Of a stretch of 64,000 nucleotides of DNA, positions 1-64,000 are shown piece by piece. A model generated the notes under the pieces. It had not been told where the DNA came from, did not search any database, and was given only the letters and a program-made list of their open reading frames with translations. How positions within the stretch are numbered: position 1 is the stretch's first letter; each line of letters starts with the position of its first letter. Source of the stretch: Candidatus Buchananbacteria bacterium (GTDB lineage Bacteria; Patescibacteriota; Patescibacteriia; 2-01-FULL-39-33). The translations under genes were made by a program, and so were the position numbers. The stretch covers positions 7,392 through 71,391 of the forward strand of contig JBAYFY010000003.1 in assembly GCA_041666945.1 (NCBI GenBank), given 5' to 3'.

Positions 1-296
1 ACCGTATTCCCGCGCCTGTTCTTGAGCCCGGCTGGCACAGATTAATATTTCACCTAAATTATTTTTTTCTTCGATAAATTCCGCTTCCGCTTCCGCAAAA
101 CTTAAAACATCGGTGACTTGGTCGCGGCCGCGATACAAACGATTCCACTTTTTAATTGTTGACGGCTTGACTAAAACCAAAGAGAATTCAGCTGTTTTTA
201 TCCGGGACGCTTGAGAAAAATTTTGGATTATTTTTTTAATCAAACTGACATTAGGTCGGAATTTTGTTTCATTAGTCAAATCAAAATTTATCATAG
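1..296 (-). CDS. ybeY: Endoribonuclease YbeY (rRNA maturation factor), C-terminal part cut by the window edge. Start codon and N-terminal ~100 aa are present.
   Basis: Reverse translation from the ATG at 296-294 gives MINFDLTNETKFRPNVSL...RGRDQVTDVLSFAEAEAEF...LGEILICASRAQEQAREYG. The D-x-TDVLSF and ICxxxAxxQAxEYG motifs are typical of YbeY. The ORF runs off the window start. Confidence 0.55.
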
Positions 297-306
297 GTTA
301 GTTTGA

Positions 307-1326
307 CTAATTCGTGGTGGTGGCTGTAGAAGAAGCAATACCGGCGCTTGGCTCGCTCGCCAAGGGAGTCGTTATTAATTCAAAAAATTTAACGATAAAA
401 TTAAAAATATTAGGGTAACGGAATTCACTGCCCCGCCCCGACAAGTATTCAAAAACATACAACTTGGCCTTATCCGCTCCGGTCAAATACGCCGTTAAAC
501 CGTCAGGCGAAAAGATGCCTGATAAATCGCCATAATCAACTAAGCGCAAACTACTGACGCCGACTTGGGGGTGATTCTCTAAGTACCAAGCCATGGCCGT
601 CTGCCTGGCTTGATTATCCTTAACGGTAAGCTTAATAACTTCACCAGTATTAGCGGTAATTAAGGCCTGCTTGCCCTCTTTAATTTGAGCCACTTGCCAC
701 TCTTTGGGGTAATAAATCTGGAAATTATCACTATTGAAATCAGAATTAAACCTGGCGACAAACGGTGAATCGGCTATTTTGGCATTGCCGGGTTTCGCCG
801 GATCATAGCCGTTTAGCACTTCCACCCCGTCACGATAACCGTCGTTATCAGTATCAGAGTTGGCGGGCAAAGTGCCAAAGATGATTTCCTCGACATCAGT
901 CAAATTATCGCTATCGGTGTCTAAACTGATTGTTACAGCCAAAGCGGTTTCCGGCGTTGTTTCGGTGGAAGTGGCGACAGTGGAAGTAACCGGCGATTCA
1001 GTGGCAACGGAGGTTGTTTCCATTGCGGTGGTAGTCGGCGCCATCTCTTCCGGTACGGTTAAAGCGGTTTCCGCTACCTCTATCACAGGCGGCTTAATCT
1101 GGGTCTGAATCGGGATTCGGGATTTAGCATAATAATCATAGCCAAAATAGCCGGCGCTGACGGCGATTACTCCGAACAAAATTATTAAAGCGATGATTAA
1201 ACCCAGGCCCTTGGACTTGGTTGCCTCTGTTCTGAATTTTTCCGGCATCACATAAATTTCTCCTGTGGGGGCCGAGGGCGTCACCGGCCGGCTTGATGGT
1301 GGCATTGAATTTTGTTGATCGGGCAT
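307..1326 (-). CDS. Single-pass membrane protein with a Thr/Ser-rich linker and Asp-rich Ca-binding (thrombospondin type 3-like) repeats (DTDSDNLTD, DTDNDGYRDGVEVLNGYDPAKPGN).
   Basis: 339-aa ORF. One TM helix (LGLIIALIILFGVIAVSAGYF), then a T/S/E/P-rich low-complexity segment, then DxDxDG repeats. Paralogous to 1456..2319. Last gene of the giant-protein operon. Confidence 0.6.
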   Translation of the reverse strand: MPDQQNSMPPSSRPVTPSAPTGEIYVMPEKFRTEATKSKGLGLIIALIILFGVIAVSAGYFGYDYYAKSRIPIQTQIKPPVIEVAETALTVPEEMAPTTTAMETTSVATESPVTSTVATSTETTPETALAVTISLDTDSDNLTDVEEIIFGTLPANSDTDNDGYRDGVEVLNGYDPAKPGNAKIADSPFVARFNSDFNSDNFQIYYPKEWQVAQIKEGKQALITANTGEVIKLTVKDNQARQTAMAWYLENHPQVGVSSLRLVDYGDLSGIFSPDGLTAYLTGADKAKLYVFEYLSGRGSEFRYPNIFNFIVKFFELITTPLASEPSAGIASSTATTTN

Positions 1327-1455
1327 ATGATTAAAATCAATTACAAATTAAAATTACTGATTGCCAATCATTTGTTTCTAATCAGCTTAAAATTCACCCG
1401 GCGGCTCTGGCTTGTCAGCAAACGGAAATAATAATTTTTTTCTTAATTTATATTT

Positions 1456-2319
1456 TTACTGTTTCGGCACTTCAAACAATCGGGCATTCCCCGGTTTGAG
1501 CGGATCATAACCGTTAATAACCTCCTGGCCGTCTTTATAACCATCGCTGTCAGTATCCGGATTTAGGGGATCGGTTTGATAAATTTTTATCTCCGCCCAA
1601 TCCGTCAAACCGTCATCATCCGAATCAGCTTTAAGCGGATCCGTGCCTAAGGCCCGTTCTTCACTGTCAGTCAAACCGTCGCCATCGGAATCAGGAGCCG
1701 ACTCGGTTGCGGCCGGGATAACGGAAGTGGTGGTAGCAACAGGGGTTGCCGGCACGGTTGTGGTTGCAACAACTGTAACCGCTGTCTGATTTTGTTCTGT
1801 AACAACAGGAGTAACGACCGGAGCAATATTCTTCTTGGCGGCGGAAAAATACAAATACCCCCAATAAGCGGCGGCGCCGGCGCCGGCTAAAACCGCCAAA
1901 ATAACCAAGACGGAAATTAATCTGCCCCAGGGAAACGACCGACCGCCGAAAAGCTCTTCGTTGGAAGGAATATAGGCGGCAGTTTGGGGATTTGATTCCG
2001 AAAGCGGTTGATAAGCGGCCGATTGCGGTTGACTAACGGGTTGAGCCGGAATAAAGGGAGAGACCGGCGAGCCGAAGGCCTGACGGGCAAAAGCCGCTCC
2101 GCCCTGGCGGGATACCTGATCAGTACTGGAAAAAATATCATCAATCGGCAGATTGGCCGGAGCGGCTGGCGCAGCCGCCGGAACAGATTGGGCCGGCTGC
2201 TGATTTAACGGCTGCGGTTGATTAAAGGGATTGGGACCAAATTGCGGCGCGCGCGGCGACGCTGAACCGGGAACACCTGTCCCCGCTTGATTGGCTTGGT
2301 TGGTTGTGTTATCAAACAT
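1456..2319 (-). CDS. Paralogous single-pass membrane protein with TSP3-like Ca-binding repeats (DSDGDGLTD, DSDDDGLTD, DTDSDGYKDGQEVINGYDPLKPGN). Start moved to the internal Met (MFDNTT...) because the longer ORF overlaps the giant gene by 65 nt.
   Basis: ORF 1456..2394. Pro/Gln-rich N-region, TM helix (LISVLVILAVLAGAGAAAYW), Thr/Val-rich linker, three DxDxDG repeats. C-terminal motif shared with 307..1326. Confidence 0.55.
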   Translation of the reverse strand: MFDNTTNQANQAGTGVPGSASPRAPQFGPNPFNQPQPLNQQPAQSVPAAAPAAPANLPIDDIFSSTDQVSRQGGAAFARQAFGSPVSPFIPAQPVSQPQSAAYQPLSESNPQTAAYIPSNEELFGGRSFPWGRLISVLVILAVLAGAGAAAYWGYLYFSAAKKNIAPVVTPVVTEQNQTAVTVVATTTVPATPVATTTSVIPAATESAPDSDGDGLTDSEERALGTDPLKADSDDDGLTDWAEIKIYQTDPLNPDTDSDGYKDGQEVINGYDPLKPGNARLFEVPKQ

Positions 2320-2329
2320 AAAAAAATTA

Positions 2330-5300
2330 TTATTCAATATTACCCCAGCGGTTCCTGAATTCAAAACAATAATTAGCGGAACCGGCGTTCGCACTGCAGG
2401 TATTGAGACAATTGATCAGCGGTTTAGACGCAAAACTGCTGTAAGAAGATAAAGTGGCGCCAGTATACTCCTTAGAATCTTCTTCGGAAGCAGCTGCTCC
2501 AACAATTAAATTGCCGCTGCCATCCAAAGTCAACCATTTGTCTTCTATCTTATAATTTTGGCCGTCTAAGTAAGCGCGCAAAAATCTGATCTTTATCGGC
2601 TGATGATATTTCAAACTGCTAATATAAGCTCCATTGGCAGAGGCCTGCCCGGAAATCAATCGGCAATCCTTATCATAAAGCAAAAATTGATTGCTACCTA
2701 TGATTTCACCATTGTTAGTGCAGACAAAACCGGAAGAATTGCTCATAGTAAAGGCGTTGGCATTGCTATTATCGCGCGTCACAGGACTATAAATGGTATC
2801 ACCCTTCCGATAATGCGTTCCCGGGCATCCCCACCAACAATTATAATCTTTGTCCGCATCCCAATTAGCCATAAAACAAGCTAAGCCCGAGGGTTTAAGG
2901 AATAACAAAAACAAGGAGTCCGTGCTATTGCTATATTTTGTTTTAGCGCTTATTCGGTATGGCCCCTCTTCGGTAACCGAGCCCAAGAGTTCGTTGTCAA
3001 ACGATAAGGAATTGCCCGAAACACATTCGCCTTGATACGGCAACAAATGCACCTCCCAACTGTTTTGCGTGGCTTGAGGCGGAATATTACTCTTCCAAAT
3101 TATATAATCGTCGGCATCGCCGGTATAGGCCGGCAAATTCCAATCCAAAGAAGCATTGGGATCGGCCAAATTACCGGTCGGCGCATCGGAACAAAAAGTC
3201 AAATCGGAAATTTTGGGATAAGTGTTACTGCCGTCCGCTTCAGGATCGGCCGACTCATCATTAATCTTGTTTGTTTCCCATTGGCTATCCCAAACGCCGT
3301 TGCCGCAATAAGGTCCGTATTTTATTTCTGTTCTGCAGGAAGAGAAATCCGAACAAGAGTTGCCGGCTGCGGCGCAAGACCAAATATCGGGATTCGGGGA
3401 ACAGGCAACGCCTTTAACTTGGGTTTGCCGGCAAGGATCATTATTAACCGACCAAATAAATCCGGTGTGGCTGCTATAAAAATCCCAATTGGCTTGGCCG
3501 ACGGCCGTAGGAACCTCGCTTAAATTGCACCATTCCTGGCAAGTGGTGCAAGTGCCATTGCCCAAAGACACGGGATTTTCTGTGTCTTGGCATTTTTGAC
3601 CCAAAGGTATGGCTTGGCAAATGCCGGTTTTTAAAATATAGCCGGTTCGGCAAACGCAATTAAGCAAAATTGGATCAGTGCTGGTATTAACAAAATTATT
3701 AGCCGTATCGCATTGGCAATTGCCGGCTTCGTTACAAACTTGGCCGATTCTTGGTTCGCAACCTCTACCTGAAACCCACTGATAGCCGACAGCGCACTCA
3801 CCGGCATTTTGTGAAATATCGCCATTGCATTTAGTGGTTACCCCCGGCTGGTTATCATCCGGCTTACCACCAATAATCCACTGGCAAGATCCATCGCAAC
3901 ACTGGCCGGAGTCGCACTGTTCGCCGCCATTGACTACGCCATCGCCGCAATAAGCGAATTTGGCGGTAATTATTGATTGACAATCAGCGGAACAGGATTG
4001 ATAGCTGTCGCCTTTTCTTAAATTGGAGTAAAGTTGATTATTGCTTCCATTATTAGCCAGGCATTCAAAAAGATTCAACGGCGGTTTGGGCAGGGGCGTA
4101 TAACCGGTATTGCCGCAATCGCAAGCTTCGCCCGGCTCTTTAATGCCATTGCCGCAATTTATTACCGGCGTGGCGCTGGGACAATTATAACCGGCTTTGC
4201 ATTGGCAAAATCCGCTACAGCCGGGATCGGTCGGATAGCGGCAACAGCAACCTGCTCCAGCCGTCGCCTCGCAAAACGCCTTACCCGTAGCCGGATCAAA
4301 TTCGCAGGTTTCATCGCCCCTAATCAAACCATCGCCGCAAACCGGAAAAGGCGTTAAGCCGGAACAATTATAACCGCTATCGCAACGACAATTGGTGCAA
4401 CCGATGCCGCTATCGCACTCTTCACTCACATCTTTTATGCCATTGCCGCAATTGGTTATGGCGTAACAACCCCAAAGCCCGCCTTGATTCTGGCAGGATT
4501 GGGAAATCGGACAAGCGTTATCCAGATAACAATTGGAACAATTCTCTCCCGCATCCATTTGGCCATTGCCGCAAGTCGGGGGCAACGCCGCGCACATACT
4601 GGAAACAAAATAAGATTCAAAAGGATTTTGTCTTAATCCGGCGGCATTATTGTAATACATTAATCCCGGCACTAAACGCCACGACGGCTGCCAGGCGTTG
4701 GAGTTACTGCCGAATTCTTGTTTCACCGACAAAGTGACCGAATTACCGGAATTAGCCGCGATATAAGAATAGACCGCGGAATCAGCCGAGGGGCAGGTCA
4801 TGGTTTTGGTATCTTCATTCCAACAAGTTACCGAGGAAGCGGGACTGGCGCAACCGACGAATTTGTTAATCGGATCAACCGGCAAATTGCCGCCGCCCAA
4901 CACTGCGGCCAAGGTCTGTTGCCAAGACGGCCAGGCGCTGTATGATTTGTTGGCGATATAAGTGCCTGATTTTAAATCAGGATAATAATTGCCGCAAACG
5001 CCGCTGCCGGAACAATTCGCCGTGGTCTTGCAGATTTTAGCCAAATCGTTGCTGCAACGGGTTTGGTCATAATAATTTTTCAGCCGAACATTAATCTCCT
5101 GCACGTCGGCCAGACGTTTGGTATCGCGGATCAGTTTGGCTTTCTGCGACAGACAATAACTCTGGCCGCGTTTTAAACAATCAATATCAGTCAAACAATA
5201 ATCTTGCCCCGACGGGTTATTATCGCAACCTTTCAAATTCTCGCCTGAATCATTATAATACAACCCGCCAGAATGTTCTCCCGGATTCAAGTTATCACCG

Positions 5301-8300
5301 ACATTAAATTCCCAATTGTTCACCAATTGATTAAAAATATTAATCGTGGACTCATTGGCATCCAAATTATATGACATTAAATAAACACTGCTATAGATTT
5401 GCGTCGCATCATTGGTCAAATCTGCCGCCGCCACATAAACCGTTCGTCCGTCAGATACGGCCTGATAGCCGTCAACCAATAAAGATTTGGGATTGTTATT
5501 TTTACCGCCGAAGCGATTGGCATACCAACGAGCCGGCGAATAATGACTGTTGTTGTCATACACCCTAATGCCGACGGCATCCAATAAATCAGCGGACTCT
5601 TGCTTGACTAAGCGAATATTATACAGACGGAAATTGGAATCGACTGCGGCTCCGGCCGGGGTATCGTTAGTCCAACGAACCAACGCGCTGTGAGAGCCGC
5701 GATCCAATTCATAGGCAGCGCCGGCAGCGGTGCCGAAACGGGTTGTTTGCTGGTCATCCGGAGCGCTGGCTTCAATGCTTTCAGTGGAAGTCGGATTATT
5801 ATCGACTTTCAAATCAACTTTTTGCACTAAGCCGGGCAAGGCCTTAAAACCGTCGGAAGTTTGTAAAAAAACATAATACTTGCCTTTTGATTTAACGTCA
5901 AAATTGAATTTCAAACCGCTGTAATTCGCGTTCATTTGCACCGTACTGCCATCGGCCCAAATCTGGGGCTGGCAATTAGTGTCAGCGCCGCAGACGCGGT
6001 CAACATCGCTAAAATCGGCATCTTTAGCGGACAAATAAATTTGAGCTTCAGCGGCGGCGGAAGCAGTGGTACTGCGGGTAAATAAGAACTCTTTGACTTT
6101 GGCATCGCAATCTTTTTCTTGCAAAGTGAACCGCTGCCAAGAATTGCTAATTTTATAATAATAAAATTTGCCATCGGAAATAATCTCGGCTGGCATGCCT
6201 GTGCCGGCGTAAGAATTGTCATAATAAGCGATAACGGGTTTGAAGCCGGAGATTAATCCTGATTTAGCGGAATCATCCTTGCTGAAAATAAAGTTTATAG
6301 CGGTAACATCCGCCCGATAATGATCGCCGCGGGCGCTCCAAACATGTAAAACATTACCGACATTGTAAGCGGTCGCTAATTTAAAGTCAGCTGGCAAGCC
6401 ACGCGTTTCTTCTTTCTTCACTTCCGACCACCGCGGCAAATCATTGGCATTATTGCAAGAATTCGGCTGTTGCCAATAGGCGTAATTGCCGTCAGTATCC
6501 ATTATTTCCAAATAAGTTTTTTCGCTGCCGCCAATCGTTAAAGTATAGGTATAAGCGGCAAGCGGATGGAAATTGGCCGGCAAATTGGTTTTAGGCCCGA
6601 CATACTTGCTGCCCGTCACCCATTGGCCGTTTTTCAAAGTCAAATATTTTCCGGCGGCGTCCCAGAACTGCACCGCCTCGGCGGGACAATTGCTGTTGTC
6701 ATCATTAAAATAATAACCCAAAACCGGTTTGAAATTAGCGGGCAAACCGGCTGCTTGCCAGGGCGCTTTATCAACTTTGTGCCAGCTTTCTCCGCCAACA
6801 ATGCTTTCCCTGGCATAAACCTCTCCTTTACTGTTCCATAGATAAAGTTTGCCGTCTCCGTTATTGTAATAACCGAATTTAGGCACGAAAGTGTTGGGCA
6901 AATTAACGCAGGATTCATCTCCGCCGCCTATTACCACAGCCGTACTCGGCTTAATGACATTGGTGACGCTATCATAAGTAAAATCGCCGATTGACGGTAA
7001 ATCATCATCTTGATAGAGGCGACAACTGCCCTCCACATATTGCCCGTTGGCGAAACAATCGTTTTGCGATTGGCAGGCCTGGCCGGTGTTATCTCCCATC
7101 ACGCAAACATTAGCAGCGCCGCTGTCTCGGCAATACCAAGTCCAGAAATTAGTATTAATGCAACTGCTGCTGTCGCCGTCTTTGCAGTTGGCATTAGTAT
7201 CCTCAAAAGGAAAATATCGCGCCGCCGGCCAGGGATTATCGCACTCAACATTCATAATAGACATCGTGCCCCGGCCTTCGCCGACATTAACGCCGTTATT
7301 TGCCGCATTATTGTCAGCAGCGCTAATGGACAAAATACTCTTACCGGTTTTTTTGCCTGGCGTCATCCAGATATCAAAACTGTTATTATTGGTGTAATCA
7401 ACAGTGGAAGAAACCATGTCGGTATTTAAATTGGACAAAACCCAACTAAAGGAAGCGCGCAAAGGATAGCCGTGGCCATCCCGAGCCCAGGAACGATAAA
7501 GATGCTGATTGCCTGATTTATAACTGACGCCCTCTGCCACTATCGGAGCGCCTGTAGCATCCAAACTATAGCCGCTTTGGCTGGGATTATTTGTCCAAAT
7601 TGCCGACATGTCGTCGTCATAAGGATCAGCCGAGTAACGGCCGCAATCATCGGGCTTGCCTTGAGCCGGATCGGAATTGCAGAAAAAAGAATCCACCGTT
7701 TTTTGATCGCCTTTGGGCCAAACGTTTGTCGTAACTTTTTTTATCTGGCAAGCGGTGGCAAAAGTCAAAACCGTGGCCGCGGTTGTAGCCCTGACTTTGG
7801 ACTTAATATAACTGATCGCGGCGCGATATTCGGTATTGGCTTCCCAATTATTATTTTTATTGATGTAATTCAATTCATAACTGTCATTATCAACGGAATA
7901 ACCGATGATTTCTAAATTATTAGTTACCCCCTCCCTGGTGGTGAAACTGGCGCTATCTTGGAAATTACCCCAGCGCATTTGTTGCAAGGCGCTGGAATCA
8001 AACGTCTTTTCTGACAATTTGCACCAATAATCGGCGGCCATAACCGAACGTAAGCCGAACATGCGTTTGACGAATGACACTAATTGCTTAATGGTCCGTT
8101 GCCAAAAACCCAAATTATTGGCGGCGATGCAATCACCGCTCGGCGCCGTTGTGCCATTATAACCTTTATATAAAGTAATAGTGAATTCGCTCACATCTTT
8201 AGCCGGATGGAATTGCCAAATGCCATTGGGACACGGATTCAAGCCGACGCCAAACGGTTCGCAATATTGAGCGTTTTGATCCAATTGGAACGTCCAAGAA

Positions 8301-11300
8301 TAACTGTCCAAAATACCGCTGTCTAATTTATTATTCCGGCAAGTGCCGCTCTTCTCGGCCGAGTTAAGCAAGCAAGTGGCGCCGCAACGTTTGTCAGCTC
8401 CGTTTTTTCCTGAACCGTCGTCACACTCTTCTCCGGTTTCTATTCGATTGTTGCCGCAAACCGGCGCGCTCGGCGCGGAACCGGTATGCAGACAATCGGC
8501 AGTGCAGCCGACGGAATTTTTAAAGCAAACTTTAGAAACCGCAACGGAGCGCGCGCTGACCTGAATGGTAGTGGTGCTGATATTGTTATTATCGCAATTT
8601 AAGGCCGCATACTTGCCGCTGCCGGACGCATAACCGGCTTCATACAAACACTTAGAACTGCAACCGTCGGCGGAATTGGCATTGCCGTCATCGCACTGCT
8701 CGCCGTATTCTATCCGGGCGTTGCCGCAACGGGAATTCCAACGCGCGTTAGCGCCTTCCCATAAACAAACCGCGGAACAACCGTCATTATTTTTGATATT
8801 GCCGTCATCGCAATCTTCTCCCGGTTCAACCAGCTTATTGCCGCAAGAAGCCGAATTGGAATTGCCTTTGGCGCGGCAGGACTCGTCGCAATAATCTCCG
8901 GCCGAAAAAAGCTTGCCAACCTCATCGGCCGATAAGGCGCGATTATAAACTTTTAGTTCATCAATCAAACCGTCCCATTGCCCCTGATCCAGATAATCGG
9001 CGCGATGCCCGATTCTAAGAGGCGTGGCTAAATCGTAAGCGACAGAGGAAATAGCGGTTTTTACGCTCCCCGCTTCTTGGCCGTTGATATACAACTTAAT
9101 GCTGTTACCCGGGATAAAAACGCCCGTAACCAATGTCCATTTGCCGCCGTAATTGCTGAAAAAGTCGGGATAAGTAACGACGGCGCGCTGGCCGCTGTTG
9201 TCAAAAATCTGGAAGAAAATTTCATCCGGCGCCGGGCACCCCCAACGTAAGGCGCAGCCCCAATCATCGCCTAAAGTCCAACCTCTAAGTTGTGAAGCGT
9301 CATCGCTGTATTTATAAGTTGAGGCGATAATACCCAAACCGCGATCATCTTTGGCATCGGCCAGACCTAAAACACCATTATCCAATCTCACCCAAGCCGA
9401 GATGGTTAAAGGATTACTATTCTTCAGTTGGCTGACCAAACCAGCCGAATTAGTTGTTTCCAAAGCGGTTTGGCCGGTGGAACCGACAAATTTCGGCGCT
9501 TGGCCGAAAGGACTGCCGACAAAAGAAATATTGGTGTTGCCGGCTGAACGTAAAGCATAATTATGGCCGGAGCTGTCAATTAAATTATTTCCGGCGGCAA
9601 ATTTATAATAAGCCACTAAAGCGGCGTCTTGGGCCGCACATTCGGCTAAAGAAGTATCGCATAGGTCTTCGCCTTCTTTTATTAAACAGGTGCTGCTATC
9701 GCAAAAACCATCATAAGGATCGCCGGGACGGAAAGGATAAACCGTGGGGTCGCATTGCTCGCTGCCTTTGCTTTGGCTGGTGGCGTAGTTTAAGCCGCCC
9801 AATTGGGAATTAGCAAAAGATATCGGCCCAGACGATCCGCCCTTAACCACAACCCGGTAAGGCGTAGCCGTAGCTAAAAGACCGACTGGTTTTACCGCCA
9901 CTTCATTAGTGAATTGCTGTTCAGCCAAAGTCGGATAAACCAAATTAAGAGGTTGATTGGCGCCGCTTATAACGCAAGCCGCATCGCCGACGGCGCATTG
10001 ATACAAAAGTATATTGTCATTTTCCTTCAAACTGGCGCTGATGGCATCGGTCGTGAATTTGAATCTGACTTCAGTATTTAAGCAGGCATCATTAGTCGGA
10101 TTTATTACTTTGAAACCGCCATAACCTATTTGCAACTCGCCTCGGCCCCATTTATCAGCGGAACAAGTCGCTCCGCCTTGGGCTGAACCGACGGCTCGGG
10201 CTTTAATATTGGTAAAACCCTCACTATTGCCGAACACTTTAACGACAGGGGCGGAGCCAGTATAAACAACAGGGCAAACACCGGCGCTGGAAACAGAACA
10301 AATTTGCGCTACGCCATTGCCGGTAGCGGCATTGCAAGCGGTATTTTCATCACTTAAATTAAGGAGAGAACTCCACTGCCAAATATACAAATAAGGATTC
10401 AAATGCTGGCATTTATGTTGCGGATCGGCAATGTAAATCTGGCTTTCATCAGTATATTTCATGAGTTTCTTTTGCGGTAAAACGCCGACAAAATCAATCG
10501 GGCAATCAACTGCTCCGGTCTTAAAATACCAAAAATAATCATTTTGCCCGTCGCTAAAATAATTATCGCCCAAAGACGGGGTCTGCAAGACGCCTTCTCT
10601 CACTTCATCTATGCCTTGTTTACTCTTGGCTCCCCTCACTCCGTTATCACCCCCCAAGATTATGACGCGATAAAAGGTATTGGGATCAAGCCGAACCGGA
10701 CCGCTATTATTAAACGGGCTCAAACGAATGCCTTCGGCCGCCAGAGAATCATATTGCTCCGCCGGCGCGCTGACAATTTCCTGCCAAGACAAATCGCTAT
10801 GGCTGTAATTAAAAATATCCAGTTGCCATTTGCTTAAATCTATATCCGCGCAAGCGTTTAAAGAAGTGGATAAAACATCGTTAGCGGCGTTTGTCCCGGC
10901 GCATTTTTGCACTTTAATTCGGGTTCTATCCAAAGTTGCGTTTGTCATGTTACGGCTGAACAACGCCAAAAGCGAGGCGTTAATGCAGGCCTCGGTGGTT
11001 GTACCCCTAAATGGCGACGGGCTTTGCAACTTTCCGGCCAAACCATTGTCGCCGACGACACAAACGGGATTTTCCACCACAATCGGATCGGTAAAATTAT
11101 TATGGCCCGGGCAGGTCCCGCTGTTGCCGGTAGTCAACTCTATGCTGGCGATGCGGAAATAACCCTGATCGGAGGAAGTAAACAAAGCGTCCTGGTAAGT
11201 CCGCCAATCGCTTTCTTTTTGCGCCGTAGAAGTGGCTTTAGACCTAATAAAGTCGCTAATGATTGAATAATTATTCGTGCCTTTGGCCCAGATGCCGTTT

Positions 11301-14300
11301 GTCTGCTCTTCCTCCTGCCAACTCCAATTAAAGGTATCGGCGTTAAGCATAATGCAAACATTATCTTCGCTCAAAACATCGGATTTATGCGGCCGTTCCT
11401 GGCCATAATAACGGTTGACGAATTTCTGCGGCGAACAATGCACGCAACCGACGCGGCAATATTTATCATTGTCTCCTTGGCTGCGAGTATGAAAATTCCA
11501 ACAGAAAGCGGCATGGGGGAACTTTGTCAAATCATCGCAACCTCCGGATTGCAACGCTTGCTGGTCCACATAAAGCGGAAACCCTTCATAACTGACAACT
11601 CCGCTGGTGAGCACTACTTTGTAATCAGTATCGGCCTCTAAGGTCTGCGGCATGAATTCAAAATAATCAAATAAATCGGGACTGCCAAGATCGCGGCTGG
11701 CATAAGAACTGAAAGAACCGTTGGGTATGACCGGCTGCCATTCTCCGCTAACGTCTTTTTTGTAGATTTTCAAATTTTTCCAACCTGGCATGGTTAAATC
11801 AGTTTCAACTTCGTTCAATGACTTTACGTCCATCGGCCTATTAAATCTGGCGGAAATAGCGGCGTTCAAGCAGGCCTCGGAGTTAGTTACTCCGGCGGTA
11901 GCCATTGTCCATCTATCTGAGGGAGTCGGCGAGGGAAGGTTGTCCCCGTCTTTGCAAGCTGAACCGCGCGAACAATCCACGACAACGTAAAACTTTTTCG
12001 GTCCCAACTCATGAGTGGCCAAAAAAGTCCAAGAATACAGCGACAACGAGGCCTGTTGTCCTGTCGGATAACAAACTTGATTGGGCAACGGTTCGCAACC
12101 GCCCCAGTGGCCGTTGGCCTGACAGACGCGTTGCTGTTTGCAATTACCCAAATCAGGGCAACTCTTTAAATCAGTTTGATTGGGAGTGCACAACTGGGCT
12201 GCAGGTACGCAAGTGCAGGCCTCATGCGCCAACGAGATTTCATTAATTACCAAATGATCGGTGGAGGACGACTGACCGATTTTATTGGTTTGACCCGGGG
12301 AGGAATTGGGGAAATAGACAAAATCTTTAACTGAACCCGTATACAAGCCGTCAACCTTTCTTCCCCAAGAGCCGGGCGAAAAAGCAACGGTGGAAGAATT
12401 ATAAATTATAATATCGGCAATCTCATCACCCAGGCCTTTGATAAAAGCTATAGTGCCTTGATCTTTTCTAAGTTGGAAATTATTACCGGGATTAAGGGTG
12501 GATGTGCTGATGATGAAATAATTGCCGGCTTCCAGGATAACGCCTCGCGGTATAAAATAAGTGGCCGCGCTGCTATCGCTCAACAAATCAGCGATGCTTT
12601 CTTGCCGGCCGGAATAAACGATACGCCAATCATCCAAGCTAACGGGGGAAACGGTGGGATTATATATTTCCACCCACTCTTCATTAGAACCAGCAGTATC
12701 GCAACCCAAATCATTGCCGCAATTTTTAGGATCGCAAGTGCCATCCTGCCATAAATCGGACAAACAACGACGGCCGGCCTGCGGCGAAAGCGAGGCCAAG
12801 AACGACCAAGAATACAAACCTAATGAAGCTGGATTAGTCCCCAAATAGGGCACGCAAGCAGAATCATTTTTAACACAAACTCCCCAAGTATTGTCCGCCC
12901 GGCAGGTTTTCTGGCCGAGACAGCCGCCTAAATCGCAACCCATGACGGCGTTTTGCGCCGGATCGGAATTGTAAACGCATTCCTGGCCGGCAGCTTTTTG
13001 GCAAGTGCAGTTCTTGGCCATATCGCAATCAACGCGATAAAACCATTTACCGATATCCTCCGACTTATTGCTGCAGCCCTGGCAAGTCAAATTGCTCCGG
13101 CAATCGGCGCTGGAAGCAAAACACACGGCCGGATCACCGCCGATATTGTCACCGCAGGAATCGCCTTCGGAACCATTGCCGATATTGAATAAAACGGAAT
13201 TGCTATAACCGCCATTGTAAACTCTGACCACTGAATCGCCACGCCTGCCCTCCGGCACAACATCTTTAACTGTCGTGTCGGTCCAAGAGACGGCGGCGGT
13301 GGAAGTTACGCCGACTAAGCGCCAATAATTCACACTGGAGTCGCGAACATACCAAATTACTTTGCCCGTACCGTCGGCGGCAAAGCCGCGACCTGTCAAA
13401 TCAACGGCTGTCGGATAAACGCCGCTGGTCGGATCAATTGAGCATAAACCGGGCAATTTGATATTATTAGCTAAAAAATCCCAAGTATTGCTCACTAAAG
13501 GCGATTGCGGCTTAGTTTTATTGATGACCTCAATTTTGTAATTGGCCGGCAAATCATTAACTGAATCCAAACCAGTCGGCACTTCAATGACAATCTTGTT
13601 ATCCTGCCAGACCGAGGCGCAGTCGGCTAATTTGGCTAAGGTGATTGCTCCGCTGTTTTTGGCGACAAACCTGACCTCGCCGGCCACTCGGCCAAAACCG
13701 CGACCATAAACAGTCAGATAATTACCGGCGGCGCCATAACCGATATCATCGTCCAAAGTATTAATATCACGCAAACTGCTGTCATTATTAGGATCAAAAG
13801 ACGGGTCAACCCAGGTAATCACCGGATTTCCGACGCAATAACAATTCGCGCCGCAATAATTGATGCAATTGGAATCGTCGCACACCGGGCTGTCGGGACG
13901 GGTGCAGGGAAAATCCGAACAGTTCTGGGCGCAACCGCCGCCGCAATCAATACCTTGTTCATCCACGTCCTTAACGCCGTTAAAACAATGACTGGGAGAA
14001 AATTTAGCTTGGATTTTATTGGAGGGATAGGATTTATTATTGGCAAAAGATCGCAAAGTGGTGGAAGACAAACTGTCGTATTCGGCCAAAGAGGTATCCC
14101 AGGAAAGAGTGGCGGCCGCGGCATTATATTGCTGATTATTGATGGTGATGATTTGTGAAACGACATTGGCCGAACCGATTTGTTTTTCCGTATTATCTTT
14201 AAGATCAAATAATGAGAGTTCGCTGACGGCATCATCCGCATTGTAAGAATAAACCTTGACTTGCAAAGTCGGGCTCTTGGGCACTTGCACGCTGCCGTAA

Positions 14301-14920
14301 AAACCCACAGTGCACTCGCGACTGCGCCGCTCTTGCGGCCAATTGGGAAAAGCCGAATCGGAAAACTCGCAAATAGTCACTTTTTTCTTTGTGCTGTCAG
14401 GCAAGCAATCGGCGCCGATGCAATTCGGTATGCAACTGGGATCAGTCAGAACGCAACCGCCCCAAAACTCGTCATCACCGCAAATCTGTTGGCCACCGCA
14501 ACCGCCGCTGCTGCAAGATTTGATATCGCCGGGAGTACACGGCTGCCCTTGAGGATTGAACCAGGACATTAAAAATGAAGCGATGGCAAAAGCGGAAAAA
14601 ATGATCACTAAGCCGATAATCGCATTATAGATCATTTTTTTGGCTTTATTGACTTTATCCGGATCGCCTCCGGCCGTCATCCATAAAAAGCCGGCGTAAA
14701 TAATTAGCAGTAACGCCACCACGCCCAGTAAACCGAAAACAACCTGCAGAATGCGACCGATAATCATACCCAAACTGGCAGTACCGAAAATTCCTGACAA
14801 ACTTTCTAATGTGGGCGCGCTTGGAGTTTGCGCCCAGGCAAAATTACCGACGGCAAAAAATGCCGCCAATATCAGCAGGGAAAAAACGATTTTCAATTTT
14901 GTCTTGCGTTTTACAGGCAT
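2330..14920 (-). CDS. Giant (4196 aa) secreted, extremely cysteine-rich multidomain surface protein. Signal peptide plus VirB2/TrbC-like two-helix pilin-like N-module; IPT/TIG-like domains; lamin-tail domain; LamG/concanavalin-A-like jelly-roll; Myxococcus-type cysteine-rich repeats (CGNxxxExGExCDDGN).
   Basis: Single uninterrupted 12.6-kb ORF. N-terminus MPVKRKTKLKIVFSLLILAAFFAVGNFAWA (signal) followed by GRILQVVFGLLGVVALLLIIYAGFLWMTAGGDPDKVNKAKKMIYNAIIGLVIIFSAFAIASF (two TM helices). EWVEIYNPTVSPVSLDDWRI is LTD-like. LTISAWVRLDN...LYINGQEAGS...IDELKVYNRALSADEV is LamG-like. CGNKLVEPGEDCDDGN, CGNARIEYGEQCDDGN and CGNNRIETGEECDDGS are MXAN Cys-rich repeats. Confidence 0.8.
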   Translation of the reverse strand: MPVKRKTKLKIVFSLLILAAFFAVGNFAWAQTPSAPTLESLSGIFGTASLGMIIGRILQVVFGLLGVVALLLIIYAGFLWMTAGGDPDKVNKAKKMIYNAIIGLVIIFSAFAIASFLMSWFNPQGQPCTPGDIKSCSSGGCGGQQICGDDEFWGGCVLTDPSCIPNCIGADCLPDSTKKKVTICEFSDSAFPNWPQERRSRECTVGFYGSVQVPKSPTLQVKVYSYNADDAVSELSLFDLKDNTEKQIGSANVVSQIITINNQQYNAAAATLSWDTSLAEYDSLSSTTLRSFANNKSYPSNKIQAKFSPSHCFNGVKDVDEQGIDCGGGCAQNCSDFPCTRPDSPVCDDSNCINYCGANCYCVGNPVITWVDPSFDPNNDSSLRDINTLDDDIGYGAAGNYLTVYGRGFGRVAGEVRFVAKNSGAITLAKLADCASVWQDNKIVIEVPTGLDSVNDLPANYKIEVINKTKPQSPLVSNTWDFLANNIKLPGLCSIDPTSGVYPTAVDLTGRGFAADGTGKVIWYVRDSSVNYWRLVGVTSTAAVSWTDTTVKDVVPEGRRGDSVVRVYNGGYSNSVLFNIGNGSEGDSCGDNIGGDPAVCFASSADCRSNLTCQGCSNKSEDIGKWFYRVDCDMAKNCTCQKAAGQECVYNSDPAQNAVMGCDLGGCLGQKTCRADNTWGVCVKNDSACVPYLGTNPASLGLYSWSFLASLSPQAGRRCLSDLWQDGTCDPKNCGNDLGCDTAGSNEEWVEIYNPTVSPVSLDDWRIVYSGRQESIADLLSDSSAATYFIPRGVILEAGNYFIISTSTLNPGNNFQLRKDQGTIAFIKGLGDEIADIIIYNSSTVAFSPGSWGRKVDGLYTGSVKDFVYFPNSSPGQTNKIGQSSSTDHLVINEISLAHEACTCVPAAQLCTPNQTDLKSCPDLGNCKQQRVCQANGHWGGCEPLPNQVCYPTGQQASLSLYSWTFLATHELGPKKFYVVVDCSRGSACKDGDNLPSPTPSDRWTMATAGVTNSEACLNAAISARFNRPMDVKSLNEVETDLTMPGWKNLKIYKKDVSGEWQPVIPNGSFSSYASRDLGSPDLFDYFEFMPQTLEADTDYKVVLTSGVVSYEGFPLYVDQQALQSGGCDDLTKFPHAAFCWNFHTRSQGDNDKYCRVGCVHCSPQKFVNRYYGQERPHKSDVLSEDNVCIMLNADTFNWSWQEEEQTNGIWAKGTNNYSIISDFIRSKATSTAQKESDWRTYQDALFTSSDQGYFRIASIELTTGNSGTCPGHNNFTDPIVVENPVCVVGDNGLAGKLQSPSPFRGTTTEACINASLLALFSRNMTNATLDRTRIKVQKCAGTNAANDVLSTSLNACADIDLSKWQLDIFNYSHSDLSWQEIVSAPAEQYDSLAAEGIRLSPFNNSGPVRLDPNTFYRVIILGGDNGVRGAKSKQGIDEVREGVLQTPSLGDNYFSDGQNDYFWYFKTGAVDCPIDFVGVLPQKKLMKYTDESQIYIADPQHKCQHLNPYLYIWQWSSLLNLSDENTACNAATGNGVAQICSVSSAGVCPVVYTGSAPVVKVFGNSEGFTNIKARAVGSAQGGATCSADKWGRGELQIGYGGFKVINPTNDACLNTEVRFKFTTDAISASLKENDNILLYQCAVGDAACVISGANQPLNLVYPTLAEQQFTNEVAVKPVGLLATATPYRVVVKGGSSGPISFANSQLGGLNYATSQSKGSEQCDPTVYPFRPGDPYDGFCDSSTCLIKEGEDLCDTSLAECAAQDAALVAYYKFAAGNNLIDSSGHNYALRSAGNTNISFVGSPFGQAPKFVGSTGQTALETTNSAGLVSQLKNSNPLTISAWVRLDNGVLGLADAKDDRGLGIIASTYKYSDDASQLRGWTLGDDWGCALRWGCPAPDEIFFQIFDNSGQRAVVTYPDFFSNYGGKWTLVTGVFIPGNSIKLYINGQEAGSVKTAISSVAYDLATPLRIGHRADYLDQGQWDGLIDELKVYNRALSADEVGKLFSAGDYCDESCRAKGNSNSASCGNKLVEPGEDCDDGNIKNNDGCSAVCLWEGANARWNSRCGNARIEYGEQCDDGNANSADGCSSKCLYEAGYASGSGKYAALNCDNNNISTTTIQVSARSVAVSKVCFKNSVGCTADCLHTGSAPSAPVCGNNRIETGEECDDGSGKNGADKRCGATCLLNSAEKSGTCRNNKLDSGILDSYSWTFQLDQNAQYCEPFGVGLNPCPNGIWQFHPAKDVSEFTITLYKGYNGTTAPSGDCIAANNLGFWQRTIKQLVSFVKRMFGLRSVMAADYWCKLSEKTFDSSALQQMRWGNFQDSASFTTREGVTNNLEIIGYSVDNDSYELNYINKNNNWEANTEYRAAISYIKSKVRATTAATVLTFATACQIKKVTTNVWPKGDQKTVDSFFCNSDPAQGKPDDCGRYSADPYDDDMSAIWTNNPSQSGYSLDATGAPIVAEGVSYKSGNQHLYRSWARDGHGYPLRASFSWVLSNLNTDMVSSTVDYTNNNSFDIWMTPGKKTGKSILSISAADNNAANNGVNVGEGRGTMSIMNVECDNPWPAARYFPFEDTNANCKDGDSSSCINTNFWTWYCRDSGAANVCVMGDNTGQACQSQNDCFANGQYVEGSCRLYQDDDLPSIGDFTYDSVTNVIKPSTAVVIGGGDESCVNLPNTFVPKFGYYNNGDGKLYLWNSKGEVYARESIVGGESWHKVDKAPWQAAGLPANFKPVLGYYFNDDNSNCPAEAVQFWDAAGKYLTLKNGQWVTGSKYVGPKTNLPANFHPLAAYTYTLTIGGSEKTYLEIMDTDGNYAYWQQPNSCNNANDLPRWSEVKKEETRGLPADFKLATAYNVGNVLHVWSARGDHYRADVTAINFIFSKDDSAKSGLISGFKPVIAYYDNSYAGTGMPAEIISDGKFYYYKISNSWQRFTLQEKDCDAKVKEFLFTRSTTASAAAEAQIYLSAKDADFSDVDRVCGADTNCQPQIWADGSTVQMNANYSGLKFNFDVKSKGKYYVFLQTSDGFKALPGLVQKVDLKVDNNPTSTESIEASAPDDQQTTRFGTAAGAAYELDRGSHSALVRWTNDTPAGAAVDSNFRLYNIRLVKQESADLLDAVGIRVYDNNSHYSPARWYANRFGGKNNNPKSLLVDGYQAVSDGRTVYVAAADLTNDATQIYSSVYLMSYNLDANESTINIFNQLVNNWEFNVGDNLNPGEHSGGLYYNDSGENLKGCDNNPSGQDYCLTDIDCLKRGQSYCLSQKAKLIRDTKRLADVQEINVRLKNYYDQTRCSNDLAKICKTTANCSGSGVCGNYYPDLKSGTYIANKSYSAWPSWQQTLAAVLGGGNLPVDPINKFVGCASPASSVTCWNEDTKTMTCPSADSAVYSYIAANSGNSVTLSVKQEFGSNSNAWQPSWRLVPGLMYYNNAAGLRQNPFESYFVSSMCAALPPTCGNGQMDAGENCSNCYLDNACPISQSCQNQGGLWGCYAITNCGNGIKDVSEECDSGIGCTNCRCDSGYNCSGLTPFPVCGDGLIRGDETCEFDPATGKAFCEATAGAGCCCRYPTDPGCSGFCQCKAGYNCPSATPVINCGNGIKEPGEACDCGNTGYTPLPKPPLNLFECLANNGSNNQLYSNLRKGDSYQSCSADCQSIITAKFAYCGDGVVNGGEQCDSGQCCDGSCQWIIGGKPDDNQPGVTTKCNGDISQNAGECAVGYQWVSGRGCEPRIGQVCNEAGNCQCDTANNFVNTSTDPILLNCVCRTGYILKTGICQAIPLGQKCQDTENPVSLGNGTCTTCQEWCNLSEVPTAVGQANWDFYSSHTGFIWSVNNDPCRQTQVKGVACSPNPDIWSCAAAGNSCSDFSSCRTEIKYGPYCGNGVWDSQWETNKINDESADPEADGSNTYPKISDLTFCSDAPTGNLADPNASLDWNLPAYTGDADDYIIWKSNIPPQATQNSWEVHLLPYQGECVSGNSLSFDNELLGSVTEEGPYRISAKTKYSNSTDSLFLLFLKPSGLACFMANWDADKDYNCWWGCPGTHYRKGDTIYSPVTRDNSNANAFTMSNSSGFVCTNNGEIIGSNQFLLYDKDCRLISGQASANGAYISSLKYHQPIKIRFLRAYLDGQNYKIEDKWLTLDGSGNLIVGAAASEEDSKEYTGATLSSYSSFASKPLINCLNTCSANAGSANYCFEFRNRWGNIE

Positions 14921-14940
14921 GACCGCCTATTAGCTTAATT

Positions 14941-17900
14941 TTAATCGCAACCGTTGCCGTCGCAACATTTTCCCAAACAGCACTTAGTTGCTCCGTTTGC
15001 ATCGGCTATGGGAAAATCCTTGGTAACCACCCAGCTGCCGTATTTAAATTTTGTCGTATCCGCAGAAGTGGCGATCGGTTCCATGCAGGTCTTGGCGCAA
15101 TTAACTTTAGCGCCCGTAATATCTTTACAATTCATATAACCGAAAGAGGCGGGATTGGTTTTGTTTATCGGAGACGGCATAGTCAAGGCAACATCGGCGA
15201 CGCAACCGGCGGTATTATATTCGTCATCAATCTTATAACGGCATTTATTAAACTCAATATTCGCTTGATAGCTCCAACCTGCGGGCAGCGCTGATGAATC
15301 AGCGGCGGCATTTTGCGGACCGGAACCGGGCAAATAACAATTCTGCGTGACTGATTCCAGGCCCGAACCGGCGCCGGGCGCGTAGGTAACCGCTTGGTCG
15401 TAAGGGTTGTGATCAACTAAGGCCACGCTATAATCAATCAAGCCATCACCTGAACCCTGGCCGTAAACATCGCCTTCGTCTAAATTATTTACTGCCGCCC
15501 AATAACCGACAGGGTTGGCGTTTTGCGTTACCGTGCCTAACATTAAAAAACGGGTATAGAAATTACGGTCGGCCAAACCTTCACCATAACCGAAACCGGG
15601 CTTAAGGGTAACGGGATTCATTAGTCGATCAAAAGCGAAAACAACCGGATCGCCAAAGACCTCGCTGCTATCCTGCCCCCAACTCTCATCGCCTCGGGGC
15701 TGGATGGAAAACAATAACGGCGATTTATCATCAATTACCGTGGAAACAAAAAATGACCAGGAAAAATCATCGCCTTTCGTCGGGTTGGCATCGTAAGTCG
15801 GCTTTTCAATCCCATTATCAATTACAAACGTATCATTGACCAAATAAGGATTGGTTTTGCCGGAGTAGCCATAAAGCGCGCCGGAAACGGCTTGCCCCGT
15901 ACGACCCTCCGCCACACCCACGGTTTTGCCTTGGTTATCAACCGCATTAGTGTAATTGCCATTTAAAGAATTACCGGACATATCCGTAATGCCGCTGGTA
16001 TCAGTCAAAGCGGCTTGAGGATAATAAATATCGTCTTTCTTGCAACGATCATAAGCGCCACCCTCGCATTGCCCGCCCCAGCGCTTGCACCAAACATTAC
16101 TGCCGTCATCAACGCTTTTGCCTTGGCAGGATTGCAAAACGGCTGCGGCAACCACGATTTGGAATGGTTCGGATTTGGCAGCGGCTCCGGCCGAAGGGTC
16201 AATCCAGCAGTATCTTTCTTTACCGCAAGCATTCTGGCCGCAAGGATAAATGCCGGTCATTTGCACGGTCTTATACTGATTAGAAACATCATACTTAATT
16301 CTATCGGCGGGAATGTCAATCCAAGTGTTGCCGACTTTAGTTTGAACCTTGACCGTATCGGTTAAATTCAACGGATTAATTGCTTTATTGAAAGTAACAA
16401 AGAAAATGGAATTATTATAAACGTCAGGTGCCGCGCCTTGCTGGGTTTTGAGTTGATTTTTATTTTTACCGGATAAATCGCCAACTATGGTCATGATGCT
16501 ATCAGCCGCCGATTTATCAATGCTTAAGTTATTGGCTCCGGCTCCTTTTGGTTTGATAATCAAATATGCCGGCGAGCCCGCGGGGCTGACTGAGACATCA
16601 ACTAAATTCTTCGCTCCCGAACCGGCGATGGCATTCCGCAGATTTTCCAAAGTGCCGCCAATATTACCGGCCTTAACCACTGCGGTATAATTAACTGTTG
16701 CCGGTTGACCGTCAATTCCGACTTGGGTCTTGGCGACGTTGACGCCGTTAGCGTAGGCATCAGAAGCAAAAATGAAATTAATTTTATTAGCGCCGTTATT
16801 AATAACATAGGTATCGCCGGCAACGGCCGTTTCGGCCGTAAATCTCCATTGACTGCCTTGGGTAAAAGTTCCGCCTTCCGCGGCTATAGTCAAACCGTTG
16901 CCTAAATCAAAACTGACGCCGCTGACAATAGTAAAGGTCTTGCCGGTAAGCGGAGCTGGGGAATCATTAGTAAAAGCAGCGCTTCTGCCATCGCTGGAAA
17001 CGGTAAAAGTTGCTGTCCCCGCGCCCAAATCAAAACCGCTCGGCGTACTGACATGGGCCTTAAAGCCGGCGGGAACATTGCCGCTGGCGTTAGTTAGCTC
17101 TTTCTTCAGGGCTCGGCCCAAAAAATATTCGCCTTGCAGTTTAACCGGCTTTTCTGCTTTCAAATTAACTAAGGATAGTAAAGTAGTGGTAGATCCGCCG
17201 GTAGTGGATTGCGAGGAAACGGAATATAAATCCGGCTCCGTATCAGGGTAAGGATAAACTTCATATTTAACCACCTGCGGCGGATTCAAATCCAATTTGC
17301 CGTTTGTCTTGAATGACCAGGTATAATAATCCATCTTCCATAGTTTGAAAATCGACTCGCCGGTGGAAGAAGCAATAATGCCGTTTTTCAACGTAACCAT
17401 AAATTCTCTATTGGCGCCGTCTTCTTTGCCTAAGAAAGAATTGGTTAAAAACACAAAGGTCTTATCATTGCCCGGAGTTTGAGTGACGGTGGTACTGGCG
17501 CCGTTAAAAGTTTGCGCGGTGAAATCGCCGTTTTCCAAACACTTGCGCGGGGTAGCTTCGGTATCGGCCTCGCAGATTTCAATGTTAGCGCTGGCGCTGT
17601 TGGAACAATAACCAGCGGCATTGGGAACGCAAATGCTGTCAGGTTTGATATTTGATTTGAAAGTTACCACGATCCTGGTGTTAATCGGCACATTGGTCTG
17701 ATTGGGCGCGGGATAAACGCTTTCAATCGGCCCGTTGCCGATACCGCCACGACCCCAATCGTCCGGTCCGCCGGGTATGCCGCCGCCGGGTATGCCGCCG
17801 CCTCCGCCTCGGCCGAATATTCCCATTAACCAAGTAGTAATGGCGAAAGCCGCAAAAATTATAACTAAACCGATAATGGCGTTATAAATTATTTTCTTGG

Positions 17901-18258
17901 CTTTATTGACCTTATCCGGATCGCCTCCAGCCGTCATCCAAATGAAACCGCCGTAAATAATTAAAAGTACCACGATTACTCCCAATAAGCCGAAAATAAC
18001 TTGCAACACCCGGCCGATGTAAGTGGCTAACGAGGTTTCAGTGGCAATCCCGGCGGCTTGGCCGACCGCTTGCAGATTAGCATCTTGCGCCAGAACGGAA
18101 CCGGCTAAAAAGAGACCGCAAAGGGAAATAAAAAACACCAAAATCAGCGCCAATGCCTGCTTGGTGTTTAAAGTCACGATCAAAAACGACTTTAGTTTTC
18201 CGCCCCGGGCGGAATTTGATCGGGAGAACTTTTGCATGGGGACAAAAGCTTTTAACAT
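14941..18258 (-). CDS. Large (1105 aa) secreted Cys-containing surface protein with the same signal peptide plus pilin-like two-helix N-module as the giant protein, followed by a Gly-rich linker and beta-rich repeats.
   Basis: N-terminus ...ALALILVFFISLCGLFLAGSVLAQDA (signal), then GRVLQVIFGLLGVIVVLLIIYGGFIWMTAGGDPDKVNKAKKIIYNAIIGLVIIFAAFAITTWLMGIFG. This is near-identical in pattern to residues 55-125 of the 4196-aa protein. It is followed by GRGGGGGIPGGGIPGG. The stop lies 20 nt upstream of the giant gene start, so co-transcription is likely. Confidence 0.75.
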   Translation of the reverse strand: MLKAFVPMQKFSRSNSARGGKLKSFLIVTLNTKQALALILVFFISLCGLFLAGSVLAQDANLQAVGQAAGIATETSLATYIGRVLQVIFGLLGVIVVLLIIYGGFIWMTAGGDPDKVNKAKKIIYNAIIGLVIIFAAFAITTWLMGIFGRGGGGGIPGGGIPGGPDDWGRGGIGNGPIESVYPAPNQTNVPINTRIVVTFKSNIKPDSICVPNAAGYCSNSASANIEICEADTEATPRKCLENGDFTAQTFNGASTTVTQTPGNDKTFVFLTNSFLGKEDGANREFMVTLKNGIIASSTGESIFKLWKMDYYTWSFKTNGKLDLNPPQVVKYEVYPYPDTEPDLYSVSSQSTTGGSTTTLLSLVNLKAEKPVKLQGEYFLGRALKKELTNASGNVPAGFKAHVSTPSGFDLGAGTATFTVSSDGRSAAFTNDSPAPLTGKTFTIVSGVSFDLGNGLTIAAEGGTFTQGSQWRFTAETAVAGDTYVINNGANKINFIFASDAYANGVNVAKTQVGIDGQPATVNYTAVVKAGNIGGTLENLRNAIAGSGAKNLVDVSVSPAGSPAYLIIKPKGAGANNLSIDKSAADSIMTIVGDLSGKNKNQLKTQQGAAPDVYNNSIFFVTFNKAINPLNLTDTVKVQTKVGNTWIDIPADRIKYDVSNQYKTVQMTGIYPCGQNACGKERYCWIDPSAGAAAKSEPFQIVVAAAVLQSCQGKSVDDGSNVWCKRWGGQCEGGAYDRCKKDDIYYPQAALTDTSGITDMSGNSLNGNYTNAVDNQGKTVGVAEGRTGQAVSGALYGYSGKTNPYLVNDTFVIDNGIEKPTYDANPTKGDDFSWSFFVSTVIDDKSPLLFSIQPRGDESWGQDSSEVFGDPVVFAFDRLMNPVTLKPGFGYGEGLADRNFYTRFLMLGTVTQNANPVGYWAAVNNLDEGDVYGQGSGDGLIDYSVALVDHNPYDQAVTYAPGAGSGLESVTQNCYLPGSGPQNAAADSSALPAGWSYQANIEFNKCRYKIDDEYNTAGCVADVALTMPSPINKTNPASFGYMNCKDITGAKVNCAKTCMEPIATSADTTKFKYGSWVVTKDFPIADANGATKCCLGKCCDGNGCD

Positions 18259-18384
18259 AATTGCTATTTATACTCGGACTTAGTCCGATTATTTATCACC
18301 TTCCAAATTTAATGCCAATCCACTAAGACAACCGACGAACGGCATAAAAAATTATTGACGCGGTTCGTTTGCTGACAACAACGA

Positions 18385-18840
18385 TTATTTGCCCAACTCT
18401 TCTTTAACAATCCGACTGACGACAGTGCCATCGGCGGCACCCTTGGCGGCGGCCATAACCGCGCCCATAATCTTGCCGAAACCGGCCGGACCCGGATTGC
18501 CTTGCTCGGCAATGACTTTCTTCACCAATTCCCTGACCTGATCTTCGGACAATTGTTCCGGTAAAAACTTAGCGATCAAATCTATCTCCGCCTGTTCTTT
18601 GGCGGCTAATTCTTCGCGATTCCCTTGTTTGTAAGAAACAATGGAGTCCTGGCGTTTCTTAACTTCCGATTTTAAGACAGCCAAAACGTCTTCATCGGAT
18701 AACGGCTCTTCCTTAGGTATCAATTTCTCAATTTTTTTGTTGGCGATAGCGGATTTAAGCAGGCGCAAAGTGGAAACGAGAGATTCATTTTTAGCTTTGT
18801 AAGCGGTTAAAAACGCTTCGTTGATTTGTTGATCTAACAT
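18385..18840 (-). CDS. GatB/YqeY-domain protein
   Basis: 151-aa ORF. LTAYKAKNESLVSTLRLLKSAIANKKIEK and ...AKFLPEQLSEDQV... match the YqeY/GatB C-terminal-domain family. Confidence 0.6.
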   Translation of the reverse strand: MLDQQINEAFLTAYKAKNESLVSTLRLLKSAIANKKIEKLIPKEEPLSDEDVLAVLKSEVKKRQDSIVSYKQGNREELAAKEQAEIDLIAKFLPEQLSEDQVRELVKKVIAEQGNPGPAGFGKIMGAVMAAAKGAADGTVVSRIVKEELGK

Positions 18841-19000
18841 AGTTTTATTCTAAAAATCCGTAAAATCTAAGATCTATGAGGCAAAAATCGTTAATGGCTT
18901 AATCCAAAAAATTTACTGCTAATTTTTTCCGGTTAAGATCCTGCACGCTCCTTCCAACCTGCTTAAAACAGATTGGAAAGCGGCCTGAAGGCCTTATAAA

Positions 19001-19246
19001 TCATCTCTTATAACCGCCGCGGGTCGGTTCTTCCACTAATTTGCCGATTTTTTTCAAATATTCGCGCTTGGCGGTAATTTCCTCTCGGCGGGCAGCGGCT
19101 GATCTGACGGCGGTCTTGTTTTTCTTGGGTTTATGAAAACGGATTTTTTTGGCTTGCAAAATTCGCCCGCTCTGCTGGACTTTCTTAGAAAATCTGCGGA
19201 CCAACGATTCAAAACTCTCGCCTTTCTTTCTTTTTACTTCTGCCAC
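19001..19246 (-). CDS. rpsU: 30S ribosomal protein S21
   Basis: 81-aa very basic ORF MAEVKRKKGESFESLVRRFSKKVQQSGRILQAKKIRFHKPKKNKTAVRS..., typical bS21. Confidence 0.7.
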   Translation of the reverse strand: MAEVKRKKGESFESLVRRFSKKVQQSGRILQAKKIRFHKPKKNKTAVRSAAARREEITAKREYLKKIGKLVEEPTRGGYKR

Positions 19247-19362
19247 GATTGTTCACCTCTCTTTCTTTTGGTTATAAAGTTTATCAAGTTATAAAGTCAG
19301 CCAAGCATTGCGCTTTGACAAACTTTATCAACCCGACAAACTTTGTAAAATTAATAATTAAT

Positions 19363-20886
19363 TTAGTAATCCTCTCCGCCCGCATCGGGCGCGGCATCAT
19401 CAATCGCCGGTTCGGCCGGTTCATCTATCGTGTTTAAGTCATTCTCCGCTTCCCTTTCGCCATAGTCATGCTTGAAACGCTTATGAGACAAGGCGGCTTT
19501 GGTTTCTTCCGTATCAATAACGGCTACGCCTTCATCGCCGCTGTATTTTTCCAGTCGTTTGGTCAATTCGGTTTCAATCTTATTAAAATCAACTATTTCT
19601 TGCACGCCGCCGTTCATATCACGGAACATAATGGTGCCGTCACTGACTTCTTTTTGGCCTAAAATCAAGCAGTATTTGACTTTTGATCTGTTGGCTTGCT
19701 CCAGTTGCGCTTTTAAGCCGTCCTTATAAAAGGCCTGGGACAATTTGAACTTGTGGCGCAGCGCTTCATACAGCACCAGGGCTTTTTTCTTGGCGCTTTC
19801 ACCCAGTTGAGCGATAAACACATCGGGTTGGTAGGGTTCGGCCACGTCCAAATTCCTGTCTCGCAACTTGGCCACGACGCGATCCATGCCGATAGAAAAA
19901 CCGCAAGCCGGCGTATTTTCTCGTCCGCCCATAAGTTCCACCAAACCATCGTAACGTCCGCCGCCGCCCAAAGCGTTTTTGCCTTCAAGATCATCGGCTG
20001 ACCAATATTCAAAAATTGTCCGATTGTAATAATCCAAACCGCGAACAATCCAGGGGTTTAAAGCATACGGCAGATTGAGTTCATCCAAATATTCCAAAAC
20101 TTTCATGAAATGCTTCTTGCAATCATCATCCAGATAATCCAATATCTGCGGCACATCGGCTTTTAATTCTTGGCAACCCGGTTCTTTGCAATCAAGCAAG
20201 CGCAAAGGATTTTTGGCCAAACGGGATTCGCAATTCTCGCACAATTTTTTGACATGCTGGCGATAATATTTCACCAAGGCCTTTTTGTACTCCTCGCGGC
20301 AAACGGAACAACCGATGGAATTCACCTGGATCACCGCTTCTATGCCTAAATCATTCAGTAAATTATAACCCATCAAAATCAATTGGGCGTCCAAAGCCGG
20401 ACCATCCTCGCCGATTGCTTCATAGCCCGCTTGGTAAAATTGGCGGAAGCGCCCAGATTGCGGCTTCTCATGGCGGAACATTGATCCGTAATAAAAAAAC
20501 CTTACCGGTTGGGGTTGATTCAAAAAGCCGTGCTGGATGAAAGCGCGCACCACGCTGGCCGTGCCTTCAGGACGCAACACCAGATTATCCCCGCCCTGGT
20601 CAACAAAAGCGAACATTTCTTTTTCTACAATGTCCGTCTGTTTGCCGATGCCTTTGGCAAAAACATCAACATACTCCAAAACGGGCGTATCAATCTTGCC
20701 ATAGCCGTAATCATTGGCAATTTTAACAGCGGCATTTTCCGCCAATTGCCAATATTTCTGATCCTGGGGCAAGATGTCGCGCATACCGGTAACCGTAATA
20801 AACTCACGGCTCCGTTTTTTTCTGGGTTTATCAAGCGATTCTTTGTCAATATTTTTAGTTCGAGGCATACAATGAATAAATTCCAA
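19363..20886 (-). CDS. hisS: Histidyl-tRNA synthetase (class II), with an N-terminal basic extension and an acidic C-terminal tail.
   Basis: Motif 2 FRHEKPQSGRFRQFYQAGYEAIG and motif 3 GGGRYDGL. The Cys-rich HisRS insertion domain and the anticodon-binding domain are present. 507 aa against roughly 420 typical. Confidence 0.85.
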   Translation of the reverse strand: MEFIHCMPRTKNIDKESLDKPRKKRSREFITVTGMRDILPQDQKYWQLAENAAVKIANDYGYGKIDTPVLEYVDVFAKGIGKQTDIVEKEMFAFVDQGGDNLVLRPEGTASVVRAFIQHGFLNQPQPVRFFYYGSMFRHEKPQSGRFRQFYQAGYEAIGEDGPALDAQLILMGYNLLNDLGIEAVIQVNSIGCSVCREEYKKALVKYYRQHVKKLCENCESRLAKNPLRLLDCKEPGCQELKADVPQILDYLDDDCKKHFMKVLEYLDELNLPYALNPWIVRGLDYYNRTIFEYWSADDLEGKNALGGGGRYDGLVELMGGRENTPACGFSIGMDRVVAKLRDRNLDVAEPYQPDVFIAQLGESAKKKALVLYEALRHKFKLSQAFYKDGLKAQLEQANRSKVKYCLILGQKEVSDGTIMFRDMNGGVQEIVDFNKIETELTKRLEKYSGDEGVAVIDTEETKAALSHKRFKHDYGEREAENDLNTIDEPAEPAIDDAAPDAGGEDY

Positions 20887-20901
20887 TATCTTGGTTATTA
20901 T

Positions 20902-21498
20902 TTATATTTTATATTCTGGCGTGCTGAAAACGGTGAAGCGGCTGAATGGCCAGCCGCGAATCCAGGTCCGGCCGACAATCAAATCCTTTTTGACTGATCC
21001 GAAAATCCGGGAATCCAACGATTGCCCGCGATTATCACCCAACAAAAAGTACTCATCTTCGGCTAAAGTCACTTCGCCGTAGCCGCGTACCGGCAAGACC
21101 GTTTCCGTGCCGGCCAATAAATAAGTTTCTCCCAACTTCTCGCCGTTGATATACACGGCATTGTCTTGAATCTTTACCTTATCGCCGGGCAAACCGACGA
21201 CACGCTTGATAAAATACTGTTTAGTGTCTTTAGGATACTTGAAAACAACGATGTCGCCCCGCTGGGGCTCATTAAAACGATAACTGATTTCGTCAATGAT
21301 CAAATATTCATGATCGTAAAAGTTCGGTTCCATGGACGCTCCCTTGACATAAAACGGCTGAATCAAAAAATATCTGACGGGTAAGATAATAACTAAAGAA
21401 ATAATGGCTACTCTGACCATTTCCCAAATAAATTCGGAGATTGCCTGCCATCTTGAACGGCCAGGACTAAAACCATCGGAAATCTGATAATTATCCAT
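20902..21498 (-). CDS. lepB: Signal peptidase I
   Basis: GASMEPNF (catalytic Ser box), RGDIVVFKYP, YFIKRVVGLPGDKV (Lys box), GDNRGQSLDSR (box E). Confidence 0.8.
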   Translation of the reverse strand: MDNYQISDGFSPGRSRWQAISEFIWEMVRVAIISLVIILPVRYFLIQPFYVKGASMEPNFYDHEYLIIDEISYRFNEPQRGDIVVFKYPKDTKQYFIKRVVGLPGDKVKIQDNAVYINGEKLGETYLLAGTETVLPVRGYGEVTLAEDEYFLLGDNRGQSLDSRIFGSVKKDLIVGRTWIRGWPFSRFTVFSTPEYKI

Positions 21499-21771
21499 AA
21501 ATACTAAAAATCAATTAGAGATAAAGCGATTTGAGTTATCCCCAACTATTCAATTATTATATTTTAATCATAACATAAAACCCCAACAAAAATCAAGGCC
21601 AATAACGTCTTTTTTCCACAATTGATTAGATTAAAGCAATATGTTATGATATATAAAGATATTCTATAAAATATTTTTTTAAAAAGCGGGTAAACGGCCG
21701 TATTTTGACTTTTTCAGACGGGATTAACCGCTTTTCTTTTTTAAGGAAATTAAAGAAAGTAAACTGAAATT

Positions 21772-23406
21772 ATGTCCGACCCCATCAGAGTTAATTTTAT
21801 TGATACCCCCATAGACCAAAAAAATCGGGCTTTTACCGCCCCAAGGCAACTCCAGCCAGAACTGGAAACCGCCGGTTTAGCCGCGCCCAATCGACGGCGG
21901 CATTTTAGTTTTAAAAAATTGATCATCAGCTTCGCCGTAGTGGCCATTGTGGCCTTTATTGTTTTTTCTTCCTCCGTCGCTTTTTCTAACGAAAATCTAA
22001 TTAAAAATTTATCACAATTCAATTGGCTTAGCCAGGTTGGCAATTTAATCACTTCCGCCGATCGCGAGCTTAAAGGCGAAAGCGATGATCGCATTAATTT
22101 CATCATCATGGGCATTGGCGGCGGCGATCATGAGGGAGCGGAATTGGCGGACACGATTATTCTCGCCAGTTACAAACCTTCCACCAAGCAGATCGCCCTA
22201 ATGTCTATCCCCCGAGATTTGTATGTCAAAAGTTCTGGTTACGGCTGGGTAAAAATCAATGGCATTCGCGCTATCGCCGACAAAAAGAAAGCGGGTAGCG
22301 GCGATGAAGCCATGCGCCAAACTCTGTCTGATTTGTTAGACATAGCTATCCACTACTACGCCACGGTTGATTTTGACGGCTTTGAAAAATTAATTGACGA
22401 CTTCGGCGGCGTGGACATTGAAGTAGAGCGCGATTTAGTGGATTATTCTTATCCTATCCGCGGCCGCGAAGACGCCTACCCGATTGAAAGCCGTTACGAA
22501 AAGCTGGTGATAAAAAAGGGCCAACAGCATATGGACGGCGCCCTGGCTCTCAAATACGCTCGCAGCCGCCACGCCTTGGGTACGGAGGGATCGGATTTTG
22601 CTCGTTCCAAACGCCAGCAAAAAATCTTGCTCGCCCTGAAGGACAAGATCTTAGCGCCGGGCACTTTCTTCAATCCGCAAAAAGTCAACGGATTGTTAGA
22701 AATGTACAATGAGAATGTCCACACCAATCTGCAGGTTTGGGAAATAACGCGCCTCTTGCAGTTCGGCCGCGATATTGATTTCAGCCAAGGCATTATCACT
22801 TACAGCTTAGTCGACGGAACAGAACAGTTCTTATATGATCAGATGGTTAATGGCGCTTATGTGCTTCTGCCTTACGGCGGCAATTACGATAAAATAAAAT
22901 TTATTTGGCAGAATATTTACCTGCCGGAAATCGGCAAGGATTTGTTGATTGATAAAACCAAGTGGGCGGAATTCAAGGATTCAACTTCCACTAAAGCCAC
23001 CACCACTTCAGCCGCTGCCCCTGCCATAAAAAACAATACTGCGGCCGATAAAACAGTTGCGCCAACGGCGGCGGAGGTCGCCAAGCTCTATCCCGATGAT
23101 GAACCGGCAACGCAACAGGAATTGACTTATCAAAGTGAAAAAGCGCGCTTGGAAATTTTAAATGGCACGATGATCACCGGTTGGGCCGGGCAGGAAGCGA
23201 CCCGTTTAAAAACCAAGGGTTTCAATGTGGTTAATAGCGGCAATGCCGCGACTAAGGGCTATACTTCCATTAAAATTTACGACTTAAGCCGCGGCAAATA
23301 CCAATTGACTACTTCGGAATTGCAAGTTATTTACGGCGTGGAAGCCGCGACTCCACCGGCCAGCTTAAAATCATCCGCTGATATCGTGGTTATCTTGGGA
23401 AAATAA
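21772..23406 (+). CDS. LytR-CpsA-Psr (LCP) family cell-envelope phosphotransferase with an extended C-terminal region
   Basis: N-terminal TM, then DTIILASYKPSTKQIALMSIPRDLYV (LCP signature) and ALAYARSRH. C-terminal approximately 180 aa are additional (LytR_C-like). Confidence 0.8.
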   Translation: MSDPIRVNFIDTPIDQKNRAFTAPRQLQPELETAGLAAPNRRRHFSFKKLIISFAVVAIVAFIVFSSSVAFSNENLIKNLSQFNWLSQVGNLITSADRELKGESDDRINFIIMGIGGGDHEGAELADTIILASYKPSTKQIALMSIPRDLYVKSSGYGWVKINGIRAIADKKKAGSGDEAMRQTLSDLLDIAIHYYATVDFDGFEKLIDDFGGVDIEVERDLVDYSYPIRGREDAYPIESRYEKLVIKKGQQHMDGALALKYARSRHALGTEGSDFARSKRQQKILLALKDKILAPGTFFNPQKVNGLLEMYNENVHTNLQVWEITRLLQFGRDIDFSQGIITYSLVDGTEQFLYDQMVNGAYVLLPYGGNYDKIKFIWQNIYLPEIGKDLLIDKTKWAEFKDSTSTKATTTSAAAPAIKNNTAADKTVAPTAAEVAKLYPDDEPATQQELTYQSEKARLEILNGTMITGWAGQEATRLKTKGFNVVNSGNAATKGYTSIKIYDLSRGKYQLTTSELQVIYGVEAATPPASLKSSADIVVILGK

Positions 23407-23418
23407 TGTTAAAATCAT

Positions 23419-23937
23419 ATGAAAAAAAAATCATTTTGGGATAAAATGCCCGGCGGTGAATTATTTTTACAAGAGCGCTGGGCGGAAAAAGCTGAAGAAG
23501 AAAGAAAGGAGGGAGAAGAAAGAAAATCAACAAAAAGTGATTTTAAAACCATAGGAGAATCCGCTGATGAAGAAGTTGAATCAAAAGAAATAAAAATTTA
23601 TTATGAAATGATAGAAGCTGTAAAACAGGATGATGACTTGCAGCCCTTATTAGCCGATCTCAACAAGGCCATTATTAGTTACGCCAACAATTGCGATAAT
23701 CTAAGGGAAAATAGAAAAAGCCCTGAAAAAACAAAAGAGTTGGGAGATTACGACCATCAACGCAACATATCCCATAATGCCTTAATCGCCGCACTCAATG
23801 CTTTATCTCGCGCTTATGTCAAAAAATACGGCAAAAACATGTGGCGCTACCAAATAGATGAAGGTAGCGGAGACAGAGAAAGAATCGGCTATTGGGCGCG
23901 ATTGGTTTCCAAGCATGTAAAAAAATTAGTTGGGTAG
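23419..23937 (+). CDS. Hypothetical charged, predicted helical protein (172 aa)
   Basis: ORF immediately downstream of the LCP gene on the same strand. Glu/Lys-rich, no recognisable motif. Start uncertain (weak RBS). Confidence 0.4.
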   Translation: MKKKSFWDKMPGGELFLQERWAEKAEEERKEGEERKSTKSDFKTIGESADEEVESKEIKIYYEMIEAVKQDDDLQPLLADLNKAIISYANNCDNLRENRKSPEKTKELGDYDHQRNISHNALIAALNALSRAYVKKYGKNMWRYQIDEGSGDRERIGYWARLVSKHVKKLVG

Positions 23938-23989
23938 TTTTTATTGCTATAATAAGTTAAAATATCTTACAAAATTCATCATTGCACAA

Positions 23990-24027
23990 TAAAACCCCCC
24001 GGTTAATCCGGGAGGGTTTTATTATTA
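23990..24027. terminator. Bidirectional rho-independent terminator between the convergent 172-aa gene and leuS
   Basis: AAAACCCCCCGG-TTAAT-CCGGGAGGGTTTT hairpin with one mismatch, flanked by an A-run and a T-run. Confidence 0.5.
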
Positions 24028-24100
24028 TCGCTTTATTTTTTCAAACGCAATGCTCCCAATTTTATTGCCAAGCGTTTCTTAATGCGGCTTCATGATCAAA

Positions 24101-26965
24101 TCAAGTTACGATGGAAATTAATTTTCCCTTAATGAAAATGATTTTTTTCGGTTCGCCAATTAAATATTTTTTGACGTTCTTATCAGCCAAAGCAGCTGTC
24201 TTAACCGCTTCTTCGGTTGCATCTGTCGGCAAAATCAACTTAGCCCTGATCTTGCCGTTAACCTGCACCGGAATTTCTTTTTCCGCATCAATAATTTTTT
24301 CCGGATCGTACTGCGGCCATGACTCTTTGAAGATGCTATCCGTATGACCGAGTTTCTCCCATAATTCTTCGGCTAAATGCGGAGCGAAGGGAGACAAGAT
24401 GATTAAAATCTTTTCCCATTGCTCCCGACTAACGGCTTTAGCGTCGGGAATTTCATTAAACAAAATCATCATGGCGGAAATAGCGGTATTATAACTCATC
24501 GTTTCAATATCTTCGCCGACTTTCTTGACGGTTTTATCAAGTATAACTTCTACTTCGCTCTTCTCTTCTTTACTTAGAGTTTGCCGGCCGATATCCCACG
24601 CCTTATTCAAAAACCGGTGCACGCCCAAGATATTCTTGGTGCTCCAGGGCTTCATATCTTCCAAAGGGCCCATAAACATTTCATACAGGCGGAAAGTGTC
24701 AGCGCCGTATTCTTTCAGGATGTCGTCGGGATTAACCACATTGCCGCGCGACTTAGACATTTTTTCGCCATCCTCGCCCAAAATCAAACCTTGATTGACT
24801 AACTTAGCAAACGGTTCTTCCTGCGGCACGACGCCGATGTCAAACAAAACCATATTCCAAAAACGGGCATAAAGCAAATGCAAAACCGCGTGTTCGGCTC
24901 CGCCGAGATACAAATCAACCGGCAGCCAATATTTCATTTTTTCGGCAGCAGCGATAGCCGTGTCATTATGCGGATCAATATAGCGCAGCCAGTACCAAGA
25001 CGAACCCGCCCATTGTGGCATGGTGTTGGTTTCGCGCTTAGCCGGACCGCCGCAGTTGGGACAAGTCGTATTCACCCACTCGTCAATAGTCGCCAGTGGC
25101 GATTCGCCTGTGCCGGTCGGTTCGTATTTTTCCACTTCCGGCAAAGTCAGAGGTAAGTCCTTCTCATCCAGAGTTACAGTTCCGCATTTCTTGCAATGCA
25201 CCAAGGGAATCGGTTCGCCCCAATATCTTTGGCGGGAAAAAACCCAATCGCGCAATTTATAATTAACCGCTTTCCGGCCATAACCCTTCTCTTCCAGCCA
25301 GGCCGTCATCTTGCTGATTGCTTCTGCCGGCGCCAAGCCGTTTAAAAATTCCGAATTAACCATCAAGCCGTTATTCACGTCCGTATAAGCAATATCGCCT
25401 TTCTTAATCCGTTCCAGCCAAATATCCATTTCGGCATGAACCATAAAATCAACCGTCAGTTTCTCCGGTTCCAGCCATAAAATCTCATTCTGCGCTTCTT
25501 TTTCTTCCTCGGCTATTTCAGCTTGTTCTTCATCAACCAAATCAAATTGGATTAAATTGGTATAAGACACCCGATTAACGCCTTTATGATTGGCAAAATA
25601 CTCGGCTCGCACTTGTCCGCCCAGAATCTTGCCGTTTGCCAAATGCTTATAGCCGGTTTCTTCCAGCACTTCCCGCTTAGCGGCGGCAAGCGGTTCTTCA
25701 CCTTCGCTCATTCCGCCCATGGGAAAAGTATTCCAGTTATATTTTTTTGAATGCAGAACAAGGATTTTTCCGGTTCGCGGATTGCGGACAACGACTTGAA
25801 CGTTTTTCCGTTCCACTTTTTCCTTGCCGTCCACTGGCGGATTTCTTTTGTCTATCCTTTCTGGAACAATGACTTCAATAATCGGCAAATCAAATTTTTT
25901 GGCAAATTCAAAATCCCTATCATCATGAGCCGGCACAGCCATAATCGCGCCCGTACCGTAAGACGCCAGGACATAATCGGAAATCCAAATTGGAATTTCC
26001 GCATTATTAACCGGATTGATTGCTTTAATGCCCTTCAACTCCATGCCGGTTTTATCTTTATTGAGTTCCGTCCGTTCCAAATCGGATTTATTTTTGGCAG
26101 AATCAATATAAGCTTCAACTTCAGCAAAATTAGAGATCTGGCCTTTCAATTCTTGCGCCAATTGATGTTCCGGCGCCAAAACCATGTAAGTCGCGCCGAA
26201 CAAGGTGTCGGGGCGAGTGGTATAGACAGTGATCTTTTTATCGCTTCCGGCAATCTTGAAGTCAACTTCGGCACCCTCGCTGCGGCCAATCCAATTTTTC
26301 TGCAAAATTTTAATGGACTGCGGCCAATCCAGCTGGTCAACGCCTTTCAGCAACCGATCGGCGTAAGCGGTGATCTTCAGCATCCACTGACGCATATCGC
26401 GGCGTTCCACTGCTGTGCCGCAACGATCGCATTTGCCGTTTTTGACTTCCTCATTGGCCAATCCGGTTTTGCACGACGGACAAAAATTAATCGGCACGGT
26501 CGCCTCGTAAGCCAAACCCTTTTTAAAAAGTTGCAAAAAAATCCACTGCGTCCATTTGTAATATTTCGGATCGGTCGTATCCACTTCCCTGTCCCAATCG
26601 TAAGAAAACCCGAGCGATTGGATTTGGCGCTTGAAGGTGGCGATGTTCTGTTCGGTGGTAAGCCGCGGATGCGTGCCGGTTTTGATGGCATAATTTTCCG
26701 CCGGCAAACCGAAAGCGTCCCAGCCCATCGGGTGCAAAACATTAAAACCTTTTAATCGCAAGTAACGGGAATAAATATCGGTTGCCGTGTAACCTTCCGG
26801 ATGACCGACATGCAGGCCCGCTCCCGACGGATAGGGAAACATATCCAAAATATACTTCTTGGGCTTGGCGCCGAAATCATCGGCTCGATCAATTTTGGTG
26901 TTCAGCCATTTTTTTTGCCACTTGGCTTCGCCGCCAGCGGCTAAAAACTCTTTATACGAAAGCAT
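24101..26965 (-). CDS. leuS: Leucyl-tRNA synthetase carrying an inserted NUDIX hydrolase domain of about 165 aa
   Basis: HVGHPEGY (HIGH), EKMSKSRGN (KMSKS), CP1 editing domain. Between ...FDLPIIEVI and [12 protein letters not shown] lies a domain with a perfect Nudix box [23 protein letters not shown] (GX5EX7REUXEEXGU). Confidence 0.9.
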
Positions 26966-27099
26966 ATTTTTATTATTTAAGATAGTTTTAGATTAACACA
27001 AAATTACTACTATTTCAATAACTGATTCAATAACTAAAATTAAGCCGAGATTTTGACCTGATTCTTTCAGCCCGATCAAATAGGCGTTGTCGCTACGTA

Positions 27100-27128
27100 T
27101 TGACTTGCAACACCAAAAGTGCTACACT
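27100..27128 (+). promoter_or_regulatory. Sigma70-like promoter (TTGACT, 17 bp spacer, TACACT) for the small plus-strand gene
   Basis: TTGACT at 27100-27105, 17-bp spacer, TACACT at 27123-27128. GGAG RBS at about 27166-27169 and ATG at 27182. Confidence 0.4.
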
Positions 27129-27181
27129 AAAAGCCGACCCGTTGAATCAATGATCTCCGCAACTCAAATTGGAGAAAAAAA

Positions 27182-27436
27182 ATGAAAACTATTCCGGTGC
27201 TGACTTCGATTCTGGGAAACCTAAAATGGCTTATAATCGGCAATGTCATTTGTTTGATTACTATGTTATTTTTGCTACCCATCAATAATTTGACGGAAAT
27301 AGAAGAAAAAATCTTACTGGCTTTCTGTGGCTCAATAGCGGTGGCATCAATGTTCTCTTTCGTTTTTATTATGATTGCCGTCTGCCTTTTGCCTCTACCG
27401 GAAAAAACCGAGGATAATGAAAACACCGAGGAGTAA
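27182..27436 (+). CDS. Small (84 aa) two-TM membrane protein
   Basis: Preceded by the promoter-like element and a GGAG RBS. Two hydrophobic helices. Followed by a terminator hairpin at 27621..27656. The overlapping minus-strand 122-aa ORF lacks these signals. Confidence 0.45.
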   Translation: MKTIPVLTSILGNLKWLIIGNVICLITMLFLLPINNLTEIEEKILLAFCGSIAVASMFSFVFIMIAVCLLPLPEKTEDNENTEE

Positions 27437-27620
27437 ATAGACAACGGACGGATGGAGGGACGGGGGGACCGGCAAAAAGAAAAGCGGGCGATCAATTCCC
27501 ATGCGGGTTTATCGCCGGAATTGTTAAAAAAATAAGAATAACTGTTTGTTTTACCTTTTCCTAACCGAAATATTTACCGGTTTTATGATTGCCGGCTGCT
27601 AAGAGTACCTTAAACTAAAC

Positions 27621-27656
27621 CCCCTCCTCGGAGCTGTAGCTCTGAGGAGTTTTTCT
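27621..27656 (+). terminator. Rho-independent terminator after the small membrane-protein gene
   Basis: CCTCCTCGGAGC-TGTA-GCTCTGAGGAG hairpin followed by TTTTT. Confidence 0.45.
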
Positions 27657-27662
27657 TTAATC

Positions 27663-27699
27663 AAAAAAACACGACTATTTTGTAAGCCGTGTTTTTATG
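27663..27699. terminator. Bidirectional terminator downstream of uvrA (minus strand)
   Basis: AAAACACG-(14-nt loop)-CGTGTTTT hairpin flanked by A7 and T5. Confidence 0.5.
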
Positions 27700-27750
27700 T
27701 GTTTATAGAAAGTCGCCTTGATACTTCAATGCTCTGCCGCGGGGTCGACT

Positions 27751-30636
27751 TCATTTGCCCAAAATTTTCTTCAGATACTGTCCGGTGTAGCTTTCTTTGA
27801 CCCGCGCCACATCATAGGGCGTGCCGGCCGCCACCACGTAACCGCCTTTTTCTCCGCCTTCCGGACCCAGATCAATCACCCAATCGGCTGATTTTATTAC
27901 TTCAAGATTGTGCTCAATAATCAATACTGAATTGTCTTTGTCGGCTAGACGATTTAAGACGTGCAACAAGCGCTTGATATCTTCAAAATGCAAACCGGTG
28001 GTCGGCTCATCCAGGATATACAAGGTCTTGCCGGTCGGTCGGCGGGACAATTCCGTTGCCAGTTTGACGCGTTGCGCCTCGCCGCCGGATAAAGTGGTGG
28101 CGGGCTGGCCCAATTTAAGATAACCCAAACCGACTTGATCCAAAATTTCCAATTTATCAATAATTTGGTCATGGCCGGAAAAAAACTTTTTGGCTTCAGC
28201 GACCGACATGGCCAAAACGTCGGCGATATTCTTGCCTTTATAATAAATCTCCAAGGCCTCGCGATTATAGCGCTGGCCGTGGCATTCCTCGCATTCCACG
28301 TAAACGTCCGGTAAAAATTGCATTTCAATTTTAACCATGCCGTCGCCGCCGCAGGTTTCGCAGCGTCCGCCGCCTTTGACGTTGAAAGAAAAATGGCCCT
28401 GTTTGAATCCGCGCATTTTGGCTTCAGGCAGCTCGGAAAACAAGTCGCGGATGTAAGTGAACACGCCGGTATAAGTCGCCGGATTGCTGCGCGGCGTACG
28501 GCCGATGGGCGACTGATCAATATCAATTACCTTATCCAAATTCTCCAGTCCCTTGATTTCTTTATGCCGGCCCGGCAAGTCCTTGGTGCGGTAAAATCTG
28601 TTAGACAAGGCCTTGGCCAGAATTTCATTCATTAAGGTGGATTTGCCGCTGCCGGATACGCCGGTAATCACCACCAGCTTGCCCAAAGGAATCTTAACGT
28701 CAATGTTTTTTAAATTGAACTCTTTGGCGCCGATGATTTCAATTGATTTGCCATTACCTTCGCGCAATTGGCTTTTGGCTTCAATGCGCCTGACTCCCGC
28801 CAGATATTGGCCGGTCAAAGATTTTTTATTTTTCTTCACCTGGCTGATAGCGCCTTCGGCCACCACTTCCCCGCCCAAAGCGCCGGCGCCCGGCCCGATG
28901 TCAATCAGCCAATCGGAAGCCATCATGATCTGCTCATCATGTTCAACCACGACCACCGAATTGCCTTTGTCGCGCAAGGTCTTTAGGGTATTGATTAATT
29001 TTTCCGTATTGCGCGGGTGCAAGCCGATGGACGGCTCATCCAGCACATAGGTTACCGACTCCAAGCCGGAACCGATTTGCACGGCCAAACGGATGCGTTG
29101 GGCTTCCCCGCCGGCCAAAGTATTGGCGGCGCGCGACAAGGTCAGATACTCCAAACCGACGTTTTTCAAAAATGACAGTTTTTTTAACGCTTCGCGGATC
29201 AATTGCTTGGCAATTTTGCCCTCGCGCCTGTCTTCCCATTTCCTGACGAAACCGGACAAAAATTCCTCCAAGTCAGTCAAGGACAGATTTGTCACCTGCG
29301 AAATATTTTTTCCTTCCACTTTAACCGACAAGCTCTCCGGCCGCAGCCGAGTGCCATGGCAAATCGGGCAAGTGGACACGCGCATGTAATCTTCCAATGT
29401 TTTCTGCAAATATTCCGATTTAGTGTCATTATATTTGTCATCCAGAAATTTCAAAACGCCCTCAAACAGCAGCGGCTTGCCGTCTACCGGATATTCCCGG
29501 CCGTCGCCTTCAAAAATCAAATCAACGACTTTTTCCGGCAATTCGGCTACGGGCGCATGCAAAGAAAAATCATACGCTTTGGCCACCGCTTCCAATAATT
29601 TCATGTTGGAATTCTGGCTGGCAAAGTTGCGCGACCAGGGTTTAATGGCGCCTTCGGCCAGAGTCAAGCGCTTATTGGGAATAATCAAATCGCGATCGGG
29701 ATTAAGCTTGACGCCCAAGCCGCGGCAAGACGGGCAAGCACCGAAAGGCGAATTGAAAGAGAAGGATCGGGGTTCAACTTCGGGAATGCTCAATTGGCAT
29801 TTGGCGCAATAGTAATAAAGATTGAAAGCAATTTCCTGGCTGTCGCCTCCGGTTAAAGCGGGTAAGGCGATAACATTGACAAAACCGTTGCTTAAATCCA
29901 AAGCCACGAGCAGGGCTTTGTTCAGGCGTTGGAAAGACACGTCCTTGTCGTTCTGTTCCTTAATTTCCTTGGTGACGGGCAGATTGTCAATCTGCACTTC
30001 AATCGTGTGCGCTAAATCCTTATCCAAAGACAGTTTGCCGCCGGAAATTTCGTGCGCTTGGTAAAAATTGCCGTCAATGCGGAAAATTTCATAATTGACG
30101 CGCAATAAATTATCAATGACTTTGGCATGATTGCCTTTTTTATTGATTACTATGGGTGATAAAAGCGAAATACGGTTGCCTTCGGGCAACTTGGATAAAC
30201 GTTCCAAAATCTGCCCGGCGGTTTGGCGGGTCAGGGGTTCGCCGCACTTGTGGCAATGCACAATGCCGACTTTGGCATAAAGCAAACGCAGATAATCATA
30301 AATTTCCGTCACGGTGCCGACAGTGGAGCGGGGGTTAATGGAAGAAGATTTTTGGTCAATGGCGATGGTCGGCGATAAGCCGTCAATTGAATCCACGTCC
30401 GGCTTGTCCATTAAATCCAAAAATTGTTTGGCGTAAGAAGATAAGGACTCGGCGTAACGTCTTTGGCCTTCGGCGTAAATCGTGTCAAAAGCCAGGGAGG
30501 ATTTGCCCGAACCGGACAGGCCGGTGATGACTACCAACTGGTCCTTGGGGATGTCCACGGAAATGTTTTTCAGATTATTGACTCTGGCGCCGCGGACACT
30601 GATTTGTTTGTGGCCGGAAGAGAAAGATTTTGGCAT
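27751..30636 (-). CDS. uvrA: Excinuclease ABC subunit A
   Basis: 961 aa. Two ABC ATPase modules ([28 protein letters not shown]), Zn-finger Cys clusters, LSGGEAQR signature motifs. Confidence 0.9.
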
Positions 30637-30707
30637 AGGGTATTTTAAGATATGTCAACCAAAAGCATATCATACTTTGATTTGCGGGTCAAGTAAGGGG
30701 CGAGAAA

Positions 30708-30750
30708 ACAAAAAAAACCGCCGAGAACTCTTGCGAGTCCCGGCGGAATT
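30708..30750 (-). terminator. Terminator of the lipoprotein/84-aa/337-aa operon
   Basis: On the minus-strand RNA: CCGCCGGG-loop-CTCGGCGG hairpin followed by U8 (plus-strand A8 at 30709-30716). Confidence 0.45.
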
Positions 30751-30759
30751 AATGAACAA

Positions 30760-31773
30760 TTAAGCGTGTTCTTCATCATCAAATTTAAATCTGCTAAGAT
30801 AACCAAGAGAACCATCAAATTCCGATTCACTCAAAATCATACCCCGCGCTTCCCACTTGAAACTGGTTTCATGACTACTGCCATGAATGGCTTGGGTTTG
30901 TTGAGCGGGTACCAACCCGAAGTACTCCGCCAACTCACCGCGCTTCAGATAGCGTAAGCCATCGCGTTGTGGCGCTTGAGTCCAATGGACACGGGCCACG
31001 ATTCCGGACGGCGTCTTAATGGCGCCAAAACCGCGAGCCAAATTCCAGAATAAAACAACGGAGCGATTCGTCGCTCTTCCTTTCTCATCCGCACAATTGG
31101 AAAGCAGGGGTGACGGCTCGGGCAGTATGCCGTCTTCGCCTTGTTGCCAATCGTCAAATCGCTCGGTTAGCCAATCATTCAATTGCGGCCAATCTACGGT
31201 CGGAAAACAAACGCCGGCGCCATTCCAAACGGCCTGATGCGCGCCCAACTGCTGCAGAGTGGCAAAAAATTTTCCTTCCTGGCTGACAATGGCCGCCTGG
31301 TAAACCACGATTCGGCCAAGCGAATCAATACCAACCAGATGCAGATTATTATCCTGCGGCTTGGTGGTAAAACACTCATACTTCTCCGACCAGCCAACCG
31401 GCACCTTCCGGCTGAAGTTGGTAACGATTTCCCGACCATTATTGACAAAGCCACCAGCCCGTTTCTCCACCAACTCACCGCGGCCATCGGCCAATAGCAC
31501 CGTCCAAGGCCGGGATGATAATCCCACCGGAGTAAAAGTGGTAACGTCAAGCGTCATCCGCTGTGGGTTTTCCGGGCACTCCTCCAAGGGAATTACCTCC
31601 TTAAGCAGGGGGATGCTATAAAATGCGCCGTCAAGTGGATTTTTCGGGCACTCCTCCAAGGGAGTTACCTCCTTAAGCAGGGGAATGTTATAAAATACGC
31701 CGTCAATAAGAAATTGCGCATAAACCACGATCCCTGCTCCATCAATTTCTGGGATAATCTCTTGCTCTGCCAT
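30760..31773 (-). CDS. Hypothetical protein with an N-terminal 20-aa tandem repeat and a C-terminal cold-shock-domain-like segment
   Basis: AAGGAG RBS before the ATG. Residues about 20-60 contain FYNIPLLKEVTPLEECPKNP and FYSIPLLKEVIPLEECPENP (a 60-bp tandem duplication at the DNA level). SVVLFWNLARGFGAIKTPSGIVARVHW resembles the CspA core (V.WFN..KGFGFI...G.D.FVH). Confidence 0.55.
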   Translation of the reverse strand: MAEQEIIPEIDGAGIVVYAQFLIDGVFYNIPLLKEVTPLEECPKNPLDGAFYSIPLLKEVIPLEECPENPQRMTLDVTTFTPVGLSSRPWTVLLADGRGELVEKRAGGFVNNGREIVTNFSRKVPVGWSEKYECFTTKPQDNNLHLVGIDSLGRIVVYQAAIVSQEGKFFATLQQLGAHQAVWNGAGVCFPTVDWPQLNDWLTERFDDWQQGEDGILPEPSPLLSNCADEKGRATNRSVVLFWNLARGFGAIKTPSGIVARVHWTQAPQRDGLRYLKRGELAEYFGLVPAQQTQAIHGSSHETSFKWEARGMILSESEFDGSLGYLSRFKFDDEEHA

Positions 31774-31865
31774 GATTCGTCTCCTTAGGTTGCCGGTCTA
31801 TCCCGGCCAGGTTATGGATAAAACCGCCTGACTCACATTGCCAGACAGTAATAACGCAACAAACG

Positions 31866-32120
31866 CTAACAATCGGGGCAGTAAGGTATGACATCTTCGG
31901 AAAACAATATTTCCTTCAGTTGTCTGGTTTGACCGCACTCAAAGGCGATTCTCGCTGCCGCTTGGCGATCAACAAATTCCCCGCTGTCAGTCAAAAAGCC
32001 CTGTTCGGCCTGGAGAAAAAACCCGGGCGGAGCAGAATGGGCATATTTCTGAATAATCCTGCCGTGACGGCAGGCGGTAAACATTTTTCCGTCTTTTCTA
32101 ATTGCTGCCCAAGCAATCAT
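31866..32120 (-). CDS. Small (84 aa) Cys/His-containing hypothetical protein (C...H...CPDC at the C-terminus)
   Basis: Strong AGGAGG RBS inside the upstream gene. ATGA start/stop overlap with the lipoprotein gene, which indicates translational coupling. Confidence 0.5.
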   Translation of the reverse strand: MIAWAAIRKDGKMFTACRHGRIIQKYAHSAPPGFFLQAEQGFLTDSGEFVDRQAAARIAFECGQTRQLKEILFSEDVIPYCPDC

Positions 32121-32581
32121 AATTCCTCCTGTTTAATATATCGCCCCGTCGGATAACCGCCGATTTGATATTCCTCAACATACCCGGGCTTCAACCGATG
32201 ATCAATCCAAATGCCGTAGATATATTGACAACGAAAATAACTCTTATGAGCCACTTCCAACTTCCAATCAATCACCTCAAGCCAGGGTTTAGCCGATTCA
32301 AAATTATTAACGACATTCAATATCCTGGCTGCTTCAGAAGTATTGATTCCTGTGATATCTGAATAATCATACCCCCAACCCAACTGGATCCAGGAGTGAT
32401 TACCAACGGTAATCGTCTTCTCAATAGGATTAATGACTACCTGCTGCTGCTGTTCATCTGTTTGTTTCGGATCTTGAGCGCAGGAGGCGCACACGATAGC
32501 GCACATGGTCAAAACAATCATAACAACAGTAACTAAACAGGAGACGATGCCGCTCAAAATTTTCCAATCTTTACTCTTCAT
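32117..32581 (-). CDS. Predicted lipoprotein (154 aa)
   Basis: GAAGGAG RBS. Signal peptide with a Cys-containing lipobox-like segment (IVCASCAQD). First gene after a consensus promoter. Confidence 0.55.
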   Translation of the reverse strand: MKSKDWKILSGIVSCLVTVVMIVLTMCAIVCASCAQDPKQTDEQQQQVVINPIEKTITVGNHSWIQLGWGYDYSDITGINTSEAARILNVVNNFESAKPWLEVIDWKLEVAHKSYFRCQYIYGIWIDHRLKPGYVEEYQIGGYPTGRYIKQEEL

Positions 32582-32646
32582 TGTAAAGTTCTCCTTCAGC
32601 CGTTACAGCCGAATTCAACTCGGGCTGATTCCCGAATTAATGTATA

Positions 32647-32675
32647 ATTATAGCAAATTTACATATTTTTGTCAA
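32647..32675 (-). promoter_or_regulatory. Perfect consensus sigma70 promoter (TTGACA, 17 bp spacer, TATAAT) driving the lipoprotein operon
   Basis: Minus-strand reading TTGACAaaaatatgtaaatttgcTATAAT. The -35 is at 32670-32675 and the -10 at 32647-32652 (plus coordinates). Confidence 0.5.
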
Positions 32676-32854
32676 TACCTTTATCCACAACCGCTATTTA
32701 TCTAAATTTAAATATATTTCCCCGAGGCAAGCCCGAGGGAATAGTGTGACTTGCGTACTAAATAGCTCGGCAAGCCGAGCGGTATTTGACTATATTGGCG
32801 TCGCTCGCTCGGAATCCAGCGCCTTGAAGCGCTGGTTCACTCGCTCACTAGCCA

Positions 32855-32893
32855 ATAAAAAATCGTCTAACTAAAAAAGCCAGACGATTCTTT
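32855..32893 (-). terminator. Terminator after the 143-aa membrane-protein gene
   Basis: AATCGTCT-(13 nt)-AGACGATT hairpin with flanking A/T runs. Confidence 0.45.
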
Positions 32894-32905
32894 ATAGTAT
32901 GATCT

Positions 32906-33337
32906 TTATTTGATCTTCTTCCGTAAACCGAAAAAATACACTAATGTCATTACCACCCAATAAATACCGCCAATAAGGGACAAAATCCAACCAAGAATAG
33001 GAATGACGGCGACTAAACTGCAAACAATCGGGACCAAAACCAAAATATAAAACCATTTTTTCTTGTCCTCATTAACGGCGGTAAAAGCGGCTTTATCGGT
33101 CATGCCCCAATGGTAGATATTGATTAAACTTAAAACAGCCAAAACAATGCCAATAATTGCAAAAACAACGCCAAAGATAGCCACAACGCCCATTATGGCG
33201 CCTAATCCTCCTCCCATCATGGCATCGGCGCCGGCCGGCAATTGAGCTTTGGCCGCTTCCATGGCCTGGCGTTGCAATTCTTGCAACTGCGCCGCATCAG
33301 GCATCGCTCCCGCGGTCTGTAACACGAATGCGAACAT
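32906..33337 (-). CDS. Hypothetical integral membrane protein (143 aa, 3-4 TM)
   Basis: Hydrophobic helices (GAIMGVVAIFGVVFAIIGIVLAVLSL; FYILVLVPIVCSLVAVIPILGWILSLIGGIYWVVMTLVYFF). Upstream of the por operon. Confidence 0.5.
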   Translation of the reverse strand: MFAFVLQTAGAMPDAAQLQELQRQAMEAAKAQLPAGADAMMGGGLGAIMGVVAIFGVVFAIIGIVLAVLSLINIYHWGMTDKAAFTAVNEDKKKWFYILVLVPIVCSLVAVIPILGWILSLIGGIYWVVMTLVYFFGLRKKIK

Positions 33338-33371
33338 ATTATCACCCCCTTTCCTTTATAAATATAATTAA

Positions 33372-34262
33372 TTACAATAACCCGAACTTTTTAATATTCT
33401 CTTGGCAAATCTCCTGCATTTTTTTCAATTCCGCTTCCGCTCCGGGTTTGAATAAATGCTTGAAGCGTTTTTGCAATTTTAAAAATTCTTCTACCGGTTT
33501 CTGTTGCGTGATTTTCATTTTTCCCGACAACTCGCCGTTAATATATTCCACAATCGGGTAATAACCCGTCTGCACAGCCAGTTTAGCGACATTAACCGTG
33601 TCTTTGGGATTTATCCCCCAGCCCGGCACGCACGGCACATAAAGTTGCAAATATTTCGGCCCCTTAACGCTTAGCGCTTTTTTAACTTTAGCGATTAAGT
33701 CAGCGGGATAACCCACGGTAGCCGTGGCCACATAAGGCACGTGATGCGCCAAAGCAATGGCGATCATATCTTTCTTGCGCGTCGGATTGCCAAAAGATTC
33801 TTTGCCGGCCGGAGCGGTAGTGGTGTTAGCATCAAGCGGCGTTGAGCCGGATGTCTGATAGCCGGTGTTTTGGTAGGCCTCATTATCGTAACAGACATAC
33901 AGAATATTATCGCCTCGTTCCCACATGCCGGAGATATGCCCCAGGCCGATATCAAAAGTCGCGCCGTCGCCGCCGACCGCCACCACATTAACATTTTCTT
34001 GACCCTGCTTTTTTAAGGCGGCCAGAACACCGGTCGCCAAACAAGCGGAATTTTCAAATAATGAATGAATCCAGGGGATCTTAAAACTGGTCATGGGATA
34101 TTGCGTGGTTGTTACTTCGCTGCAACCGGTGGCGTTAGTCATAATGCTGTTTGGGCCGATGGTATCGGTCAACAATCTGGAGGCGATAATCATGCCGCAG
34201 CCGGCGCAAGCCGAGTGTCCAGGATTTAAAATATGCGATAATGGCGCTTTATATTTTTTCAT
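33372..34262 (-). CDS. porB: 2-oxoacid (pyruvate):ferredoxin oxidoreductase beta subunit (TPP-binding). Start trimmed to MKKYKAP.
   Basis: GCGMIIASR, VAVGGDGATFDIG (TPP GDG motif), Cys cluster. The ORF track start overlaps porA by 50 nt; the internal ATG at 34262 removes the overlap. Confidence 0.8.
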   Translation of the reverse strand: MKKYKAPLSHILNPGHSACAGCGMIIASRLLTDTIGPNSIMTNATGCSEVTTTQYPMTSFKIPWIHSLFENSACLATGVLAALKKQGQENVNVVAVGGDGATFDIGLGHISGMWERGDNILYVCYDNEAYQNTGYQTSGSTPLDANTTTAPAGKESFGNPTRKKDMIAIALAHHVPYVATATVGYPADLIAKVKKALSVKGPKYLQLYVPCVPGWGINPKDTVNVAKLAVQTGYYPIVEYINGELSGKMKITQQKPVEEFLKLQKRFKHLFKPGAEAELKKMQEICQENIKKFGLL

Positions 34263-34266
34263 AAAA

Positions 34267-35400
34267 TTATTTTCCCACAAAAATTGTTTGCTCTTTGGCG
34301 GTTCTGGCCAAGTCAATCGTCTGCTTAATCATCTCTTTGGTAATGTCGCGGCCGCCCAGACCCATAATCGCGCCCACGATCTTGGCTTGGCTCCGGCCAT
34401 AGAAAGCGCGGCGGAGTTCTCCGGCCAAAATTCCTTCCTCGCCGAGCGATACTGATTTGTCAACCACTAAAATATATTTTTTCCGGCCGATCAATTTCAA
34501 TAATTCTTCCGTTGGGAAGGGCCGCAAACTGGTGACTTTAACCACTCCGACGGCGTTTTTTTGTTCCAATTCATCCACGGCTTCCTTAATCGTCCCCAAA
34601 ACGGAGCCCATGGCCACTACGACCGTATCGGCATTTTTACCGCCATAATAATCAACCAAAGAAAGCGCGCGGCCAAAAACTTTCTTAAACTCTGCCATCT
34701 CTTTGGCGATTAATTTTTTGCTGGCCGCCAAATCATCATGCAACTCCTGCCTGATCTCCATATAATGCGCCGGCGTGGCGAAAGCGCCGAAGGTCAGAGG
34801 ATTTTTGACAGCTAATTTTTCGGCCGGTTTGAAAGCCGGCAAATATTTTTTAATCAATTTCGGTTCGGCGATATCCACCGGCTCCACCGTATGAGTCAAA
34901 ACAAAACCGTCCAAATTCACCATTACCGGAATCAGGCACTGCTCGGCGATTTTAAAAGCCAACAGATGCAAATCGCAAGTTTCCTGATTATCTTCGCCAT
35001 AAAGCATGATCCAACCGGCATCGCGCATAGTTACGGCGTCCTGCTGATCATTCCAAATATTTATCGGCGCGGAAACGGCGCGATTGGCATCAGTCATGAC
35101 AATCGGCAAACGCATGCCCGCGGCATTGAATATCACTTCGGTCATAAGCAACAACCCTTGCGAGGAAGTGGCGGTATAAGTCCGGGCGCCGGCGGCTGAA
35201 GCGCCGATTAAAATAGACAGCGCGGCGAATTCGCTTTCCGCGCGGATATACTCGTAATCCGCCTCGCCGTCGGCTTTGAGCTTGGCCAAATCCTCAACAA
35301 TATGCGTCTGAGGCGTAATCGGATAGGCCGAAATCACATCAACGCCGATATTTCTAATTGTCTCCGCGATCGCCCGCGATCCTTCTAATATTTTTTTCAT
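34267..35400 (-). CDS. porA: 2-oxoacid:ferredoxin oxidoreductase alpha subunit
   Basis: MKKILEGSRAIAE...SAYPITPQTHIVE... is typical of the PorA/VorA N-terminus. 377 aa. Confidence 0.8.
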   Translation of the reverse strand: MKKILEGSRAIAETIRNIGVDVISAYPITPQTHIVEDLAKLKADGEADYEYIRAESEFAALSILIGASAAGARTYTATSSQGLLLMTEVIFNAAGMRLPIVMTDANRAVSAPINIWNDQQDAVTMRDAGWIMLYGEDNQETCDLHLLAFKIAEQCLIPVMVNLDGFVLTHTVEPVDIAEPKLIKKYLPAFKPAEKLAVKNPLTFGAFATPAHYMEIRQELHDDLAASKKLIAKEMAEFKKVFGRALSLVDYYGGKNADTVVVAMGSVLGTIKEAVDELEQKNAVGVVKVTSLRPFPTEELLKLIGRKKYILVVDKSVSLGEEGILAGELRRAFYGRSQAKIVGAIMGLGGRDITKEMIKQTIDLARTAKEQTIFVGK

Positions 35401-35401
35401 A

Positions 35402-35677
35402 TTATTTTCTTTCCTCTCGCATAATTATGGCTTTAACCGGACAAACCTCGGCGCATAAGCCGCAACCCTTGCAATAATCTAAGTCCTTTTCATAAAAAAA
35501 CTTACCGGCTGAATTCTTCTCGCCGACTTTGAAACAAATTCCTTCCGGACAAATCAAATCGCATTGTCCGCAGCCGATGCATTTTTCATGATCAATCTCC
35601 GGATAATGCTGCTCGCGCCAGTTGCCGGTTTTGACCTGGCTGGTGGTGCCCGGTTTAGCGGTTAGCGGTAATTTCAT
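35402..35677 (-). CDS. porD: 2-oxoacid:ferredoxin oxidoreductase delta subunit (2x[4Fe-4S] ferredoxin)
   Basis: CIGCGQCDLICPEG and CKGCGLCAEVCP motifs. 91 aa. Confidence 0.8.
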   Translation of the reverse strand: MKLPLTAKPGTTSQVKTGNWREQHYPEIDHEKCIGCGQCDLICPEGICFKVGEKNSAGKFFYEKDLDYCKGCGLCAEVCPVKAIIMREERK

Positions 35678-35705
35678 AAGCTATGATGAATAGATTATTT
35701 ATAAA

Positions 35706-36248
35706 TTAATTGTTGGCTATGACCTCAAAGCCCCTTTTGGCGGCGGCGATATTTTTTTCCGCGATTTCTCCTTCAAACCTTTCGGCAATGGCGCGTTCAA
35801 TCGCCGGTAATTTTATCAGCCCGGTCAGGCCGGCAAAAGCGCCCAAAAAAATCGTATTGATAATCGGCTTGCCGATTACTTCCAACGCCAAACCCGAAGC
35901 GTTAATGGTTTTAACCCTCACTCCGGCCGGCACTTTCAACTCCCCTAACGGTTTGGAAGAATTGATCAGGACAATGGAACCGTTCTTTAAGTCGCTTAAA
36001 ATTTTTTCATCCGTCAGCAAAGTCGGATCTTGAACAATCGCGTAATCCGGCGAGTACACCTGACTGCGCAAACGGATCGGTTTGTTATCCAAACGCACGA
36101 AAGCCATCACCGGCGCGCCGCGCCGTTCCACGCCGAAACTGGGAAAGGCCTGCGCCTCCTGACCGGAATAAAAAGCGGCTTCCGCCAAAAGTTCCGCCAA
36201 AGTGACTGATCCCTGGCCGCCGCGGCCGTGTATTCTGATTTCCGTCAT
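35706..36248 (-). CDS. porG: 2-oxoacid:ferredoxin oxidoreductase gamma subunit
   Basis: IHGRGGQGSVTLAELLAEAA matches the PorG N-terminus. 180 aa. Gene order G-D-A-B is the canonical por operon order. Confidence 0.8.
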   Translation of the reverse strand: MTEIRIHGRGGQGSVTLAELLAEAAFYSGQEAQAFPSFGVERRGAPVMAFVRLDNKPIRLRSQVYSPDYAIVQDPTLLTDEKILSDLKNGSIVLINSSKPLGELKVPAGVRVKTINASGLALEVIGKPIINTIFLGAFAGLTGLIKLPAIERAIAERFEGEIAEKNIAAAKRGFEVIANN

Positions 36249-36250
36249 AA

Positions 36251-37117
36251 TTATTTGATGCTTTTATATAGTTTAATCAATTCTTCCCATTTAGCCAAAG
36301 GAACCGCTCCCTCTAACTTCTTGCCGTTAACATAAAATGTCGGCGTGCCGCGCGCGCCCAAATCCAGAGCGTCAGCGATATCCTCTATCACTTTTGACTG
36401 ATATTTCAATGACGTCAGGCAGTTATTGAATTTCGCCAAGTTAAGACCCGAGGCCTTGATGATGGCGTTGAATTCCTCCTCGTTATTGAAGTTGCCTTGC
36501 TGAAGGAACAAGCGGTCATGGAGCGGCCAGAACTTGCCTTGTTCTTGGGCGCAATAACCGGCTTGCGCCAATATCATGGAGTCGTCGCCCTTGACCGGAT
36601 AATTGCGGAAGATAAACAGAATGTCTTGCTCGTATTTATTGGCAATGGTTCGGATAACGGAAAATTCTTCCTGGCAAACGGAGCATTGAAAATCGGCGAA
36701 CTCCACGATCACCAGTTTAGCGTTGATATTTCCCAAATACGGCCGGTCCGTCTTTTCCGCTTTCTGCCGCGCCGGGTCTTTCTCCGTGGAAGAACTGACG
36801 CTAACAGCCGCGGCCGCAGTCGCGTTATTAATAGTGGAACTGACGATGTTTGCAAACAGCGCTTCGGTGGCGGTTGACTGGGTCATGACGCCGCTGGGAA
36901 TCTGATCTAATAATTGTTCTAATAGCGGATTGCCCGCCAAAGTTTTCTCGCCTTCAGCTTGTCCGGCAAAGTCCAGCACTTCACGCAGCTGCCGTTCCCG
37001 CGAGGCCACTTCAACGACTACCAGAGAAAAAAAACCAAGCAGCGCCAAGCTGGCTACGCCAAGTAAAATTATTTTCCACCAGTGGCGGCGGCGGTTGTCA
37101 ATCGGCTGATAATCCAT
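36251..37117 (-). CDS. Membrane-anchored DsbA-like thiol:disulfide oxidoreductase (thioredoxin fold, CxxC)
   Basis: N-terminal TM. FADFQCSVCQEEF CxxC motif. DsbA-family C-terminal helix pattern. Confidence 0.65.
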   Translation of the reverse strand: MDYQPIDNRRRHWWKIILLGVASLALLGFFSLVVVEVASRERQLREVLDFAGQAEGEKTLAGNPLLEQLLDQIPSGVMTQSTATEALFANIVSSTINNATAAAAVSVSSSTEKDPARQKAEKTDRPYLGNINAKLVIVEFADFQCSVCQEEFSVIRTIANKYEQDILFIFRNYPVKGDDSMILAQAGYCAQEQGKFWPLHDRLFLQQGNFNNEEEFNAIIKASGLNLAKFNNCLTSLKYQSKVIEDIADALDLGARGTPTFYVNGKKLEGAVPLAKWEELIKLYKSIK

Positions 37118-37212
37118 AATCGCTATTCTGATTATAGCAATTTATGCTCCTAATTGCCACCTCTTGCTTTTTCCGGCTCAAGAGCTATAATTCATAAATA
37201 ATCCATAAAACT

Positions 37213-37407
37213 ATGCCAAACCCGGAAAACAACGACAGGGGCCGCTTCGTTTATACCAGAAAAAACGGCGAAAAAATATATGAGGCCACGCCGGCGCCCG
37301 AACAGCCCGGTCAAGTGGAAACGCCCGAATGGGAAAAAGATTTCCATCAAAAATACAGCGGGATTGGTTCTGATTTAAAAAGAAAAAATAAAACCGTTAA
37401 CGATTAA
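37213..37407 (+). CDS. Possible small ORF (64 aa) in the divergent intergenic region. Weak call.
   Basis: ORF only. No convincing RBS. Lies between divergent genes and ends at the shared terminator. Confidence 0.2.
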   Translation: MPNPENNDRGRFVYTRKNGEKIYEATPAPEQPGQVETPEWEKDFHQKYSGIGSDLKRKNKTVND

Positions 37408-37432
37408 CCGGAAAACACTCTCCATACGGCTG

Positions 37433-37470
37433 CGAAAAATCCTCTTGGCAAATCAAGAGGATTTTTTGTT
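37433..37470. terminator. Perfect bidirectional terminator whose stem also encodes the C-terminus (KNKKSS*) of the AT3 acyltransferase
   Basis: AATCCTCTTG-GCAAAT-CAAGAGGATT (10-bp perfect stem) with a 5' A-run and a 3' T6. Confidence 0.55.
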
Positions 37471-38652
37471 TTTTGATTGAAGCAAAGGCAAATCAACCAG
37501 CCGACCAAACAACCAGCCCAAAAGCAATAAACCGGCGAGCCAAAGAACGGTTAATGACGCCGGAGGCAAAAATTCCAGCCACTCGCTGTAACGGCTGATG
37601 AGCGGCCAATGCAACAGATAAATTTCAAAAGAATAAACGCCGAAAATTTCCAACAGGACGAACTTGGTTTTTTTTAAAATAAAAATTAGCGCCAGGCACA
37701 GCATGGTAAACAGAGCGAACAATTGCTCGCGCCAAATCCCCTGGCCCACCCCAGAATAGTATGCGGTATAAATAGCGGCGGCCGCAAGAATTATTATCAG
37801 ACCCAATCGCCCATAATTAGGCCAGGATTTAAGATAAAGCAAAAATTCCGCCAAGGGCTTTCTCTCTTTTGCTCTCTCCAGCCAAGACCTGAATTTTCTT
37901 GCCGCCAGCCAAGGCCAGCAGCGATCACGACGGGAGCATGACTGGCAAATCTCCCGAGAGGAAACTAAAAACACGGCGGACAAAACACCCAAAGGAAACG
38001 CCAAAAAATGCGTCTGGTAAAATTTCAAAACCTGTTCGGACACGGGCCAACCGGGCCAAAGCGCCAAAAAGCTTATCGCGGCAATCAGCGCTACGGAAAG
38101 CCGCGGGTGCCGAGGCCGAAAAACGACAGGAAACAATAAATAATAAAATATCAGCGGCGTCAGAAACCATAACGGCGAATTGAGCGAGGTCCACAAATTG
38201 GCCGTCGGAAAAAACCCGGCGAAAGAAAAAACAATCTCTTTCAGCGGATAAAAACGGTTGAGCAACCAGGCATCCAAACCCAAAACCAAAACCAAAGACA
38301 GCCACAAGGGCCAATAAATTTTCACTATCCGCTTCTTGTAAAACTGCCTAAACGGCTTCGGCCGATAAATAGCCGAGGCGGCCAAGCCGTAACCGGACAA
38401 AAAGAAAAACAAATTGACCGCCACGCCGCCCCAAATTCCTAAGGGGAACAAAAAATCAGTGCCATAAAACTGGCCATAAGTCAGATGGGCAAAAATTACA
38501 CCCAAAATCGCCAAGCCGCGCAATTCATTGGATACTTCCTTGGGCAAGGGAGCGCTAACGGTCTTGCGGCGCGCCGAAATAAAAATCGCCGCGCCCAAAA
38601 TCGCTATAAAGATAGCGGTTTGGCCGGCGAAATAATTATTGGATAAAATCAT
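37453..38652 (-). CDS. Acyltransferase family 3 (AT3/OatA-like) integral membrane acyltransferase
   Basis: 399 aa, about 10 TM. LRGLAILGVIFAHL...FFFLSGYG is the conserved AT3 N-terminal pattern. Confidence 0.7.
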   Translation of the reverse strand: MILSNNYFAGQTAIFIAILGAAIFISARRKTVSAPLPKEVSNELRGLAILGVIFAHLTYGQFYGTDFLFPLGIWGGVAVNLFFFLSGYGLAASAIYRPKPFRQFYKKRIVKIYWPLWLSLVLVLGLDAWLLNRFYPLKEIVFSFAGFFPTANLWTSLNSPLWFLTPLIFYYLLFPVVFRPRHPRLSVALIAAISFLALWPGWPVSEQVLKFYQTHFLAFPLGVLSAVFLVSSREICQSCSRRDRCWPWLAARKFRSWLERAKERKPLAEFLLYLKSWPNYGRLGLIIILAAAAIYTAYYSGVGQGIWREQLFALFTMLCLALIFILKKTKFVLLEIFGVYSFEIYLLHWPLISRYSEWLEFLPPASLTVLWLAGLLLLGWLFGRLVDLPLLQSKNKKSS

Positions 38653-39382
38653 AAATCAAATCAGCCCATAAGGCATAGCCCTTGTCCGAGGGGTGAAATC
38701 TGTCCGGCGAATAAACGCCGGAGTCGGCGGTTTGGTCGCCGTTAAACGGTTTGGTCGAGGCGCTATGCAAATCAATTAATTCCACTCCGGCGGTTTGCGC
38801 CACTTCGGCGATAATCGCGTTATACTCCTTAAGCTTCCACTCAAAATACCAATTGTAAGGCGGCAACACCAAATCCCTGGCGCCCAAATAGGGCAGGTTG
38901 ATCAGATATATCCGCGCTTGGGTGGTTTGTTGCAATGATCTGACTGCCGTTTCCAGATTGCTCTGGAATTTTTCCCGGGGCACGAAATTATGCAGATCGT
39001 TGGTGCCGATAAACAAGGTAATCATCTGGGGCTGCATTTGTCCGGCATCAATGATTTGGCCGGTCAAAATATCAAAACTGGTGGCTCCGGGCACGCCCAA
39101 ATTATTGACAATGACCTGCACTCCGGCGGCCGCGGCTATTTTTTGCGCCAAAGACCCGGGCAGAGAAGCGGCGGCGGAAGTCGCCCCGACGCCGGCCGTC
39201 AAAGAATCGCCTATGGCCACATAAGTCATTCTTTGCCCTTTTTCTTCAGTCATATAGTTTTTTTCTTCCGGCGGCGCTATTAATTCAAATTTGGAATAAA
39301 CATAAGCATAAGCGCGATTGAGGTATAAACCGACAACCGCCGCGATGATCAGAAAAATAATTATATTCTTGGGCTTAGCCAT
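38636..39382 (-). CDS. SGNH/GDSL hydrolase (OatA C-terminal-domain-like), secreted or membrane-anchored
   Basis: YVAIGDSLTAGVG (block I GDSL). FIGTNDL. DxxH (RFHPSDKGY) near the C-terminus. N-terminal TM. Overlaps the AT3 gene by 17 nt. Confidence 0.7.
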   Translation of the reverse strand: MAKPKNIIIFLIIAAVVGLYLNRAYAYVYSKFELIAPPEEKNYMTEEKGQRMTYVAIGDSLTAGVGATSAAASLPGSLAQKIAAAAGVQVIVNNLGVPGATSFDILTGQIIDAGQMQPQMITLFIGTNDLHNFVPREKFQSNLETAVRSLQQTTQARIYLINLPYLGARDLVLPPYNWYFEWKLKEYNAIIAEVAQTAGVELIDLHSASTKPFNGDQTADSGVYSPDRFHPSDKGYALWADLIYDFIQ

Positions 39383-39481
39383 GATTTCATCTTAGCAAAT
39401 TGAGGGCAAAAAAACAAAAACCGACAGAATAAAAAACGTTGCCGTAAAAGGCAACGTAATTGGCCGATCTTAATTAAATGA

Positions 39482-40135
39482 TCAGGTAATTATTGTAGCT
39501 AAAGACCGCAGTTCGATTAAGGCCTTGTCTCGCATCTGGATAAATTCCGATTTGAGTTGGGGAGACAACTCCGATTCCAAATCGGCATTATTATAAATGC
39601 AGCATAATGCTGAAAAAACAAGCCTAAGTTCATCAGTTCTCATTGACAAAATGATTGTTGTAACATCACTGTTATAGAACTTTTGCGTTTTTTGTTCAAT
39701 TGTTCTCAATAAACTTTGCCGGATAGTCGCATCAGCATCAATCTCCGCTAATTCCGGATCATCCTTCCGATCATTATTGCGACTGGCGCAAATAAGCATG
39801 ATATCGGAAACAATCATTAATTCTTCCAAAGTGCTGGCCGTTTTAACCAGGGAATCTATAATGACTCGCTCCCAATCCCGGCCTGAATAAACTTTCCGAT
39901 AAAGCTTGTGCCAATCGGAAAAAGAACTGGCAGTTTCCATTAAGCGATGCTTAAGCGGATCGGTAAACAAATCAAAATCGCCGAAATTAGAATGAAAATG
40001 TTCCAGATATGCTTCCAAATCGGCAAAAGTCAAATTCTTCAAAAAACTTTCAATTGAAATAAAGCGCTTCTCGGCAATCTTGTAAGCCATTCTCAAACCG
40101 ACCAAATCAACCAGCCGCTTAACGCTCATAGCCAT
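39482..40135 (-). CDS. Hypothetical protein (217 aa), predicted helical
   Basis: ORF with coding-like composition. No recognisable motif. Confidence 0.45.
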   Translation of the reverse strand: MAMSVKRLVDLVGLRMAYKIAEKRFISIESFLKNLTFADLEAYLEHFHSNFGDFDLFTDPLKHRLMETASSFSDWHKLYRKVYSGRDWERVIIDSLVKTASTLEELMIVSDIMLICASRNNDRKDDPELAEIDADATIRQSLLRTIEQKTQKFYNSDVTTIILSMRTDELRLVFSALCCIYNNADLESELSPQLKSEFIQMRDKALIELRSLATIIT

Positions 40136-40302
40136 GATGCGTCTCCTTTTGTTGCGAGGAACTATCCGTTATCCTCTGTTTTAATGTGCCAACATGCCGG
40201 AATCAATGCAATCATCGTATATTACTAAATGGCAATGATTATGTCAAGGCCGGATTGAACAAAAATTACCAACAGGCGGAATCCGGGGGAACTTTATTCG
40301 GT

Positions 40303-40737
40303 CTACAAAAATTTAGCCCAATAAACGAACGGGCCATAATTTTCCAAACCGCCGTATTGGGAACAGGCGTTTAACATCAAAGAGTTGCCGGGATTCACAA
40401 AAAAACAGGCCGAGTTCGCCCCTTTTCGCCTTAATCTTTCCAAAGCTTCCTCCGCCAGAATCTTACCGATTCCCCGGTGACGATACTGTGGCAATACTCC
40501 CAAACGATAAACGTAAGAAATGTAGAAATCAAAAATAATCACCACGGCGCCAACAATTCTGCCCCCTGATTTAACTACTATTATGGATTCGGGATCTTGT
40601 TGGATTTTTTTTCTAAGCGATTCGCGCTTATCGCATTCGCCGTAAAATAAACCGCATTCCTCCCAAACAGCTTTGACTTCATCAAAATCCTCGTCAATAT
40701 AATTAACGACGGTTATCTGCGGTTCCGTATTTGGCAT
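40303..40737 (-). CDS. GNAT family N-acetyltransferase
   Basis: VLPQYRHRGIGKILAEEALERLRRKGANSA (motif A, R/Q-x-x-G-x-G/A). Confidence 0.7.
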   Translation of the reverse strand: MPNTEPQITVVNYIDEDFDEVKAVWEECGLFYGECDKRESLRKKIQQDPESIIVVKSGGRIVGAVVIIFDFYISYVYRLGVLPQYRHRGIGKILAEEALERLRRKGANSACFFVNPGNSLMLNACSQYGGLENYGPFVYWAKFL

Positions 40738-40828
40738 TACTTGTTTCCTCCTTCTTAATTTTTTTCAATTGGCAAAGTGCTGAAAAGACACTAAAATATT
40801 ATATCAAAACAGCGCGAGAGTCAAACGA

Positions 40829-41044
40829 TTAATCTTCAAATTCAAACAGTTTGTCGATTTTGGTCTTGAGTGTTTGGGCGACTCTATGCGCCAATTCCAG
40901 TGACGGATTATATTTCCCTTGTTCCAGAAACACGATCGTTTCCCGCCTGACGCCGACGATTTCCGCCAACTCCTCCTGCGTTAAGCCGAACTTGGCGCGT
41001 AATTCTTTGATGTGATTTTTCATATTGGCGCTGTTTATTTGCAT
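40829..41044 (-). CDS. XRE-family helix-turn-helix transcriptional regulator (start at MQIN or MKNH; the ORF track start is over-extended)
   Basis: [45 protein letters not shown] is a classic HTH_XRE. Confidence 0.6.
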
Positions 41045-41580
41045 TCCGTTTTCGGAGCGGGAAAATCCGGCTGGCCGTGCTTGACCCATTCGCCGTTCTG
41101 GCACAGCCAGTTGTCTTCGCCGGAAAACAGGCGCAAAGCGAACACGGCTAAAACCAAAAACAGAATAACGATCAAAACGATATAAAGCGATTTCTTATCG
41201 GTCAATTTTATTTTATTGTAATAGCGATAAATCACGCTGTAAAGCAACATCAGCAAACAGGTGGAAAAAGCCAAAACGATGGCGATCGGCTCGTAAGCCG
41301 GATTAATGTCCCGCAGAGCATAAAAAATAAACATGGCGATTGTCGCCGTCCAGGCATAGATTTGAATCGCCCACAAAGCCGCCCGGCCGCCGGTCAGGTA
41401 ATCCCTTTCATCGGCGATAACCTCTTTGACCTGCCGCCGCAAATACATCAAGACCAAAGAAGCGACGATTAAAACGGCGATCGGCAGAATATAATTTTTA
41501 AAAATAATCGCCTGGCTGAAAACAATCGCCAAAATGACGACCGTTCCCAATCTGATTTGCTGGTAACGTTTAAGAGTCAT
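41035..41580 (-). CDS. Four-TM membrane protein genetically paired with the XRE regulator (DUF2975-like arrangement)
   Basis: 181 aa with four hydrophobic helices. Immediately upstream of and overlapping the HTH gene. Confidence 0.55.
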
Positions 41581-41890
41581 AATTATTTCTCCTTTCCTGC
41601 GGCTGCCAGGGGGCCTAAGAGCGGCCGCGATAATTAATGTTAGATTTATATAACTATAGTCATGCCTTAATGTTATATTATTCTAACATTATTGTCAAGG
41701 GGTATTTTATTTTGGCTTAATTTAAATGAAGTTGGCCCCGCCGCCAGGCGGTCGGAGTACCCGCCTACCGGCAAGCAGGTGCGAAGGACTTCCAATAAAA
41801 AAGGACTCGGATATTTATCGCCGCAAAGCGGTAAATCTCCAAGTCCAAGTCCTATTAACATCCAAGGTGTTTATCCAGATGTTTAATGCG

Positions 41891-42886
41891 CTAACACGCC
41901 GGAGCGAAACCCACAGCCGAGCCGAAATATCTTTCCGGCGTACTGACGAATCTTTCGAAGAATCGGACTACCCATTTCGAAGAACCGAGAACGCAAAAAA
42001 AAGATGCTGACTTGCAAAAATCAATCCGCGTTTCCAGCGGCGTATCGCAAGGACGAGTGTGATTATAATTATAAGGCGAGCATTCGGTGCCGGCGCAATC
42101 AATGCCCAAACAGCCGTATTGGCTGACAAGATCAGGATGAGTCAGCAAAGCGGCGGCCATAACATAATGGCATAAACCGAATTCATTCGCTTCATCATTC
42201 GCTTCATCTTCAAAACGGCGCCGGGCATGCCGGATACTGGCTCCGCGCCATCGCATGCCGAAATTAACCGGGATCACTAAATAATCGCCGGGCAGGTATG
42301 CTTCCATCTGGCCCAGAAAACCGCGAGTCCTGGCAGTGGGACGAAAACAGCCGTCATACTCCACTTCGTCACAGCAATTGCCCTCAAGAGGCAGCGACTT
42401 CTGAAGCAACCGAAACAATTCTTTCGCCGCCTTATAATAACCGCCCAGACAGGAAAACTTCGGCACAACAAGATCAAGCTCAAGCTTCTGGGGCAACGGC
42501 CGTTCCTCAAGATGCCGGTTTCCGGTAAGGCCAAGAATATGGGAGGCGTCTAAATCCCTGGTCAAATCCAGTTGGCGCCAAAAATCAAGCTGTTCTTCCA
42601 CCGAGCGGCGCCGAAAATCACTGGGGTAGACGCGGCTTGATTCCACCCGTTCCCTGGCATAAGGCAGTTTATCGGCATTGGGATCTTCATAACGCCCCTC
42701 AATCAAATCCTGCAACGGCTTCTTAATCCGTTTAGGATCAATGGTTCCCTCTCTAATGCGACGATGCAAATCTTCCGTTTGGTCAAAAATTCTTAGCCGG
42801 GCTACTTCCCGTTCAAGATAATTAATCGTCTCGTCCGCCGCTTTCAGCCGTTGCGCTTTTTCGTCTGCGACATTTTTTTCTGTCAT
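41891..42886 (-). CDS. Unrecognised family A, long member: N-terminal coiled coil plus conserved C-terminal core (PGDYLVIPVNFGMRWRGASIRHARRR...EFGLCHY...LLTHPD...FAPAC)
   Basis: GGAG RBS 8 nt before the internal ATG (MTEKNV...). The ORF track start is 28 codons further upstream with no RBS. Paralog of 50486..51346. Confidence 0.6.
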   Translation of the reverse strand: MTEKNVADEKAQRLKAADETINYLEREVARLRIFDQTEDLHRRIREGTIDPKRIKKPLQDLIEGRYEDPNADKLPYARERVESSRVYPSDFRRRSVEEQLDFWRQLDLTRDLDASHILGLTGNRHLEERPLPQKLELDLVVPKFSCLGGYYKAAKELFRLLQKSLPLEGNCCDEVEYDGCFRPTARTRGFLGQMEAYLPGDYLVIPVNFGMRWRGASIRHARRRFEDEANDEANEFGLCHYVMAAALLTHPDLVSQYGCLGIDCAGTECSPYNYNHTRPCDTPLETRIDFCKSASFFCVLGSSKWVVRFFERFVSTPERYFGSAVGFAPAC

Positions 42887-43059
42887 GACGAATTCTCCTT
42901 TGTCAAAGTCCTTGCCCTGTTGGCACTGCGCCGCTTGGGCCAAGCGAAATCCCAACCATTGGGATATCAAATAATGATATCAGGCCAGACAAATTTTGTC
43001 AAAGACCGCGGTTTGGCGGTTTAATTGAAAAAGCGACCGTGGCCGGCCGCTTCTTCTGG

Positions 43060-46000
43060 CTAATTAATTTTTTCAATCTTTATCTTCACTTTTTCGCCAT
43101 TGATGTTAACCGGCTTGGCGTCGCTGTCCGCTTCCGCGATTTCCTGGGTGAGGGTGGATTTTTTCAGTTCTGCGTTAAGCGCCGGATCGGCCAGGACTTT
43201 TTTCACTATTTCTCCTTCGCTTTGCCAGCTTAATCTGATTCTGTCTTTAATGGTCAAGCCGGCGTCCTTGCGCAAAGTGTTGATCGTCCTGACCAATTCG
43301 CGCCAAGCGCCTTCAATTTTCAACTCATCGGTCAATTTGGTGTCCAAGTCAATTTTAATTTCCGTCCCGCCGGCAAATTCCAAATTCTTAAGGTTCAGTT
43401 TGTCTTTAATCAAATTTATGAGTTGCTGTTTATACGATTCTTCGGCTAACGCCAGACCGTAAACCGTGGCCTGATTAAGCGGCTGCCTGATTTTTATCTT
43501 GGCCTCGGCTCGGGCGGACAAACCCATCTCTTCTATGGTAGCGACTAAGCTCATTTGCTCCTTCAATTTGTTGCTGGCGTCTGTTGCTTCCCGGCTGCCG
43601 TAAAATTCCTCATCAACCTGCGGCCAGGTCTCCAAATGAACCGATTCCAGTTTGCCGCCGATCTGCTTGTAAACATATTCGGCGATAAAAGGCGTGAAAG
43701 GCGCCATGACTTTGGATAATTCCATCAGAACGAAGCGGAAGGTGGCGATGGCTTGACGCTTGTCCGTTTCATCGTCGCCTTTCAGGCGGTCGCGCGACGA
43801 TTGCAGCCAGCGAGTGGAAAATTCATCTATAAATTCGGCCAGTGGGCGGGTGGCGCGCGGCAAATCATACGCTTCCATGTTTTTGGTCACCTCCAAAATC
43901 AATAAATTCAATTTTACCAGCAGCCATTTATCCAAAATATTTACGCTGTCGGCCGCTAACGACGCCGTCGGTTCCGAGGCCTCGTACAGCTTATAAAAAC
44001 TCAAAATATTGTTCAAAAGCATAGTAACTTTCTGCATCGCTTCCTTGACGCCGTCATCGGAAAAATTCAAATTCTCCGCGGCCATGACCGGCGCGGTCAA
44101 AAGATAGAAACGCAAAGCGTCGGCGCCGTACTTGTCCATGATGATTTTAGGTTCGGTGTAGTTCAGTAAATGCTTGGACATCTTTTTGCCGTCTTCGGCC
44201 AGAACGATGCCGTTGACGATGACGTTTTTAAACGCCTCGCCGCCTCTGATGGCCGCGGCAATGATATGCAAATAATAAAACCAGGCGCGCGTCTGATCTA
44301 CGCCTTCGGCGATAAACTGCGCCGGAAAGCCGGCCAGGAATTTTTCCTGATTGGCAAACGGGTAGTGCTGTTGGGCGTAAGGCATGGAACCGGAATCAAA
44401 CCAGGTATCCAGCACATCGGGAATCCTCGTCATCTTTTGGCCGCATTTGGGGCAGACGATTTGCCATTGATCCACGAAATGTTTGTGCAAATCGGTTATT
44501 TTCTGTTTTATCTCCAGCACTTGCCCTTTATCCAAAGCTAGTTCTTTGAAAGTCCGGCTCGGCTCGTAACCGTAAAGCTTGCCCAAAAGCGACCTGATCG
44601 CATCTTCATGGCTGACTAACAGGATATTCTTGCCTTTGTGCTTCTCATTCAATTCTTGGTATAGAGCCAGCATTCTTTCGGTCACCTGCCTGACGCTTTC
44701 GCCGCCGGGATAAGCCGCATCCCAATTGTCTTTCCATTTGGCGATAAACTCCCGGGCTCCGGCATCAATATCGGATTGCTCTTCCAGTCCGCCGGCGTTG
44801 AGTTCGTTCAGGCGGGAATCAAAAACCAATTCCGCGCCCGTGGCCGCGGCAATAATTTGCGCCGTTTCCTTGGCGCGCAACACTTCGGAAGAAACAATCA
44901 GATTAATTTTTTTGTCTTGCAGTCCGCTGGCGGCCGCTTGGATTTGCTTTTGGCCGGCGGCTGTCAAAGGATGGATGTTTAAGCCGCTGCTGAACACGTG
45001 CTTGATATTTTTTTCCGCTTCGCCGTGCCTGATGGCGAAAAAATTATTCCGATCTATTTTCAATTCTTCCAGTTCGGCCACGCTGCCGATGACTTTAATC
45101 TCGCCGCACTGGCAACGCCATAAAGGAATGACGCTGGCCCAGAAACGCTGGCGGGAAATCGACCAGTCGCGCGCGCCCAAAAGCCACTTGCCGAAACGGC
45201 CTTCCTTGATATGCGCCGGCGACCAATTAATTCCCTTAGCGGTCTCTAAGGCCTTCGGCTTGATATCCGTCACCTTGACAAACCATGAATCGGTGGCGTA
45301 GTTAATGAGCGGCGTATCGCAACGCCAGCAATGCGGATAGCTGTGCTCGTATTCGGCACTGGCAAAAAGCAGATTATTTTTGTCCAAATATTCAATGACT
45401 TTTTTGTCGGTCGCTTTGGTGTCTCCTGCCGGTTTGACGTTCAGGCCGGAAAAATCCGCGACTTCATCTTTAAAATTGCCGCTGAACGTAACATTCTGGA
45501 TCATGGGCAGGTTTTTCTCTCGGCCCAGTTGCATGTCCTCTTCGCCGTAAGCCGGAGCGATATGCACTACGCCCGTGCCGTCCTCGGTGGTCACGAAATT
45601 CGCTGATACGATAGTATACAAATTATCTTTATTAGGCAGATCCTTATCTAAATAATATGGGAATAATGGTTTGTATTTTTTACCAACTAATTCTGAACCT
45701 TTAAATTCTTTTACAATTTTATATTCTTGATTACCAAAAACTTTTTCTAATAATGCTTTTGCTAAAATCAACTGGATTCCCGCCTGCGCGGGAATGACGA
45801 TGGACACATAATCAACGTCCTCACCCACTGCGAGCGCCACATTGCCGGGCAAAGTCCAAGGCGTAGTGGTCCAAGCCAAAACAAAAGTATTGTCATTAGT
45901 AACAAAATCGCCGATTTTCTGTCCCGCCGCCAATTTAAATTTAGCGGTAACCGACAAATCCTTGATATCCTTGTAGCCCTCGCTGACTTCCTGCTGGCTT

Positions 46001-46563
46001 AAAGTCGTTTCGCATCTCGGACAAATATGCATGGATTTGTAACCTTGGTAAATCAAGCCCTTGTCGTATAATTCCTTAAACACCCACCAGATTGATTCCA
46101 TGTAAGGCAAATCCATGGTTTTGTAAGAGTCGGCCATATCCGCCCAACGTCCGAAACGGGCGATGGTTTTCTTCCATTCCTCAACATAGACCAAAACTTT
46201 GCTGCGGCAATACTCATTGAATTTGCCGATGCCGTAATCCTCAATATCTTTTTTGCTTTTGAATCCCAATTCCTTCTCCACGATATTTTCAATCGGCAAG
46301 CCGTGGCAATCCCAGCCCCAGCGGCGTTCCACGTAACGACCGCGCATCGTCCAGAATCTTGGCACCGCGTCCTTCATCAAGCTGGCCACCATGTTGCCGT
46401 AGTGCGGCGTGCCCGTGGCAAAGGGCGGGCCGTCGTAAAAGCTGTGGGCCTCGCCGTCTTTTGTCTGCTCCAGCGATTTCTCAAAAATCTTGTTATCGGC
46501 CCAAAATTTTTGGATTTCCCGTTCTCTTTCCGGAATCGGATTAATCCACTTCTTTTCTTCCAT
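43060..46563 (-). CDS. ileS: Isoleucyl-tRNA synthetase carrying an inserted histidine-phosphatase (phosphoglycerate-mutase-like) domain of about 185 aa between its zinc-knuckle halves
   Basis: PHYGNM (HIGH-type), KMSKH, CP1 editing domain (TTPWTLPGNVALAV). Between CQCGEIKVIGSVAELEE and CPKCGQKMTRIPDVLDTWFDSGS lies FFAIRHGEAEKN...LLVSHEDAIRSL (RHG and SH motifs). True start is MEEKKW at 46563; the ORF-track N-terminus (MVFFCFNNFNY) translates the leader U-run. Confidence 0.9.
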   Translation of the reverse strand: MEEKKWINPIPEREREIQKFWADNKIFEKSLEQTKDGEAHSFYDGPPFATGTPHYGNMVASLMKDAVPRFWTMRGRYVERRWGWDCHGLPIENIVEKELGFKSKKDIEDYGIGKFNEYCRSKVLVYVEEWKKTIARFGRWADMADSYKTMDLPYMESIWWVFKELYDKGLIYQGYKSMHICPRCETTLSQQEVSEGYKDIKDLSVTAKFKLAAGQKIGDFVTNDNTFVLAWTTTPWTLPGNVALAVGEDVDYVSIVIPAQAGIQLILAKALLEKVFGNQEYKIVKEFKGSELVGKKYKPLFPYYLDKDLPNKDNLYTIVSANFVTTEDGTGVVHIAPAYGEEDMQLGREKNLPMIQNVTFSGNFKDEVADFSGLNVKPAGDTKATDKKVIEYLDKNNLLFASAEYEHSYPHCWRCDTPLINYATDSWFVKVTDIKPKALETAKGINWSPAHIKEGRFGKWLLGARDWSISRQRFWASVIPLWRCQCGEIKVIGSVAELEELKIDRNNFFAIRHGEAEKNIKHVFSSGLNIHPLTAAGQKQIQAAASGLQDKKINLIVSSEVLRAKETAQIIAAATGAELVFDSRLNELNAGGLEEQSDIDAGAREFIAKWKDNWDAAYPGGESVRQVTERMLALYQELNEKHKGKNILLVSHEDAIRSLLGKLYGYEPSRTFKELALDKGQVLEIKQKITDLHKHFVDQWQIVCPKCGQKMTRIPDVLDTWFDSGSMPYAQQHYPFANQEKFLAGFPAQFIAEGVDQTRAWFYYLHIIAAAIRGGEAFKNVIVNGIVLAEDGKKMSKHLLNYTEPKIIMDKYGADALRFYLLTAPVMAAENLNFSDDGVKEAMQKVTMLLNNILSFYKLYEASEPTASLAADSVNILDKWLLVKLNLLILEVTKNMEAYDLPRATRPLAEFIDEFSTRWLQSSRDRLKGDDETDKRQAIATFRFVLMELSKVMAPFTPFIAEYVYKQIGGKLESVHLETWPQVDEEFYGSREATDASNKLKEQMSLVATIEEMGLSARAEAKIKIRQPLNQATVYGLALAEESYKQQLINLIKDKLNLKNLEFAGGTEIKIDLDTKLTDELKIEGAWRELVRTINTLRKDAGLTIKDRIRLSWQSEGEIVKKVLADPALNAELKKSTLTQEIAEADSDAKPVNINGEKVKIKIEKIN

Positions 46564-46596
46564 ATAATTAAAATTATTAAAACAAAAAAACACCAA

Positions 46597-46838
46597 ACTG
46601 GTTTCTCCGGAGCCCTCGCGGGCGGTACCATCTCGGTGTTTAACTTAATTCCAGCTGTTACGGGCTGACCGGCCGGTTTTACTTTCCGCTTCAAGCGAAT
46701 TTCTTCCGGCAGCTCCAATGGTGATGACCATCGTCAAGCGCTGTTATAGTTTGTGCTTGAACTATAACACGGGCCAAGGAAAAAATCAAGTAAAATAAAA
46801 AGACGCTTTTAACTTAAAGCGCCTTTTGCCGGAATGAA
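46597..46838 (-). ncRNA. Candidate T-box riboswitch leader for ileS
   Basis: Leader of about 275 nt. Minus-strand RNA contains AAUUAAGUUAAACACCGAGAUGGUACCGCC (compare the T-box consensus AAUUAGGGUGGUACCGCG, with UGGU able to pair with the tRNA ACCA end), then GGUGUUUUUUU completing an AAACACC...GGUGUUU terminator-like helix about 25 nt before the ATG. AUCA (Ile codon plus purine) sits in an upstream hairpin. Confidence 0.4.
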
Positions 46839-47036
46839 TTATTCCTGCCAAGAAATCGCCTGTGTCGGGCAAGCGCCGATGGCTTCGTCAATCTTGGCTT
46901 TTTCCGCTTCATAATCGGCTTCTAATACGGTAGCGATCATCTTGCCTTCAACTTCCGCCACTTTAAAAACTGCCGGGCAAATGGCTTCGCAAGTGCCGCA
47001 AGCGATGCACGCTTCGCTGACTGATGGTTTTGACAT
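46839..47036 (-). CDS. Small 2x[4Fe-4S]/[3Fe-4S]-type ferredoxin
   Basis: 65 aa. CIACGTCEAICP ... IGACPTQAI. Confidence 0.65.
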   Translation of the reverse strand: MSKPSVSEACIACGTCEAICPAVFKVAEVEGKMIATVLEADYEAEKAKIDEAIGACPTQAISWQE

Positions 47037-47046
47037 AGTAATTTTA

Positions 47047-47430
47047 TTATTTATTTTTGATGATCTCCTTGACTTTTTGCGACAAGGTCCCGGGAGTAAA
47101 ATCTGATTTGATCAGATAGCCGTTGACTTTCAACCCGGTCGCGCGTTCTTTATCTTTCTTCTGCGTCAAATTGCTCCAAATATAAACCTTGAGTTTGGCC
47201 AGTTCTTTGTCTTTTTTGATTTGTCCGAACAAATTCCAACCGTCCAATTCCGGCATCATAATATCCAACAAAACCAAATCCGGTTTGAACCGCTTAAGCT
47301 CCGTCAAGGCCTTGGTGCTGTCGCCGATAATAACCGTATCAATGCCTTCCATTTGCATCTTCATGCGATAAATCTCGGCTAAATCCGGCTCGTCTTCAAT
47401 GAGCGCGACTTTGTATTTTAATTCCGTCAT
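47047..47430 (-). CDS. Stand-alone CheY-like response-regulator receiver protein
   Basis: 127 aa. VALIEDEPDL, LVLLDIMMPELDGW (phospho-acceptor Asp), KVYIWSNL... (T/S and K positions). No output domain. Confidence 0.75.
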   Translation of the reverse strand: MTELKYKVALIEDEPDLAEIYRMKMQMEGIDTVIIGDSTKALTELKRFKPDLVLLDIMMPELDGWNLFGQIKKDKELAKLKVYIWSNLTQKKDKERATGLKVNGYLIKSDFTPGTLSQKVKEIIKNK

Positions 47431-47474
47431 AAAATTAACTTTTGACTTTATGGACTTTTGACTTACTTATTATA

Positions 47475-49199
47475 CTACATTCGCTCCAAAGTTTCTATGC
47501 CCAAAATGTTCAAACCGTTGACCAGAACCTGCTTCACGCCGCCGATTAACGCCAAACGAGCCAGACGCAAATTCTCTTCCGAGTTCAATACTGGCACTTC
47601 CTGGTAATAACCGGCAAAAATTTTGGCGGTCTCAAACAAATATTTGCTTAAAACGCTGGGTTCAAATTCCCGCGCCGCTTCGCTTATCGTCTGCGGGAAT
47701 TGCGCCAGCTTTAACAACAGTTCTTTTTCCGCGCGCTCCTTTAACAACGAATAATCGGGGGCTTTGATCGCTAAGTCGTTTTTTCTTAAAATACTGTTGA
47801 TGCGGGTTACGGTATACTGCAAGTAGGGCCCGGAATAACCGTCAAAAGACAGGGCTTCGCTCGGATCAAAAACAATAACGCTATTTTTGCCCACTCTAAG
47901 CATGGAAAATTTGATAGCGGCCAAAGCGATTTTCTCCGCGGTTTCCGCCACTTCTTTCTCGCTCCAATCCTTATGGCGCTTGCCGGTTTCTTGGGAGGCC
48001 AAAGCGGTCATTTCGCGCAAAAAATCCTCAAACAAGACAACGTTGCCCTGGCGCGAAGACATGGCGCCTGCCGGCAAGGTAACGAATTCGTAAGCGATGT
48101 GCTTGACCTTCTTTTTAAAACCCATGATCTCCAAGGTTTTGAAAAATTGCTGGAAGTAAAAGCTCTGGCGGCTGTCCACCACCACATAAGAAGCGTCAAT
48201 TTTATATTTATCAAATTTCAGTTTGGCTAAAGCCAATTCCTTGGTGGAATAAAGCGAGGTGCCGTCGGACTTGAGCAATAAAAATTGCTTCAGGCCGTAT
48301 TGTTCCAAATCAATAATCACCGCGCCTTCGGATTTTTTGGCCACGCCTTGGGCCAATAATTCTTCCACGATTTTCTTGCCCGGTTTTTCCACTTCGCTCT
48401 CATAAAAAACCTTGTCAAACTTGACGCCTAAAATTTTGTAGATGCCGTTAAACTCTTCTAATGACCAAGTCCGCGTCTTTTTCCATAAGTTGGTCCAGTA
48501 TTTGTCGCCGGCTTCCAATTTATTCTGAACTTCTTGCGCTTCCTTTTTGTACTCCTCGTTCTCTTCCGCTTTTTGTACCGCTTCCGTATAGATCTTACCC
48601 AAATATTGGCCCTTGTGGCTGGCTGGTTCCGGTTCTCCTTGATGGAATTTATTCAGCGCCCATAGGCATTTGGCCACATGGCTGCCGATGTCTCCGATAT
48701 AATTGGCGGCAATGACTTTCTGCCCGGCCAAACGGTAAAGATTGACCAAAGCCGAGCCCAAAACCGCGTTGCGCAAATGGCCGACATGGAATTCTTTATG
48801 GGTATTGGGCTGGGAATATTCAATCATCACTTTTTCCTTCTCCCCAGCCAATCGGCCGTATTTTTCCTGTTTTTTGCCGATATCAGTTAACAAACCCTTG
48901 GCCAAATATTTTTCTTTAAGAAAAAAATTCAAATACGGGCCGAAATTCTGCGCCGATTTGACGCCGGCCGGCAATTTGATTTTATTCTTGATTTCCAAAG
49001 CCACTTGATTGGGCGAGATGCGCAAAAGCTTAGTCAAATAAAAACACGGTACGGCCCAGTCGCCCAGGGACGCTTCCGGCGGACGGGTAATCTCCAACTG
49101 GCTGATATCGATTTCCTGACCGACGGCTTTTTCAACGGCGGACAAGATTTCCTTTTGCAATTTGTCTATGAAATACGGCATAGTCAATGGCTTTACCAT
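47475..49199 (-). CDS. argS: Arginyl-tRNA synthetase (start ambiguous: 49256, 49199 or 49181)
   Basis: HVGHLRNAVLG (HIGH), GDIGSHVAKC, anticodon-binding DALR-type C-terminal domain. Confidence 0.85.
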   Translation of the reverse strand: MVKPLTMPYFIDKLQKEILSAVEKAVGQEIDISQLEITRPPEASLGDWAVPCFYLTKLLRISPNQVALEIKNKIKLPAGVKSAQNFGPYLNFFLKEKYLAKGLLTDIGKKQEKYGRLAGEKEKVMIEYSQPNTHKEFHVGHLRNAVLGSALVNLYRLAGQKVIAANYIGDIGSHVAKCLWALNKFHQGEPEPASHKGQYLGKIYTEAVQKAEENEEYKKEAQEVQNKLEAGDKYWTNLWKKTRTWSLEEFNGIYKILGVKFDKVFYESEVEKPGKKIVEELLAQGVAKKSEGAVIIDLEQYGLKQFLLLKSDGTSLYSTKELALAKLKFDKYKIDASYVVVDSRQSFYFQQFFKTLEIMGFKKKVKHIAYEFVTLPAGAMSSRQGNVVLFEDFLREMTALASQETGKRHKDWSEKEVAETAEKIALAAIKFSMLRVGKNSVIVFDPSEALSFDGYSGPYLQYTVTRINSILRKNDLAIKAPDYSLLKERAEKELLLKLAQFPQTISEAAREFEPSVLSKYLFETAKIFAGYYQEVPVLNSEENLRLARLALIGGVKQVLVNGLNILGIETLERM

Positions 49200-49304
49200 A
49201 TCACAAAAAAGCAAAAATGGCAATGAAAAAGGCACTGATTTGTTCAGTGCCGGCAAAGTGCCAAAAATTATTCCGTCGCTTTTTTATTCGCGGCCCGGTA
49301 AGCG

Positions 49305-50048
49305 CTAATCGGTTAGGGGCGATTCCAACACATCAAGAATTTCCAAAATTCTCAAACCGATTCGTTCGCTTCGGCATTGGCCAAGCCACAACCTGATCGC
49401 GGCTACGCCGAGCAAGAGCTCTATTTGCGACTTAGCGTCTTTTACAAAAATGAATTTATCCGTCGAAGGAGCGGCGAAATCCGGAGTTAAACCGGGTAGC
49501 GGAATACATTCGGGGATTATTTTTTCTTCTTCTTTGCAACCGAATGAAAAATGGTGTGACAGGGGCAAGAACCATTTTGTGCCGCCAATCAGCAATCCAC
49601 CCGGACACAAACAGCCGATCTTGATCTGGTAAACGAAAACCTCGGGCCAACGCAACGGGTTGGGAGAACACATGGAATCAAAAAACATACCGCCGTCAAA
49701 ATTAAAACGGCCCAAAAATGAACCGGGATTTTCTTCAATGCCGGTTTGCGCCAACATTACCGGTTGGCAGTCATGCTCTTTAAGACGTCTTTCCAACTGG
49801 AGCAAAGAATGTTCAAGTTCTCCGCCGTCATGGCGCCAAGCAATAAGATCTTTTTGAGTAACCATGAAATCCAAAATTCTGTCACCCAAGGTTTCGCCGG
49901 CTCTAACGCGTTGAGTCAGCTGTTCGCCCAGCTCCCGTTGAATCTTGCGAAAGCCGTCAATACGGAATTGCAAGTTTCTGACATACCGGTCGTGCCTTTC
50001 AATTTCCGTCAATAAATCCTTTACGTCCCGGACTGGATTGGTATCCAT
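49305..50048 (-). CDS. Hypothetical protein (247 aa) downstream of the family-A paralog. Helical N-terminal half, Cys-containing C-terminal half.
   Basis: AAGGAG RBS immediately upstream of the ATG. Two 14-bp direct repeats (TCTGAACAACTTAC) abut the RBS. Confidence 0.5.
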   Translation of the reverse strand: MDTNPVRDVKDLLTEIERHDRYVRNLQFRIDGFRKIQRELGEQLTQRVRAGETLGDRILDFMVTQKDLIAWRHDGGELEHSLLQLERRLKEHDCQPVMLAQTGIEENPGSFLGRFNFDGGMFFDSMCSPNPLRWPEVFVYQIKIGCLCPGGLLIGGTKWFLPLSHHFSFGCKEEEKIIPECIPLPGLTPDFAAPSTDKFIFVKDAKSQIELLLGVAAIRLWLGQCRSERIGLRILEILDVLESPLTD

Positions 50049-50485
50049 GGCACTTCTCCTTGTAAGTTGTTCAGAGTAAGTTGTTCAGAACCGATTAATT
50101 GCAAAGCTGAATTTATTAAGCGATTTTTAATGTCCTTCAATAGTTTATTTTAATACCGGCCGATTCTAAAGTCAAGGGCTAAATTTGCAGATGGATTAAT
50201 AACGCCAAAAATTTGTCAAATCTTTACTGATTTCATTGGCCCGACAATGACTTAAAAGCCCCAAATAAGATTGCTGGCTCTGTTTTAATGATTTTCCGGG
50301 CATTTCTCCGCCCTCAAAAACAGCGGTTTTAAAAAGCAAAGATTTCGGCGACTAGAATTTTTAAATAATCCCAATGCATTATCCTAATTTCAAAATTATA
50401 ATAACATATCTGAAATTTTAAGTAAAAATAAAAAGGGCTTGAACTTCAAGAATCAAAAAGATTAAAGAAGTCCAAGCCGCAAGAA

Positions 50486-51346
50486 TTAACACTGCGGGGC
50501 GAAGGCCGACACCGAACCATAGTACGCATGGGCACTGTCGACGATATTGCGGTCAAATTCGAGACGGTCATCGCACGAATCGAAGCCGGCCGAGTAGCGT
50601 AAATCATCACCAGCACCCGGAGACCATTCACAACCAGCCATATCCATATACAACTGGTTATCGCCGATGATGCGATCGGGATGGGTAAGCAATAAACAGC
50701 CGCCGCTGTACGGGCAAAGGCCGAATTCCGTTTCGCTCAAACGAAATCTGGCATGGCGAATACTGGCGCCGGACCAACGTCTGCCAAACTGTAATGGAAC
50801 GACAAAGTAGTCGCCCGGCTGATATTCATTCAACCGCTGAAAACAACCGGCCGTCTTGACGGTGTGACGCCAACATTCTTTCCAGCCGATTTCATCGTCA
50901 CGGTAATTACAAAAATCGCGAGAATCAGTGAGCAGGGCAAAAATTTTCTTCGCGGCCGGACGCAATCCGCCGAGTCGCGAGAACTTCGGCCAGACGCCAA
51001 TAGCTTCCGCGCCTGGCGCTAAGCTCATCCGCTTCACTAAATCAGCGACCTGACTGCCATCCAACTTCTTGGTGAGCTTCTGGGCCTGCCAAAAACTCAA
51101 CTGTTCTGCCGGAGAACGGAAACGGAACTTCGGCGGATAATTGTAACTGGATGGGACACGCTCATTGGCGTAAGGAAGATTTGTGGTCCCCTCAAACTTA
51201 CCATCAATACCCCGTTGCAAAAATTCGCCCAACTCATGCGGGTCAAACTCGTAACCATTCGGTTGGCGTATCTGCTGCTTGATTTCAAACAATTTGCCAT
51301 CAATCCAGTGGTACAGTTCGCCTGTGACAACAACTCCTGTCGCCAT
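50486..51346 (-). CDS. Unrecognised family A, short member (286 aa), paralog of 41891..42886
   Basis: GAAGGAG RBS. Shares LPYAxERVxSSxxYPxxFRxRSxxEQLxFW ... PKFSxLGG ... PGDYFVVPLQFGRRWSGASIRHARFR ... EFGLCPY ... LLTHPD ... YYGSVSAFAPQC with the long member. Confidence 0.6.
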   Translation of the reverse strand: MATGVVVTGELYHWIDGKLFEIKQQIRQPNGYEFDPHELGEFLQRGIDGKFEGTTNLPYANERVPSSYNYPPKFRFRSPAEQLSFWQAQKLTKKLDGSQVADLVKRMSLAPGAEAIGVWPKFSRLGGLRPAAKKIFALLTDSRDFCNYRDDEIGWKECWRHTVKTAGCFQRLNEYQPGDYFVVPLQFGRRWSGASIRHARFRLSETEFGLCPYSGGCLLLTHPDRIIGDNQLYMDMAGCEWSPGAGDDLRYSAGFDSCDDRLEFDRNIVDSAHAYYGSVSAFAPQC

Positions 51347-51779
51347 GACAAAACTCCTTCTAATTAATGAACTTGTCGCGAATTCGGCGAAATGCCGCGG
51401 TCACAGCGCCGCTTTTGGCTTTTACAATAAAGCCAATAAATTATTATCTAAATCATCAAAATTTAAGCAATAATTTACTGTCTTTATTCCGATGTAAAAT
51501 TATATCATACAGACATAAATTCGTCAAACAAACAAATTTCTTGAAAGCTGAAAAATTTGACGAGATAACCATAAAAGCGTATATTTAAAACAGTGATTGA
51601 AGCGGCCACCAACCGCTTACTCCATAAAGAGTCCGGTCAGCCGGCTAAGCAAAAATCAAAGCGTCCGCCATCCGCCATCCGGCGGAGCGGAAACCCGGGT
51701 GGAACCGCGGGAACATCCCAGTTGAATAAAATCATTCAACGGGATAAACTCTCGTCCCGAAAATATGTCTTTAATTTAG

Positions 51780-52369
51780 ATGTGTTTTCAGGATGAGAGT
51801 TTTTTAAATAAATTTATGTACGGACCGACTTTAAAAGGAAAAAATATTATTCTTAAGCCGATTTCATTAAAAGAGGCCCCAACCTTTGTCAACTGGTTTA
51901 AAGACGAGAATGTTGTAAAATTTTTAGGTAAACAACACAAAGGACTGACATTGGCTAAGGAAAAGCAATACATCAAAAAAATGAAGAAAAATGAAGAGCA
52001 GATCATCTGGTCCATCTATACTAAACTAAAGATGGAACTCACATTGGCAGCACCGACCTGCACTCGCTAAACAAAGATCATAAAAAAACCGACTGGGGAA
52101 TTGTCATCGGCGACAAGAAATATTGGAATCAGGGCTATGGTCAAGATGTATTAAAAACCGTAATGAAATACTGCTTTAACGTCTTAAAACTTAATCGCTT
52201 TGGCCTCTCGGTTTATGAAGGCAATCTTGGCGGCATTAGATGTTATACCAAATGCGGGCTCAAAAAAGAAGGGATAAAAAGACAAAGCATTTATCGCTAT
52301 GGCAGATATTGGGACGAGATTATTATGAGCATGTTAAAATCAGATTATAAAAAACTAAAAAAGACATAA
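51780..52369 (+). pseudogene. GNAT (RimJ/RimL-like) N-acetyltransferase interrupted by a frameshift in an A-run near 52023-52031
   Basis: N-terminal half in frame 0 (...EEQIIWSIYTKLK). The continuation ...KDGTHIGSTDLHSLNKDHKKTDWGIVIGDKKYWNQGYGQDVLKTVMKYCFNVLKLNRFGLSVYEGNLGGIRCYTKCGLKKEGI... is in frame +2. The two halves together make a complete GNAT fold. Confidence 0.5.
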
Positions 52370-52374
52370 AATAT

Positions 52375-54135
52375 ATGGGGACTAAAAACGAACAACTTGA
52401 TAAAATCCGCCATTCCACTTCCCACATCATGGCTTATGCTGTGCGGGAAATTTTTGGCGACAAAATTAAATTCGCCATTGGCCCGACGATTGACGACGGT
52501 TTTTACTATGATTTTGATTTGGGCGATAAAACCTTCACTACTGAAGACCTCAAAGCGATTGAAAAAAGAATGGCGGAACTGATCAAGAAAAAACTGCCGT
52601 TTGAAAAATCTGATTTGCCGGTCAAGGAAGCGCTGAAAAAAATGTCCGACCAGCCCTACAAACAAGAACTGATTAATGACTTAGCCAAGGCCGGAGAAAC
52701 CGCCGTCAGTTTTTACGCTGTCGGCGACTTTACCGATCTCTGCCGCGGCCCTCACGTGGAAAATACCAAGGAGTTGGGCGTATTTAAATTAATGAAAACC
52801 GCCGGCGCTTATTGGCGCGGCGACGAGAAAAACAAAATGCTGCAAAGAATCTACGGTACGGCTTTTGAAACCAAAGAACAATTGGCTGAATATTTGAAAA
52901 TGCTGGAAGAAGCGGAAAAACGGGATCACCGCACACTCGGCAAAGAATTGGATTTATTTGTTTTTTCCGATTTAGTCGGCAAGGGCTTGCCAATATTCGG
53001 TCCAAAGGGCGCGACCATTAAAAGAGAGCTGGAAAGGTTTACCATTGATGAAGAATTGAAGCGAGGATATCATCATGTCGTTACTCCGGATTTGGCTAAA
53101 GTCGATCTTTACAAAAAATCCGGGCACTATCCTTACTATAAAGATACGATGTACCCGGTAATGAAAATCGACGAGGAGGAATTGATTCTCAAACCGATGA
53201 CTTGTCCGCACCATTTCATGTTTTATAAATCAGAACCGCACAGTTACCGCGAGTTGCCATACCGTATCGGCGAGATCGCTCATCAATATCGTTATGAAAA
53301 AAGCGGCGAACTGTCCGGATTAACCCGTGTCAGAATGTTCTGTCTTGCCGATGCCCATATTATTGCCGCCAAAGATCAGGCCAAGCAAGTCATCAAGGAA
53401 GTTTTGGAATTAATTGACTTTATTAATGGAACGCTGGGTTTAGTCAAGGGCAAGGATTATCGTTATCGCCTGTCACTCGGCGACCGCTCTGATAATAAAA
53501 AATATTATAAGGATGATGCTTCATGGGATTATGCCGAAAATGTCTTGCGTGAGGTTCTGACCGAAGTTAAAGCGCCATTTTATGAGGCCGCCAATGAGGC
53601 CGCATTTTACGGTCCGAAAATAGATATTCAGGTAAAGAAGGTTTCGGGCAGCGAGGAAACGGCTTTTACTGTCCAATACGATTTTGTTATGCCGGAACGC
53701 TTCGACCTATTTTTTACAAATAAAGAAGGCGAGCAAGAAAAGCCGATTGTTATCCATCGTTCCTCCATTGGTTGTTTGGAGAGAACAATGGCATTTTTGA
53801 TCGAGCATTATGCCGGCGCCTTCCCTACTTGGCTGTCGCCGGTGCAAGCCGTGGTTATCCCGGTGTCGGAAAAATTCACTGACTATGGCCAGAAAGTTTA
53901 TGACGAACTGCTTGCCGCCGGCGTGCGCGTCAAACTGGATGATGCCGACGAATCATTGGGTAAGAGGATTAGAAACGCCGAGAAACAAAAAACTCCCTAT
54001 ATCTTAGTAGTGGGAGAAAAAGAAGCCGCCGCTAAAACCGTGTCTGTGCGCAAGCGTGGCGAAGGCGATCTGGGCAGTCAGCCGCTTAACCAATTCATTG
54101 AGGAAATACAAAAAGAAATTAAAGAAAAGGAATAA
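52375..54135 (+). CDS. thrS: Threonyl-tRNA synthetase lacking the N-terminal TGS domain
   Basis: Begins at the editing/SAD domain (RHSTSHIMAYAV). Class II motifs (FRIGEIAHQYRYEKSGELSGLTRVRMF; GPKIDIQV). Anticodon-binding domain. Confidence 0.9.
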   Translation: MGTKNEQLDKIRHSTSHIMAYAVREIFGDKIKFAIGPTIDDGFYYDFDLGDKTFTTEDLKAIEKRMAELIKKKLPFEKSDLPVKEALKKMSDQPYKQELINDLAKAGETAVSFYAVGDFTDLCRGPHVENTKELGVFKLMKTAGAYWRGDEKNKMLQRIYGTAFETKEQLAEYLKMLEEAEKRDHRTLGKELDLFVFSDLVGKGLPIFGPKGATIKRELERFTIDEELKRGYHHVVTPDLAKVDLYKKSGHYPYYKDTMYPVMKIDEEELILKPMTCPHHFMFYKSEPHSYRELPYRIGEIAHQYRYEKSGELSGLTRVRMFCLADAHIIAAKDQAKQVIKEVLELIDFINGTLGLVKGKDYRYRLSLGDRSDNKKYYKDDASWDYAENVLREVLTEVKAPFYEAANEAAFYGPKIDIQVKKVSGSEETAFTVQYDFVMPERFDLFFTNKEGEQEKPIVIHRSSIGCLERTMAFLIEHYAGAFPTWLSPVQAVVIPVSEKFTDYGQKVYDELLAAGVRVKLDDADESLGKRIRNAEKQKTPYILVVGEKEAAAKTVSVRKRGEGDLGSQPLNQFIEEIQKEIKEKE

Positions 54136-54350
54136 TTGAAATTAATTGATATTTAAAATGCGAGCATAATAAAATCTTGTGCGACTTTATGCGGGAACGA
54201 CCAGAAAAGTTTTGCAAGCCTGCCTGCCGGCAGGCAGGTGAAGCGTCAGAAACTTTTCGGGATCCTGCCGGCAGGCAGGTGAAGCATAAAGTTTAGCCAT
54301 GATTTATGCTTCGCTCGCGACTCTTTGGAGATACCTTTCTCTTAGAGAAA

Positions 54351-54592
54351 GGTATTGTAAAAAAGATTATAACCTGGATTCCCGCCTTCGCGGGAATGAC
54401 GAAAGGGGTATTGTAAAAAAGATTATAACCTGGATTCCCGCCTTCGCGGGAATGACGAAAGGGGTATTGTAAAAAAGATTATAACCTGGATTCCCGCCTA
54501 CGCGGGAATGACAAAGAGGGTGCGGGAATGACAAAGAGGGTGCGGGAATGACAAAGAGGGTGCGGGAATGACGAAAGGAGTGCGGGAATGAC
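54351..54592. repeat. Nested tandem direct repeats: three 56-bp units, each containing the hairpin GGATTCCCGCCTTCGCGGGAATGAC, followed by four 20-bp units (AAAGAGGGTGCGGGAATGAC)
   Basis: Units at 54351-54406, 54407-54462 and 54463-54512 are near-identical. The 20-bp units are at 54513-54592. No unique spacers between units. Confidence 0.75.
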
Positions 54593-54726
54593 AAAGGGGT
54601 ATCGTGAAAATTGAAACTCTCTTAATCACCCTTTCATAAAGGGGAGAAATAACCTGGATTCCTGGTCAAGTTTACCCCGTCTTTATGACTGGGGCCAGGA
54701 ATGACAAATAAAAGAATATTAAACAA

Positions 54727-54766
54727 AATAAAAAATCCGATCAATTAATCGGATTTTTATTTTTTA
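54727..54766. terminator. Bidirectional terminator overlapping the histidine-kinase stop codon
   Basis: AATCCGAT-CAATTAA-TCGGATT hairpin flanked by A-rich and T-rich runs. Confidence 0.5.
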
Positions 54767-55896
54767 ACTTTTTGCGCTTTACTTTTGTCCACCAAAGGCA
54801 AAGAAAAACTGAATTTACTCCCCCGGCCCTTGCCCGGCGACTCGGCCCAAATGCGACCGCCTAAATTCTCAATCACCACCCGGGCAAAGTATAGGCCTAG
54901 TCCCGTGCCTTCAGGATGGATAGTGGACATGCCCTGGCCGCGCACGAACTTATTAAACAACCGACCGACATCGCCGGCGGTAATGCCCGAACCGGTATCG
55001 GCCACCGAAAACACCACCGAACTGCCCTCTTGGTGCAAATCCAGGGAAATTTCACCCGCTTTGGTGTATTTGACAGCATTATCAACCAGATTAGAAGCGA
55101 CCTCCTTAATCTTAGCCGAATCAGTTGAAACGTCGGGCAAATCTTTGGAGTAATAAACATTCAGCTTCAATCCCTTAGCCGTCGCTTTAGCTTTGAATTC
55201 TTCTTTCAGCTCATCAGCGATTTTAGCCAAGTCCGCGGGCTTGATATCAAATTCCAACCGGCCGGCTTCAATGCGGGAAATATCCAATAAATTTTCAATC
55301 AAATTAAGCAACCGTTCAGTGGCGATAAAAACCTTATCCAAATTATCTTTTAAGATTTTAGGCACCTTGCCGAAGTTGCCTTCTTGCATCATGGAAACAT
55401 AACCCTTGATAATCGTGGTCGGGGTGCGCAACTGGTGGCTGGCGATGGACAGAAATTCCGATTTGGCGTCATCCAGCCGTTGCAACTCCTTATTGGTAGC
55501 TTCCAATTTTGCCGTCGCTTTTTTGACCCTTTGTTCCAAACTCTTGGTCAATTCTTCCAAGGCGTCGTTGGATTGCGCCTGGGCGAAATTGGCTTCCACA
55601 ATGCTTTCCGTGCTCCGATTGAAAAAGAAACCGTAAACAATGACAAAAGAAAAAATCATGACAACCGCCAAAGTGGAAATATGCCCTTCAACGAAATAAA
55701 ACAGGGCTAAAAAAACCAAAATCATTACCGCGCTGACAATCTGATAATGCAAAAACAAACATTCGCGGAATTTGAACCGGCAATGCTTGCAGCGCTTGTA
55801 AGGAGAATAATTGAGATTTTTTACCAACCAGCAATCTAAATTAAGGCACTCGTTTTTTTTCCTCCTTAAATCCTTTTTGGAACTGGCTGTTTTCAT
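54757..55896 (-). CDS. Sensor histidine kinase (N-terminal Cys-rich segment, 2 TM, HisKA, HATPase_c)
   Basis: H-box LSIASHQLRTPTT. N-box VDNAVKYT. G-boxes DTGSGI and GTGLGLYF. Confidence 0.8.
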   Translation of the reverse strand: MKTASSKKDLRRKKNECLNLDCWLVKNLNYSPYKRCKHCRFKFRECLFLHYQIVSAVMILVFLALFYFVEGHISTLAVVMIFSFVIVYGFFFNRSTESIVEANFAQAQSNDALEELTKSLEQRVKKATAKLEATNKELQRLDDAKSEFLSIASHQLRTPTTIIKGYVSMMQEGNFGKVPKILKDNLDKVFIATERLLNLIENLLDISRIEAGRLEFDIKPADLAKIADELKEEFKAKATAKGLKLNVYYSKDLPDVSTDSAKIKEVASNLVDNAVKYTKAGEISLDLHQEGSSVVFSVADTGSGITAGDVGRLFNKFVRGQGMSTIHPEGTGLGLYFARVVIENLGGRIWAESPGKGRGSKFSFSLPLVDKSKAQKVKK

Positions 55897-56318
55897 TTGT
55901 TAAAAATCTTTTTTAAGACGATATACATCATCGTGGCGACGCAGAAACCGACAAAACAAGCCAAAAAAATCAGTAAATCCACGATTAAAATGTAAATCCA
56001 GGCCAAATCAACGGCTCGCCCGCTATTGACCCAGAGAAAACCGATTAAAAGCAGGGCTCCGGTCATGCCGGCGACAAATTTCAATTCTCCCGATTCCTTT
56101 TGGACCGGCGGATTTTGTTTGCTAAGCATCCTTTTAATGACCAAAAGGTGAAGTTGATAAAAAACATTCAGCTTAAAAGAAAAAGCTCCCAAGATCGTCA
56201 AAATAGCTACTGCCAAAACCAGCCAAGGACTATGGATTATGATGGCGATTAGAACCAAAATCCCGTAGACGGCCCGGGAAAACCTTAGCGAATCATCATG
56301 AATTTGACATTGTTGCAT
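55893..56318 (-). CDS. Hypothetical four-TM membrane protein, translationally coupled to the kinase gene (4-nt overlap)
   Basis: 141 aa, hydrophobic helices. Confidence 0.5.
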   Translation of the reverse strand: MQQCQIHDDSLRFSRAVYGILVLIAIIIHSPWLVLAVAILTILGAFSFKLNVFYQLHLLVIKRMLSKQNPPVQKESGELKFVAGMTGALLLIGFLWVNSGRAVDLAWIYILIVDLLIFLACFVGFCVATMMYIVLKKIFNK

Positions 56319-56345
56319 AAAATATTTAATTTATTAATCTGACTG

Positions 56346-56774
56346 TTATTTGTTTCTCTTGGCGCCGTAATTCGCGGCATCAGTTTGCATTCGGTTTATC
56401 ACTTTCCATAAACTGTTGGCTTTAACCGGTGAAAAAAGTTCTCTTAGGCCGGTCTGATCGATAAAATACAACTCGGTATTTTTGATCTCTTCCGGCGTCC
56501 GGCCGTTTAAAACCCTTAACAGCAAAACAACGGCCCCCTTGATAATCAACGACAAGCTGTCTATTTTATAAAAGACCTTGCCATCTTTGAAAGTGGAACC
56601 GTACCAAGTCCGAACTTGGCAACCTTTGACCAAATTATCCTCTATCTTATGCGCCTCCTCGGCGGAGGGCAGGGTTTTGCCCAATTTCATCAGTTGGCCG
56701 TATTTTTTCAGCCAATCTTTAGCGGAACCCCCGAATTCTTTAATGATTTCTTGTTGTATTTTTTGTGTTGTCAT
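56346..56774 (-). CDS. sufE: SufE-like sulfur acceptor protein (start trimmed to MTTQKIQ)
   Basis: LVKGCQVRTWYG matches the SufE active-site Cys loop (GCxSxVW). Immediately downstream of sufS. Confidence 0.6.
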   Translation of the reverse strand: MTTQKIQQEIIKEFGGSAKDWLKKYGQLMKLGKTLPSAEEAHKIEDNLVKGCQVRTWYGSTFKDGKVFYKIDSLSLIIKGAVVLLLRVLNGRTPEEIKNTELYFIDQTGLRELFSPVKANSLWKVINRMQTDAANYGAKRNK

Positions 56775-56785
56775 GTTGATGAATT

Positions 56786-58033
56786 TTATTTGGACATTTT
56801 TTGGATTTGACGCAGGGCTTCGCACAAATAATCTATCTCTTTAAAAGTGTTATAAAACACCAGGGAAGATCTAATGGATCCCTCCGTTCCGTAATGCGCC
56901 CATAAGGGATGGGTGCAATGATGGCCGGTCCGAACCGCAATACCCAGCCGATCCAAAAGCGTGCCGACATCATAAGGATGCAAGCCGTCCATCAGGAAAG
57001 AAAAAATAGCGACTTTATTTTTGGCTGTGCCGTAAACTTTCAAACCGTCTATTTCTGCCAGTTTGGCGGTCGCATAATCCAACAGCTTCTTTTCATAAGC
57101 TCTGACGTTTTCCAAGCCCAAACCCGACAAATATTCCAAGGCCTCGCCCAGTCCGACAGCGCCGATATAATTAGGCGTGCCGGCTTCAAATTTGAAAGGC
57201 AAGTCGTTATAAGTGGTGCGCTCAAATGAAACGCGGTCAATCATATCCCCGCCGCTTTGATAAGGCGGCAGGTCATTGAGCCAGCGCTCTTTCCCGTATA
57301 AAACCCCGGTGCCGGTCGGCCCATAAACCTTATGGCCGGAAAAAGCGTAAAAATCGCAATCCAAGTCCTGAACGTCAATCAGTTCGTGCTGAATCGCCTG
57401 GGCGCCGTCAATTAAAACGGGAATATTCTTGGCATGGGCCAGCGCGATTATTTCCTTAATCGGATTGATCGTTCCCAAAGAATTGGAAACATGGGTAACC
57501 GCCACTAACTTTGTTTTGGAATTAAGCAATTTCTTGTATTCTTCCAACAACAATTCACCTCGATCGTTAAAAGGAATCGCTCTTAAACGAGCGCCCTTTT
57601 TGTCGCAAGCTATCTGCCATGGCACCAAATTACTATGATGCTCCATTTCAGAAACAATAATCTCATCATTCTTCTTGAGATACGCTTCGCAAAAAGAATA
57701 AGCGACCAGATTAATTGAAGCGGTAACTCCACTGGTAAAAATTATCTCCTGCGGCGAAGGGGCGTTAATGAATCTTTGCACCCGCGCCCTGGCCACCTCA
57801 TACATATCCGTCATTTGCGAGCTTAAAAAATGTATCCCGCGATGGACATTGCTGTTATACTGGCGATGGGCCTTATTTATGGCTTCTATGACAACCTTCG
57901 GTTTCTGTGTGGTTGCTCCGTTATCAAAATAAACCAGGCGTCGGCCATAAATCCTCTCCTTAAGTATGGGGAAATCCTTCCTGATTCTTTTGATGTTTAA
58001 TTCGACTGGCTGGGGTTTGTCTGTTTTGTTCAT
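56786..58033 (-). CDS. sufS: Cysteine desulfurase SufS (class V aminotransferase)
   Basis: PLP-Lys motif FSGHKVYGPTGTGVLYG. Catalytic-Cys loop RTGHHCTHPL. Confidence 0.85.
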   Translation of the reverse strand: MNKTDKPQPVELNIKRIRKDFPILKERIYGRRLVYFDNGATTQKPKVVIEAINKAHRQYNSNVHRGIHFLSSQMTDMYEVARARVQRFINAPSPQEIIFTSGVTASINLVAYSFCEAYLKKNDEIIVSEMEHHSNLVPWQIACDKKGARLRAIPFNDRGELLLEEYKKLLNSKTKLVAVTHVSNSLGTINPIKEIIALAHAKNIPVLIDGAQAIQHELIDVQDLDCDFYAFSGHKVYGPTGTGVLYGKERWLNDLPPYQSGGDMIDRVSFERTTYNDLPFKFEAGTPNYIGAVGLGEALEYLSGLGLENVRAYEKKLLDYATAKLAEIDGLKVYGTAKNKVAIFSFLMDGLHPYDVGTLLDRLGIAVRTGHHCTHPLWAHYGTEGSIRSSLVFYNTFKEIDYLCEALRQIQKMSK

Positions 58034-58149
58034 GGCGCGGCAAATAAATATTATTATTGGTTGACTATATTATAACACAAAAGCCGTACGACTCACCACC
58101 CCCTCATTAAATCTTTATAGCCGATCCTAACACTGCCTTAAAAATTATA

Positions 58150-58190
58150 AAAAACGCCCGGGTTTTGGTGATCCCGGGGCGGTATTTTTA
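58150..58190. terminator. Terminator after the RNHCP-domain gene
   Basis: CGCCCGGG-TTTTGGTGAT-CCCGGGGCG hairpin flanked by A5 and T5. Confidence 0.45.
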
Positions 58191-58206
58191 TTTAGAATCA
58201 AATCAT

Positions 58207-58527
58207 TTAATTGAACCGGCGCAGCTTCTTCTCGGCCAGTTCTTTTTCCAATCTGATAACTTCGTCCACGTTGTCTTCTTCTCTGATTTTGTCAACACGC
58301 GTAAAACCGCAGGACTCGCAACGCTGGGAGATAATCCATTTGCCGCCCTGGTAATATAAATCTGTCGGGCGCATTAAGCCGCCGCATTCCGCTTGCCGGT
58401 CGCCCGGATCAACATCCACGTGTTTGGACCACAGGCATTCGGGGCAATGATTGGTATAGCCCGTGCCTATTACCTCGGCGCCGCAATGTTCACACTTAAA
58501 ATCTTCTTTTCTTTTAATAAATGCCAT
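58207..58527 (-). CDS. RNHCP-domain zinc-ribbon protein
   Basis: FKCEHCGAEV ... TNHCPECLWSKHVD ... RCESCGF pattern. 106 aa. Confidence 0.6.
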   Translation of the reverse strand: MAFIKRKEDFKCEHCGAEVIGTGYTNHCPECLWSKHVDVDPGDRQAECGGLMRPTDLYYQGGKWIISQRCESCGFTRVDKIREEDNVDEVIRLEKELAEKKLRRFN

Positions 58528-58720
58528 ATACTTGACACTTTATCATGGTTTTGCTATAATTTCAATACTAAATAAGAATATCCGCAAAATCTCTAAAAAG
58601 CGGGGCTCATTAACGATTAGTCCGAAATCAACCGGTCAGCCAGCCAGGATTTCGGCCGTTAAGGGTTAAAACATGGCTTTTTATTTTATGAGCATGATCC
58701 AACCGAAAAAGGATTCGGTA

Positions 58721-59929
58721 ATGAACGAACTGCTTGAGAGCAAGCAGTATTTTAATTTGCCCAAAACGGGCGAACTGGTTACGGGCAAAATTATTGCCAT
58801 TGACAACAACGCTATCCACATTGATTTGGGCGGAGTGGCCACCGGCGTAGTCCGCGGCCGCGAACGCTATGCCGACGCTGAACAATATAAAAATTTGGCA
58901 ATCGGCGACACCATTGAAGCGACGGTTTTGGAATTGGAAAATGAAAACGGCGAAGTGGAATTGTCTTTCCAATATGCCGGCAAACAAAAGGCCTGGCAGA
59001 CCCTTAAGGACTATGTCAAATCCGGGGAAATCATTTCCGCCACCATCACCGAGGCCAATAAAGGCGGCTTGCTCGCCAAAGTTGATACGGTGTCCGGTTT
59101 CTTGCCCGTTTCCCAATTAGCGCCGGAGCATTACCCGCGCATTCCGGGCGGCGATAAAAACCGCATTTATGAAATCCTCAAGAGCTACGTCGGCAAGAAG
59201 TTTGATATCAAGGTCATTGACGCCAATGAAGACGAGGATAAATTGATTATTTCCGAAAAAGCCGCTTGGGAAGAAACCCAACGCGATGTGATAAACAAAT
59301 ACAAAGTCGGCATGATTGTGGAAGGCGCGGTTACCGCCGTCACTGATTTTGGCGTTTTCGTGGAATTTGACGACAAACTGGAAGGGCTTATCCATATTTC
59401 AGAAATTGCCTGGCAAAGAATTGATAACCCGCATAATTTCGTCAAAGTCGGCCAGAAGGTCAAAGCGGAAATCATCTCCATTGAAAACTCCAAGATTTTC
59501 CTGTCCATGAAAAAACTGGAGCATGATCCGTGGGTCGGCATTGAGAAAAGATTTGAAGTGGGCCAGAAGGTTACCGGCACTATCATCAAAGTCAATCCAT
59601 TCGGTTTGTTCGTGGAACTGGGAGAGAATATCCAGGGTTTGGCTCATGTTTCCCAATTGTCCGACAAACCGGTCAAAGATCCGTCAGAAATCGCCAAGGA
59701 GGGCGAGAAAAAAGATTTCTACGTGGTCTCGCTGGATTCCAAGAACCACCGTTTGGGTTTATCTTTAGTCAAGCCGGGCAAGGCGGAAAAAACGGAAAAA
59801 GCCGCAACGGAAAAAACAGCGGAAACAGCGGTTGAAGTCAAGACCGAAGAACTGGTTAAGGCCGAGGAGAAAAAAGAAACCAAAAAACGCGGCCGACCCA
59901 AGAAAACTGAAGTGAAAAAAGAAGAATAA
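58721..59929 (+). CDS. S1 RNA-binding domain protein (ribosomal protein bS1-like, four S1 repeats, Lys/Glu-rich tail). Start trimmed to MNELLES.
   Basis: AAAGGA RBS. Repeated GxxVxGxVxxIxxxGxFVxL S1 cores (GELVTGKIIAI; GEIISATITEA; GMIVEGAVTAVTDFGVFVEF; GQKVTGTIIKVNPFGLFVEL). Confidence 0.7.
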   Translation: MNELLESKQYFNLPKTGELVTGKIIAIDNNAIHIDLGGVATGVVRGRERYADAEQYKNLAIGDTIEATVLELENENGEVELSFQYAGKQKAWQTLKDYVKSGEIISATITEANKGGLLAKVDTVSGFLPVSQLAPEHYPRIPGGDKNRIYEILKSYVGKKFDIKVIDANEDEDKLIISEKAAWEETQRDVINKYKVGMIVEGAVTAVTDFGVFVEFDDKLEGLIHISEIAWQRIDNPHNFVKVGQKVKAEIISIENSKIFLSMKKLEHDPWVGIEKRFEVGQKVTGTIIKVNPFGLFVELGENIQGLAHVSQLSDKPVKDPSEIAKEGEKKDFYVVSLDSKNHRLGLSLVKPGKAEKTEKAATEKTAETAVEVKTEELVKAEEKKETKKRGRPKKTEVKKEE

Positions 59930-59940
59930 AATACAAAAAA

Positions 59941-59972
59941 GAAACGTCCCTCGCCGGGGCGTTTCTTTTTCT
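59941..59972 (+). terminator. Terminator after the S1 gene
   Basis: GAAACGTCCC-TCGCC-GGGGCGTTTC followed by TTTTTCT. Confidence 0.45.
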
Positions 59973-60104
59973 AATGAAAAATTCCCTTTATTCCTCCTTT
60001 AGTTAGGGCTTAAAAGTACCAATAATATTACCAGTGTCCTAAGCCATCTGAAAAAATATACCAATTTAAAAGCTGCCGAAAATCTTCGACAGCATTAATT
60101 CAAA

Positions 60105-61553
60105 TTATAGGCATTCTGCAGCGTCTCGAGCGATCTTTGACCGAACAGACATATCTAAGAAGGTATTGGCGAAATAAGGCCAATGGCCCATCTTGACTGT
60201 GACGTGAGTCAGTCCAGAGGAACGCTTATCGATCCAACGAATATCAATCTGATTGATGTCGCCGACCAAAACCATTTTTGTGTCTTCACCAATGCGGGTT
60301 ACGATCGTTTTCATCTCCGAACGCGTCAGGTTTTGTGCCTCATCAATGATAACAAAAGCGCCAGCTAAAGTTCTACCGCGGATAAAGGATAACGGCAAAA
60401 TCTCCATGCCATTAACTTTATCCCGATTGATCTTCTCAATCAATCGGCGATTGGCTTCACTCCGAGAAGCGATGTAATCGATGTTATCATAGAGTGGCGC
60501 CAACCAAGGAATTGATTTGGCTACAAGGTCACCCGGCAAGAAACCGGTGCTATCTTTGTTAGACAAATGGATAAACGGCCGCGCAATATAGACCTTGCGA
60601 TAACGTCCGCAAGGAGCATAACCGGCTTTAGCCAGTTGTTCGCCCAAACAACAATTGCCGGCAACAGGAACATTGGCTTTATCGGGCTCCGTCACCAATT
60701 GCTTAAGCGCTGCAGCAATGGACATAAGCGTCTTACCAGTACCAGCTTCTCCATGCAAGGTGATGAGCGAAATCTCCGGATCCATTAATTGTTGCAAGGC
60801 CACATACTGCGCCCAATTTATTTTATTATCCATGGGACGAGGCGAAATACCCAGCACCCCAATATCATTTCTGATGGGGACGAAAAAATTGCCTTTTCTA
60901 ATGGCGGCAAATACAACACTACCCTCACGATTAGAAATAATCGCTCCCGCGTTGATTGGCACCTTAGCAGCATCGCCTCCCCTAATGATAAACTTGCCAT
61001 CCGGTTGTTCCTCTAACTGATCAGAAAATATCTCGGGCAAACCGTGCTCGAAATCCACTAAATCAACCTGATCGGCCTTATATTCTTCAACATTAAGTCC
61101 TAATTTTAAGCCGACTACGTGAACCATAGCATCATTGCTAACCAAGAATAAAGGCACATCCTCATGGTCCCTCATAATATCCAAACAAGCGGCAATAATG
61201 TGGTGATCGGGATTGCGCGGATCCAAATCAGGATAATTCCTAATATCGCCTTGAGCGATATAGAAATTAGGATCCTTATCATGGACTTTTTTATTGATTG
61301 TTCGGACGACATCGCTGACCTGACGACTCAAATCTTGATTGCTTTTAAGCGAATCCAATTCGCTCAAAACAATCCAGGGAACCACAACACCATTAGTGCC
61401 ATTTCTTTGCAAATTATCAATGGTTTTTGAGTCATTGACTAAGACATTGGTGTCAACCACATAAATCTGTCGAGGTTGACCAAAAATTTCCTTCAATCCA
61501 TAACCAATGATCGAACGAGGACCTTGCTGGCTTTTCTCTACTTCTTGCCGCAT
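60105..61553 (-). CDS. PIN domain plus PhoH-like ATPase (PhoH2/YlaK type). Start trimmed to MRQEVEK.
   Basis: AAAAGGAG RBS. PIN acidic residues (YVVDTNVLVND ... VVPWIVLSELD). Walker A HGEAGTGKT. Walker B VIIDEAQN. Confidence 0.8.
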   Translation of the reverse strand: MRQEVEKSQQGPRSIIGYGLKEIFGQPRQIYVVDTNVLVNDSKTIDNLQRNGTNGVVVPWIVLSELDSLKSNQDLSRQVSDVVRTINKKVHDKDPNFYIAQGDIRNYPDLDPRNPDHHIIAACLDIMRDHEDVPLFLVSNDAMVHVVGLKLGLNVEEYKADQVDLVDFEHGLPEIFSDQLEEQPDGKFIIRGGDAAKVPINAGAIISNREGSVVFAAIRKGNFFVPIRNDIGVLGISPRPMDNKINWAQYVALQQLMDPEISLITLHGEAGTGKTLMSIAAALKQLVTEPDKANVPVAGNCCLGEQLAKAGYAPCGRYRKVYIARPFIHLSNKDSTGFLPGDLVAKSIPWLAPLYDNIDYIASRSEANRRLIEKINRDKVNGMEILPLSFIRGRTLAGAFVIIDEAQNLTRSEMKTIVTRIGEDTKMVLVGDINQIDIRWIDKRSSGLTHVTVKMGHWPYFANTFLDMSVRSKIARDAAECL

Positions 61554-61664
61554 GAGCAATCTCCTTTTGTTGTTGTTAAACAACTGTTCCTACTAAGTTT
61601 TGCTAAAATTTTAAGGTTCTATATTAATAAATCATCTTAGCAAAATACCAGCATTTGTCAAGGG

Positions 61665-61697
61665 GACAAAAAAGGAACCCTTTTGGGGGGTTCCTGG
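61665..61697 (-). terminator. Terminator after the Ig-domain lipoprotein gene
   Basis: GGAACCC-TTTTGG-GGGGTTCC hairpin preceded on the plus strand by an A-run (U-run on the transcript). Confidence 0.45.
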
Positions 61698-61712
61698 TCA
61701 ATATTTAAAGTG

Positions 61713-63143
61713 CTAAGGGTGTATCTGCGGATCAAGGGCATTGGACGCATAGAGATTGGGGATGGCGCCATAAGCCGTGAATTCCTCGGCATTCGTGTAG
61801 CCATCGCCGTCAGCATCGCCGTTAGGCGCAAAATACTCGGGAAAGGTCATATACGGGCCAATAAAGATAAGGTGGTCCGGATTATCTGGATCCGGCTGAT
61901 AAGCAAATCCCAACCGCGAATTGGGGATATTGTCGCCGAAAATGAAAGCCATGCCCAGAACCGTGCCAAGCGACCCGGTGCCAGAGATATACTTTTCCAC
62001 TGAATAATCCGCTTGCCCATCGCCTATCAGCATGTGGCCGGACAAAACTTCTTCCAAACCGGGAAAAATTAGCGGGGCTAACTGCCAATAGGCGCCAAAA
62101 TCAGCGGCAAACCGCTCTTTGTTATAATTCCAAGCATAATGCAGAAGCTTATGGTTTAAACCGTTAGGCAAACAGAATTCGGGATCTTCTAAAACTCTCT
62201 CCACTAACTTGAGTTCTACCGAACAATCAAGATAATCGTTGCCAGTAACATTATAAGTTACCAGATCGGTTCTTTTATCAAGTTGCAGGTTGCCATTGAC
62301 ATCTGCGGTACTTGGTTCAAAAAAATCAAGAATATTTCCGTAATCTCCTAAAATTACCCGCGGCGCTTCATAAACTTTCTGATAGCAAACGCAAAAATCA
62401 TTAAGCGGTTCCGGCAGGGGGTCACTGGGGTCGTCACCATCGTTAGCATTAAGGCAAGGGTCCTCTCCCTCTCCCTCTCCCTCTCCCTCTCCTTCACCTT
62501 CACCTTCGCCTTCGCCTTCGCCTTCTCCTTCTCCTTCTCCTTCTCCTTCTCCTTCACCAGAAGGAATGATATTTACGGTAACGGTTCGCGAAACAACTGG
62601 CTGATTGGTGATATTATTGATGATACAAAAATAATTTCCGGCATGATTAGCGTCGGCAACTAAAACTTCCAAATCGCTTAAAGTCGCCCAGGGCAATAAA
62701 GCGCCGTTTTGATACCACTGAAAACGCCAGGGCTGGGTGCCAAGCACTATGACTCTTAAAATAAACGTTTGTCCCGTTTCAATTTCAACATCCTGGGGTT
62801 CGGTCACTATAAACGGCGGCCGATTAACCTTCAGTGTGGCAATAACTGATGCTGTCTGGCCGTAAGGATTGCTTGCGACACAAACATAATTACCCTCGTC
62901 GGCAATCGTGGCCGAGAAAATAATGTGAATATTGGAGTTGGCATTAACGATGCTCTCTCCGTTTTTTTGCCACTGCCAATCCCAAGCGCCGACGGCATCG
63001 CAAATGAATTGCACTTCTGTCCCCGGATTAACGACACGAGACACCGGTTGAAGAGTAAACTCCGGCGGCTGCTGATCGCAACCTGCGGCTAAAACCAGTA
63101 AAACAACGCAAAAAATCGCCATTAATCGCCACTGTTTATCCAT
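61713..63143 (-). CDS. Lipoprotein with two immunoglobulin (I-set-like) domains, a (GE)22 linker and a C-terminal domain ending in a DADGDG Ca-binding-like motif. Start trimmed to MDKQWRL.
   Basis: AAGGAG RBS. Signal plus lipobox LVLAAGC. GTEVQFICDAVGAWDWQWQKNGESI ... DEGNYVCVASNPYGQ (Ig C-W-Y-C pattern) occurs twice. GEGEGE x22. Confidence 0.65.
   Translation of the reverse strand: MDKQWRLMAIFCVVLLVLAAGCDQQPPEFTLQPVSRVVNPGTEVQFICDAVGAWDWQWQKNGESIVNANSNIHIIFSATIADEGNYVCVASNPYGQTASVIATLKVNRPPFIVTEPQDVEIETGQTFILRVIVLGTQPWRFQWYQNGALLPWATLSDLEVLVADANHAGNYFCIINNITNQPVVSRTVTVNIIPSGEGEGEGEGEGEGEGEGEGEGEGEGEGEGEGEDPCLNANDGDDPSDPLPEPLNDFCVCYQKVYEAPRVILGDYGNILDFFEPSTADVNGNLQLDKRTDLVTYNVTGNDYLDCSVELKLVERVLEDPEFCLPNGLNHKLLHYAWNYNKERFAADFGAYWQLAPLIFPGLEEVLSGHMLIGDGQADYSVEKYISGTGSLGTVLGMAFIFGDNIPNSRLGFAYQPDPDNPDHLIFIGPYMTFPEYFAPNGDADGDGYTNAEEFTAYGAIPNLYASNALDPQIHP
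62458..62568 (-). repeat. Hexanucleotide (GGWGAR)n coding microsatellite specifying the (GE)22 linker
   Basis: Plus strand CTCTCC/CTTCAC/CTTCGC/CTTCTC repeats over about 110 bp. Confidence 0.8.
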
Positions 63144-63248
63144 GATTTTATCTCCTTGGTTGGTCTGGTTGATTTTTCGATGTAAGGAACATTGGGAAAA
63201 TACAATATATAACATTCTCACCGACAAGTCAAGATTAAAAAACCGGCC

Positions 63249-64000
63249 TTAATTCAGGTCGGCTTTATTGATTTGAATGTCCTCTTGCAGCCAATTTTTG
63301 GCGATTTCCCTGAAACGGCTGTTAGTGTCGGTAATAAAATATTCCTGGTGATTTTTTTGTTTTTGAGGATTATTTAACAGATATTGTTTGATAATTTTGA
63401 CGATTTCCTCGGCCGGGTCAACTAACCTGACCCTATGCCCCATCCTATCGGCGATGATTTTTTTCAATAGCGGATAATGGGTGCAGCCCAGGATCAAAGT
63501 GTCAATTTCTTGGCGCTTGAGAGGATAAAGATATTTGCGGGCTACGCTTTTCATTTCCGGCTTATTCAGCCAATCCTCTTCAACCAGCGGTACAAATAGA
63601 GGACAAGCCGCGCTCCTAACTTTCGCTTCCGGATTAAGATCTTTAATCGCTTTTTCATAAGCGCCGCTGCTAATGGTTCCTCTGGTGCCAATAACCCCGA
63701 TCTTGCCTTTAGTCAGCTTAACTGCTGACGCGACAGCCGGAGTAATCACTTCAAACACCGGCAAGTCATACTTTTGTTTAAGCAGATCGCCGGCAAAAGC
63801 CGAGGCCGTGTTGCAAGCTATTATAATAGCCGTAACTCCTCGCCCGACTAAAAAATCAACATCTTCGCAAGAATACTTCTGAATAATTTCTTGCGATCTG
63901 GAGCCATAAGGCATGCGGGCGTTATCACCCAAATAAATAAAAGAGCAGTCAGGCAACTGTTTTTTTATCTCTTTTACAACAGTCAAGCCGCCGACGCCCG
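63249..64000 (-). CDS. murI: Glutamate racemase, N-terminus cut by the window edge
   Basis: FIYLGDNARMPYGS ... AIIIACNTAS ... ILGCTHYPLL. The reverse translation at the window end (GVGGLTVVKEIKK) shows the gene continues beyond 64000. Confidence 0.75.
   Translation of the reverse strand, partial: GVGGLTVVKEIKKQLPDCSFIYLGDNARMPYGSRSQEIIQKYSCEDVDFLVGRGVTAIIIACNTASAFAGDLLKQKYDLPVFEVITPAVASAVKLTKGKIGVIGTRGTISSGAYEKAIKDLNPEAKVRSAACPLFVPLVEEDWLNKPEMKSVARKYLYPLKRQEIDTLILGCTHYPLLKKIIADRMGHRVRLVDPAEEIVKIIKQYLLNNPQKQKNHQEYFITDTNSRFREIAKNWLQEDIQINKADLN

Follow-up and report, generated by a model that had tools for sequence, protein, structure and literature searches.

A 4196-residue, cysteine-rich Candidatus Buchananbacteria protein with a pilin-like head, a possible surface fibre or adhesin

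A large part of bacterial diversity belongs to the Patescibacteria, which live mostly attached to other microbes, and the molecules of contact are known only for a few cultivated Saccharibacteria. Those Patescibacteria that have been cultivated are epibionts whose growth requires adhesins, pili and T4SS with essential pilin subunits (PMC10633639; PMC11665869), and large (>1500 aa), beta-rich OD1 proteins were earlier interpreted as adhesins (PMC4508563). The locus described here raises the question of what a single protein of more than four thousand residues does in Candidatus Buchananbacteria, of the Parcubacteria group, and whether it could be such a contact molecule. The stretch of DNA that we analysed (the window) is 64,000 nucleotides long.

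The open reading frame at 2330..14920 (-) is a single intact gene of 4196 aa without interruption, as the original prediction had it, and every peptide string quoted in that prediction could be located. Full-length orthologues, 79% and 53% identical, align colinearly with its product (the giant). With a pN of 0.11 against a pS of 0.67, dN/dS is ~0.07 over the full gene and 0.03-0.10 per segment, in all segments, and these sequence comparisons indicate that the frame is a real gene under strong purifying selection from end to end. In profile searches the named domains account for ~500 of the 4196 residues (~12%), leaving ~88% of the giant without a profile match, and self-BLAST found no internal repeats at E<0.01. 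The features of the giant and of its immediate neighbours are as follows.

14941..18258 (-): upstream partner gene, 1105 aa, with pilin-like head and Big_5 (PF18895 E=8.6e-13)
14831..14920 (-): signal-peptide-like N-terminus, aa 1-30, basic n-region and hydrophobic stretch, ending ...FAWA before Q
14570..14779 (-): VirB2/TrbC-like T4SS pilin head, aa 48-117 (PF18895 E=1e-12)
13835..14542 (-): Cys-rich clusters, aa 127-186 and 312-362, 'HCFNG..D.DE.GIDCGG.C' (direct reading)
13187..13828 (-): two IPT/TIG Ig-like domains, aa about 365-490 and 494-578 (Pfam TIG)
12416..12694 (-): lamin-tail domain (LTD), aa 743-835 (PF00932 E=1.4e-11)
10367..12052 (-): conserved module A, aa 957-1518, common to ~70 of 119 homologues
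8918..9430 (-): LamG/concanavalin-A-like lectin domain, aa 1831-2001 (PF13385 Laminin_G_3 E=5e-20)
8351..8845 (-): three Myxococcus-type cysteine-rich acidic repeats, aa 2026-2190 (TIGR02232, DUF4215)
6971..8323 (-): family core B1, aa 2200-2650 (invariant columns of the family alignment)
6119..6886 (-): inserted beta-propeller, aa about 2680-2931 (AF2 model m72da73b64452)
5594..6046 (-): inserted CBM6/CBM35-like beta-sandwich, aa about 2960-3106 (AF2 model)
4661..5581 (-): family core B2, aa 3114-3420, common to ~115 of 119 homologues
3821..4603 (-): degenerate cysteine-rich repeats, aa 3440-3700, CGNGIKDVSEECD, CGDGLIRGDETCE, CGNGIKEPGEACDCG (weak DUF4215/TIGR02232)
2333..3820 (-): fast-evolving C-terminal tip, aa 3701-4196 (homologue comparison)
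1456..2319 (-): downstream single-pass membrane protein with bacterial TSP3 (Ca-binding type) repeats (PF18884 E=2.8e-21)
307..1326 (-): second downstream single-pass membrane protein with one TSP3 repeat (PF18884 E=3.4e-5)

The giant starts with a hydrophobic segment (KD>1.6 windows at aa 6-31), and an A-x-A motif followed by Q is kept both in the heads of its family and in stand-alone small pilins; cleavage probably occurs between AWA and Q. The pilin-like head noted in the original prediction was borne out by two profiles above their cut-offs, PF18895 T4SS_pilin (48.2 bits, cut-off 26.6) and NF045849 (NCBIfam, Mbov_0395 pilin-like; 42.2 bits, cut-off 40), while PF04956 TrbC, at 22.4 bits, stayed under its cut-off of 27.9. 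The head is built of two hydrophobic helices, aa 44-86 and 95-123, with a lysine-rich loop, GGDPDKVNKAKK, between them. By hydropathy the giant has no hydrophobic window past aa 123, and because the N-terminal start and the hairpin are the sole hydrophobic segments, the ~4070 residues that remain must lie together on one side of the membrane. Stand-alone pilins of 124-139 aa can be aligned to the same layout and are 54-66% identical to the giant's head, which amounts to 3% of the 4196 aa of this protein; pilin-only proteins are small, at roughly 70-140 aa. In a sequence search, the head profile matched no solved T4SS pilin.

The Cys-rich clusters that follow the head flank a beta-rich stretch of no assigned family, and their motif is present in the family consensus; no Pfam match was found for either cluster, and no profile or structure matched the earlier 'Cys-knot-like' reading. 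Both predicted TIG segments were recovered, one at aa 494-578 (E=6e-5) and a more N-terminal one at aa 397-469 that is weak (E=0.018) but backed by TIG matches at the equivalent site in the homologues P0007 and P0008. Likewise, the predicted LTD is present, in a region that BLAST coverage finds in only ~6 of 119 homologues; on this coverage it is a lineage-specific insert. Module A opens with a Big_5 Ig-like domain at aa about 1010-1105, to which the Big_5 matches of P0005 and P0007 map and where the giant's own match is weak (E=0.011). The LamG domain scores 72.5 bits against a Laminin_G_3 cut-off of 27.6, a fold-level match from which binding of a sugar or other ligand is predicted only. Covered by 6-9 of the 119 homologues and found elsewhere in the protein in P0008, this domain is, as judged from its distribution, a lineage-specific and mobile insert. 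The three Myxococcus-type repeats, whose motifs begin at aa 2026, 2065 and 2155, match TIGR02232 myxo_disulf_rpt (E=6.7e-22, 77 bits, cut-off 20.8) and DUF4215 (30.0 bits, cut-off 27), and their region is common to ~100 of 119 homologues. HMM searches thus recovered the pilin-like head, both TIG segments, the LTD, the LamG domain and the MXAN repeats in the order originally predicted, with some coordinates 150-350 nt off: the LamG domain lies at nt 9430-8918 rather than 9280-8680, and the repeats span nt 8845-8420 rather than 8650-8300.

Core B1 has no Pfam match and ends with the invariant 'C.NPWP...YCRD.G...DDLP'. The propeller that follows is built from five four-stranded blades, which carry the motif 'LPANFKPVLGYY' and reach a pLDDT of about 55-91 per 10-residue block in the AF2 model, and BLAST coverage finds it in only ~4 of 119 homologues. 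When the model of aa 2190-3113 was searched with Foldseek, propeller+CBM enzymes were matched (8ic1, 4e-7; 3c7e, 1.6e-5), together with CBM35 2w1w (TMt 0.66) and CBM6 2cdp (TMt 0.65); from the domain order, we infer that the latter two belong to the sandwich at aa ~2960-3106, for which there is no Pfam hit, the propeller-CBM region holding no CBM or lectin Pfam model. The propeller/CBM call draws on Foldseek matches with E-values between 1e-7 and 1e-4 and roughly 12% identity, and the two AF2 models reach a moderate quality (pLDDT 62 and 64). Core B2, which starts sharply at aa 3114, is the most widespread module after the head and is recognised by the motif 'DA.GIRV..N..HYSP..WY ... WPSW...LP.DP.N'. 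It is modelled as two sub-domains with AF2 pLDDT of 80-93, finds no match in Pfam, PDB sequences, Foldseek-PDB or BFVD, and has relatives only in Patescibacteria among those found. The degenerate repeats beyond it match DUF4215/TIGR02232 at E=0.015-0.04, contain the DNA-level repeats D4, D5 and D7, and correspond to canonical CGNG..GE.CDDG repeats in the homologue consensus. Finally, the tip is found only in P0002 and P0003 (23-34% identity to the latter, which is 55% identical overall), with no other homologues and no Pfam match; it is under purifying selection (dN/dS 0.10), and the C-terminal 500 aa are the fastest-evolving part of the giant. The propeller and CBM-like insert had been missed by the original prediction, and the family-defining orphan modules had not been singled out in it.

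What holds such a chain together may be disulfides. The giant contains 192 cysteines, or 4.58% of its residues, so that the 'hundreds of cysteines' first reported were a generous count of a real enrichment; the 37 other ORFs of the window contain 1.18% cysteine and 157 cysteines in total, fewer than the giant alone. Cysteines are its best-conserved residues, retained at 100% (192/192) in the 79%-identical orthologue and at 93% in the 55%-identical one, and since this conservation comes with a dN/dS of ~0.07, the enrichment is far past chance. Counts are even in the orthologue comparison (192 and 182), and the non-conserved cysteines are mostly paired (167/172, 2109/2143, 3572/3580, 4028/4032 and 4175/4185, with 3735, 3840 and 3966 unpaired). 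Cysteines are therefore lost mostly in pairs, as disulfides would be, and ~96 putative disulfides may stabilise the giant. A DsbA-like oxidoreductase at 36251..37117 had been put forward as an adjacent folding partner. Its identity holds, with a TM anchor, a CSVC motif and Thioredoxin_4/DSBA matches; its adjacency does not, as the gene adjoins PFOR genes 21 kb, or about 15 genes, from the giant.

The architecture is not peculiar to this genome. Judged by BLAST coverage in 119 homologues and by the family consensus, there is a shared order, to which the giant conforms: first the PF18895 head, next a Cys module with TIG domains, then module A, the DUF4215 repeats and, last, core B. PF18895 is found in 113 of the 120 listed proteins of the family. 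The family counts at least 513 loci in the species-representative genomes of GTDB, and Patescibacteria account for all of the relatives found. The original prediction had proposed checking whether the domain order recurs in other giant proteins of Patescibacteria, and it does. These comparisons indicate that the giants are a conserved, vertically inherited family, standard in Patescibacteria and so far undescribed, and that in this lineage the family scaffold (head, Cys+TIG, module A, repeats, core B) has received the LTD, the LamG domain and the propeller with its CBM6/35-like companion as inserts. A mosaic extracellular protein rich in structural cysteines is thus supported. To call it unusual for bacteria does not fit an architecture typical of one clade, and 'eukaryote-like' proved nominal, as the Laminin_G_3, LTD, TIG, bacterial TSP3 and TIGR02232 models all have many bacterial members.

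The genomic setting is equally constant. The giant occupies a deeply conserved cassette with the order S26 peptidase, HisRS, S21, YqeY, a head protein of 0.5-1.1 kaa, giant, TSP3 proteins, YbeY, FtsA and FtsZ. The same gene order recurs in L001, L003, L004 and L005, where the encoded giants share 79%, 36%, 29% and 27% identity, respectively, with the one described here. Among 83 loci, S21 is present in 70, HisRS in 65, S26 in 62 and YqeY in 53, the mapping in other loci being confined to six housekeeping and TSP3 markers. The likely start of the first TSP3 gene, an ATG at 2319, lies 11 nt past the giant's stop, and a TSP3 gene is also found 3' of the giant in L001, L003, L004, L005 and others; the second TSP3 protein scores 24 bits against a PF18884 cut-off of 25, at a conserved position. 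Neither the ORFs of the window nor the Pfam-annotated neighbours in L001, L003, L004 and L005 include a T4SS ATPase or channel gene. Elsewhere in the window, at 61713..63227, we noted a protein with Ig_3/I-set domains.

Neither this cassette nor the head-bearing partner gene within it had been picked out in the original prediction. The partner gene lies 20 nt from that of the giant (3-47 nt across loci), and the pair of giant and head-bearing partner (0.5-1.1 kaa) is present in 66 loci. The two proteins share a head core of 68 aa that is 78% identical, and no other similarity; at the DNA level, the two genes share a 195-nt repeat that is 79% identical. In five genomes the heads of a genome's own pair were 0.62-0.82 identical, as against 0.37-0.51 for distant orthologues. 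Across the 66 loci the own-pair mean was 0.537, compared with 0.408 for pairs drawn from other genomes and 0.423 from giant to giant, and the own partner was the best head match in 33 of 66 loci (permutation p<=1e-4). From these identities we conclude that giant and partner heads co-evolve within each genome. Their likeness could alternatively reflect episodic gene conversion with no physical interaction. Head pS is mostly near saturation in the five genomes (only 0.30 in L004), which favours matching at the protein level over recent gene conversion alone.

In light of these data, we lean towards the view that the giant is an N-terminally anchored, disulfide-stabilised surface fibre or adhesin of this Parcubacteria-group Candidatus Buchananbacteria, which co-assembles with its partner. 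Following Sec export and probable cleavage at AWA before Q, the hairpin would be embedded in the membrane, its loop facing the cytoplasm and the long C-terminal part the exterior, and the heads of giant and partner would pack like pilin subunits to build an anchor or short fibre in common. A stalk some 100 nm in length would then arise from the disulfide-rich modules, Ig-like and cysteine-repeat alike, carrying lectin-like inserts and a variable tip that would bind glycans on the envelope of a host or partner microbe, with the two TSP3 membrane proteins as accessory components, perhaps calcium-dependent. Its probable function is thereby attachment of the cell to sugars of another microbe. Of the adhesion targets first suggested, a polysaccharide surface is consistent with the lectin-type domains, and nothing points to a eukaryotic-like one. 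It is tempting to go further, and to propose, as a possibility that we hold only tentatively, that the heads form an undescribed heteromeric organelle, in which a T4SS-independent VirB2 hairpin serves as the co-assembling anchor or base of a ~100 nm fibre. This would be a vertically inherited core structure in an entire patescibacterial group (Buchanan-, Falkow-, Uhr-, Magasanik- and Komeilibacteria), and swappable lectin inserts and a fast-evolving tip would confer its host specificity.

Several other explanations have to be weighed against a fibre or adhesin of this kind. The head could be a true VirB2-type pilin polymerised by a T4SS, with giant and partner as rare or tip subunits showing adhesive modules in a pilus of small pilins. 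Its profile matches and its identity to stand-alone pilins would fit, as would the arrays of 4-9 small same-head pilin genes in related genomes, and co-polymerising subunits would require just the head matching seen within genomes. Moreover, VirB2-like pilins occur widely in Patescibacteria, in many cases close to virB4, and are sometimes essential (PMC12102498; PMC10633639). The giant resembles VirB2/TrbC-type pilins (PF18895, PMC12102498) and the Mycoplasma ICE pilin-like proteins (NF045849) in its signal peptide, two hydrophobic helices and short lysine-rich loop, and in the several paralogous heads per genome. However, the pilins described are small, often arrayed and often near virB4, whereas the giant's head bears a 4070-aa extracellular extension, sits in a housekeeping neighbourhood without a T4SS gene and is matched to one fixed partner. 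Together with the missing T4SS genes of the window and the four annotated cassettes, the L081 small-pilin array with no T4SS genes within 10 kb, the failure of the head profile to reach a solved T4SS pilin and the presumed steric difficulty of housing a 4000-aa extension in a tight VirB2 fibre, save at very low stoichiometry, lead us to judge this unlikely. It is less probable still that the pair is a constitutive coat or wall-spanning S-layer- or spacer-like structure serving envelope architecture or division instead of cell binding. The position beside ftsA/ftsZ and the purifying selection fit such a housekeeping structure equally well as an adhesin, the pair is near-universal among housekeeping neighbours in fixed order across many species-level genomes, selection is uniformly strong, and the orphan core modules are common to nearly all family members. 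Nevertheless, mobile, lineage-specific lectin-type inserts and a diverging tip are typical where an external ligand varies, profile searches found no SLH, other wall-binding or S-layer domain, and the ftsAZ neighbourhood is conserved synteny, which is no evidence for a common function.

We consider it very improbable that the giant is a secreted or displayed glycan-degrading enzyme or toxin, in which propeller and CBM would form a GH43-like or arabinanase-like unit acting on a host wall and the rest a delivery stalk. The top Foldseek matches are indeed the endo-arabinanase 8ic1 (E=4e-7) and GH43+CBM6 3c7e (E=1.6e-5), with the same propeller-then-CBM order, but they are only about 10-12% identical with a whole-chain rmsd >20 A, and no glycoside-hydrolase Pfam model matches even at E<=10. 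WD40, RCC1 and YCF48 propellers give similar scores, so that the fold class alone is supported, and a propeller present in only ~4 members cannot be the function of the family. Very little credence, too, is given to the original proposal of a eukaryote-type mosaic directed at a eukaryote-like surface, with an adjacent DsbA assisting its folding. LTD, LamG, TIG and TSP3 take their names from animal proteins and the matches are real, and the window does contain a DsbA-like gene and the Ig_3/I-set protein; yet the relatives are all Patescibacteria with a clade-standard architecture, the matched models are rich in bacterial members (Laminin_G_3, TSP3_bac, TIGR02232), the DsbA gene is 21 kb away beside PFOR genes, and cultivated Patescibacteria attach to bacteria or archaea (PMC12102498).

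This large, recognisable family, with its fixed genomic place, an anchor taken over from conjugation pilins and a partner gene of matching head, is a concrete and testable candidate for the attachment apparatus of Parcubacteria-group lineages. Host specificity would be expected to reside in its inserts (LTD, LamG and propeller-CBM) and in the C-terminal tip. In addition, many 'T4SS pilin' (PF18895) annotations in Patescibacteria genomes may mark no secretion system. New here are the conserved cassette, the co-evolution of heads, the orphan core modules with their sugar-binding-type inserts and the fastest-evolving C-terminal 500 aa.

A comparable plan is known from the modular type IV pilins of Streptococcus sanguinis, where PilB reportedly carries a vWA module and PilC a ConA-like lectin module. 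Like these, the giant has a conserved head with adhesive modules grafted C-terminally, including a LamG/ConA-like one, and some members of its family contain VWA domains. However, the head of modular type IV pilins has one N-terminal helix and a signal peptide of class III, where the giant has a VirB2-type hairpin; the giant's grafted part is >10x larger, and its assembly into a fibre is a proposal. With the giant adhesins (RTX/BAP type, LapA and SiiE; Omnitrophota giants, bioRxiv 10.1101/2023.11.21.568195; OD1, PMC4508563) it shares a multi-kilodalton extracellular build, largely of Ig-like/beta-sandwich modules, with lectin-type domains, as well as occurrence in host-dependent, ultrasmall bacteria and a putative role in cell-cell contact. 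It differs from them in its N-terminal pilin-like hairpin, ~96 putative disulfides, fixed chromosomal position and partner, and in having no tandem identical repeats, T1SS, LPXTG or adjacent secretion-system locus; with regard to LPXTG/T1SS features, neither a hydrophobic C-terminal segment nor such Pfam domains were found. Finally, the CGN...E.GE.CDDGN repeats are those of Myxococcus-type proteins (TIGR02232/DUF4215), and JGI labels many family members 'cysteine-rich repeat protein'; in the giant the repeats, three canonical plus the degenerate ones, make up only ~5% of the chain and are neither its anchor nor its core.

The frame at 2330..14920(-) is a single uninterrupted ORF of 4196 codons, and the gene for this giant protein is real and constrained. 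NCBI holds a 100%-identical protein, titled 'LamG-like jellyroll fold domain-containing protein [Candidatus Buchananbacteria bacterium]', and NCBI taxonomy lists the source organism under Patescibacteria, Parcubacteria group. Two homologues are colinear full-length orthologues, P0002 (79% identity) and P0003 (53%). Comparison with the P0002 gene gives pN 0.11 and nearly saturated synonymous sites (pS 0.67), with dN/dS at ~0.07 overall and at 0.03-0.10 across each of 15 segments. Cysteines account for 192 residues of the giant (4.58%), against a mean of 1.18%, and 157 cysteines summed, in the other 37 ORFs of the window. Cysteine is also its most conserved residue: P0002 retains 192 of 192 and P0003 93%, at overall identities of 79% and 55%, and 10 of the 13 non-conserved cysteines form five nearby pairs, the totals being even (192 and 182). 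Such conservation and paired loss is the sequence pattern that would be expected of structural disulfides.

The original prediction described a mosaic of eukaryote-like extracellular domains suggestive of adhesion to a eukaryotic-like or polysaccharide surface. All the peptides it quoted were found in the ORF, and profile searches recovered its domains in their order, confirming the observation; the interpretation is partly supported. The domain positions held, save that the nucleotide ranges of LamG and the cysteine-rich repeats were off by ~150-350 nt (correctly 9430-8918 and 8845-8420), and the DsbA-like gene said to be adjacent lies 21 kb from the giant.

Profile matches in the giant (amino acid positions)
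aa 48-117: T4SS_pilin (PF18895), E=1e-12
head: NF045849 'Mbov_0395 pilin-like conjugal transfer protein', 42.2 bits against a cut-off of 40
aa 397-469: TIG, weaker, E=0.018; homologues show TIG matches at the equivalent position
aa 494-578: TIG, E=6e-5
aa 743-835: LTD, E=1.4e-11
aa 1831-2001: Laminin_G_3, E=5e-20
starts at aa 2026, 2065 and 2155: TIGR02232 repeats, E=6.7e-22
TIGR02232 repeats: DUF4215, 30.0 bits against a cut-off of 27
C-terminal third: degenerate copies of the cysteine-rich repeat, E=0.015-0.04

Pfam and NCBIfam models account for just ~500 of the 4196 residues; scanning the giant with them by chunks and sub-regions gave nothing further significant, and phmmer with the entire protein against PDB sequences gave no match below E=0.1. 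Self-BLAST and TRF detected no tandem repeats inside the gene. Because it lacks tandem repeats and the corresponding signals, the giant is none of the RTX, BAP or LPXTG repeat adhesins; by content it belongs with the TIGR02232 repeat proteins. A role as a diversity-generating retroelement target was rejected, the window having neither a template/variable repeat pair of at least 40 nt nor a reverse transcriptase.

BLAST against 119 homologues resolved the giant into family-wide blocks and lineage-specific inserts.

Block map of the giant
aa 1-120: head, family-wide
aa 300-600: Cys module and TIG domains, family-wide
aa 957-1518: module A, family-wide, common to ~70 of 119 homologues
aa 2000-2200: cysteine-rich repeats, family-wide
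aa 3114-3672: part B2 of the orphan module core B, family-wide, common to ~115 of 119, with a sharp start at aa 3114
LTD; LamG; aa 2650-3113; last 500 residues: lineage-specific inserts

A Big_5 Ig-like domain opens module A, an assignment transferred from matches in the homologues P0005 and P0007. LamG is a mobile module, since another homologue, P0008, carries it elsewhere in the protein. Pfam has no model matching core B, and B2-bearing sequences come from Patescibacteria only. An AF2 model of aa 3105-3680 contained two confident sub-domains (pLDDT 80-93) for which Foldseek found no analogue in either BFVD or PDB (lowest PDB E=0.095), and a 5-sequence profile of this region matched no PDB sequence. 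A type IV pilin/pseudopilin-like domain in core B, prompted by 'YP.L...WPSW...LP.DP.N' after a long helix, was rejected as unsupported by these same searches. Among the 119 homologues, the C-terminal 500-residue tip was present only in the giant, P0002 and P0003, with 23-34% identity to P0003 against 55% overall; the tip alone retrieved no homologues in a search that apparently prefers candidates close in length, missing even the full-length orthologues.

Where the giant has the aa 2650-3113 insert, most relatives pass directly from '...DDLP' to '...EYLFT...DAIGIRV'. In aa 2190-3113, AF2 (pLDDT 64) predicted five four-stranded blades (aa ~2680-2931) followed by a beta-sandwich (aa ~2960-3106), and Foldseek matched this model to the propeller+CBM enzymes 8ic1 (E=4e-7) and 3c7e (GH43+CBM6, E=1.6e-5) and to the isolated CBM35 2w1w (TMt 0.66) and CBM6 2cdp (TMt 0.65). 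The model and its matches indicate that the giant's lineage inserted a predicted beta-propeller and CBM6/35-like pair midway in the conserved core. For the LPANFKPVLGYY blades only the model-based assignment 'beta-propeller' is retained, a hemopexin-like reading having found no Pfam hemopexin match and none among the top 50 Foldseek matches.

The giant has only three hydrophobic segments, at aa 6-31 (signal-peptide-like, ending AWA before Q), aa 44-86 and aa 95-123, the latter two connected by the loop GGDPDKVNKAKK. By the positive-inside rule, this basic loop would be cytoplasmic and the remaining 4070 residues outside, with or without cleavage of the first segment. A HMMER scan with the head across 1.84 billion cluster representatives returned 41,610 proteins at E<=1e-3, 7,167 of them at E<=1e-10, in which the head occurs as stand-alone pilins (124-139 aa, 54-66% identity), in proteins with 2-17 tandem heads, in proteins of ~1000-1100 aa and in giants. 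Given these settings, the stand-alone pilins included, the head is a member of the VirB2-like pilin family. A survey of VirB2-like pilins in Patescibacteria describes them as small, their genes often lying near virB4 (PMC12102498); in one cultivated species they are essential (PMC10633639). The giant belongs to them by head sequence but not by size, being far too large for a T4SS pilin, nor by gene context: no T4SS genes were found in the 64-kb window or among annotated neighbours at four related loci.

Single polypeptides with many tandem heads occur among the proteins P0152-P0162 and others (17 heads in the 1775 aa of P0152, 11 in the 1147 aa of P0153). These could be fused 'poly-pilins', of which we know of no description, or gene-calling read-through of pilin arrays. 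Arrays of 4-9 consecutive small-pilin genes (~90-180 aa), with heads close to the giant's, were also seen at related loci.

Small-pilin arrays
L062: 9667-12400
L066: 9938-12100
L079: 553-2300
L081: 9485-13800

No T4SS ATPase lies within 10 kb of the L081 array, nor were T4SS genes found next to it; its neighbours encode a C39-like peptidase/FG-GAP protein, a glycosyltransferase and signal peptidase II.

Lying 20 nt upstream of the giant, the partner gene (14941..18258(-), 1105 aa) encodes the same head and a Big_5 domain in an otherwise unrelated protein. Head cores (68 aa) of giant and own partner, compared in five genomes, were 62-82% identical, against just 37-51% for distant orthologous heads. 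Paired heads mostly differed at pS 0.59-0.69, one genome having 0.30, so recent conversion alone does not account for the likeness, which is maintained in the protein sequence; in the window, the two genes share a 195-nt repeat of 79% identity. The comparison was extended to 66 loci.

Mean head identity across 66 loci
giant vs own partner: 0.537
giant vs other genome's partner: 0.408
giant vs giant: 0.423
partner vs partner: 0.413

These identities imply that giant and partner heads form no separate orthologous groups, and the own partner was the best-matching one in 33 of the 66 loci (permutation p<=1e-4). Within a lineage, the two heads are instead maintained as similar sequences, which is most simply read as a need to fit one another or some shared partner; gene conversion in the absence of any interaction is another possible source of the likeness.

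Each of the two genes downstream of the giant encodes a single-pass membrane protein bearing bacterial TSP3 repeats. The whole order, S26 signal peptidase, HisRS, S21, YqeY, head protein, giant, TSP3 proteins, YbeY, (DAGK), FtsA and FtsZ, is identical at loci whose giants are 79%, 36%, 29% and 27% identical to that of the window. A GTDB scan with one genome per species confirmed at least 513 giant loci, of which 79 were kept; names among the loci listed include Buchanan-, Falkow-, Uhr-, Magasanik- and Komeilibacteria. The pair, a head protein of 520-1116 aa followed by a giant of at least 1700 aa, was present at 66 loci, window and metagenome loci included, and tblastn in 83 loci found S21 in 70, HisRS in 65, S26 in 62 and YqeY in 53. 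The cassette is a core locus passed on by vertical inheritance rather than an accessory island.

In the window, the type I signal peptidase (S26) gene (20902..21498(-)) lies four genes upstream of the pilin-headed pair. Some conjugative pilins are matured by S26-type peptidases (RP4 TraF/TrbC); here the proximity may be mere synteny. Among the GTDB-representative MAGs that bear this Patescibacteria-specific cassette (L007, L009, L011, L012 and others, plus L025 and L039), many have the title 'uncultured Gammaproteobacteria bacterium', one Candidatus Udaeobacter and another Candidatus Kapaibacterium, probably placeholder or wrong names in mass-submitted assemblies.

We regard as most likely, with moderate confidence, a hairpin-anchored, partner-packed, disulfide-built stalk that binds glycans, whose sequence features and conservation are observed and whose localisation, assembly and ligand we infer. 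The hairpin would be inserted through Sec export, and giant and partner would associate by packing of their heads, either within the membrane or as a short bundle like that of pilins. Up to 96 disulfides could be formed by the DsbA-like oxidoreductase (membrane-anchored, CSVC motif) encoded 21 kb away, and the Ig-like, cysteine-repeat and orphan modules would build a long stalk, very roughly of the order of 100 nm for ~4000 extracellular residues. Binding to glycans on the envelope of a partner microbe would then fall to the lectin-type inserts (LTD, LamG, propeller-CBM) and the divergent tip. The giant would work in like manner to modular pilins and to the giant adhesins of host-dependent bacteria.

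The pilin-family head might instead mark a true modular T4SS pilin, the giant being built into a pilus of small pilins, but this is unlikely, as the giant fails on both T4SS-pilin size and gene linkage. Slightly less probable again is a housekeeping envelope scaffold, a reading favoured by the core cassette and disfavoured by the lineage-specific inserts. A propeller-based glycosidase or toxin, suggested by Foldseek matches to propeller+CBM enzymes but tied to an insert that most relatives lack, seems very improbable, and we give just as little credence to the eukaryote-directed reading of the original prediction, its recovered domain names notwithstanding.

Large beta-rich OD1 proteins were called adhesin-like already in 2015 (PMC4508563), and the giant is a member of a large family visible in databases. 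Our literature search found no description of pilin-headed (PF18895) giants, their partner or the fixed locus. What seems new is how the family is designed: a VirB2-type head anchors a giant, the head of a partner co-evolves with it, the cassette is a core chromosomal one, and the giant combines orphan core modules with swappable lectin inserts.

Elsewhere in the window, the DsbA-like protein (36251..37117(-)) is membrane-anchored at its N-terminus and carries CSVC as its active site; its gene directly adjoins pyruvate:ferredoxin oxidoreductase subunit genes, and no DsbB/VKOR partner was recognised within the window. The 504-aa product of 61713..63227(-) contains animal-type Ig domains (Pfam Ig_3 E=2.8e-20, I-set 1.4e-14, Ig_2 1.7e-14) and is probably another 'eukaryote-named' surface protein of the source genome. 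Two tandem 72-nt copies, 92% identical, lie at 31563..31706 within ORF 30760..31773(-), whose 337-aa product has no Pfam match. LeuRS (24101..26965(-)) has an inserted NUDIX domain (aa 386-513, E=2.4e-14) and IleRS (43060..46596(-)) an inserted histidine-phosphatase (His_Phos_1) domain (aa 521-694, E=2.6e-39). Between the ThrRS and histidine kinase genes, at 54351..54608, three tandem 56-nt units, each with the hairpin TTCCCGC-CTTC-GCGGGAA, continue into about four copies of the 20-nt repeat GCGGGAATGACAAAGAGGGT, in what looks like a small REP-like element or regulatory array.

What the first reader, a model, noticed from the sequence alone, without database searches (positions are those of the whole stretch)
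25375..25870. NUDIX hydrolase domain inserted into leucyl-tRNA synthetase
Within an otherwise canonical LeuRS (HIGH, CP1 editing, KMSKS all present), about 165 residues are inserted between ...FDLPIIEVI and [12 protein letters not shown]. The latter is the conserved block that directly follows in other bacterial LeuRS. The insert carries a textbook Nudix box, [23 protein letters not shown], with all catalytic Glu residues, so it is probably an active pyrophosphohydrolase.

Inference: aaRSs generate aminoacyl-adenylates and dinucleoside polyphosphates (Ap4A). A covalently attached Nudix enzyme could hydrolyse Ap4A or AppppN alarmones, or mis-activated adenylates, at the site of synthesis. To my knowledge this fusion has not been described. 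Together with the IleRS insertion below, it suggests a lineage-specific theme.
Basis: partly seen in the sequence, partly recalled or inferred. Interest (0 to 1): 0.65.

Follow-up and report, generated by a model that had tools for sequence, protein, structure and literature searches.

The report
Swappable Nudix hydrolase nested in LeuRS
The leucyl-tRNA synthetase of this candidate-phyla-radiation (CPR) bacterium really does carry an intact, strongly conserved Nudix hydrolase domain inside its editing domain; the domain belongs to a CPR Nudix subfamily found inside or next to tRNA synthetase genes in many genomes and swapped between them like a cassette, though what it hydrolyses is still unknown.

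Summary
The 954-aa LeuRS (window 24101-26965, minus strand) has all its catalytic and editing motifs. It also has a 154-aa in-frame insert (aa 367-520) in a loop of the CP1 editing domain, 19 residues after the editing-site Asp.

- **The insert is a Nudix domain.** It passes Pfam NUDIX (E=2.4e-14), has a perfect Nudix box, folds confidently (pLDDT 92), and has dN/dS≈0.08, the same as the LeuRS core.
- **It is widespread.** About 100 of the 150 best 50%-identity clusters matching the insert are LeuRS with embedded Nudix, all CPR where labelled. They use three sites and carry one to three copies.
- **It behaves like a cassette.** Insert divergence is uncoupled from core divergence (82% core / 30% insert; 52% / 64%), and one relative about 80% identical has an empty site.
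- **It is tied to aaRS genes.** The same subfamily is inserted in a class II ProRS. Seven of ten free-standing members lie within two genes of an aaRS, including directly upstream of an insert-less leuS.
- **Other enzymes use the same scaffold.** Other CPR LeuRS host Ham1, HAD, Ser-hydrolase or nucleotidyltransferase domains, and this genome's IleRS hosts a histidine phosphatase.

The substrate is unresolved. The nearest relatives are Ap4A hydrolase, RppH, MutT1 and decapping enzymes. Ap4A remains possible; aminoacyl-AMP is chemically unlikely. No publication was found.

The parts
24101..26965 (-). leuS: bacterial-type leucyl-tRNA synthetase, 954 aa, host of the insertion
   Evidence: ORF. TIGR00396 scores 1075.9 bits against a cut-off of 548.4. 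phmmer to Tth LeuRS 1h3n gives E=2.8e-230. Full-length AF2 model: pLDDT 87.6, pTM 0.78. TM 0.79-0.84 normalised to solved LeuRS chains.
25406..25867 (-). In-frame 154-aa insertion (aa 367-520) holding the Nudix domain and its N-terminal leader; boundaries good to about 1 residue
   Evidence: Junction comparison with the empty-site allele L014. Residue numbering. Identity breakpoints against L005 and P0081 fall at q~350-365 and q~530-545. AF2 of the insert alone: pLDDT 92.3, pTM 0.86. dN/dS 0.08.
25427..25810 (-). Pfam NUDIX (PF00293) match, aa 386-513
   Evidence: E=2.4e-14, 53.9 bits against a cut-off of 21.1. Foldseek probability 1.00 to many solved Nudix hydrolases.
25649..25717 (-). Nudix box [23 protein letters not shown] (aa 417-439), with E423, R431, E432, E435, E436
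   Evidence: Only strict match in six frames of the window. G417, G418, E432, E435 and E436 are invariant across 17 full-length orthologues.
25571..25600 (-). Subfamily signature downstream of the box: [10 protein letters not shown] (aa 456-465; [FY][FY]A.HK..NR)
   Evidence: K461 is invariant, and N464 and R465 nearly invariant, in embedded and free-standing members. The segment aligns to HYWYTLKGE of the Aquifex Ap4A hydrolase 3i7u.
25370..25405 (-). Native CP1 loop retained after the insert ([12 protein letters not shown], aa 521-532); equivalent to Tth LeuRS 363-379
   Evidence: The same AYTDV(D/N)N residues are present in the insert-less L014.
25913..25930 (-). Editing-site motif AHDDRD (aa 346-351, conserved Asp348), 19 residues before the insertion point
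   Evidence: Aligned to Tth AVPAHDQRD. H347, D348, R350 and D351 are invariant.
26204..26221 (-). CP1 threonine-rich editing motif TTRPDT (aa 249-254)
26801..26812 (-). HIGH signature (HVGH, aa 52-55)
   Evidence: H52 and H55 are invariant.
24749..24763 (-). KMSKS signature (aa 735-739)
   Evidence: K735, M736, S737 and K738 are invariant.

Best explanation
**What is shown.** The segment is an independently folding Nudix pyrophosphohydrolase domain with a complete catalytic box. It is nested in a surface loop of the CP1 editing domain of a fully equipped LeuRS, and it is under purifying selection as strong as the synthetase core.

It belongs to a distinct Nudix subfamily whose labelled members are all candidate-phyla-radiation (Patescibacteria) bacteria. 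The signature is W..F..GG.E.GE...A..RE..EETGY ... [FY][FY]A..K..NR ... W. Members of this subfamily are:
- (i) embedded in LeuRS at three sites, in one to three copies;
- (ii) embedded in a class II ProRS;
- (iii) free-standing, immediately next to leuS, proS, argS/ileS or a metG-like gene.

The cassette's history is uncoupled from that of the host gene. It has been gained, lost and replaced, with breakpoints exactly at the insert borders.

**What is inferred.** The domain works as an autonomous Mg2+-dependent hydrolase tethered to the synthetase. It is not part of aminoacylation or editing chemistry. Its substrate is a nucleotide polyphosphate tied to aaRS activity. The most likely class is dinucleoside polyphosphates or Np4-type 5' caps (the Ap4A class), with damaged or non-canonical NTPs as the next option. 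Aminoacyl-AMP is not expected to be a substrate.

Turnover probably occurs by homologous recombination through the very conserved flanks (AVPAHDxRDxEFAKK and G.M.NS...[19 protein letters not shown]), not by self-mobility.
For: **Domain identity.** Pfam NUDIX E=2.4e-14. Perfect box, unique in the window. AF2 pLDDT 92.3, and 87-92 in the full-length context with the CP1 elements intact. Foldseek probability 1.00 to Nudix enzymes.

**Selection.** dN/dS is 0.084 and 0.079 in the insert, against 0.074 and 0.093 in the core, versus L001 and L002. The box is kept in 89 of 113 embedded copies, and the catalytic Glu residues are invariant in 17 orthologues.

**Spread.** 412 clusters match at E<1e-3. 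Of the top 150, 106 contain LeuRS parts. All 37 long representatives pass Pfam NUDIX together with the LeuRS domains. Site census.

**Cassette behaviour.** Insert and core identity are uncorrelated (Spearman 0.04 over 741 pairs). Examples: L005 82%/30%, P0081 75%/30%, L003 52%/64%. Breakpoints are sharp. L014 has an empty site at about 80% core identity.

**aaRS link.**
- P0017 lies 2 nt, and P0077 136 nt, upstream of a LeuRS with Nudix.
- P0090 lies 3 nt upstream of a LeuRS without the insert.
- P0049 lies between ArgRS and an IleRS.
- P0037 and P0064 lie near ProRS genes.
- P0100 lies upstream of a MetRS-like fragment.
- That is 7 of 10, with a binomial probability of about 7e-6.
- The L089 ProRS carries the same subfamily (E=1e-20).
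- L035 has a Nudix ORF directly upstream of leuS.

**Substrate class.** By profile, the nearest solved chains are AvrM14-A (7e-8), Aquifex Ap4A hydrolase 3i7u (1e-7), 2azw and lupin Ap4A hydrolase. Structural neighbours include MutT1/Rv2985 (a diadenosine polyphosphatase), RppH (one entry bound to Ap4A), Ndx1 Ap6A hydrolase and CT771. The review PMC9437257 records that an aaRS (LysU) makes Ap4A and Ap4 caps on RNA.
Against: - No substrate assignment passes any curated threshold. The NCBIfam RppH, MutT1, YtkD and NudE equivalogs all score far below their cut-offs.
- Fold neighbours share only about 20% identity at TM 0.55-0.69, and they span several specificities.
- The same LeuRS loops host unrelated enzymes: Ham1, HAD, Ser_hydrolase and an ANT(2'')-like nucleotidyltransferase. 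This argues that LeuRS may simply be a permissive scaffold.
- Some free-standing members sit in nucleotide-sanitation or salvage contexts instead: Fpg/MutM, dUTPase with Tmk, PRPP synthetase, uridine kinase.
- A close relative lives without the insert and without a nearby free-standing copy.
- From my own recollection of the older biochemical literature, LeuRS is a weak Ap4A producer and ArgRS makes none.
- The neighbourhood sample is small (10 look-ups) and not fully independent, since P0017 and P0090 share a context.
- dS is near saturation (1.4-1.9), so the dN/dS values are approximate.
- No coordinates were available, so the orientation of the Nudix active site relative to the LeuRS active sites is unknown.
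Confidence: 0.45

Rival explanations
1. Generic house-cleaning passenger. The Nudix domain sanitises the nucleotide pool (MutT, NUDT15 or ITPase-like role on oxidised or non-canonical NTPs). It uses LeuRS only as a permissive, constitutively expressed scaffold in a tiny genome, with no mechanistic coupling to aminoacylation.
For: - The same LeuRS loops host other classic house-cleaning or small hydrolase domains: Ham1 (L015, P0085), HAD (P0010), Ser_hydrolase (L017, P0081), and ANT(2'')-like nucleotidyltransferase (L004, L016).
- This genome's IleRS hosts His_Phos_1.
- Free-standing P0041 lies 4 nt after Fpg/MutM on three contigs. P0049 is in a block with dUTPase, Tmk and three other Nudix genes. 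P0037 lies by PRPP synthetase. P0061 lies by a uridine-kinase-family gene.
- Fold neighbours include MutT1 and NUDT15.
- JGI names P0017 'MutT'.
- A close relative does without the insert.
Against: - 7 of 10 free-standing members of this particular subfamily lie within two genes of an aaRS.
- The subfamily is embedded in two unrelated aaRS classes.
- The MutT1 equivalog scores 25 bits against a cut-off of 475.
- The nearest profile hits are Ap4A-hydrolase and decapping types rather than MutT.
Confidence: 0.33
2. Detoxification or resistance module. The CP1 loop is a docking site for exchangeable enzymes (Nudix, esterase, phosphatase, nucleotidyltransferase) that inactivate nucleotide-mimicking or other natural aaRS inhibitors at their target.
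For: - Rapid cassette turnover and presence/absence among close relatives resemble accessory or resistance traits.
- The inserted domain types are typical drug-modifying folds (ANT(2'')-like nucleotidyltransferase, alpha/beta hydrolase, HAD).
- NCBIfam has an 'ileS_w_GNAT' exception model, so at least one aaRS with a fused modifying enzyme is catalogued.
- LeuRS is the target of the nucleotide antibiotic agrocin 84 (PDB 3zgz and 5ah5 appear among the structural hits).
Against: - No direct evidence.
- PADLOC gives nothing meaningful.
- No known aaRS inhibitor is a canonical Nudix substrate (my knowledge).
- Strong purifying selection and a very wide distribution fit a housekeeping role equally well.
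Confidence: 0.07
3. Non-catalytic module. The Nudix fold serves as a nucleotide sensor, a tRNA/RNA-binding surface or a dimerisation element that modulates editing or aminoacylation.
For: - 24 of 113 embedded copies lack a strict box. Several of these are second tandem copies (P0002, P0006, P0007, P0011), which suggests a non-catalytic partner role for some copies.
- The insertion lies 19 residues after the editing Asp, inside CP1.
- Free-standing copies coexist with embedded ones next to the same gene.
Against: In this protein and its clade every catalytic residue is intact and invariant. dN/dS is 0.08. Free-standing members are ordinary single-domain enzymes by sequence.
Confidence: 0.08
4. 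Artefact or selfish element: an assembly chimera, an intein, or an intron-like insertion that is removed before the mature enzyme forms.
For: It is an insertion in a conserved gene with sharp boundaries and patchy distribution.
Against: - The insert is in frame and has the same composition as the rest of the gene.
- It is found in independent assemblies from many studies.
- No Hint or homing-endonuclease domains are detected.
- The junction residues are V...I|K rather than C/S...HN|C/S/T.
- There are no flanking repeats beyond chance, and no Rfam intron.
- It is under protein-level purifying selection.
Confidence: 0.01

Closest known systems
Nudix-type Ap4A/ApnA hydrolases and RppH-like RNA 5'-end pyrophosphohydrolases (e.g. 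Aquifex aq_158 3i7u, lupin 1f3y, T. thermophilus Ndx1, E. coli RppH, flax-rust AvrM14)
   Same: Same fold and a complete Nudix box. These are the best profile and structure matches. The aromatic pair plus Lys downstream of the box aligns with HYWYTLK of 3i7u. Their substrates (Ap4A, Np4 caps) are products of aaRS side reactions (PMC9437257).
   Different: - Only about 20% identity, with E around 1e-7.
- No curated equivalog threshold is met.
- The subfamily has its own K..NR / W signature and an N-terminal leader.
- It is embedded in an aaRS rather than free-standing.
- Activity has not been measured.
MutT / MutT1 / NUDT15-type nucleotide-pool sanitising Nudix enzymes
   Same: They are among the top structural neighbours (5ggc, 6m72, 5bon). 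One free-standing subfamily member is paired with Fpg/MutM, as expected for a GO-system partner. Ham1/ITPase domains co-occur in some LeuRS.
   Different: The NCBIfam MutT1 model scores 25 bits against a cut-off of 475. The dominant genomic association is with aaRS genes, not with repair genes.
Canonical bacterial LeuRS with a CP1 editing domain (T. thermophilus 1h3n/2bte, E. coli 4aq7)
   Same: 39% identity (Foldseek) to Tth LeuRS. All catalytic and editing motifs are present. TM 0.79-0.84.
   Different: The CP1 domain is itself an insertion in the Rossmann fold, and here it is in turn the host of another catalytic domain. A 2026 survey of domain insertions found the LeuRS editing domain to behave only as an insert, never as a host, in 213 events (PMC13114784).
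aaRS with fused accessory enzymes (NCBIfam NF040702 'isoleucine--tRNA ligase, N-acetyltransferase domain-containing'; cis editing domains of ThrRS/AlaRS/ProRS)
   Same: An extra catalytic domain is carried within an aaRS polypeptide.
   Different: - The domain type is different (Nudix).
- It is nested inside the editing domain.
- It uses multiple sites and copy numbers.
- It is exchanged between lineages, and there are free-standing paralogues adjacent to the host gene.

Membership tests
Nudix hydrolase superfamily (Pfam PF00293) | Profile match above the curated gathering score | tested here: met
   53.9 bits against a cut-off of 21.1, E=2.4e-14, aa 386-513.
Nudix hydrolase superfamily (Pfam PF00293) | Nudix box GX5EX7REUXEEXGU with the catalytic Glu residues | tested here: met
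   [23 protein letters not shown] at aa 417-439. E432, E435 and E436 are invariant in orthologues.
Nudix hydrolase superfamily (Pfam PF00293) | Alpha/beta/alpha sandwich Nudix fold | tested here: met
   AF2 pLDDT 92.3. Foldseek probability 1.00 and TM up to 0.69 (normalised to the query) or 0.76 (to the target) against solved Nudix enzymes.
Nudix hydrolase superfamily (Pfam PF00293) | Divalent-cation-dependent hydrolysis of a nucleoside diphosphate linked to X | not testable with these tools
   Needs an enzyme assay.
Bacterial leucyl-tRNA synthetase (NCBIfam TIGR00396 leuS_bact) | Equivalog score above the cut-off | tested here: met
   1075.9 bits against 548.4.
Bacterial leucyl-tRNA synthetase (NCBIfam TIGR00396 leuS_bact) | HIGH and KMSKS class I signatures, plus CP1 editing motifs (T-rich motif, conserved Asp) | tested here: met
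   HVGH 52-55, KMSKS 735-739, TTRPDT 249-254, D348.
Bacterial leucyl-tRNA synthetase (NCBIfam TIGR00396 leuS_bact) | Overall LeuRS architecture preserved despite the insert | tested here: met
   Full-length model pLDDT 87.6. TM 0.79-0.84 normalised to Tth, E. coli and N. gonorrhoeae LeuRS.
Nudix-type Ap4A hydrolase | Specific sequence-profile relationship to characterised Ap4A hydrolases | tested here: inconclusive
   3i7u at E=1e-7 and 1f3y at E=1e-6 are among the best hits. AvrM14, the uncharacterised 2azw and ADP-sugar pyrophosphatases score similarly.
Nudix-type Ap4A hydrolase | Aromatic residue (Tyr) about 16-18 residues after the box (rule recalled from the Bessman-lab literature, not re-read here) | tested here: inconclusive
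   Y456 lies 17 residues after Y439, and the [FY][FY] pair is conserved. The rule comes from memory and is not exclusive to this family.
Nudix-type Ap4A hydrolase | Asymmetric hydrolysis of Ap4A to ATP + AMP | not testable with these tools
   Needs an enzyme assay.
RppH (RNA pyrophosphohydrolase) | NCBIfam equivalog cut-off | tested here: not met
   Best model NF001938 scores 29.1 bits against a cut-off of 116, and the match covers only the box region.
MutT1 / 8-oxo-(d)GTP phosphatase | NCBIfam equivalog cut-off | tested here: not met
   NF052459 scores 25.3 bits against a cut-off of 475.
Intein or other self-removing insertion | Hint or homing-endonuclease domains, and C/S at the N-junction with HN + C/S/T at the C-junction | tested here: not met
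   No such Pfam hits. The junctions are EVI|VPE... and ...ERI|KKG.
Known anti-phage defence proteins (PADLOC-DB) | Significant match to a defence-system model | tested here: not met
   Only PDC-S07 at E=9e-4 over 36 residues (the box), and nothing for the full protein.

The most novel reading that the evidence does not exclude
This CPR Nudix subfamily is a dedicated partner of aminoacyl-tRNA synthetases. It is supplied either in trans, from a gene abutting leuS, proS or argS, or in cis, as a recombination-exchangeable cassette nested in the enzyme. Its role is to remove a nucleotide by-product of the aminoacylation reaction, such as Ap4A/Np4N, or Np4 caps on RNA or tRNA. More broadly, the class I aaRS loops of CPR bacteria would form a previously unrecognised 'docking platform' where small hydrolase cassettes (Nudix, Ham1, HAD, histidine phosphatase, esterase, nucleotidyltransferase) are gained, lost and swapped between lineages.
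Probability: 0.25. Interest if true: 0.8.

Novelty: new variant of a known kind. Interest (0 to 1): 0.62.

Why it matters
Bacterial aaRS are usually regarded as architecturally frozen, and CP1 as a pure insert module. Here an essential synthetase's editing domain hosts a second, catalytically intact enzyme, and that enzyme is exchanged between lineages.

If the Nudix domain acts on Ap4A or Np4-type products, it would be the first physical coupling of alarmone or cap synthesis with its degradation on one polypeptide. That coupling would be directly testable with a single recombinant protein and a Glu-to-Gln control.

If it is only a passenger, it still shows how ultra-small CPR genomes package house-cleaning enzymes. 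It also shows that LeuRS tolerates large insertions at defined loops, which is useful for protein engineering and for interpreting LeuRS as a phylogenetic marker.

There is a practical point too. These proteins are mis-named or called 'partial' in public databases.

Tried and rejected
- **Word-indexed homology search with the insert alone:** no hits. This was superseded by the exhaustive HMMER search.
- **Simple vertical inheritance of the insert:** rejected. Insert and core identity are discordant and the breakpoints are sharp.
- **Intein, intron or transposon origin:** rejected. No Hint or endonuclease domains, wrong junction residues and no target-site duplication, only chance-level repeats, and no Rfam match in 23800-27900.
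- **Relic of a free-standing Nudix gene in the 785-bp spacer upstream of leuS:** none found. The spacer is not conserved with L001 or L002.
- **Other Nudix genes in the window:** none.
- **Free-standing copy compensating for the empty site in L014:** none within about 2.4-3 kb on either side.
- **Defence-system membership:** no meaningful PADLOC hit.
- **Curated subfamily assignment (RppH, MutT1, YtkD, NudE, and others):** all far below their cut-offs.
- **Aminoacyl-adenylate hydrolysis:** rejected on chemical grounds. It is an acyl-phosphate, not a diphosphate; this is reasoning, not a test.
- **Literature:** five searches for a LeuRS or aaRS-Nudix fusion found nothing relevant.
- **P0086:** an unrelated low-complexity false positive of the HMMER search.
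Full report
**1. The observation**

The region lies inside one long ORF on the minus strand, 24101..26965 (954 aa).
- It is a bacterial-type LeuRS: NCBIfam TIGR00396 scores 1075.9 bits against a cut-off of 548.4, and phmmer to T. thermophilus LeuRS 1h3n gives E=2.8e-230.
- The motifs are intact and invariant among orthologues: HIGH (HVGH 52-55), KMSKS (735-739), the CP1 threonine-rich motif (TTRPDT 249-254) and the editing Asp (D348 in AHDDRD).
- Pfam finds NUDIX (PF00293) at aa 386-513 with E=2.4e-14, above its gathering score. The LeuRS editing-domain model is interrupted at profile position 146 of 185.
- The alignment to 1h3n jumps from query 366/Tth 362 to query 532/Tth 380.
- The box [23 protein letters not shown] (aa 417-439) fits GX5EX7REUXEEXGU exactly. 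It is the only such match in six frames of the 64 kb window.
- A close relative, L014 (about 80% identical), has an empty site: EVI|KGGDIKKEAYTDVDNG. The window reads EVI|VPERID...WLERI|[13 protein letters not shown]. The net insertion is therefore 154 aa (aa 367-520, window 25406-25867), and the next 12 residues are the native loop.

**2. It is a real, folded, selected domain**
- With an alignment of 21 homologues, AlphaFold2 gives the insert pLDDT 92.3 and pTM 0.86, with the strand/helix order of a Nudix fold.
- In the full-length model (pLDDT 87.6, pTM 0.78) the Nudix blocks score 87-92. Both linkers are confident, and the CP1 elements on either side are preserved.
- The model superposes on solved LeuRS with TM 0.79-0.84, normalised to the target.
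- Against L001 and L002, dN/dS is 0.084 and 0.079 in the insert and 0.074 and 0.093 in the core. dS is 1.4-1.9, which is near saturation, so the ratios are approximate.
- There is no compositional anomaly.
- Nothing suggests an intein, an intron or a transposon. There are no Hint or endonuclease domains, the junction residues are wrong and there is no target duplication, the repeats are at chance level, and there is no Rfam hit.

**3. It is not a singleton**

A genome-collection scan found the same insertion, with a conserved box, in 15 LeuRS loci (39-83% identity over the whole protein).
- Where the label is informative they are Patescibacteria/CPR: Buchananbacteria, Uhrbacteria and Paceibacterota.
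- A few are TPA-assembly MAGs labelled Gammaproteobacteria or Tenericutes, which I suspect are mislabelled. L006 is nearly identical to the Uhrbacteria locus L068 across the insert.

An exhaustive HMMER search of 1.84 billion cluster representatives with the insert alone gave 412 hits at E<1e-3.
- 106 of the best 150 contain LeuRS segments flanking the Nudix match.
- All 37 long ones pass Pfam NUDIX together with the LeuRS domains.
- About 98 embedded copies sit at this site, 15 near the N-terminal boundary of CP1 (q~210-245), and 3 at q~590-645.
- 96 proteins carry one copy, 7 carry two and 2 carry three.
- 89 of 113 embedded copies keep a strict box. Many degenerate ones are second tandem copies.

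Public sources label these proteins 'leucyl-tRNA synthetase' or 'class I tRNA ligase family protein, partial'. In one case the whole LeuRS is labelled 'RdgB/HAM1 family ... pyrophosphatase'.

Five literature searches found no description of the fusion. A 2026 survey of domain insertions reports the LeuRS editing domain as an insert in 213 of 213 events and never as a host (PMC13114784). This nested arrangement lies outside that pattern.

**4. The insert has its own history**

Across 38 full-length site-A proteins, identity to the query in the Nudix domain is unrelated to identity in the LeuRS core. Spearman is 0.04 over 741 pairs.

| Relative | Core identity | Nudix identity |
|---|---|---|
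| L001 | 85% | 81% |
| L002 | 82% | 76% |
| L005 | 82% | 30% |
| P0081 | 75% | 30% |
| L003 | 52% | 64% |

- L014 has no insert at all, and L027 has an unrelated insert.
- Sliding-window profiles place the identity breaks for L005 and P0081 exactly at the insert borders. Identity is 85-93% before q~350, 10-40% across the insert, and 75-97% after q~545.
- Saturation could flatten the correlation among distant pairs. It cannot explain 82%/30% next to 85%/81%.

I infer repeated gain, loss and replacement. The likely route is homologous recombination through the extremely conserved flanks, because no element-like features are present. This step is inference.

**5. A distinct subfamily tied to aaRS genes**

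Free-standing proteins of 160-200 aa share the leader and the signature beyond the box: W..F..GG.E.GE, [FY][FY]A..K..NR, FEL.D...EE...H..W. Context look-ups for ten of them gave the following.

| Member | Context |
|---|---|
| P0017 | 2 nt upstream of a LeuRS with Nudix |
| P0077 | 136 nt upstream of a LeuRS with Nudix |
| P0090 | 3 nt upstream of a LeuRS without the insert (the split form of the fusion) |
| P0049 | 13 nt after ArgRS, two genes before an IleRS with His_Phos_1, in a block with Tmk, dUTPase and three other Nudix genes |
| P0037 | beside PRPP synthetase, two genes from a ProRS |
| P0064 | two genes from a bacterial ProRS |
| P0100 | 40 nt upstream of a MetRS-like fragment |
| P0041 | 4 nt after Fpg/MutM, on three contigs |
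| P0053 | next to another Nudix gene |
| P0061 | next to a uridine-kinase-family gene |

- The ProRS near P0037 itself carries this same subfamily between its anticodon-binding and C-terminal domains (blastp E=1e-20).
- Seven of ten lie within two genes of an aaRS. Assuming 20 aaRS genes among 800, the chance expectation is about 10%, giving a binomial P of about 7e-6. It is about 5e-5 if two similar contexts are merged.
- The sample is small, and this is a lead rather than a proof.
- Scanning the 80 LeuRS loci with the subfamily HMM found one more Nudix ORF directly upstream of leuS (L035), and none near the empty-site L014.

**6. LeuRS as a scaffold for other enzymes**

Other CPR LeuRS carry other domains at the same loops:
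- ANT(2'')-like nucleotidyltransferase (L004, L016)
- Ham1/ITPase (L015; P0085 at E=3e-58)
- Ser_hydrolase (L017, P0081; 6 of 37 in the census)
- HAD (P0010; 2 of 37)
- unassigned inserts (L011, L027)

The window's own IleRS (43060-46596) has a His_Phos_1 domain (E=2.6e-39) inside its catalytic core. The same architecture recurs in L084.

**7. What it does**

Substrate specificity is not resolved.
- Curated equivalogs (RppH, MutT1, YtkD, NudE and others) are all far below their cut-offs.
- Foldseek neighbours share about 20% identity at TM 0.55-0.69. They include 2azw, M. smegmatis MutT1 and M. tuberculosis Rv2985 (a diadenosine polyphosphatase), RppH (one entry bound to Ap4A), NUDT15, CDP-Chase, Ndx1 Ap6A hydrolase, and the Ap4A hydrolases aq_158 and CT771.
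- The subfamily profile hits AvrM14-A (7e-8), Aquifex Ap4A hydrolase (1e-7), 2azw (2e-7) and lupin Ap4A hydrolase (1e-6). The conserved aromatic pair and Lys align to HYWYTLK of 3i7u.

The neighbours lean toward dinucleoside-polyphosphate and 5'-cap hydrolases, but not decisively.

aaRS do generate Ap4A and Ap4-capped RNA; this is documented for LysU (PMC9437257). Hydrolysis of aminoacyl-AMP is unlikely, because Nudix enzymes cleave diphosphate linkages (family knowledge).

The nucleotide-sanitation contexts (Fpg, dUTPase, Tmk, PRPP synthetase) and the co-hosted Ham1 and HAD domains support the rival view of a house-cleaning passenger.

My confidences are:
- 0.45 that it is an active, tethered, aaRS-linked nucleotide-polyphosphate hydrolase cassette
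- 0.33 that it is a passenger sanitiser
- 0.08 that it is non-catalytic
- 0.07 that it is a detoxification or resistance module
- 0.01 that it is an artefact or selfish element

**8. Verdict**

The feature is real, selected and widespread, and I could not find it described in the literature. It is a new variant of known kinds (an aaRS with an accessory domain; a Nudix hydrolase), with three unusual properties:
- it is nested inside CP1;
- it turns over like a cassette;
- it is associated with aaRS genes of both classes.

Interest is 0.62.

Noticed in passing
window 43060-46596 (-): The 1178-aa IleRS carries a histidine-phosphatase domain (Pfam His_Phos_1, E=2.6e-39, aa 521-694) inserted inside the class I catalytic core, plus a C-terminal DUF5915. 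An IleRS with the same architecture (1184 aa, 39% identical) occurs in L084, next to several Nudix genes.
   Followed up: partly
L015 3001-6468; L017 3001-6639; L004 627-3476; L016 1356-3773; proteins P0010, P0081, P0085: Other CPR LeuRS host different small enzymes in the same loops. These are Ham1/ITPase (L015, P0085), Ser_hydrolase (L017, P0081), HAD (P0010) and ANT(2'')-like nucleotidyltransferase (L004, L016). They often occur together with a Nudix copy.
   Followed up: partly
L089 2762-4693: A class II ProRS (643 aa) carries the same Nudix subfamily (about aa 397-528, E=1e-20 to the window's insert) between its anticodon-binding and C-terminal domains. A free-standing paralogue (P0037) lies two genes upstream.
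   Followed up: partly
proteins P0002, P0003, P0006, P0007, P0011: Some LeuRS carry two tandem Nudix copies at one site, and the second copy has a degenerate or missing Nudix box. That may be a pseudo-dimer arrangement. P0002 and P0006 have three copies in all.
   Followed up: partly
L027 1436-4567; L011 3001-5781: L027 (a Buchananbacteria LeuRS about 62-69% identical to the window's) has an unrelated insert of about 115 aa at the same site with no Pfam match. It also has a second insert of about 110 aa after the CxxC motif near q~600. L011 likewise has an unassigned insert at this site.
   Followed up: no
window 26966-27750: A 785-bp stretch between uvrA and leuS has no convincing ORF, no Rfam match and no Nudix relic. 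The spacer is about 150 bp in L002 and about 1.4 kb in L001, and it is not conserved.
   Followed up: partly
window 2330-14920 (-) and 14941-18258 (-): A giant 4196-aa ORF lies immediately downstream of an 1105-aa ORF with a type IV secretion pilin domain (PF18895) and a weak Ig-like match.
   Followed up: no
public records behind P0266 (MCK5490653.1), L006, L009, L017, L018: Possible annotation problems. A 1330-aa LeuRS with Nudix and Ham1 is named 'RdgB/HAM1 family non-canonical purine NTP pyrophosphatase'. Several TPA MAGs labelled Gammaproteobacteria or Tenericutes carry CPR-type LeuRS with these inserts; L006 is nearly identical to the Uhrbacteria locus L068 across the insert.
   Followed up: no
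L081 4016-5513 (also L082, L083): A free-standing member of the subfamily (P0041) is separated by 4 nt from an Fpg/MutM gene on three independent contigs. That pairing is reminiscent of the MutT-MutM 8-oxoguanine system.
   Followed up: no

Follow-up and report, generated by a model that had tools for sequence, protein, structure and literature searches.

Two related genes lie within 10 kb of each other in the window, the 64-kb stretch of DNA analysed here, which comes from a metagenome-assembled Candidatus Buchananbacteria (Patescibacteria/CPR) genome. What do they encode, and do they form, as a first-pass annotation had suggested, a novel enzymatic, toxin/defence-like or stress-related module with their neighbours? 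The reading that we favour, with a probability of roughly 0.85, is that both genes are members of a family of DGR variable proteins, that the short copy has lost its cassette by deletion with its variable region frozen, and that the long copy is older and DGR-less.

Two paralogous genes and their putative expression signals

The two genes and the promoter-like sites upstream of them are as follows.

50486..51346, minus strand: short paralog, CDS (ORF) of 286 aa, GenBank WCT16_02575, 100% match to P0001; by homology a member of the Patescibacteria DGR variable-protein family
41891..42886, minus strand: long paralog, CDS (ORF) of 331 aa, GenBank WCT16_02545; apparently a diverged, DGR-less member of the family that it has in common with the short copy
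51499..51527, minus strand: promoter-like site upstream of the short paralog, TTGACG-17-TATAAT, TG extended, sigma-70-like, 11/12 in a consensus scan (consensus match only)
42974..43002, minus strand: promoter-like site upstream of the long paralog, TTGACA-17-TATCAT, TG extended, sigma-70-like, 11/12 in a consensus scan (consensus match only)

BLASTP aligned the long and the short protein over 283 columns with 38% identity (E 5e-52), which confirms that the two genes are true paralogs. All of the collinear motifs reported for them earlier were recovered in the alignment (LPYA.ERV.SS, PKFS.LGG, PGDY..GASIRHAR, EFGLC.Y, LLTHPD and the ending Y.GS...FAP.C with Cys as the last residue). The ribosome-binding sites were likewise found as described, with AAGGAG-N7-ATG at 51359-51344 for the short gene and AAGGAG-N8-ATG at 42900-42884 for the long gene. 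The long ORF has an alternative TTG start at 42970; GenBank and the homologs start at the ATG at 42886. The N-terminal coiled coil that had been assigned to the long copy turned out to be merely a longer helical N-terminus of low confidence; the motif LPYA begins at residue 74 in the long copy and at residue 57 in the short copy.

A large family outside the curated domain libraries

Both paralogs had been called unrecognised, and neither found a match in Pfam, NCBIfam or PADLOC. Their sole match in PHROGs was weak (E 0.0036), to a family whose function is not known, and no credible match was obtained among PDB sequences, against which a profile search came back empty. Searches of these five sources were equally uninformative for the 247-aa and 217-aa neighbours. 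Weak Forkhead and phrog_29690 matches that arose in the library searches with the paralogs and these two neighbours were judged to be due to chance. The absence from curated domain libraries extends to the family, since no Pfam hit recurred among 116 members.

A word-index homology search under-reported the family, with 8 relatives for the short and 3 for the long paralog, and an exhaustive profile search was needed. The latter yielded 1,748 cluster representatives at E <= 1e-3 and 584 at E <= 1e-30. Most family members are 230-310 aa long, and their conserved charged or polar core residues are E62, Q82, S195, R197, E207, H222 and R225. The terminal Cys is indeed the last residue of both paralogs, but the invariance ascribed to it is not family-wide and holds only in a small Buchananbacteria-related subclade. 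The relatives P0006 and P0007 end in Q and P0008 ends in LGV; the consensus ending of the family is YGSASGFLPQ, the FAPxC ending being confined to the closest relatives. The proteins are presumably cytoplasmic. A signal-peptide-like or membrane-anchor-like N-terminus is found in 3 of 158 family members (P0100, P0124 and P0156, each with either an N-terminal membrane anchor or a signal peptide of the lipoprotein type), so the family may act on either side of the membrane, depending on the lineage.

Homologs of both genes are variable proteins of DGRs

In a DGR, a template repeat (TR) located 3' of the target gene is transcribed, and the DGR reverse transcriptase (RT) together with the accessory protein Avd converts it into cDNA with misincorporation opposite adenines. 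This cDNA replaces the variable region (VR) of the target gene. The residues K, E, Q, M and W cannot arise from AAY codons.

Precisely this architecture is seen at the loci of homologs, where the VR comprises the last ~43 codons and is followed by a downstream TR and then by an Avd gene and an RT. In L001, the first long contig with a homolog (P0006) and an adjoining bAvd gene, the VR at 10722-10850 (the last 129 nt of the gene) is 88% identical to a TR at 11180-11308, 458 nt downstream, and 15 of the 15 mismatches between them are at TR adenines. This TR reads ...NADGDFYNSANFNWYDGQLNFDNRNVDNANVNYGSASGFLP, its Asn codons coincide exactly with the sites that vary among homologs, and it is followed by a minus-strand Avd gene and by an RT that has a YTDD motif. 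The same architecture was found in L006. Locus L004, from another Candidatus Buchananbacteria genome, has the gene order response regulator, target, TR, Avd, RT, IleRS, with 11/13 VR/TR mismatches at A; in L007, one TR is common to two tandem targets (mismatches at A, 15/16 and 19/20).

A metagenome scan with a 14-sequence family alignment added 80 family loci, 41 of which carry Avd and/or RT despite many short contigs. When only loci flanked on each side by 3 kb or more were considered, 20/30 carried a DGR cassette and 10/30 were without an adjacent DGR; because one third of the well-flanked loci thus belong to the latter group, cassette-less members may serve a role that is independent of a DGR. 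About 35 metagenome loci yielded VR/TR pairs in which 75-100% of the mismatches lie at A. What recurs next to family members is TR, Avd and RT; the RTs match PF00078 and are mostly labelled Patescibacteria. Family-wide, the 11 template-Asn columns have an entropy of 3.38 bits and contain K/E/Q/M/W at 11%, compared with 32% in equally variable columns preceding the VR. P0006 was recovered as four variants in different samples; these differ at three positions, and two of the three are template-Asn sites.

The short copy of the window is 62% identical to the DGR target P0003 and 51% identical to P0006. These sequence comparisons place both window genes in a large family of DGR variable proteins that is found mostly in Patescibacteria (CPR). 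DGRs of the CPR are known to form a clade of their own, with small targets that have no recognisable domains and no membrane anchors (PMC8144416; PMC5758913).

The short paralog retains a variable region beside a deleted cassette

Alignment of the short paralog and its 3' flank to L004 and L001 delineated four elements.

50495..50623, minus strand: VR of the short paralog, aa 242-284, template gone; aligns to the VR and TR of L004
50436..50478, minus strand: inverted repeat GGCTTGGACTTC/GAAGTTCAAGCC, just 3' of the stop codon, with a T-run to 50424; also present in L004 and L001
50316..50485, minus strand: homolog of the VR-to-TR spacer, blastn match to L004 6769-6938 and to L001; homology stops at the deletion junction
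50196..50345, minus strand: 3' remnant of the RT gene, last ~48 codons; aligns at the DNA level with the 3' ends of the RT genes in L004 and L001

Compared with the heterologous TR of L004, the short VR has mismatches at 17/30 adenines and at 20/100 other bases (odds ratio 5.2, p = 3.5e-4). Every one of the 11 template Asn codons has been replaced, by G, Y, G, D, C, E, R, I, S, H and Y. Synonymous divergence is about 0.5-0.6 in the VR versus 1.5-2.7 upstream of it, with values of 0.49 and 2.15 for the short copy; such a low dS is expected of DNA copied from a conserved template. Collectively, these data demonstrate that the footprint of adenine mutagenesis has been kept in the short copy.

The template itself is gone. 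No TR was detected in the 64-kb window by a repeat search or by blastn at word size 7, and neither Avd nor an intact RT nor a TR was found in the window or in the 8.7 kb past its left end. An Avd-like tblastn match at 25999-25739 lies inside the LeuRS gene and was rejected as chance. Homology between the window and L004 is continuous through the gene and the spacer to ~50316 and resumes at the 3' end of the RT gene; from this jump we deduce that a deletion of ~1.6 kb removed the TR, avd and ~85% of the RT. Residues 106-153 of the L001 RT match window positions 50345-50202 with 42% identity over 48 aa (tblastn, E 3e-6), and a 47-codon ORF at 50196-50339 corresponds to this segment. The alignments thereby show an RT remnant and a deleted cassette beside the short copy. 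As the window holds no TR, Avd or intact RT, the link of its genes to a DGR rests on homology, on the mutagenesis footprint and on the 48-codon remnant.

The mean column identity of the spacer in a three-way alignment of the window, L004 and L001 is 81%. Within it we observed a near-invariant element, AGTCGCCGAAATCCTTGCTTTTTA..AAACCG, at ~50320-50358 of the window (minus strand), at ~6900-6935 of L004 and at ~10995-11030 of L001. This element is conserved in the three genomes, where the flanking DNA is only 66-74% identical, and is kept in the window without a TR; it might act as a promoter or form a 5' element of the template RNA of the DGR. The inverted repeat GGCTTGGACTTC/GAAGTTCAAGCC, with weak covariation support, would be either a terminator or a hairpin following the VR.

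The long paralog has no trace of template-directed diversification

At the 3' end of the long gene, two segments can be distinguished.

41927..42079, minus strand: VR-equivalent of the long paralog, aa 270-320; carries insertions when compared with the short type and diverges fast in the ordinary way
41894..41926, minus strand: tail FGSAVGFAPAC, 11/11 residues identical in all long-type orthologs; the subclade form of GSASGFLPQ

The long-type orthologs P0010 (L002) and P0284 (L094) occupy the same site, downstream of IleRS and upstream of genes for a 217-aa protein, a GDSL lipase and an acyltransferase, and no RT, Avd or TR is present within 10 kb of either. Among the orthologs, the VR-equivalent is 44-57% identical, versus 72-74% for the region upstream, and it contains indels relative to the short type. 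With dS >= 1, this segment is without the low-dS signature of template homogenisation, and a footprint of adenine mutagenesis was not found in the long copy. We read the long copy as an older duplicate for which a DGR is no longer needed.

Neighbouring genes follow inherited gene order

The proposal of a functional module had drawn on the genes surrounding the two paralogs. The 247-aa, XRE, membrane and GNAT genes are absent beside family members in 94 loci (a set that does not include L094 and L095), which leaves the presumed co-occurrence unsupported. In the same set, the 217-aa gene was seen only in L002 and L005, two views of one contig, and follows the long type by local synteny. Beside the long-type ortholog of L094/L095, a gene of the HTH (XRE) type, an acetyltransferase gene and a 221-aa gene stand in syntenic positions, and in L002 the long type has no adjoining XRE, membrane or GNAT gene. 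The presence of HTH and acetyltransferase genes beside the long type is a gene order inherited in the lineage, not a family-wide association. A functional link to the aminoacyl-tRNA synthetase genes fared no better: their proximity reflects inherited gene order, and in L004 an intact DGR lies between the response regulator and IleRS.

In both synthetases a hydrolase domain is inserted. The IleRS (43060-46596, minus strand) contains an inserted His_Phos_1 domain at aa 521-694 that is absent from the 958-aa IleRS of L004, and the LeuRS (24101-26965, minus strand) contains an inserted NUDIX domain at aa 386-513. Just upstream of the short paralog, a frameshift near 52020-52040 (frame 0 to frame 2) interrupts a GNAT-type acetyltransferase gene (51780-52345, plus strand), which is either a pseudogene or the product of an assembly error. 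A 4,196-aa ORF (2330-14920, minus strand) with T4SS_pilin, LTD and Laminin_G_3 Pfam matches and internal repeats encodes what we take to be a giant surface protein of the kind that is typical for episymbiotic members of the CPR.

Predicted fold

Two AlphaFold models were confident (pLDDT 81 and 89, about 97 in the core). Foldseek returned no match at E <= 0.001 in PDB or BFVD, the BFVD search being empty. About half of the top 50 PDB entries for both models were C-type lectins, formylglycine-generating enzymes (FGE), PvdO and CarF, each individually non-significant. The DGR protein TvpA was among the Foldseek matches (all with E > 1 and at most 77 aligned columns), and hhalign against Mtd gave a probability of 0.2%.

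DGR variable proteins are usually built on an FGE or C-type-lectin fold. A faint resemblance to FGE-sulfatase had been dismissed in the first-pass annotation. None of 116 members matched FGE-sulfatase (PF03781) or DUF1566 at E <= 1; given the scaffolds of DGR proteins, the resemblance is nevertheless the best lead available. These comparisons hint weakly at a possible C-type-lectin/FGE-like fold for the VR module.

Proposed history of the locus and alternative explanations

In an intact system of this family, ~130 nt at the end of the gene would be replaced by cDNA and about 11 Asn (AAY) codons would be randomised, and the C-terminal ~43 residues would present a hypervariable surface for ligand binding, carried by a conserved scaffold; we infer a ligand-binding role for the family. 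In the present genome, a deletion of ~1.6 kb beside the short copy removed the TR, avd and most of the RT, so that its VR would be frozen at one specificity. The long copy would be an older paralog with no DGR nearby in three related genomes, the VR-equivalent of which changes by ordinary mutation. A trans-acting DGR is probably not present elsewhere in the genome.

The last point bears on an alternative in which both genes are still actively diversified by a remote DGR encoded elsewhere in the genome. Remote or non-adjacent DGR targets exist in other lineages (PMC5758913), one third of the well-flanked family loci are without an adjacent cassette, and our search for TR, Avd and RT covered the window and 8.7 kb of a 111-kb contig. 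We nonetheless consider this scenario improbable. The cognate cassette was evidently deleted in place, leaving an RT remnant, and the VRs of the short and the long copy are too different, with indels, to share one template. The indels of the long VR-equivalent relative to the short type, together with its lack of a low-dS signature, also speak against continued templating. The short protein is moreover represented by one single sequence across NCBI, JGI, Logan and ENA records, and the long protein varies across records only in the called start. As weak further evidence, the WCT16 locus tag occurs on none of the best 120 of more than 7,600 related RTs.

Could the genes instead be functionless relics that are decaying after DGR loss? 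The deletion of the DGR is what one would start from, and the frameshifted GNAT gene just upstream of the short copy could be a sign of local decay, or of an assembly error. However, both ORFs are full length, each with a consensus ribosome-binding site and an 11/12 promoter-like site, and the long type has been kept at the same site in three genomes with 72-74% identity. Upstream of the VR, dN/dS is 0.14-0.15 for the short type and 0.18-0.30 for the long type, demonstrating that purifying selection acts on both copies; with values of 0.14-0.30, both genes are kept by selection and a relic status is highly improbable. We give least credence of all to the original proposal of a novel enzymatic or toxin/defence/stress module acting with hypothetical or XRE-regulated membrane neighbours. 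It could draw on the conserved charged and polar core residues, the lack of database annotation, the two copies within 10 kb, and the view that DGR targets as a class may be involved in virus-host conflicts (PMC8144416). PADLOC, however, found nothing for the paralogs or their neighbours, the one PHROG match is weak and of unknown function, and the partners that do recur with the family are TR, Avd and RT. The proposed neighbours are absent from the 94 loci, and the HTH and acetyltransferase genes of L094 reflect local synteny in the lineage.

Simple-sequence tracts in related reverse transcriptase genes

In 14 of 35 DGR RT genes adjoining family members, we observed a simple-sequence tract of G10 or (GA)n, 17-59 nt in length, inside the ORF and just before the motif G-[LIV]-P-[IL]-G.

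G10 tracts in the RT ORF: L001 (~12248-12257) and L004 (~8165-8174)
(GA)n tracts in the RT ORF: L017, L025, L046/L047, L049, L055, L058/L059, L066, L076 and L086/L088

A tract is present in every one of the 11 RTs with halves that are out of frame, and the 21 RTs without a tract are all in frame. Loci L086 and L088 are 99.9% identical over 7 kb and have tracts of 31 and 33 nt, by which the RT is placed in or out of frame; a tract difference between L046 and L047 likewise toggles the frame. When read in frame, (GA)n gives (RE)n, which is present in the intact RT proteins P0184 and P0230. The tracts may represent phase-variable DGR control or assembly noise, and a published link between simple-sequence tracts and DGR phase variation was not found in the literature.

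The window has repeats of its own at 54351-54608, where 56-nt (x3) and 20-nt (x4-5) tandem repeats contain the palindrome ATTCCCGC...GCGGGAAT; a copy with 66% identity lies inside the IleRS ORF (45749-45804). The GCGGGAATGAC motif of these repeats is also inserted in the RT ORFs of the Patescibacteria loci L033 and L035, at the position of the tract.

Implications

Taken together, the two genes are a genuine but unremarkable find. They belong to a DGR target family that can be recognised although it is uncatalogued, and in this genome the adjacent retroelement has decayed. A function class, that of the DGR variable protein, can now be attached to at least 1,700 sequence clusters outside the curated libraries, and two 'hypothetical proteins' become interpretable, which is useful for the annotation of Patescibacteria genomes. 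The locus also documents DGR decay in which the target is kept under selection while template, Avd and RT are deleted, and so bears on how often hypervariable receptors turn into fixed ones.

A more far-reaching interpretation would see in the family an unnamed, mainly cytoplasmic, DGR-diversified receptor scaffold, with a conserved N-terminal part of ~180 residues that has no known structural relative, with 'germline-fixed' binders (the two paralogs among them) kept under purifying selection after DGR loss, and with an RT that is phase-variable via (GA)n/G10 tracts. This combination is doubtful; if it were true, the tracts would constitute phase-variable control of hypermutation. No new mechanism is revealed by the locus itself, and the tracts in related RT genes, which lie outside the window, are the only potentially new biology.

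Comparison with known systems

The closest known system is that of the CPR/Patescibacteria DGR variable proteins, described as DGR clade 2 by Roux et al. 2021 (PMC8144416) and as the 'CPR set' with unclassified UVR1-6 by Wu et al. 2018 (PMC5758913). The homologs described here resemble these targets in their C-terminal VR, downstream TR, adenine-specific mismatches, Avd and PF00078 RT, and the family proteins are, as in the literature, small, without recognisable domains and mostly without a signal peptide. The two window copies differ from them in having no TR, Avd or intact RT: the short copy lies beside a deleted cassette, and the long copy is DGR-less with insertions in its VR-equivalent.

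With the solved DGR proteins of C-type-lectin/FGE fold, namely Mtd of phage BPP-1, TvpA (PDB 2y3c), the archaeal AvpA (PMC5006420) and TaqVP (PMC6328139), the family has in common a VR at the extreme C-terminus and a conserved tail of the type G-x-x-x-G-F. It differs from them in that no structural match is significant and in that the ~180 residues upstream of the VR are without a recognised structural relative.

A third point of comparison is provided by DGR cassettes that are degenerate or incomplete and by targets that are not adjacent to a DGR. As in these, the target is kept, RT, TR and Avd are missing, and an RT fragment marks the former cassette. Here, in contrast, the boundaries of the deletion can be placed against intact relatives, and the orphan target is under purifying selection.
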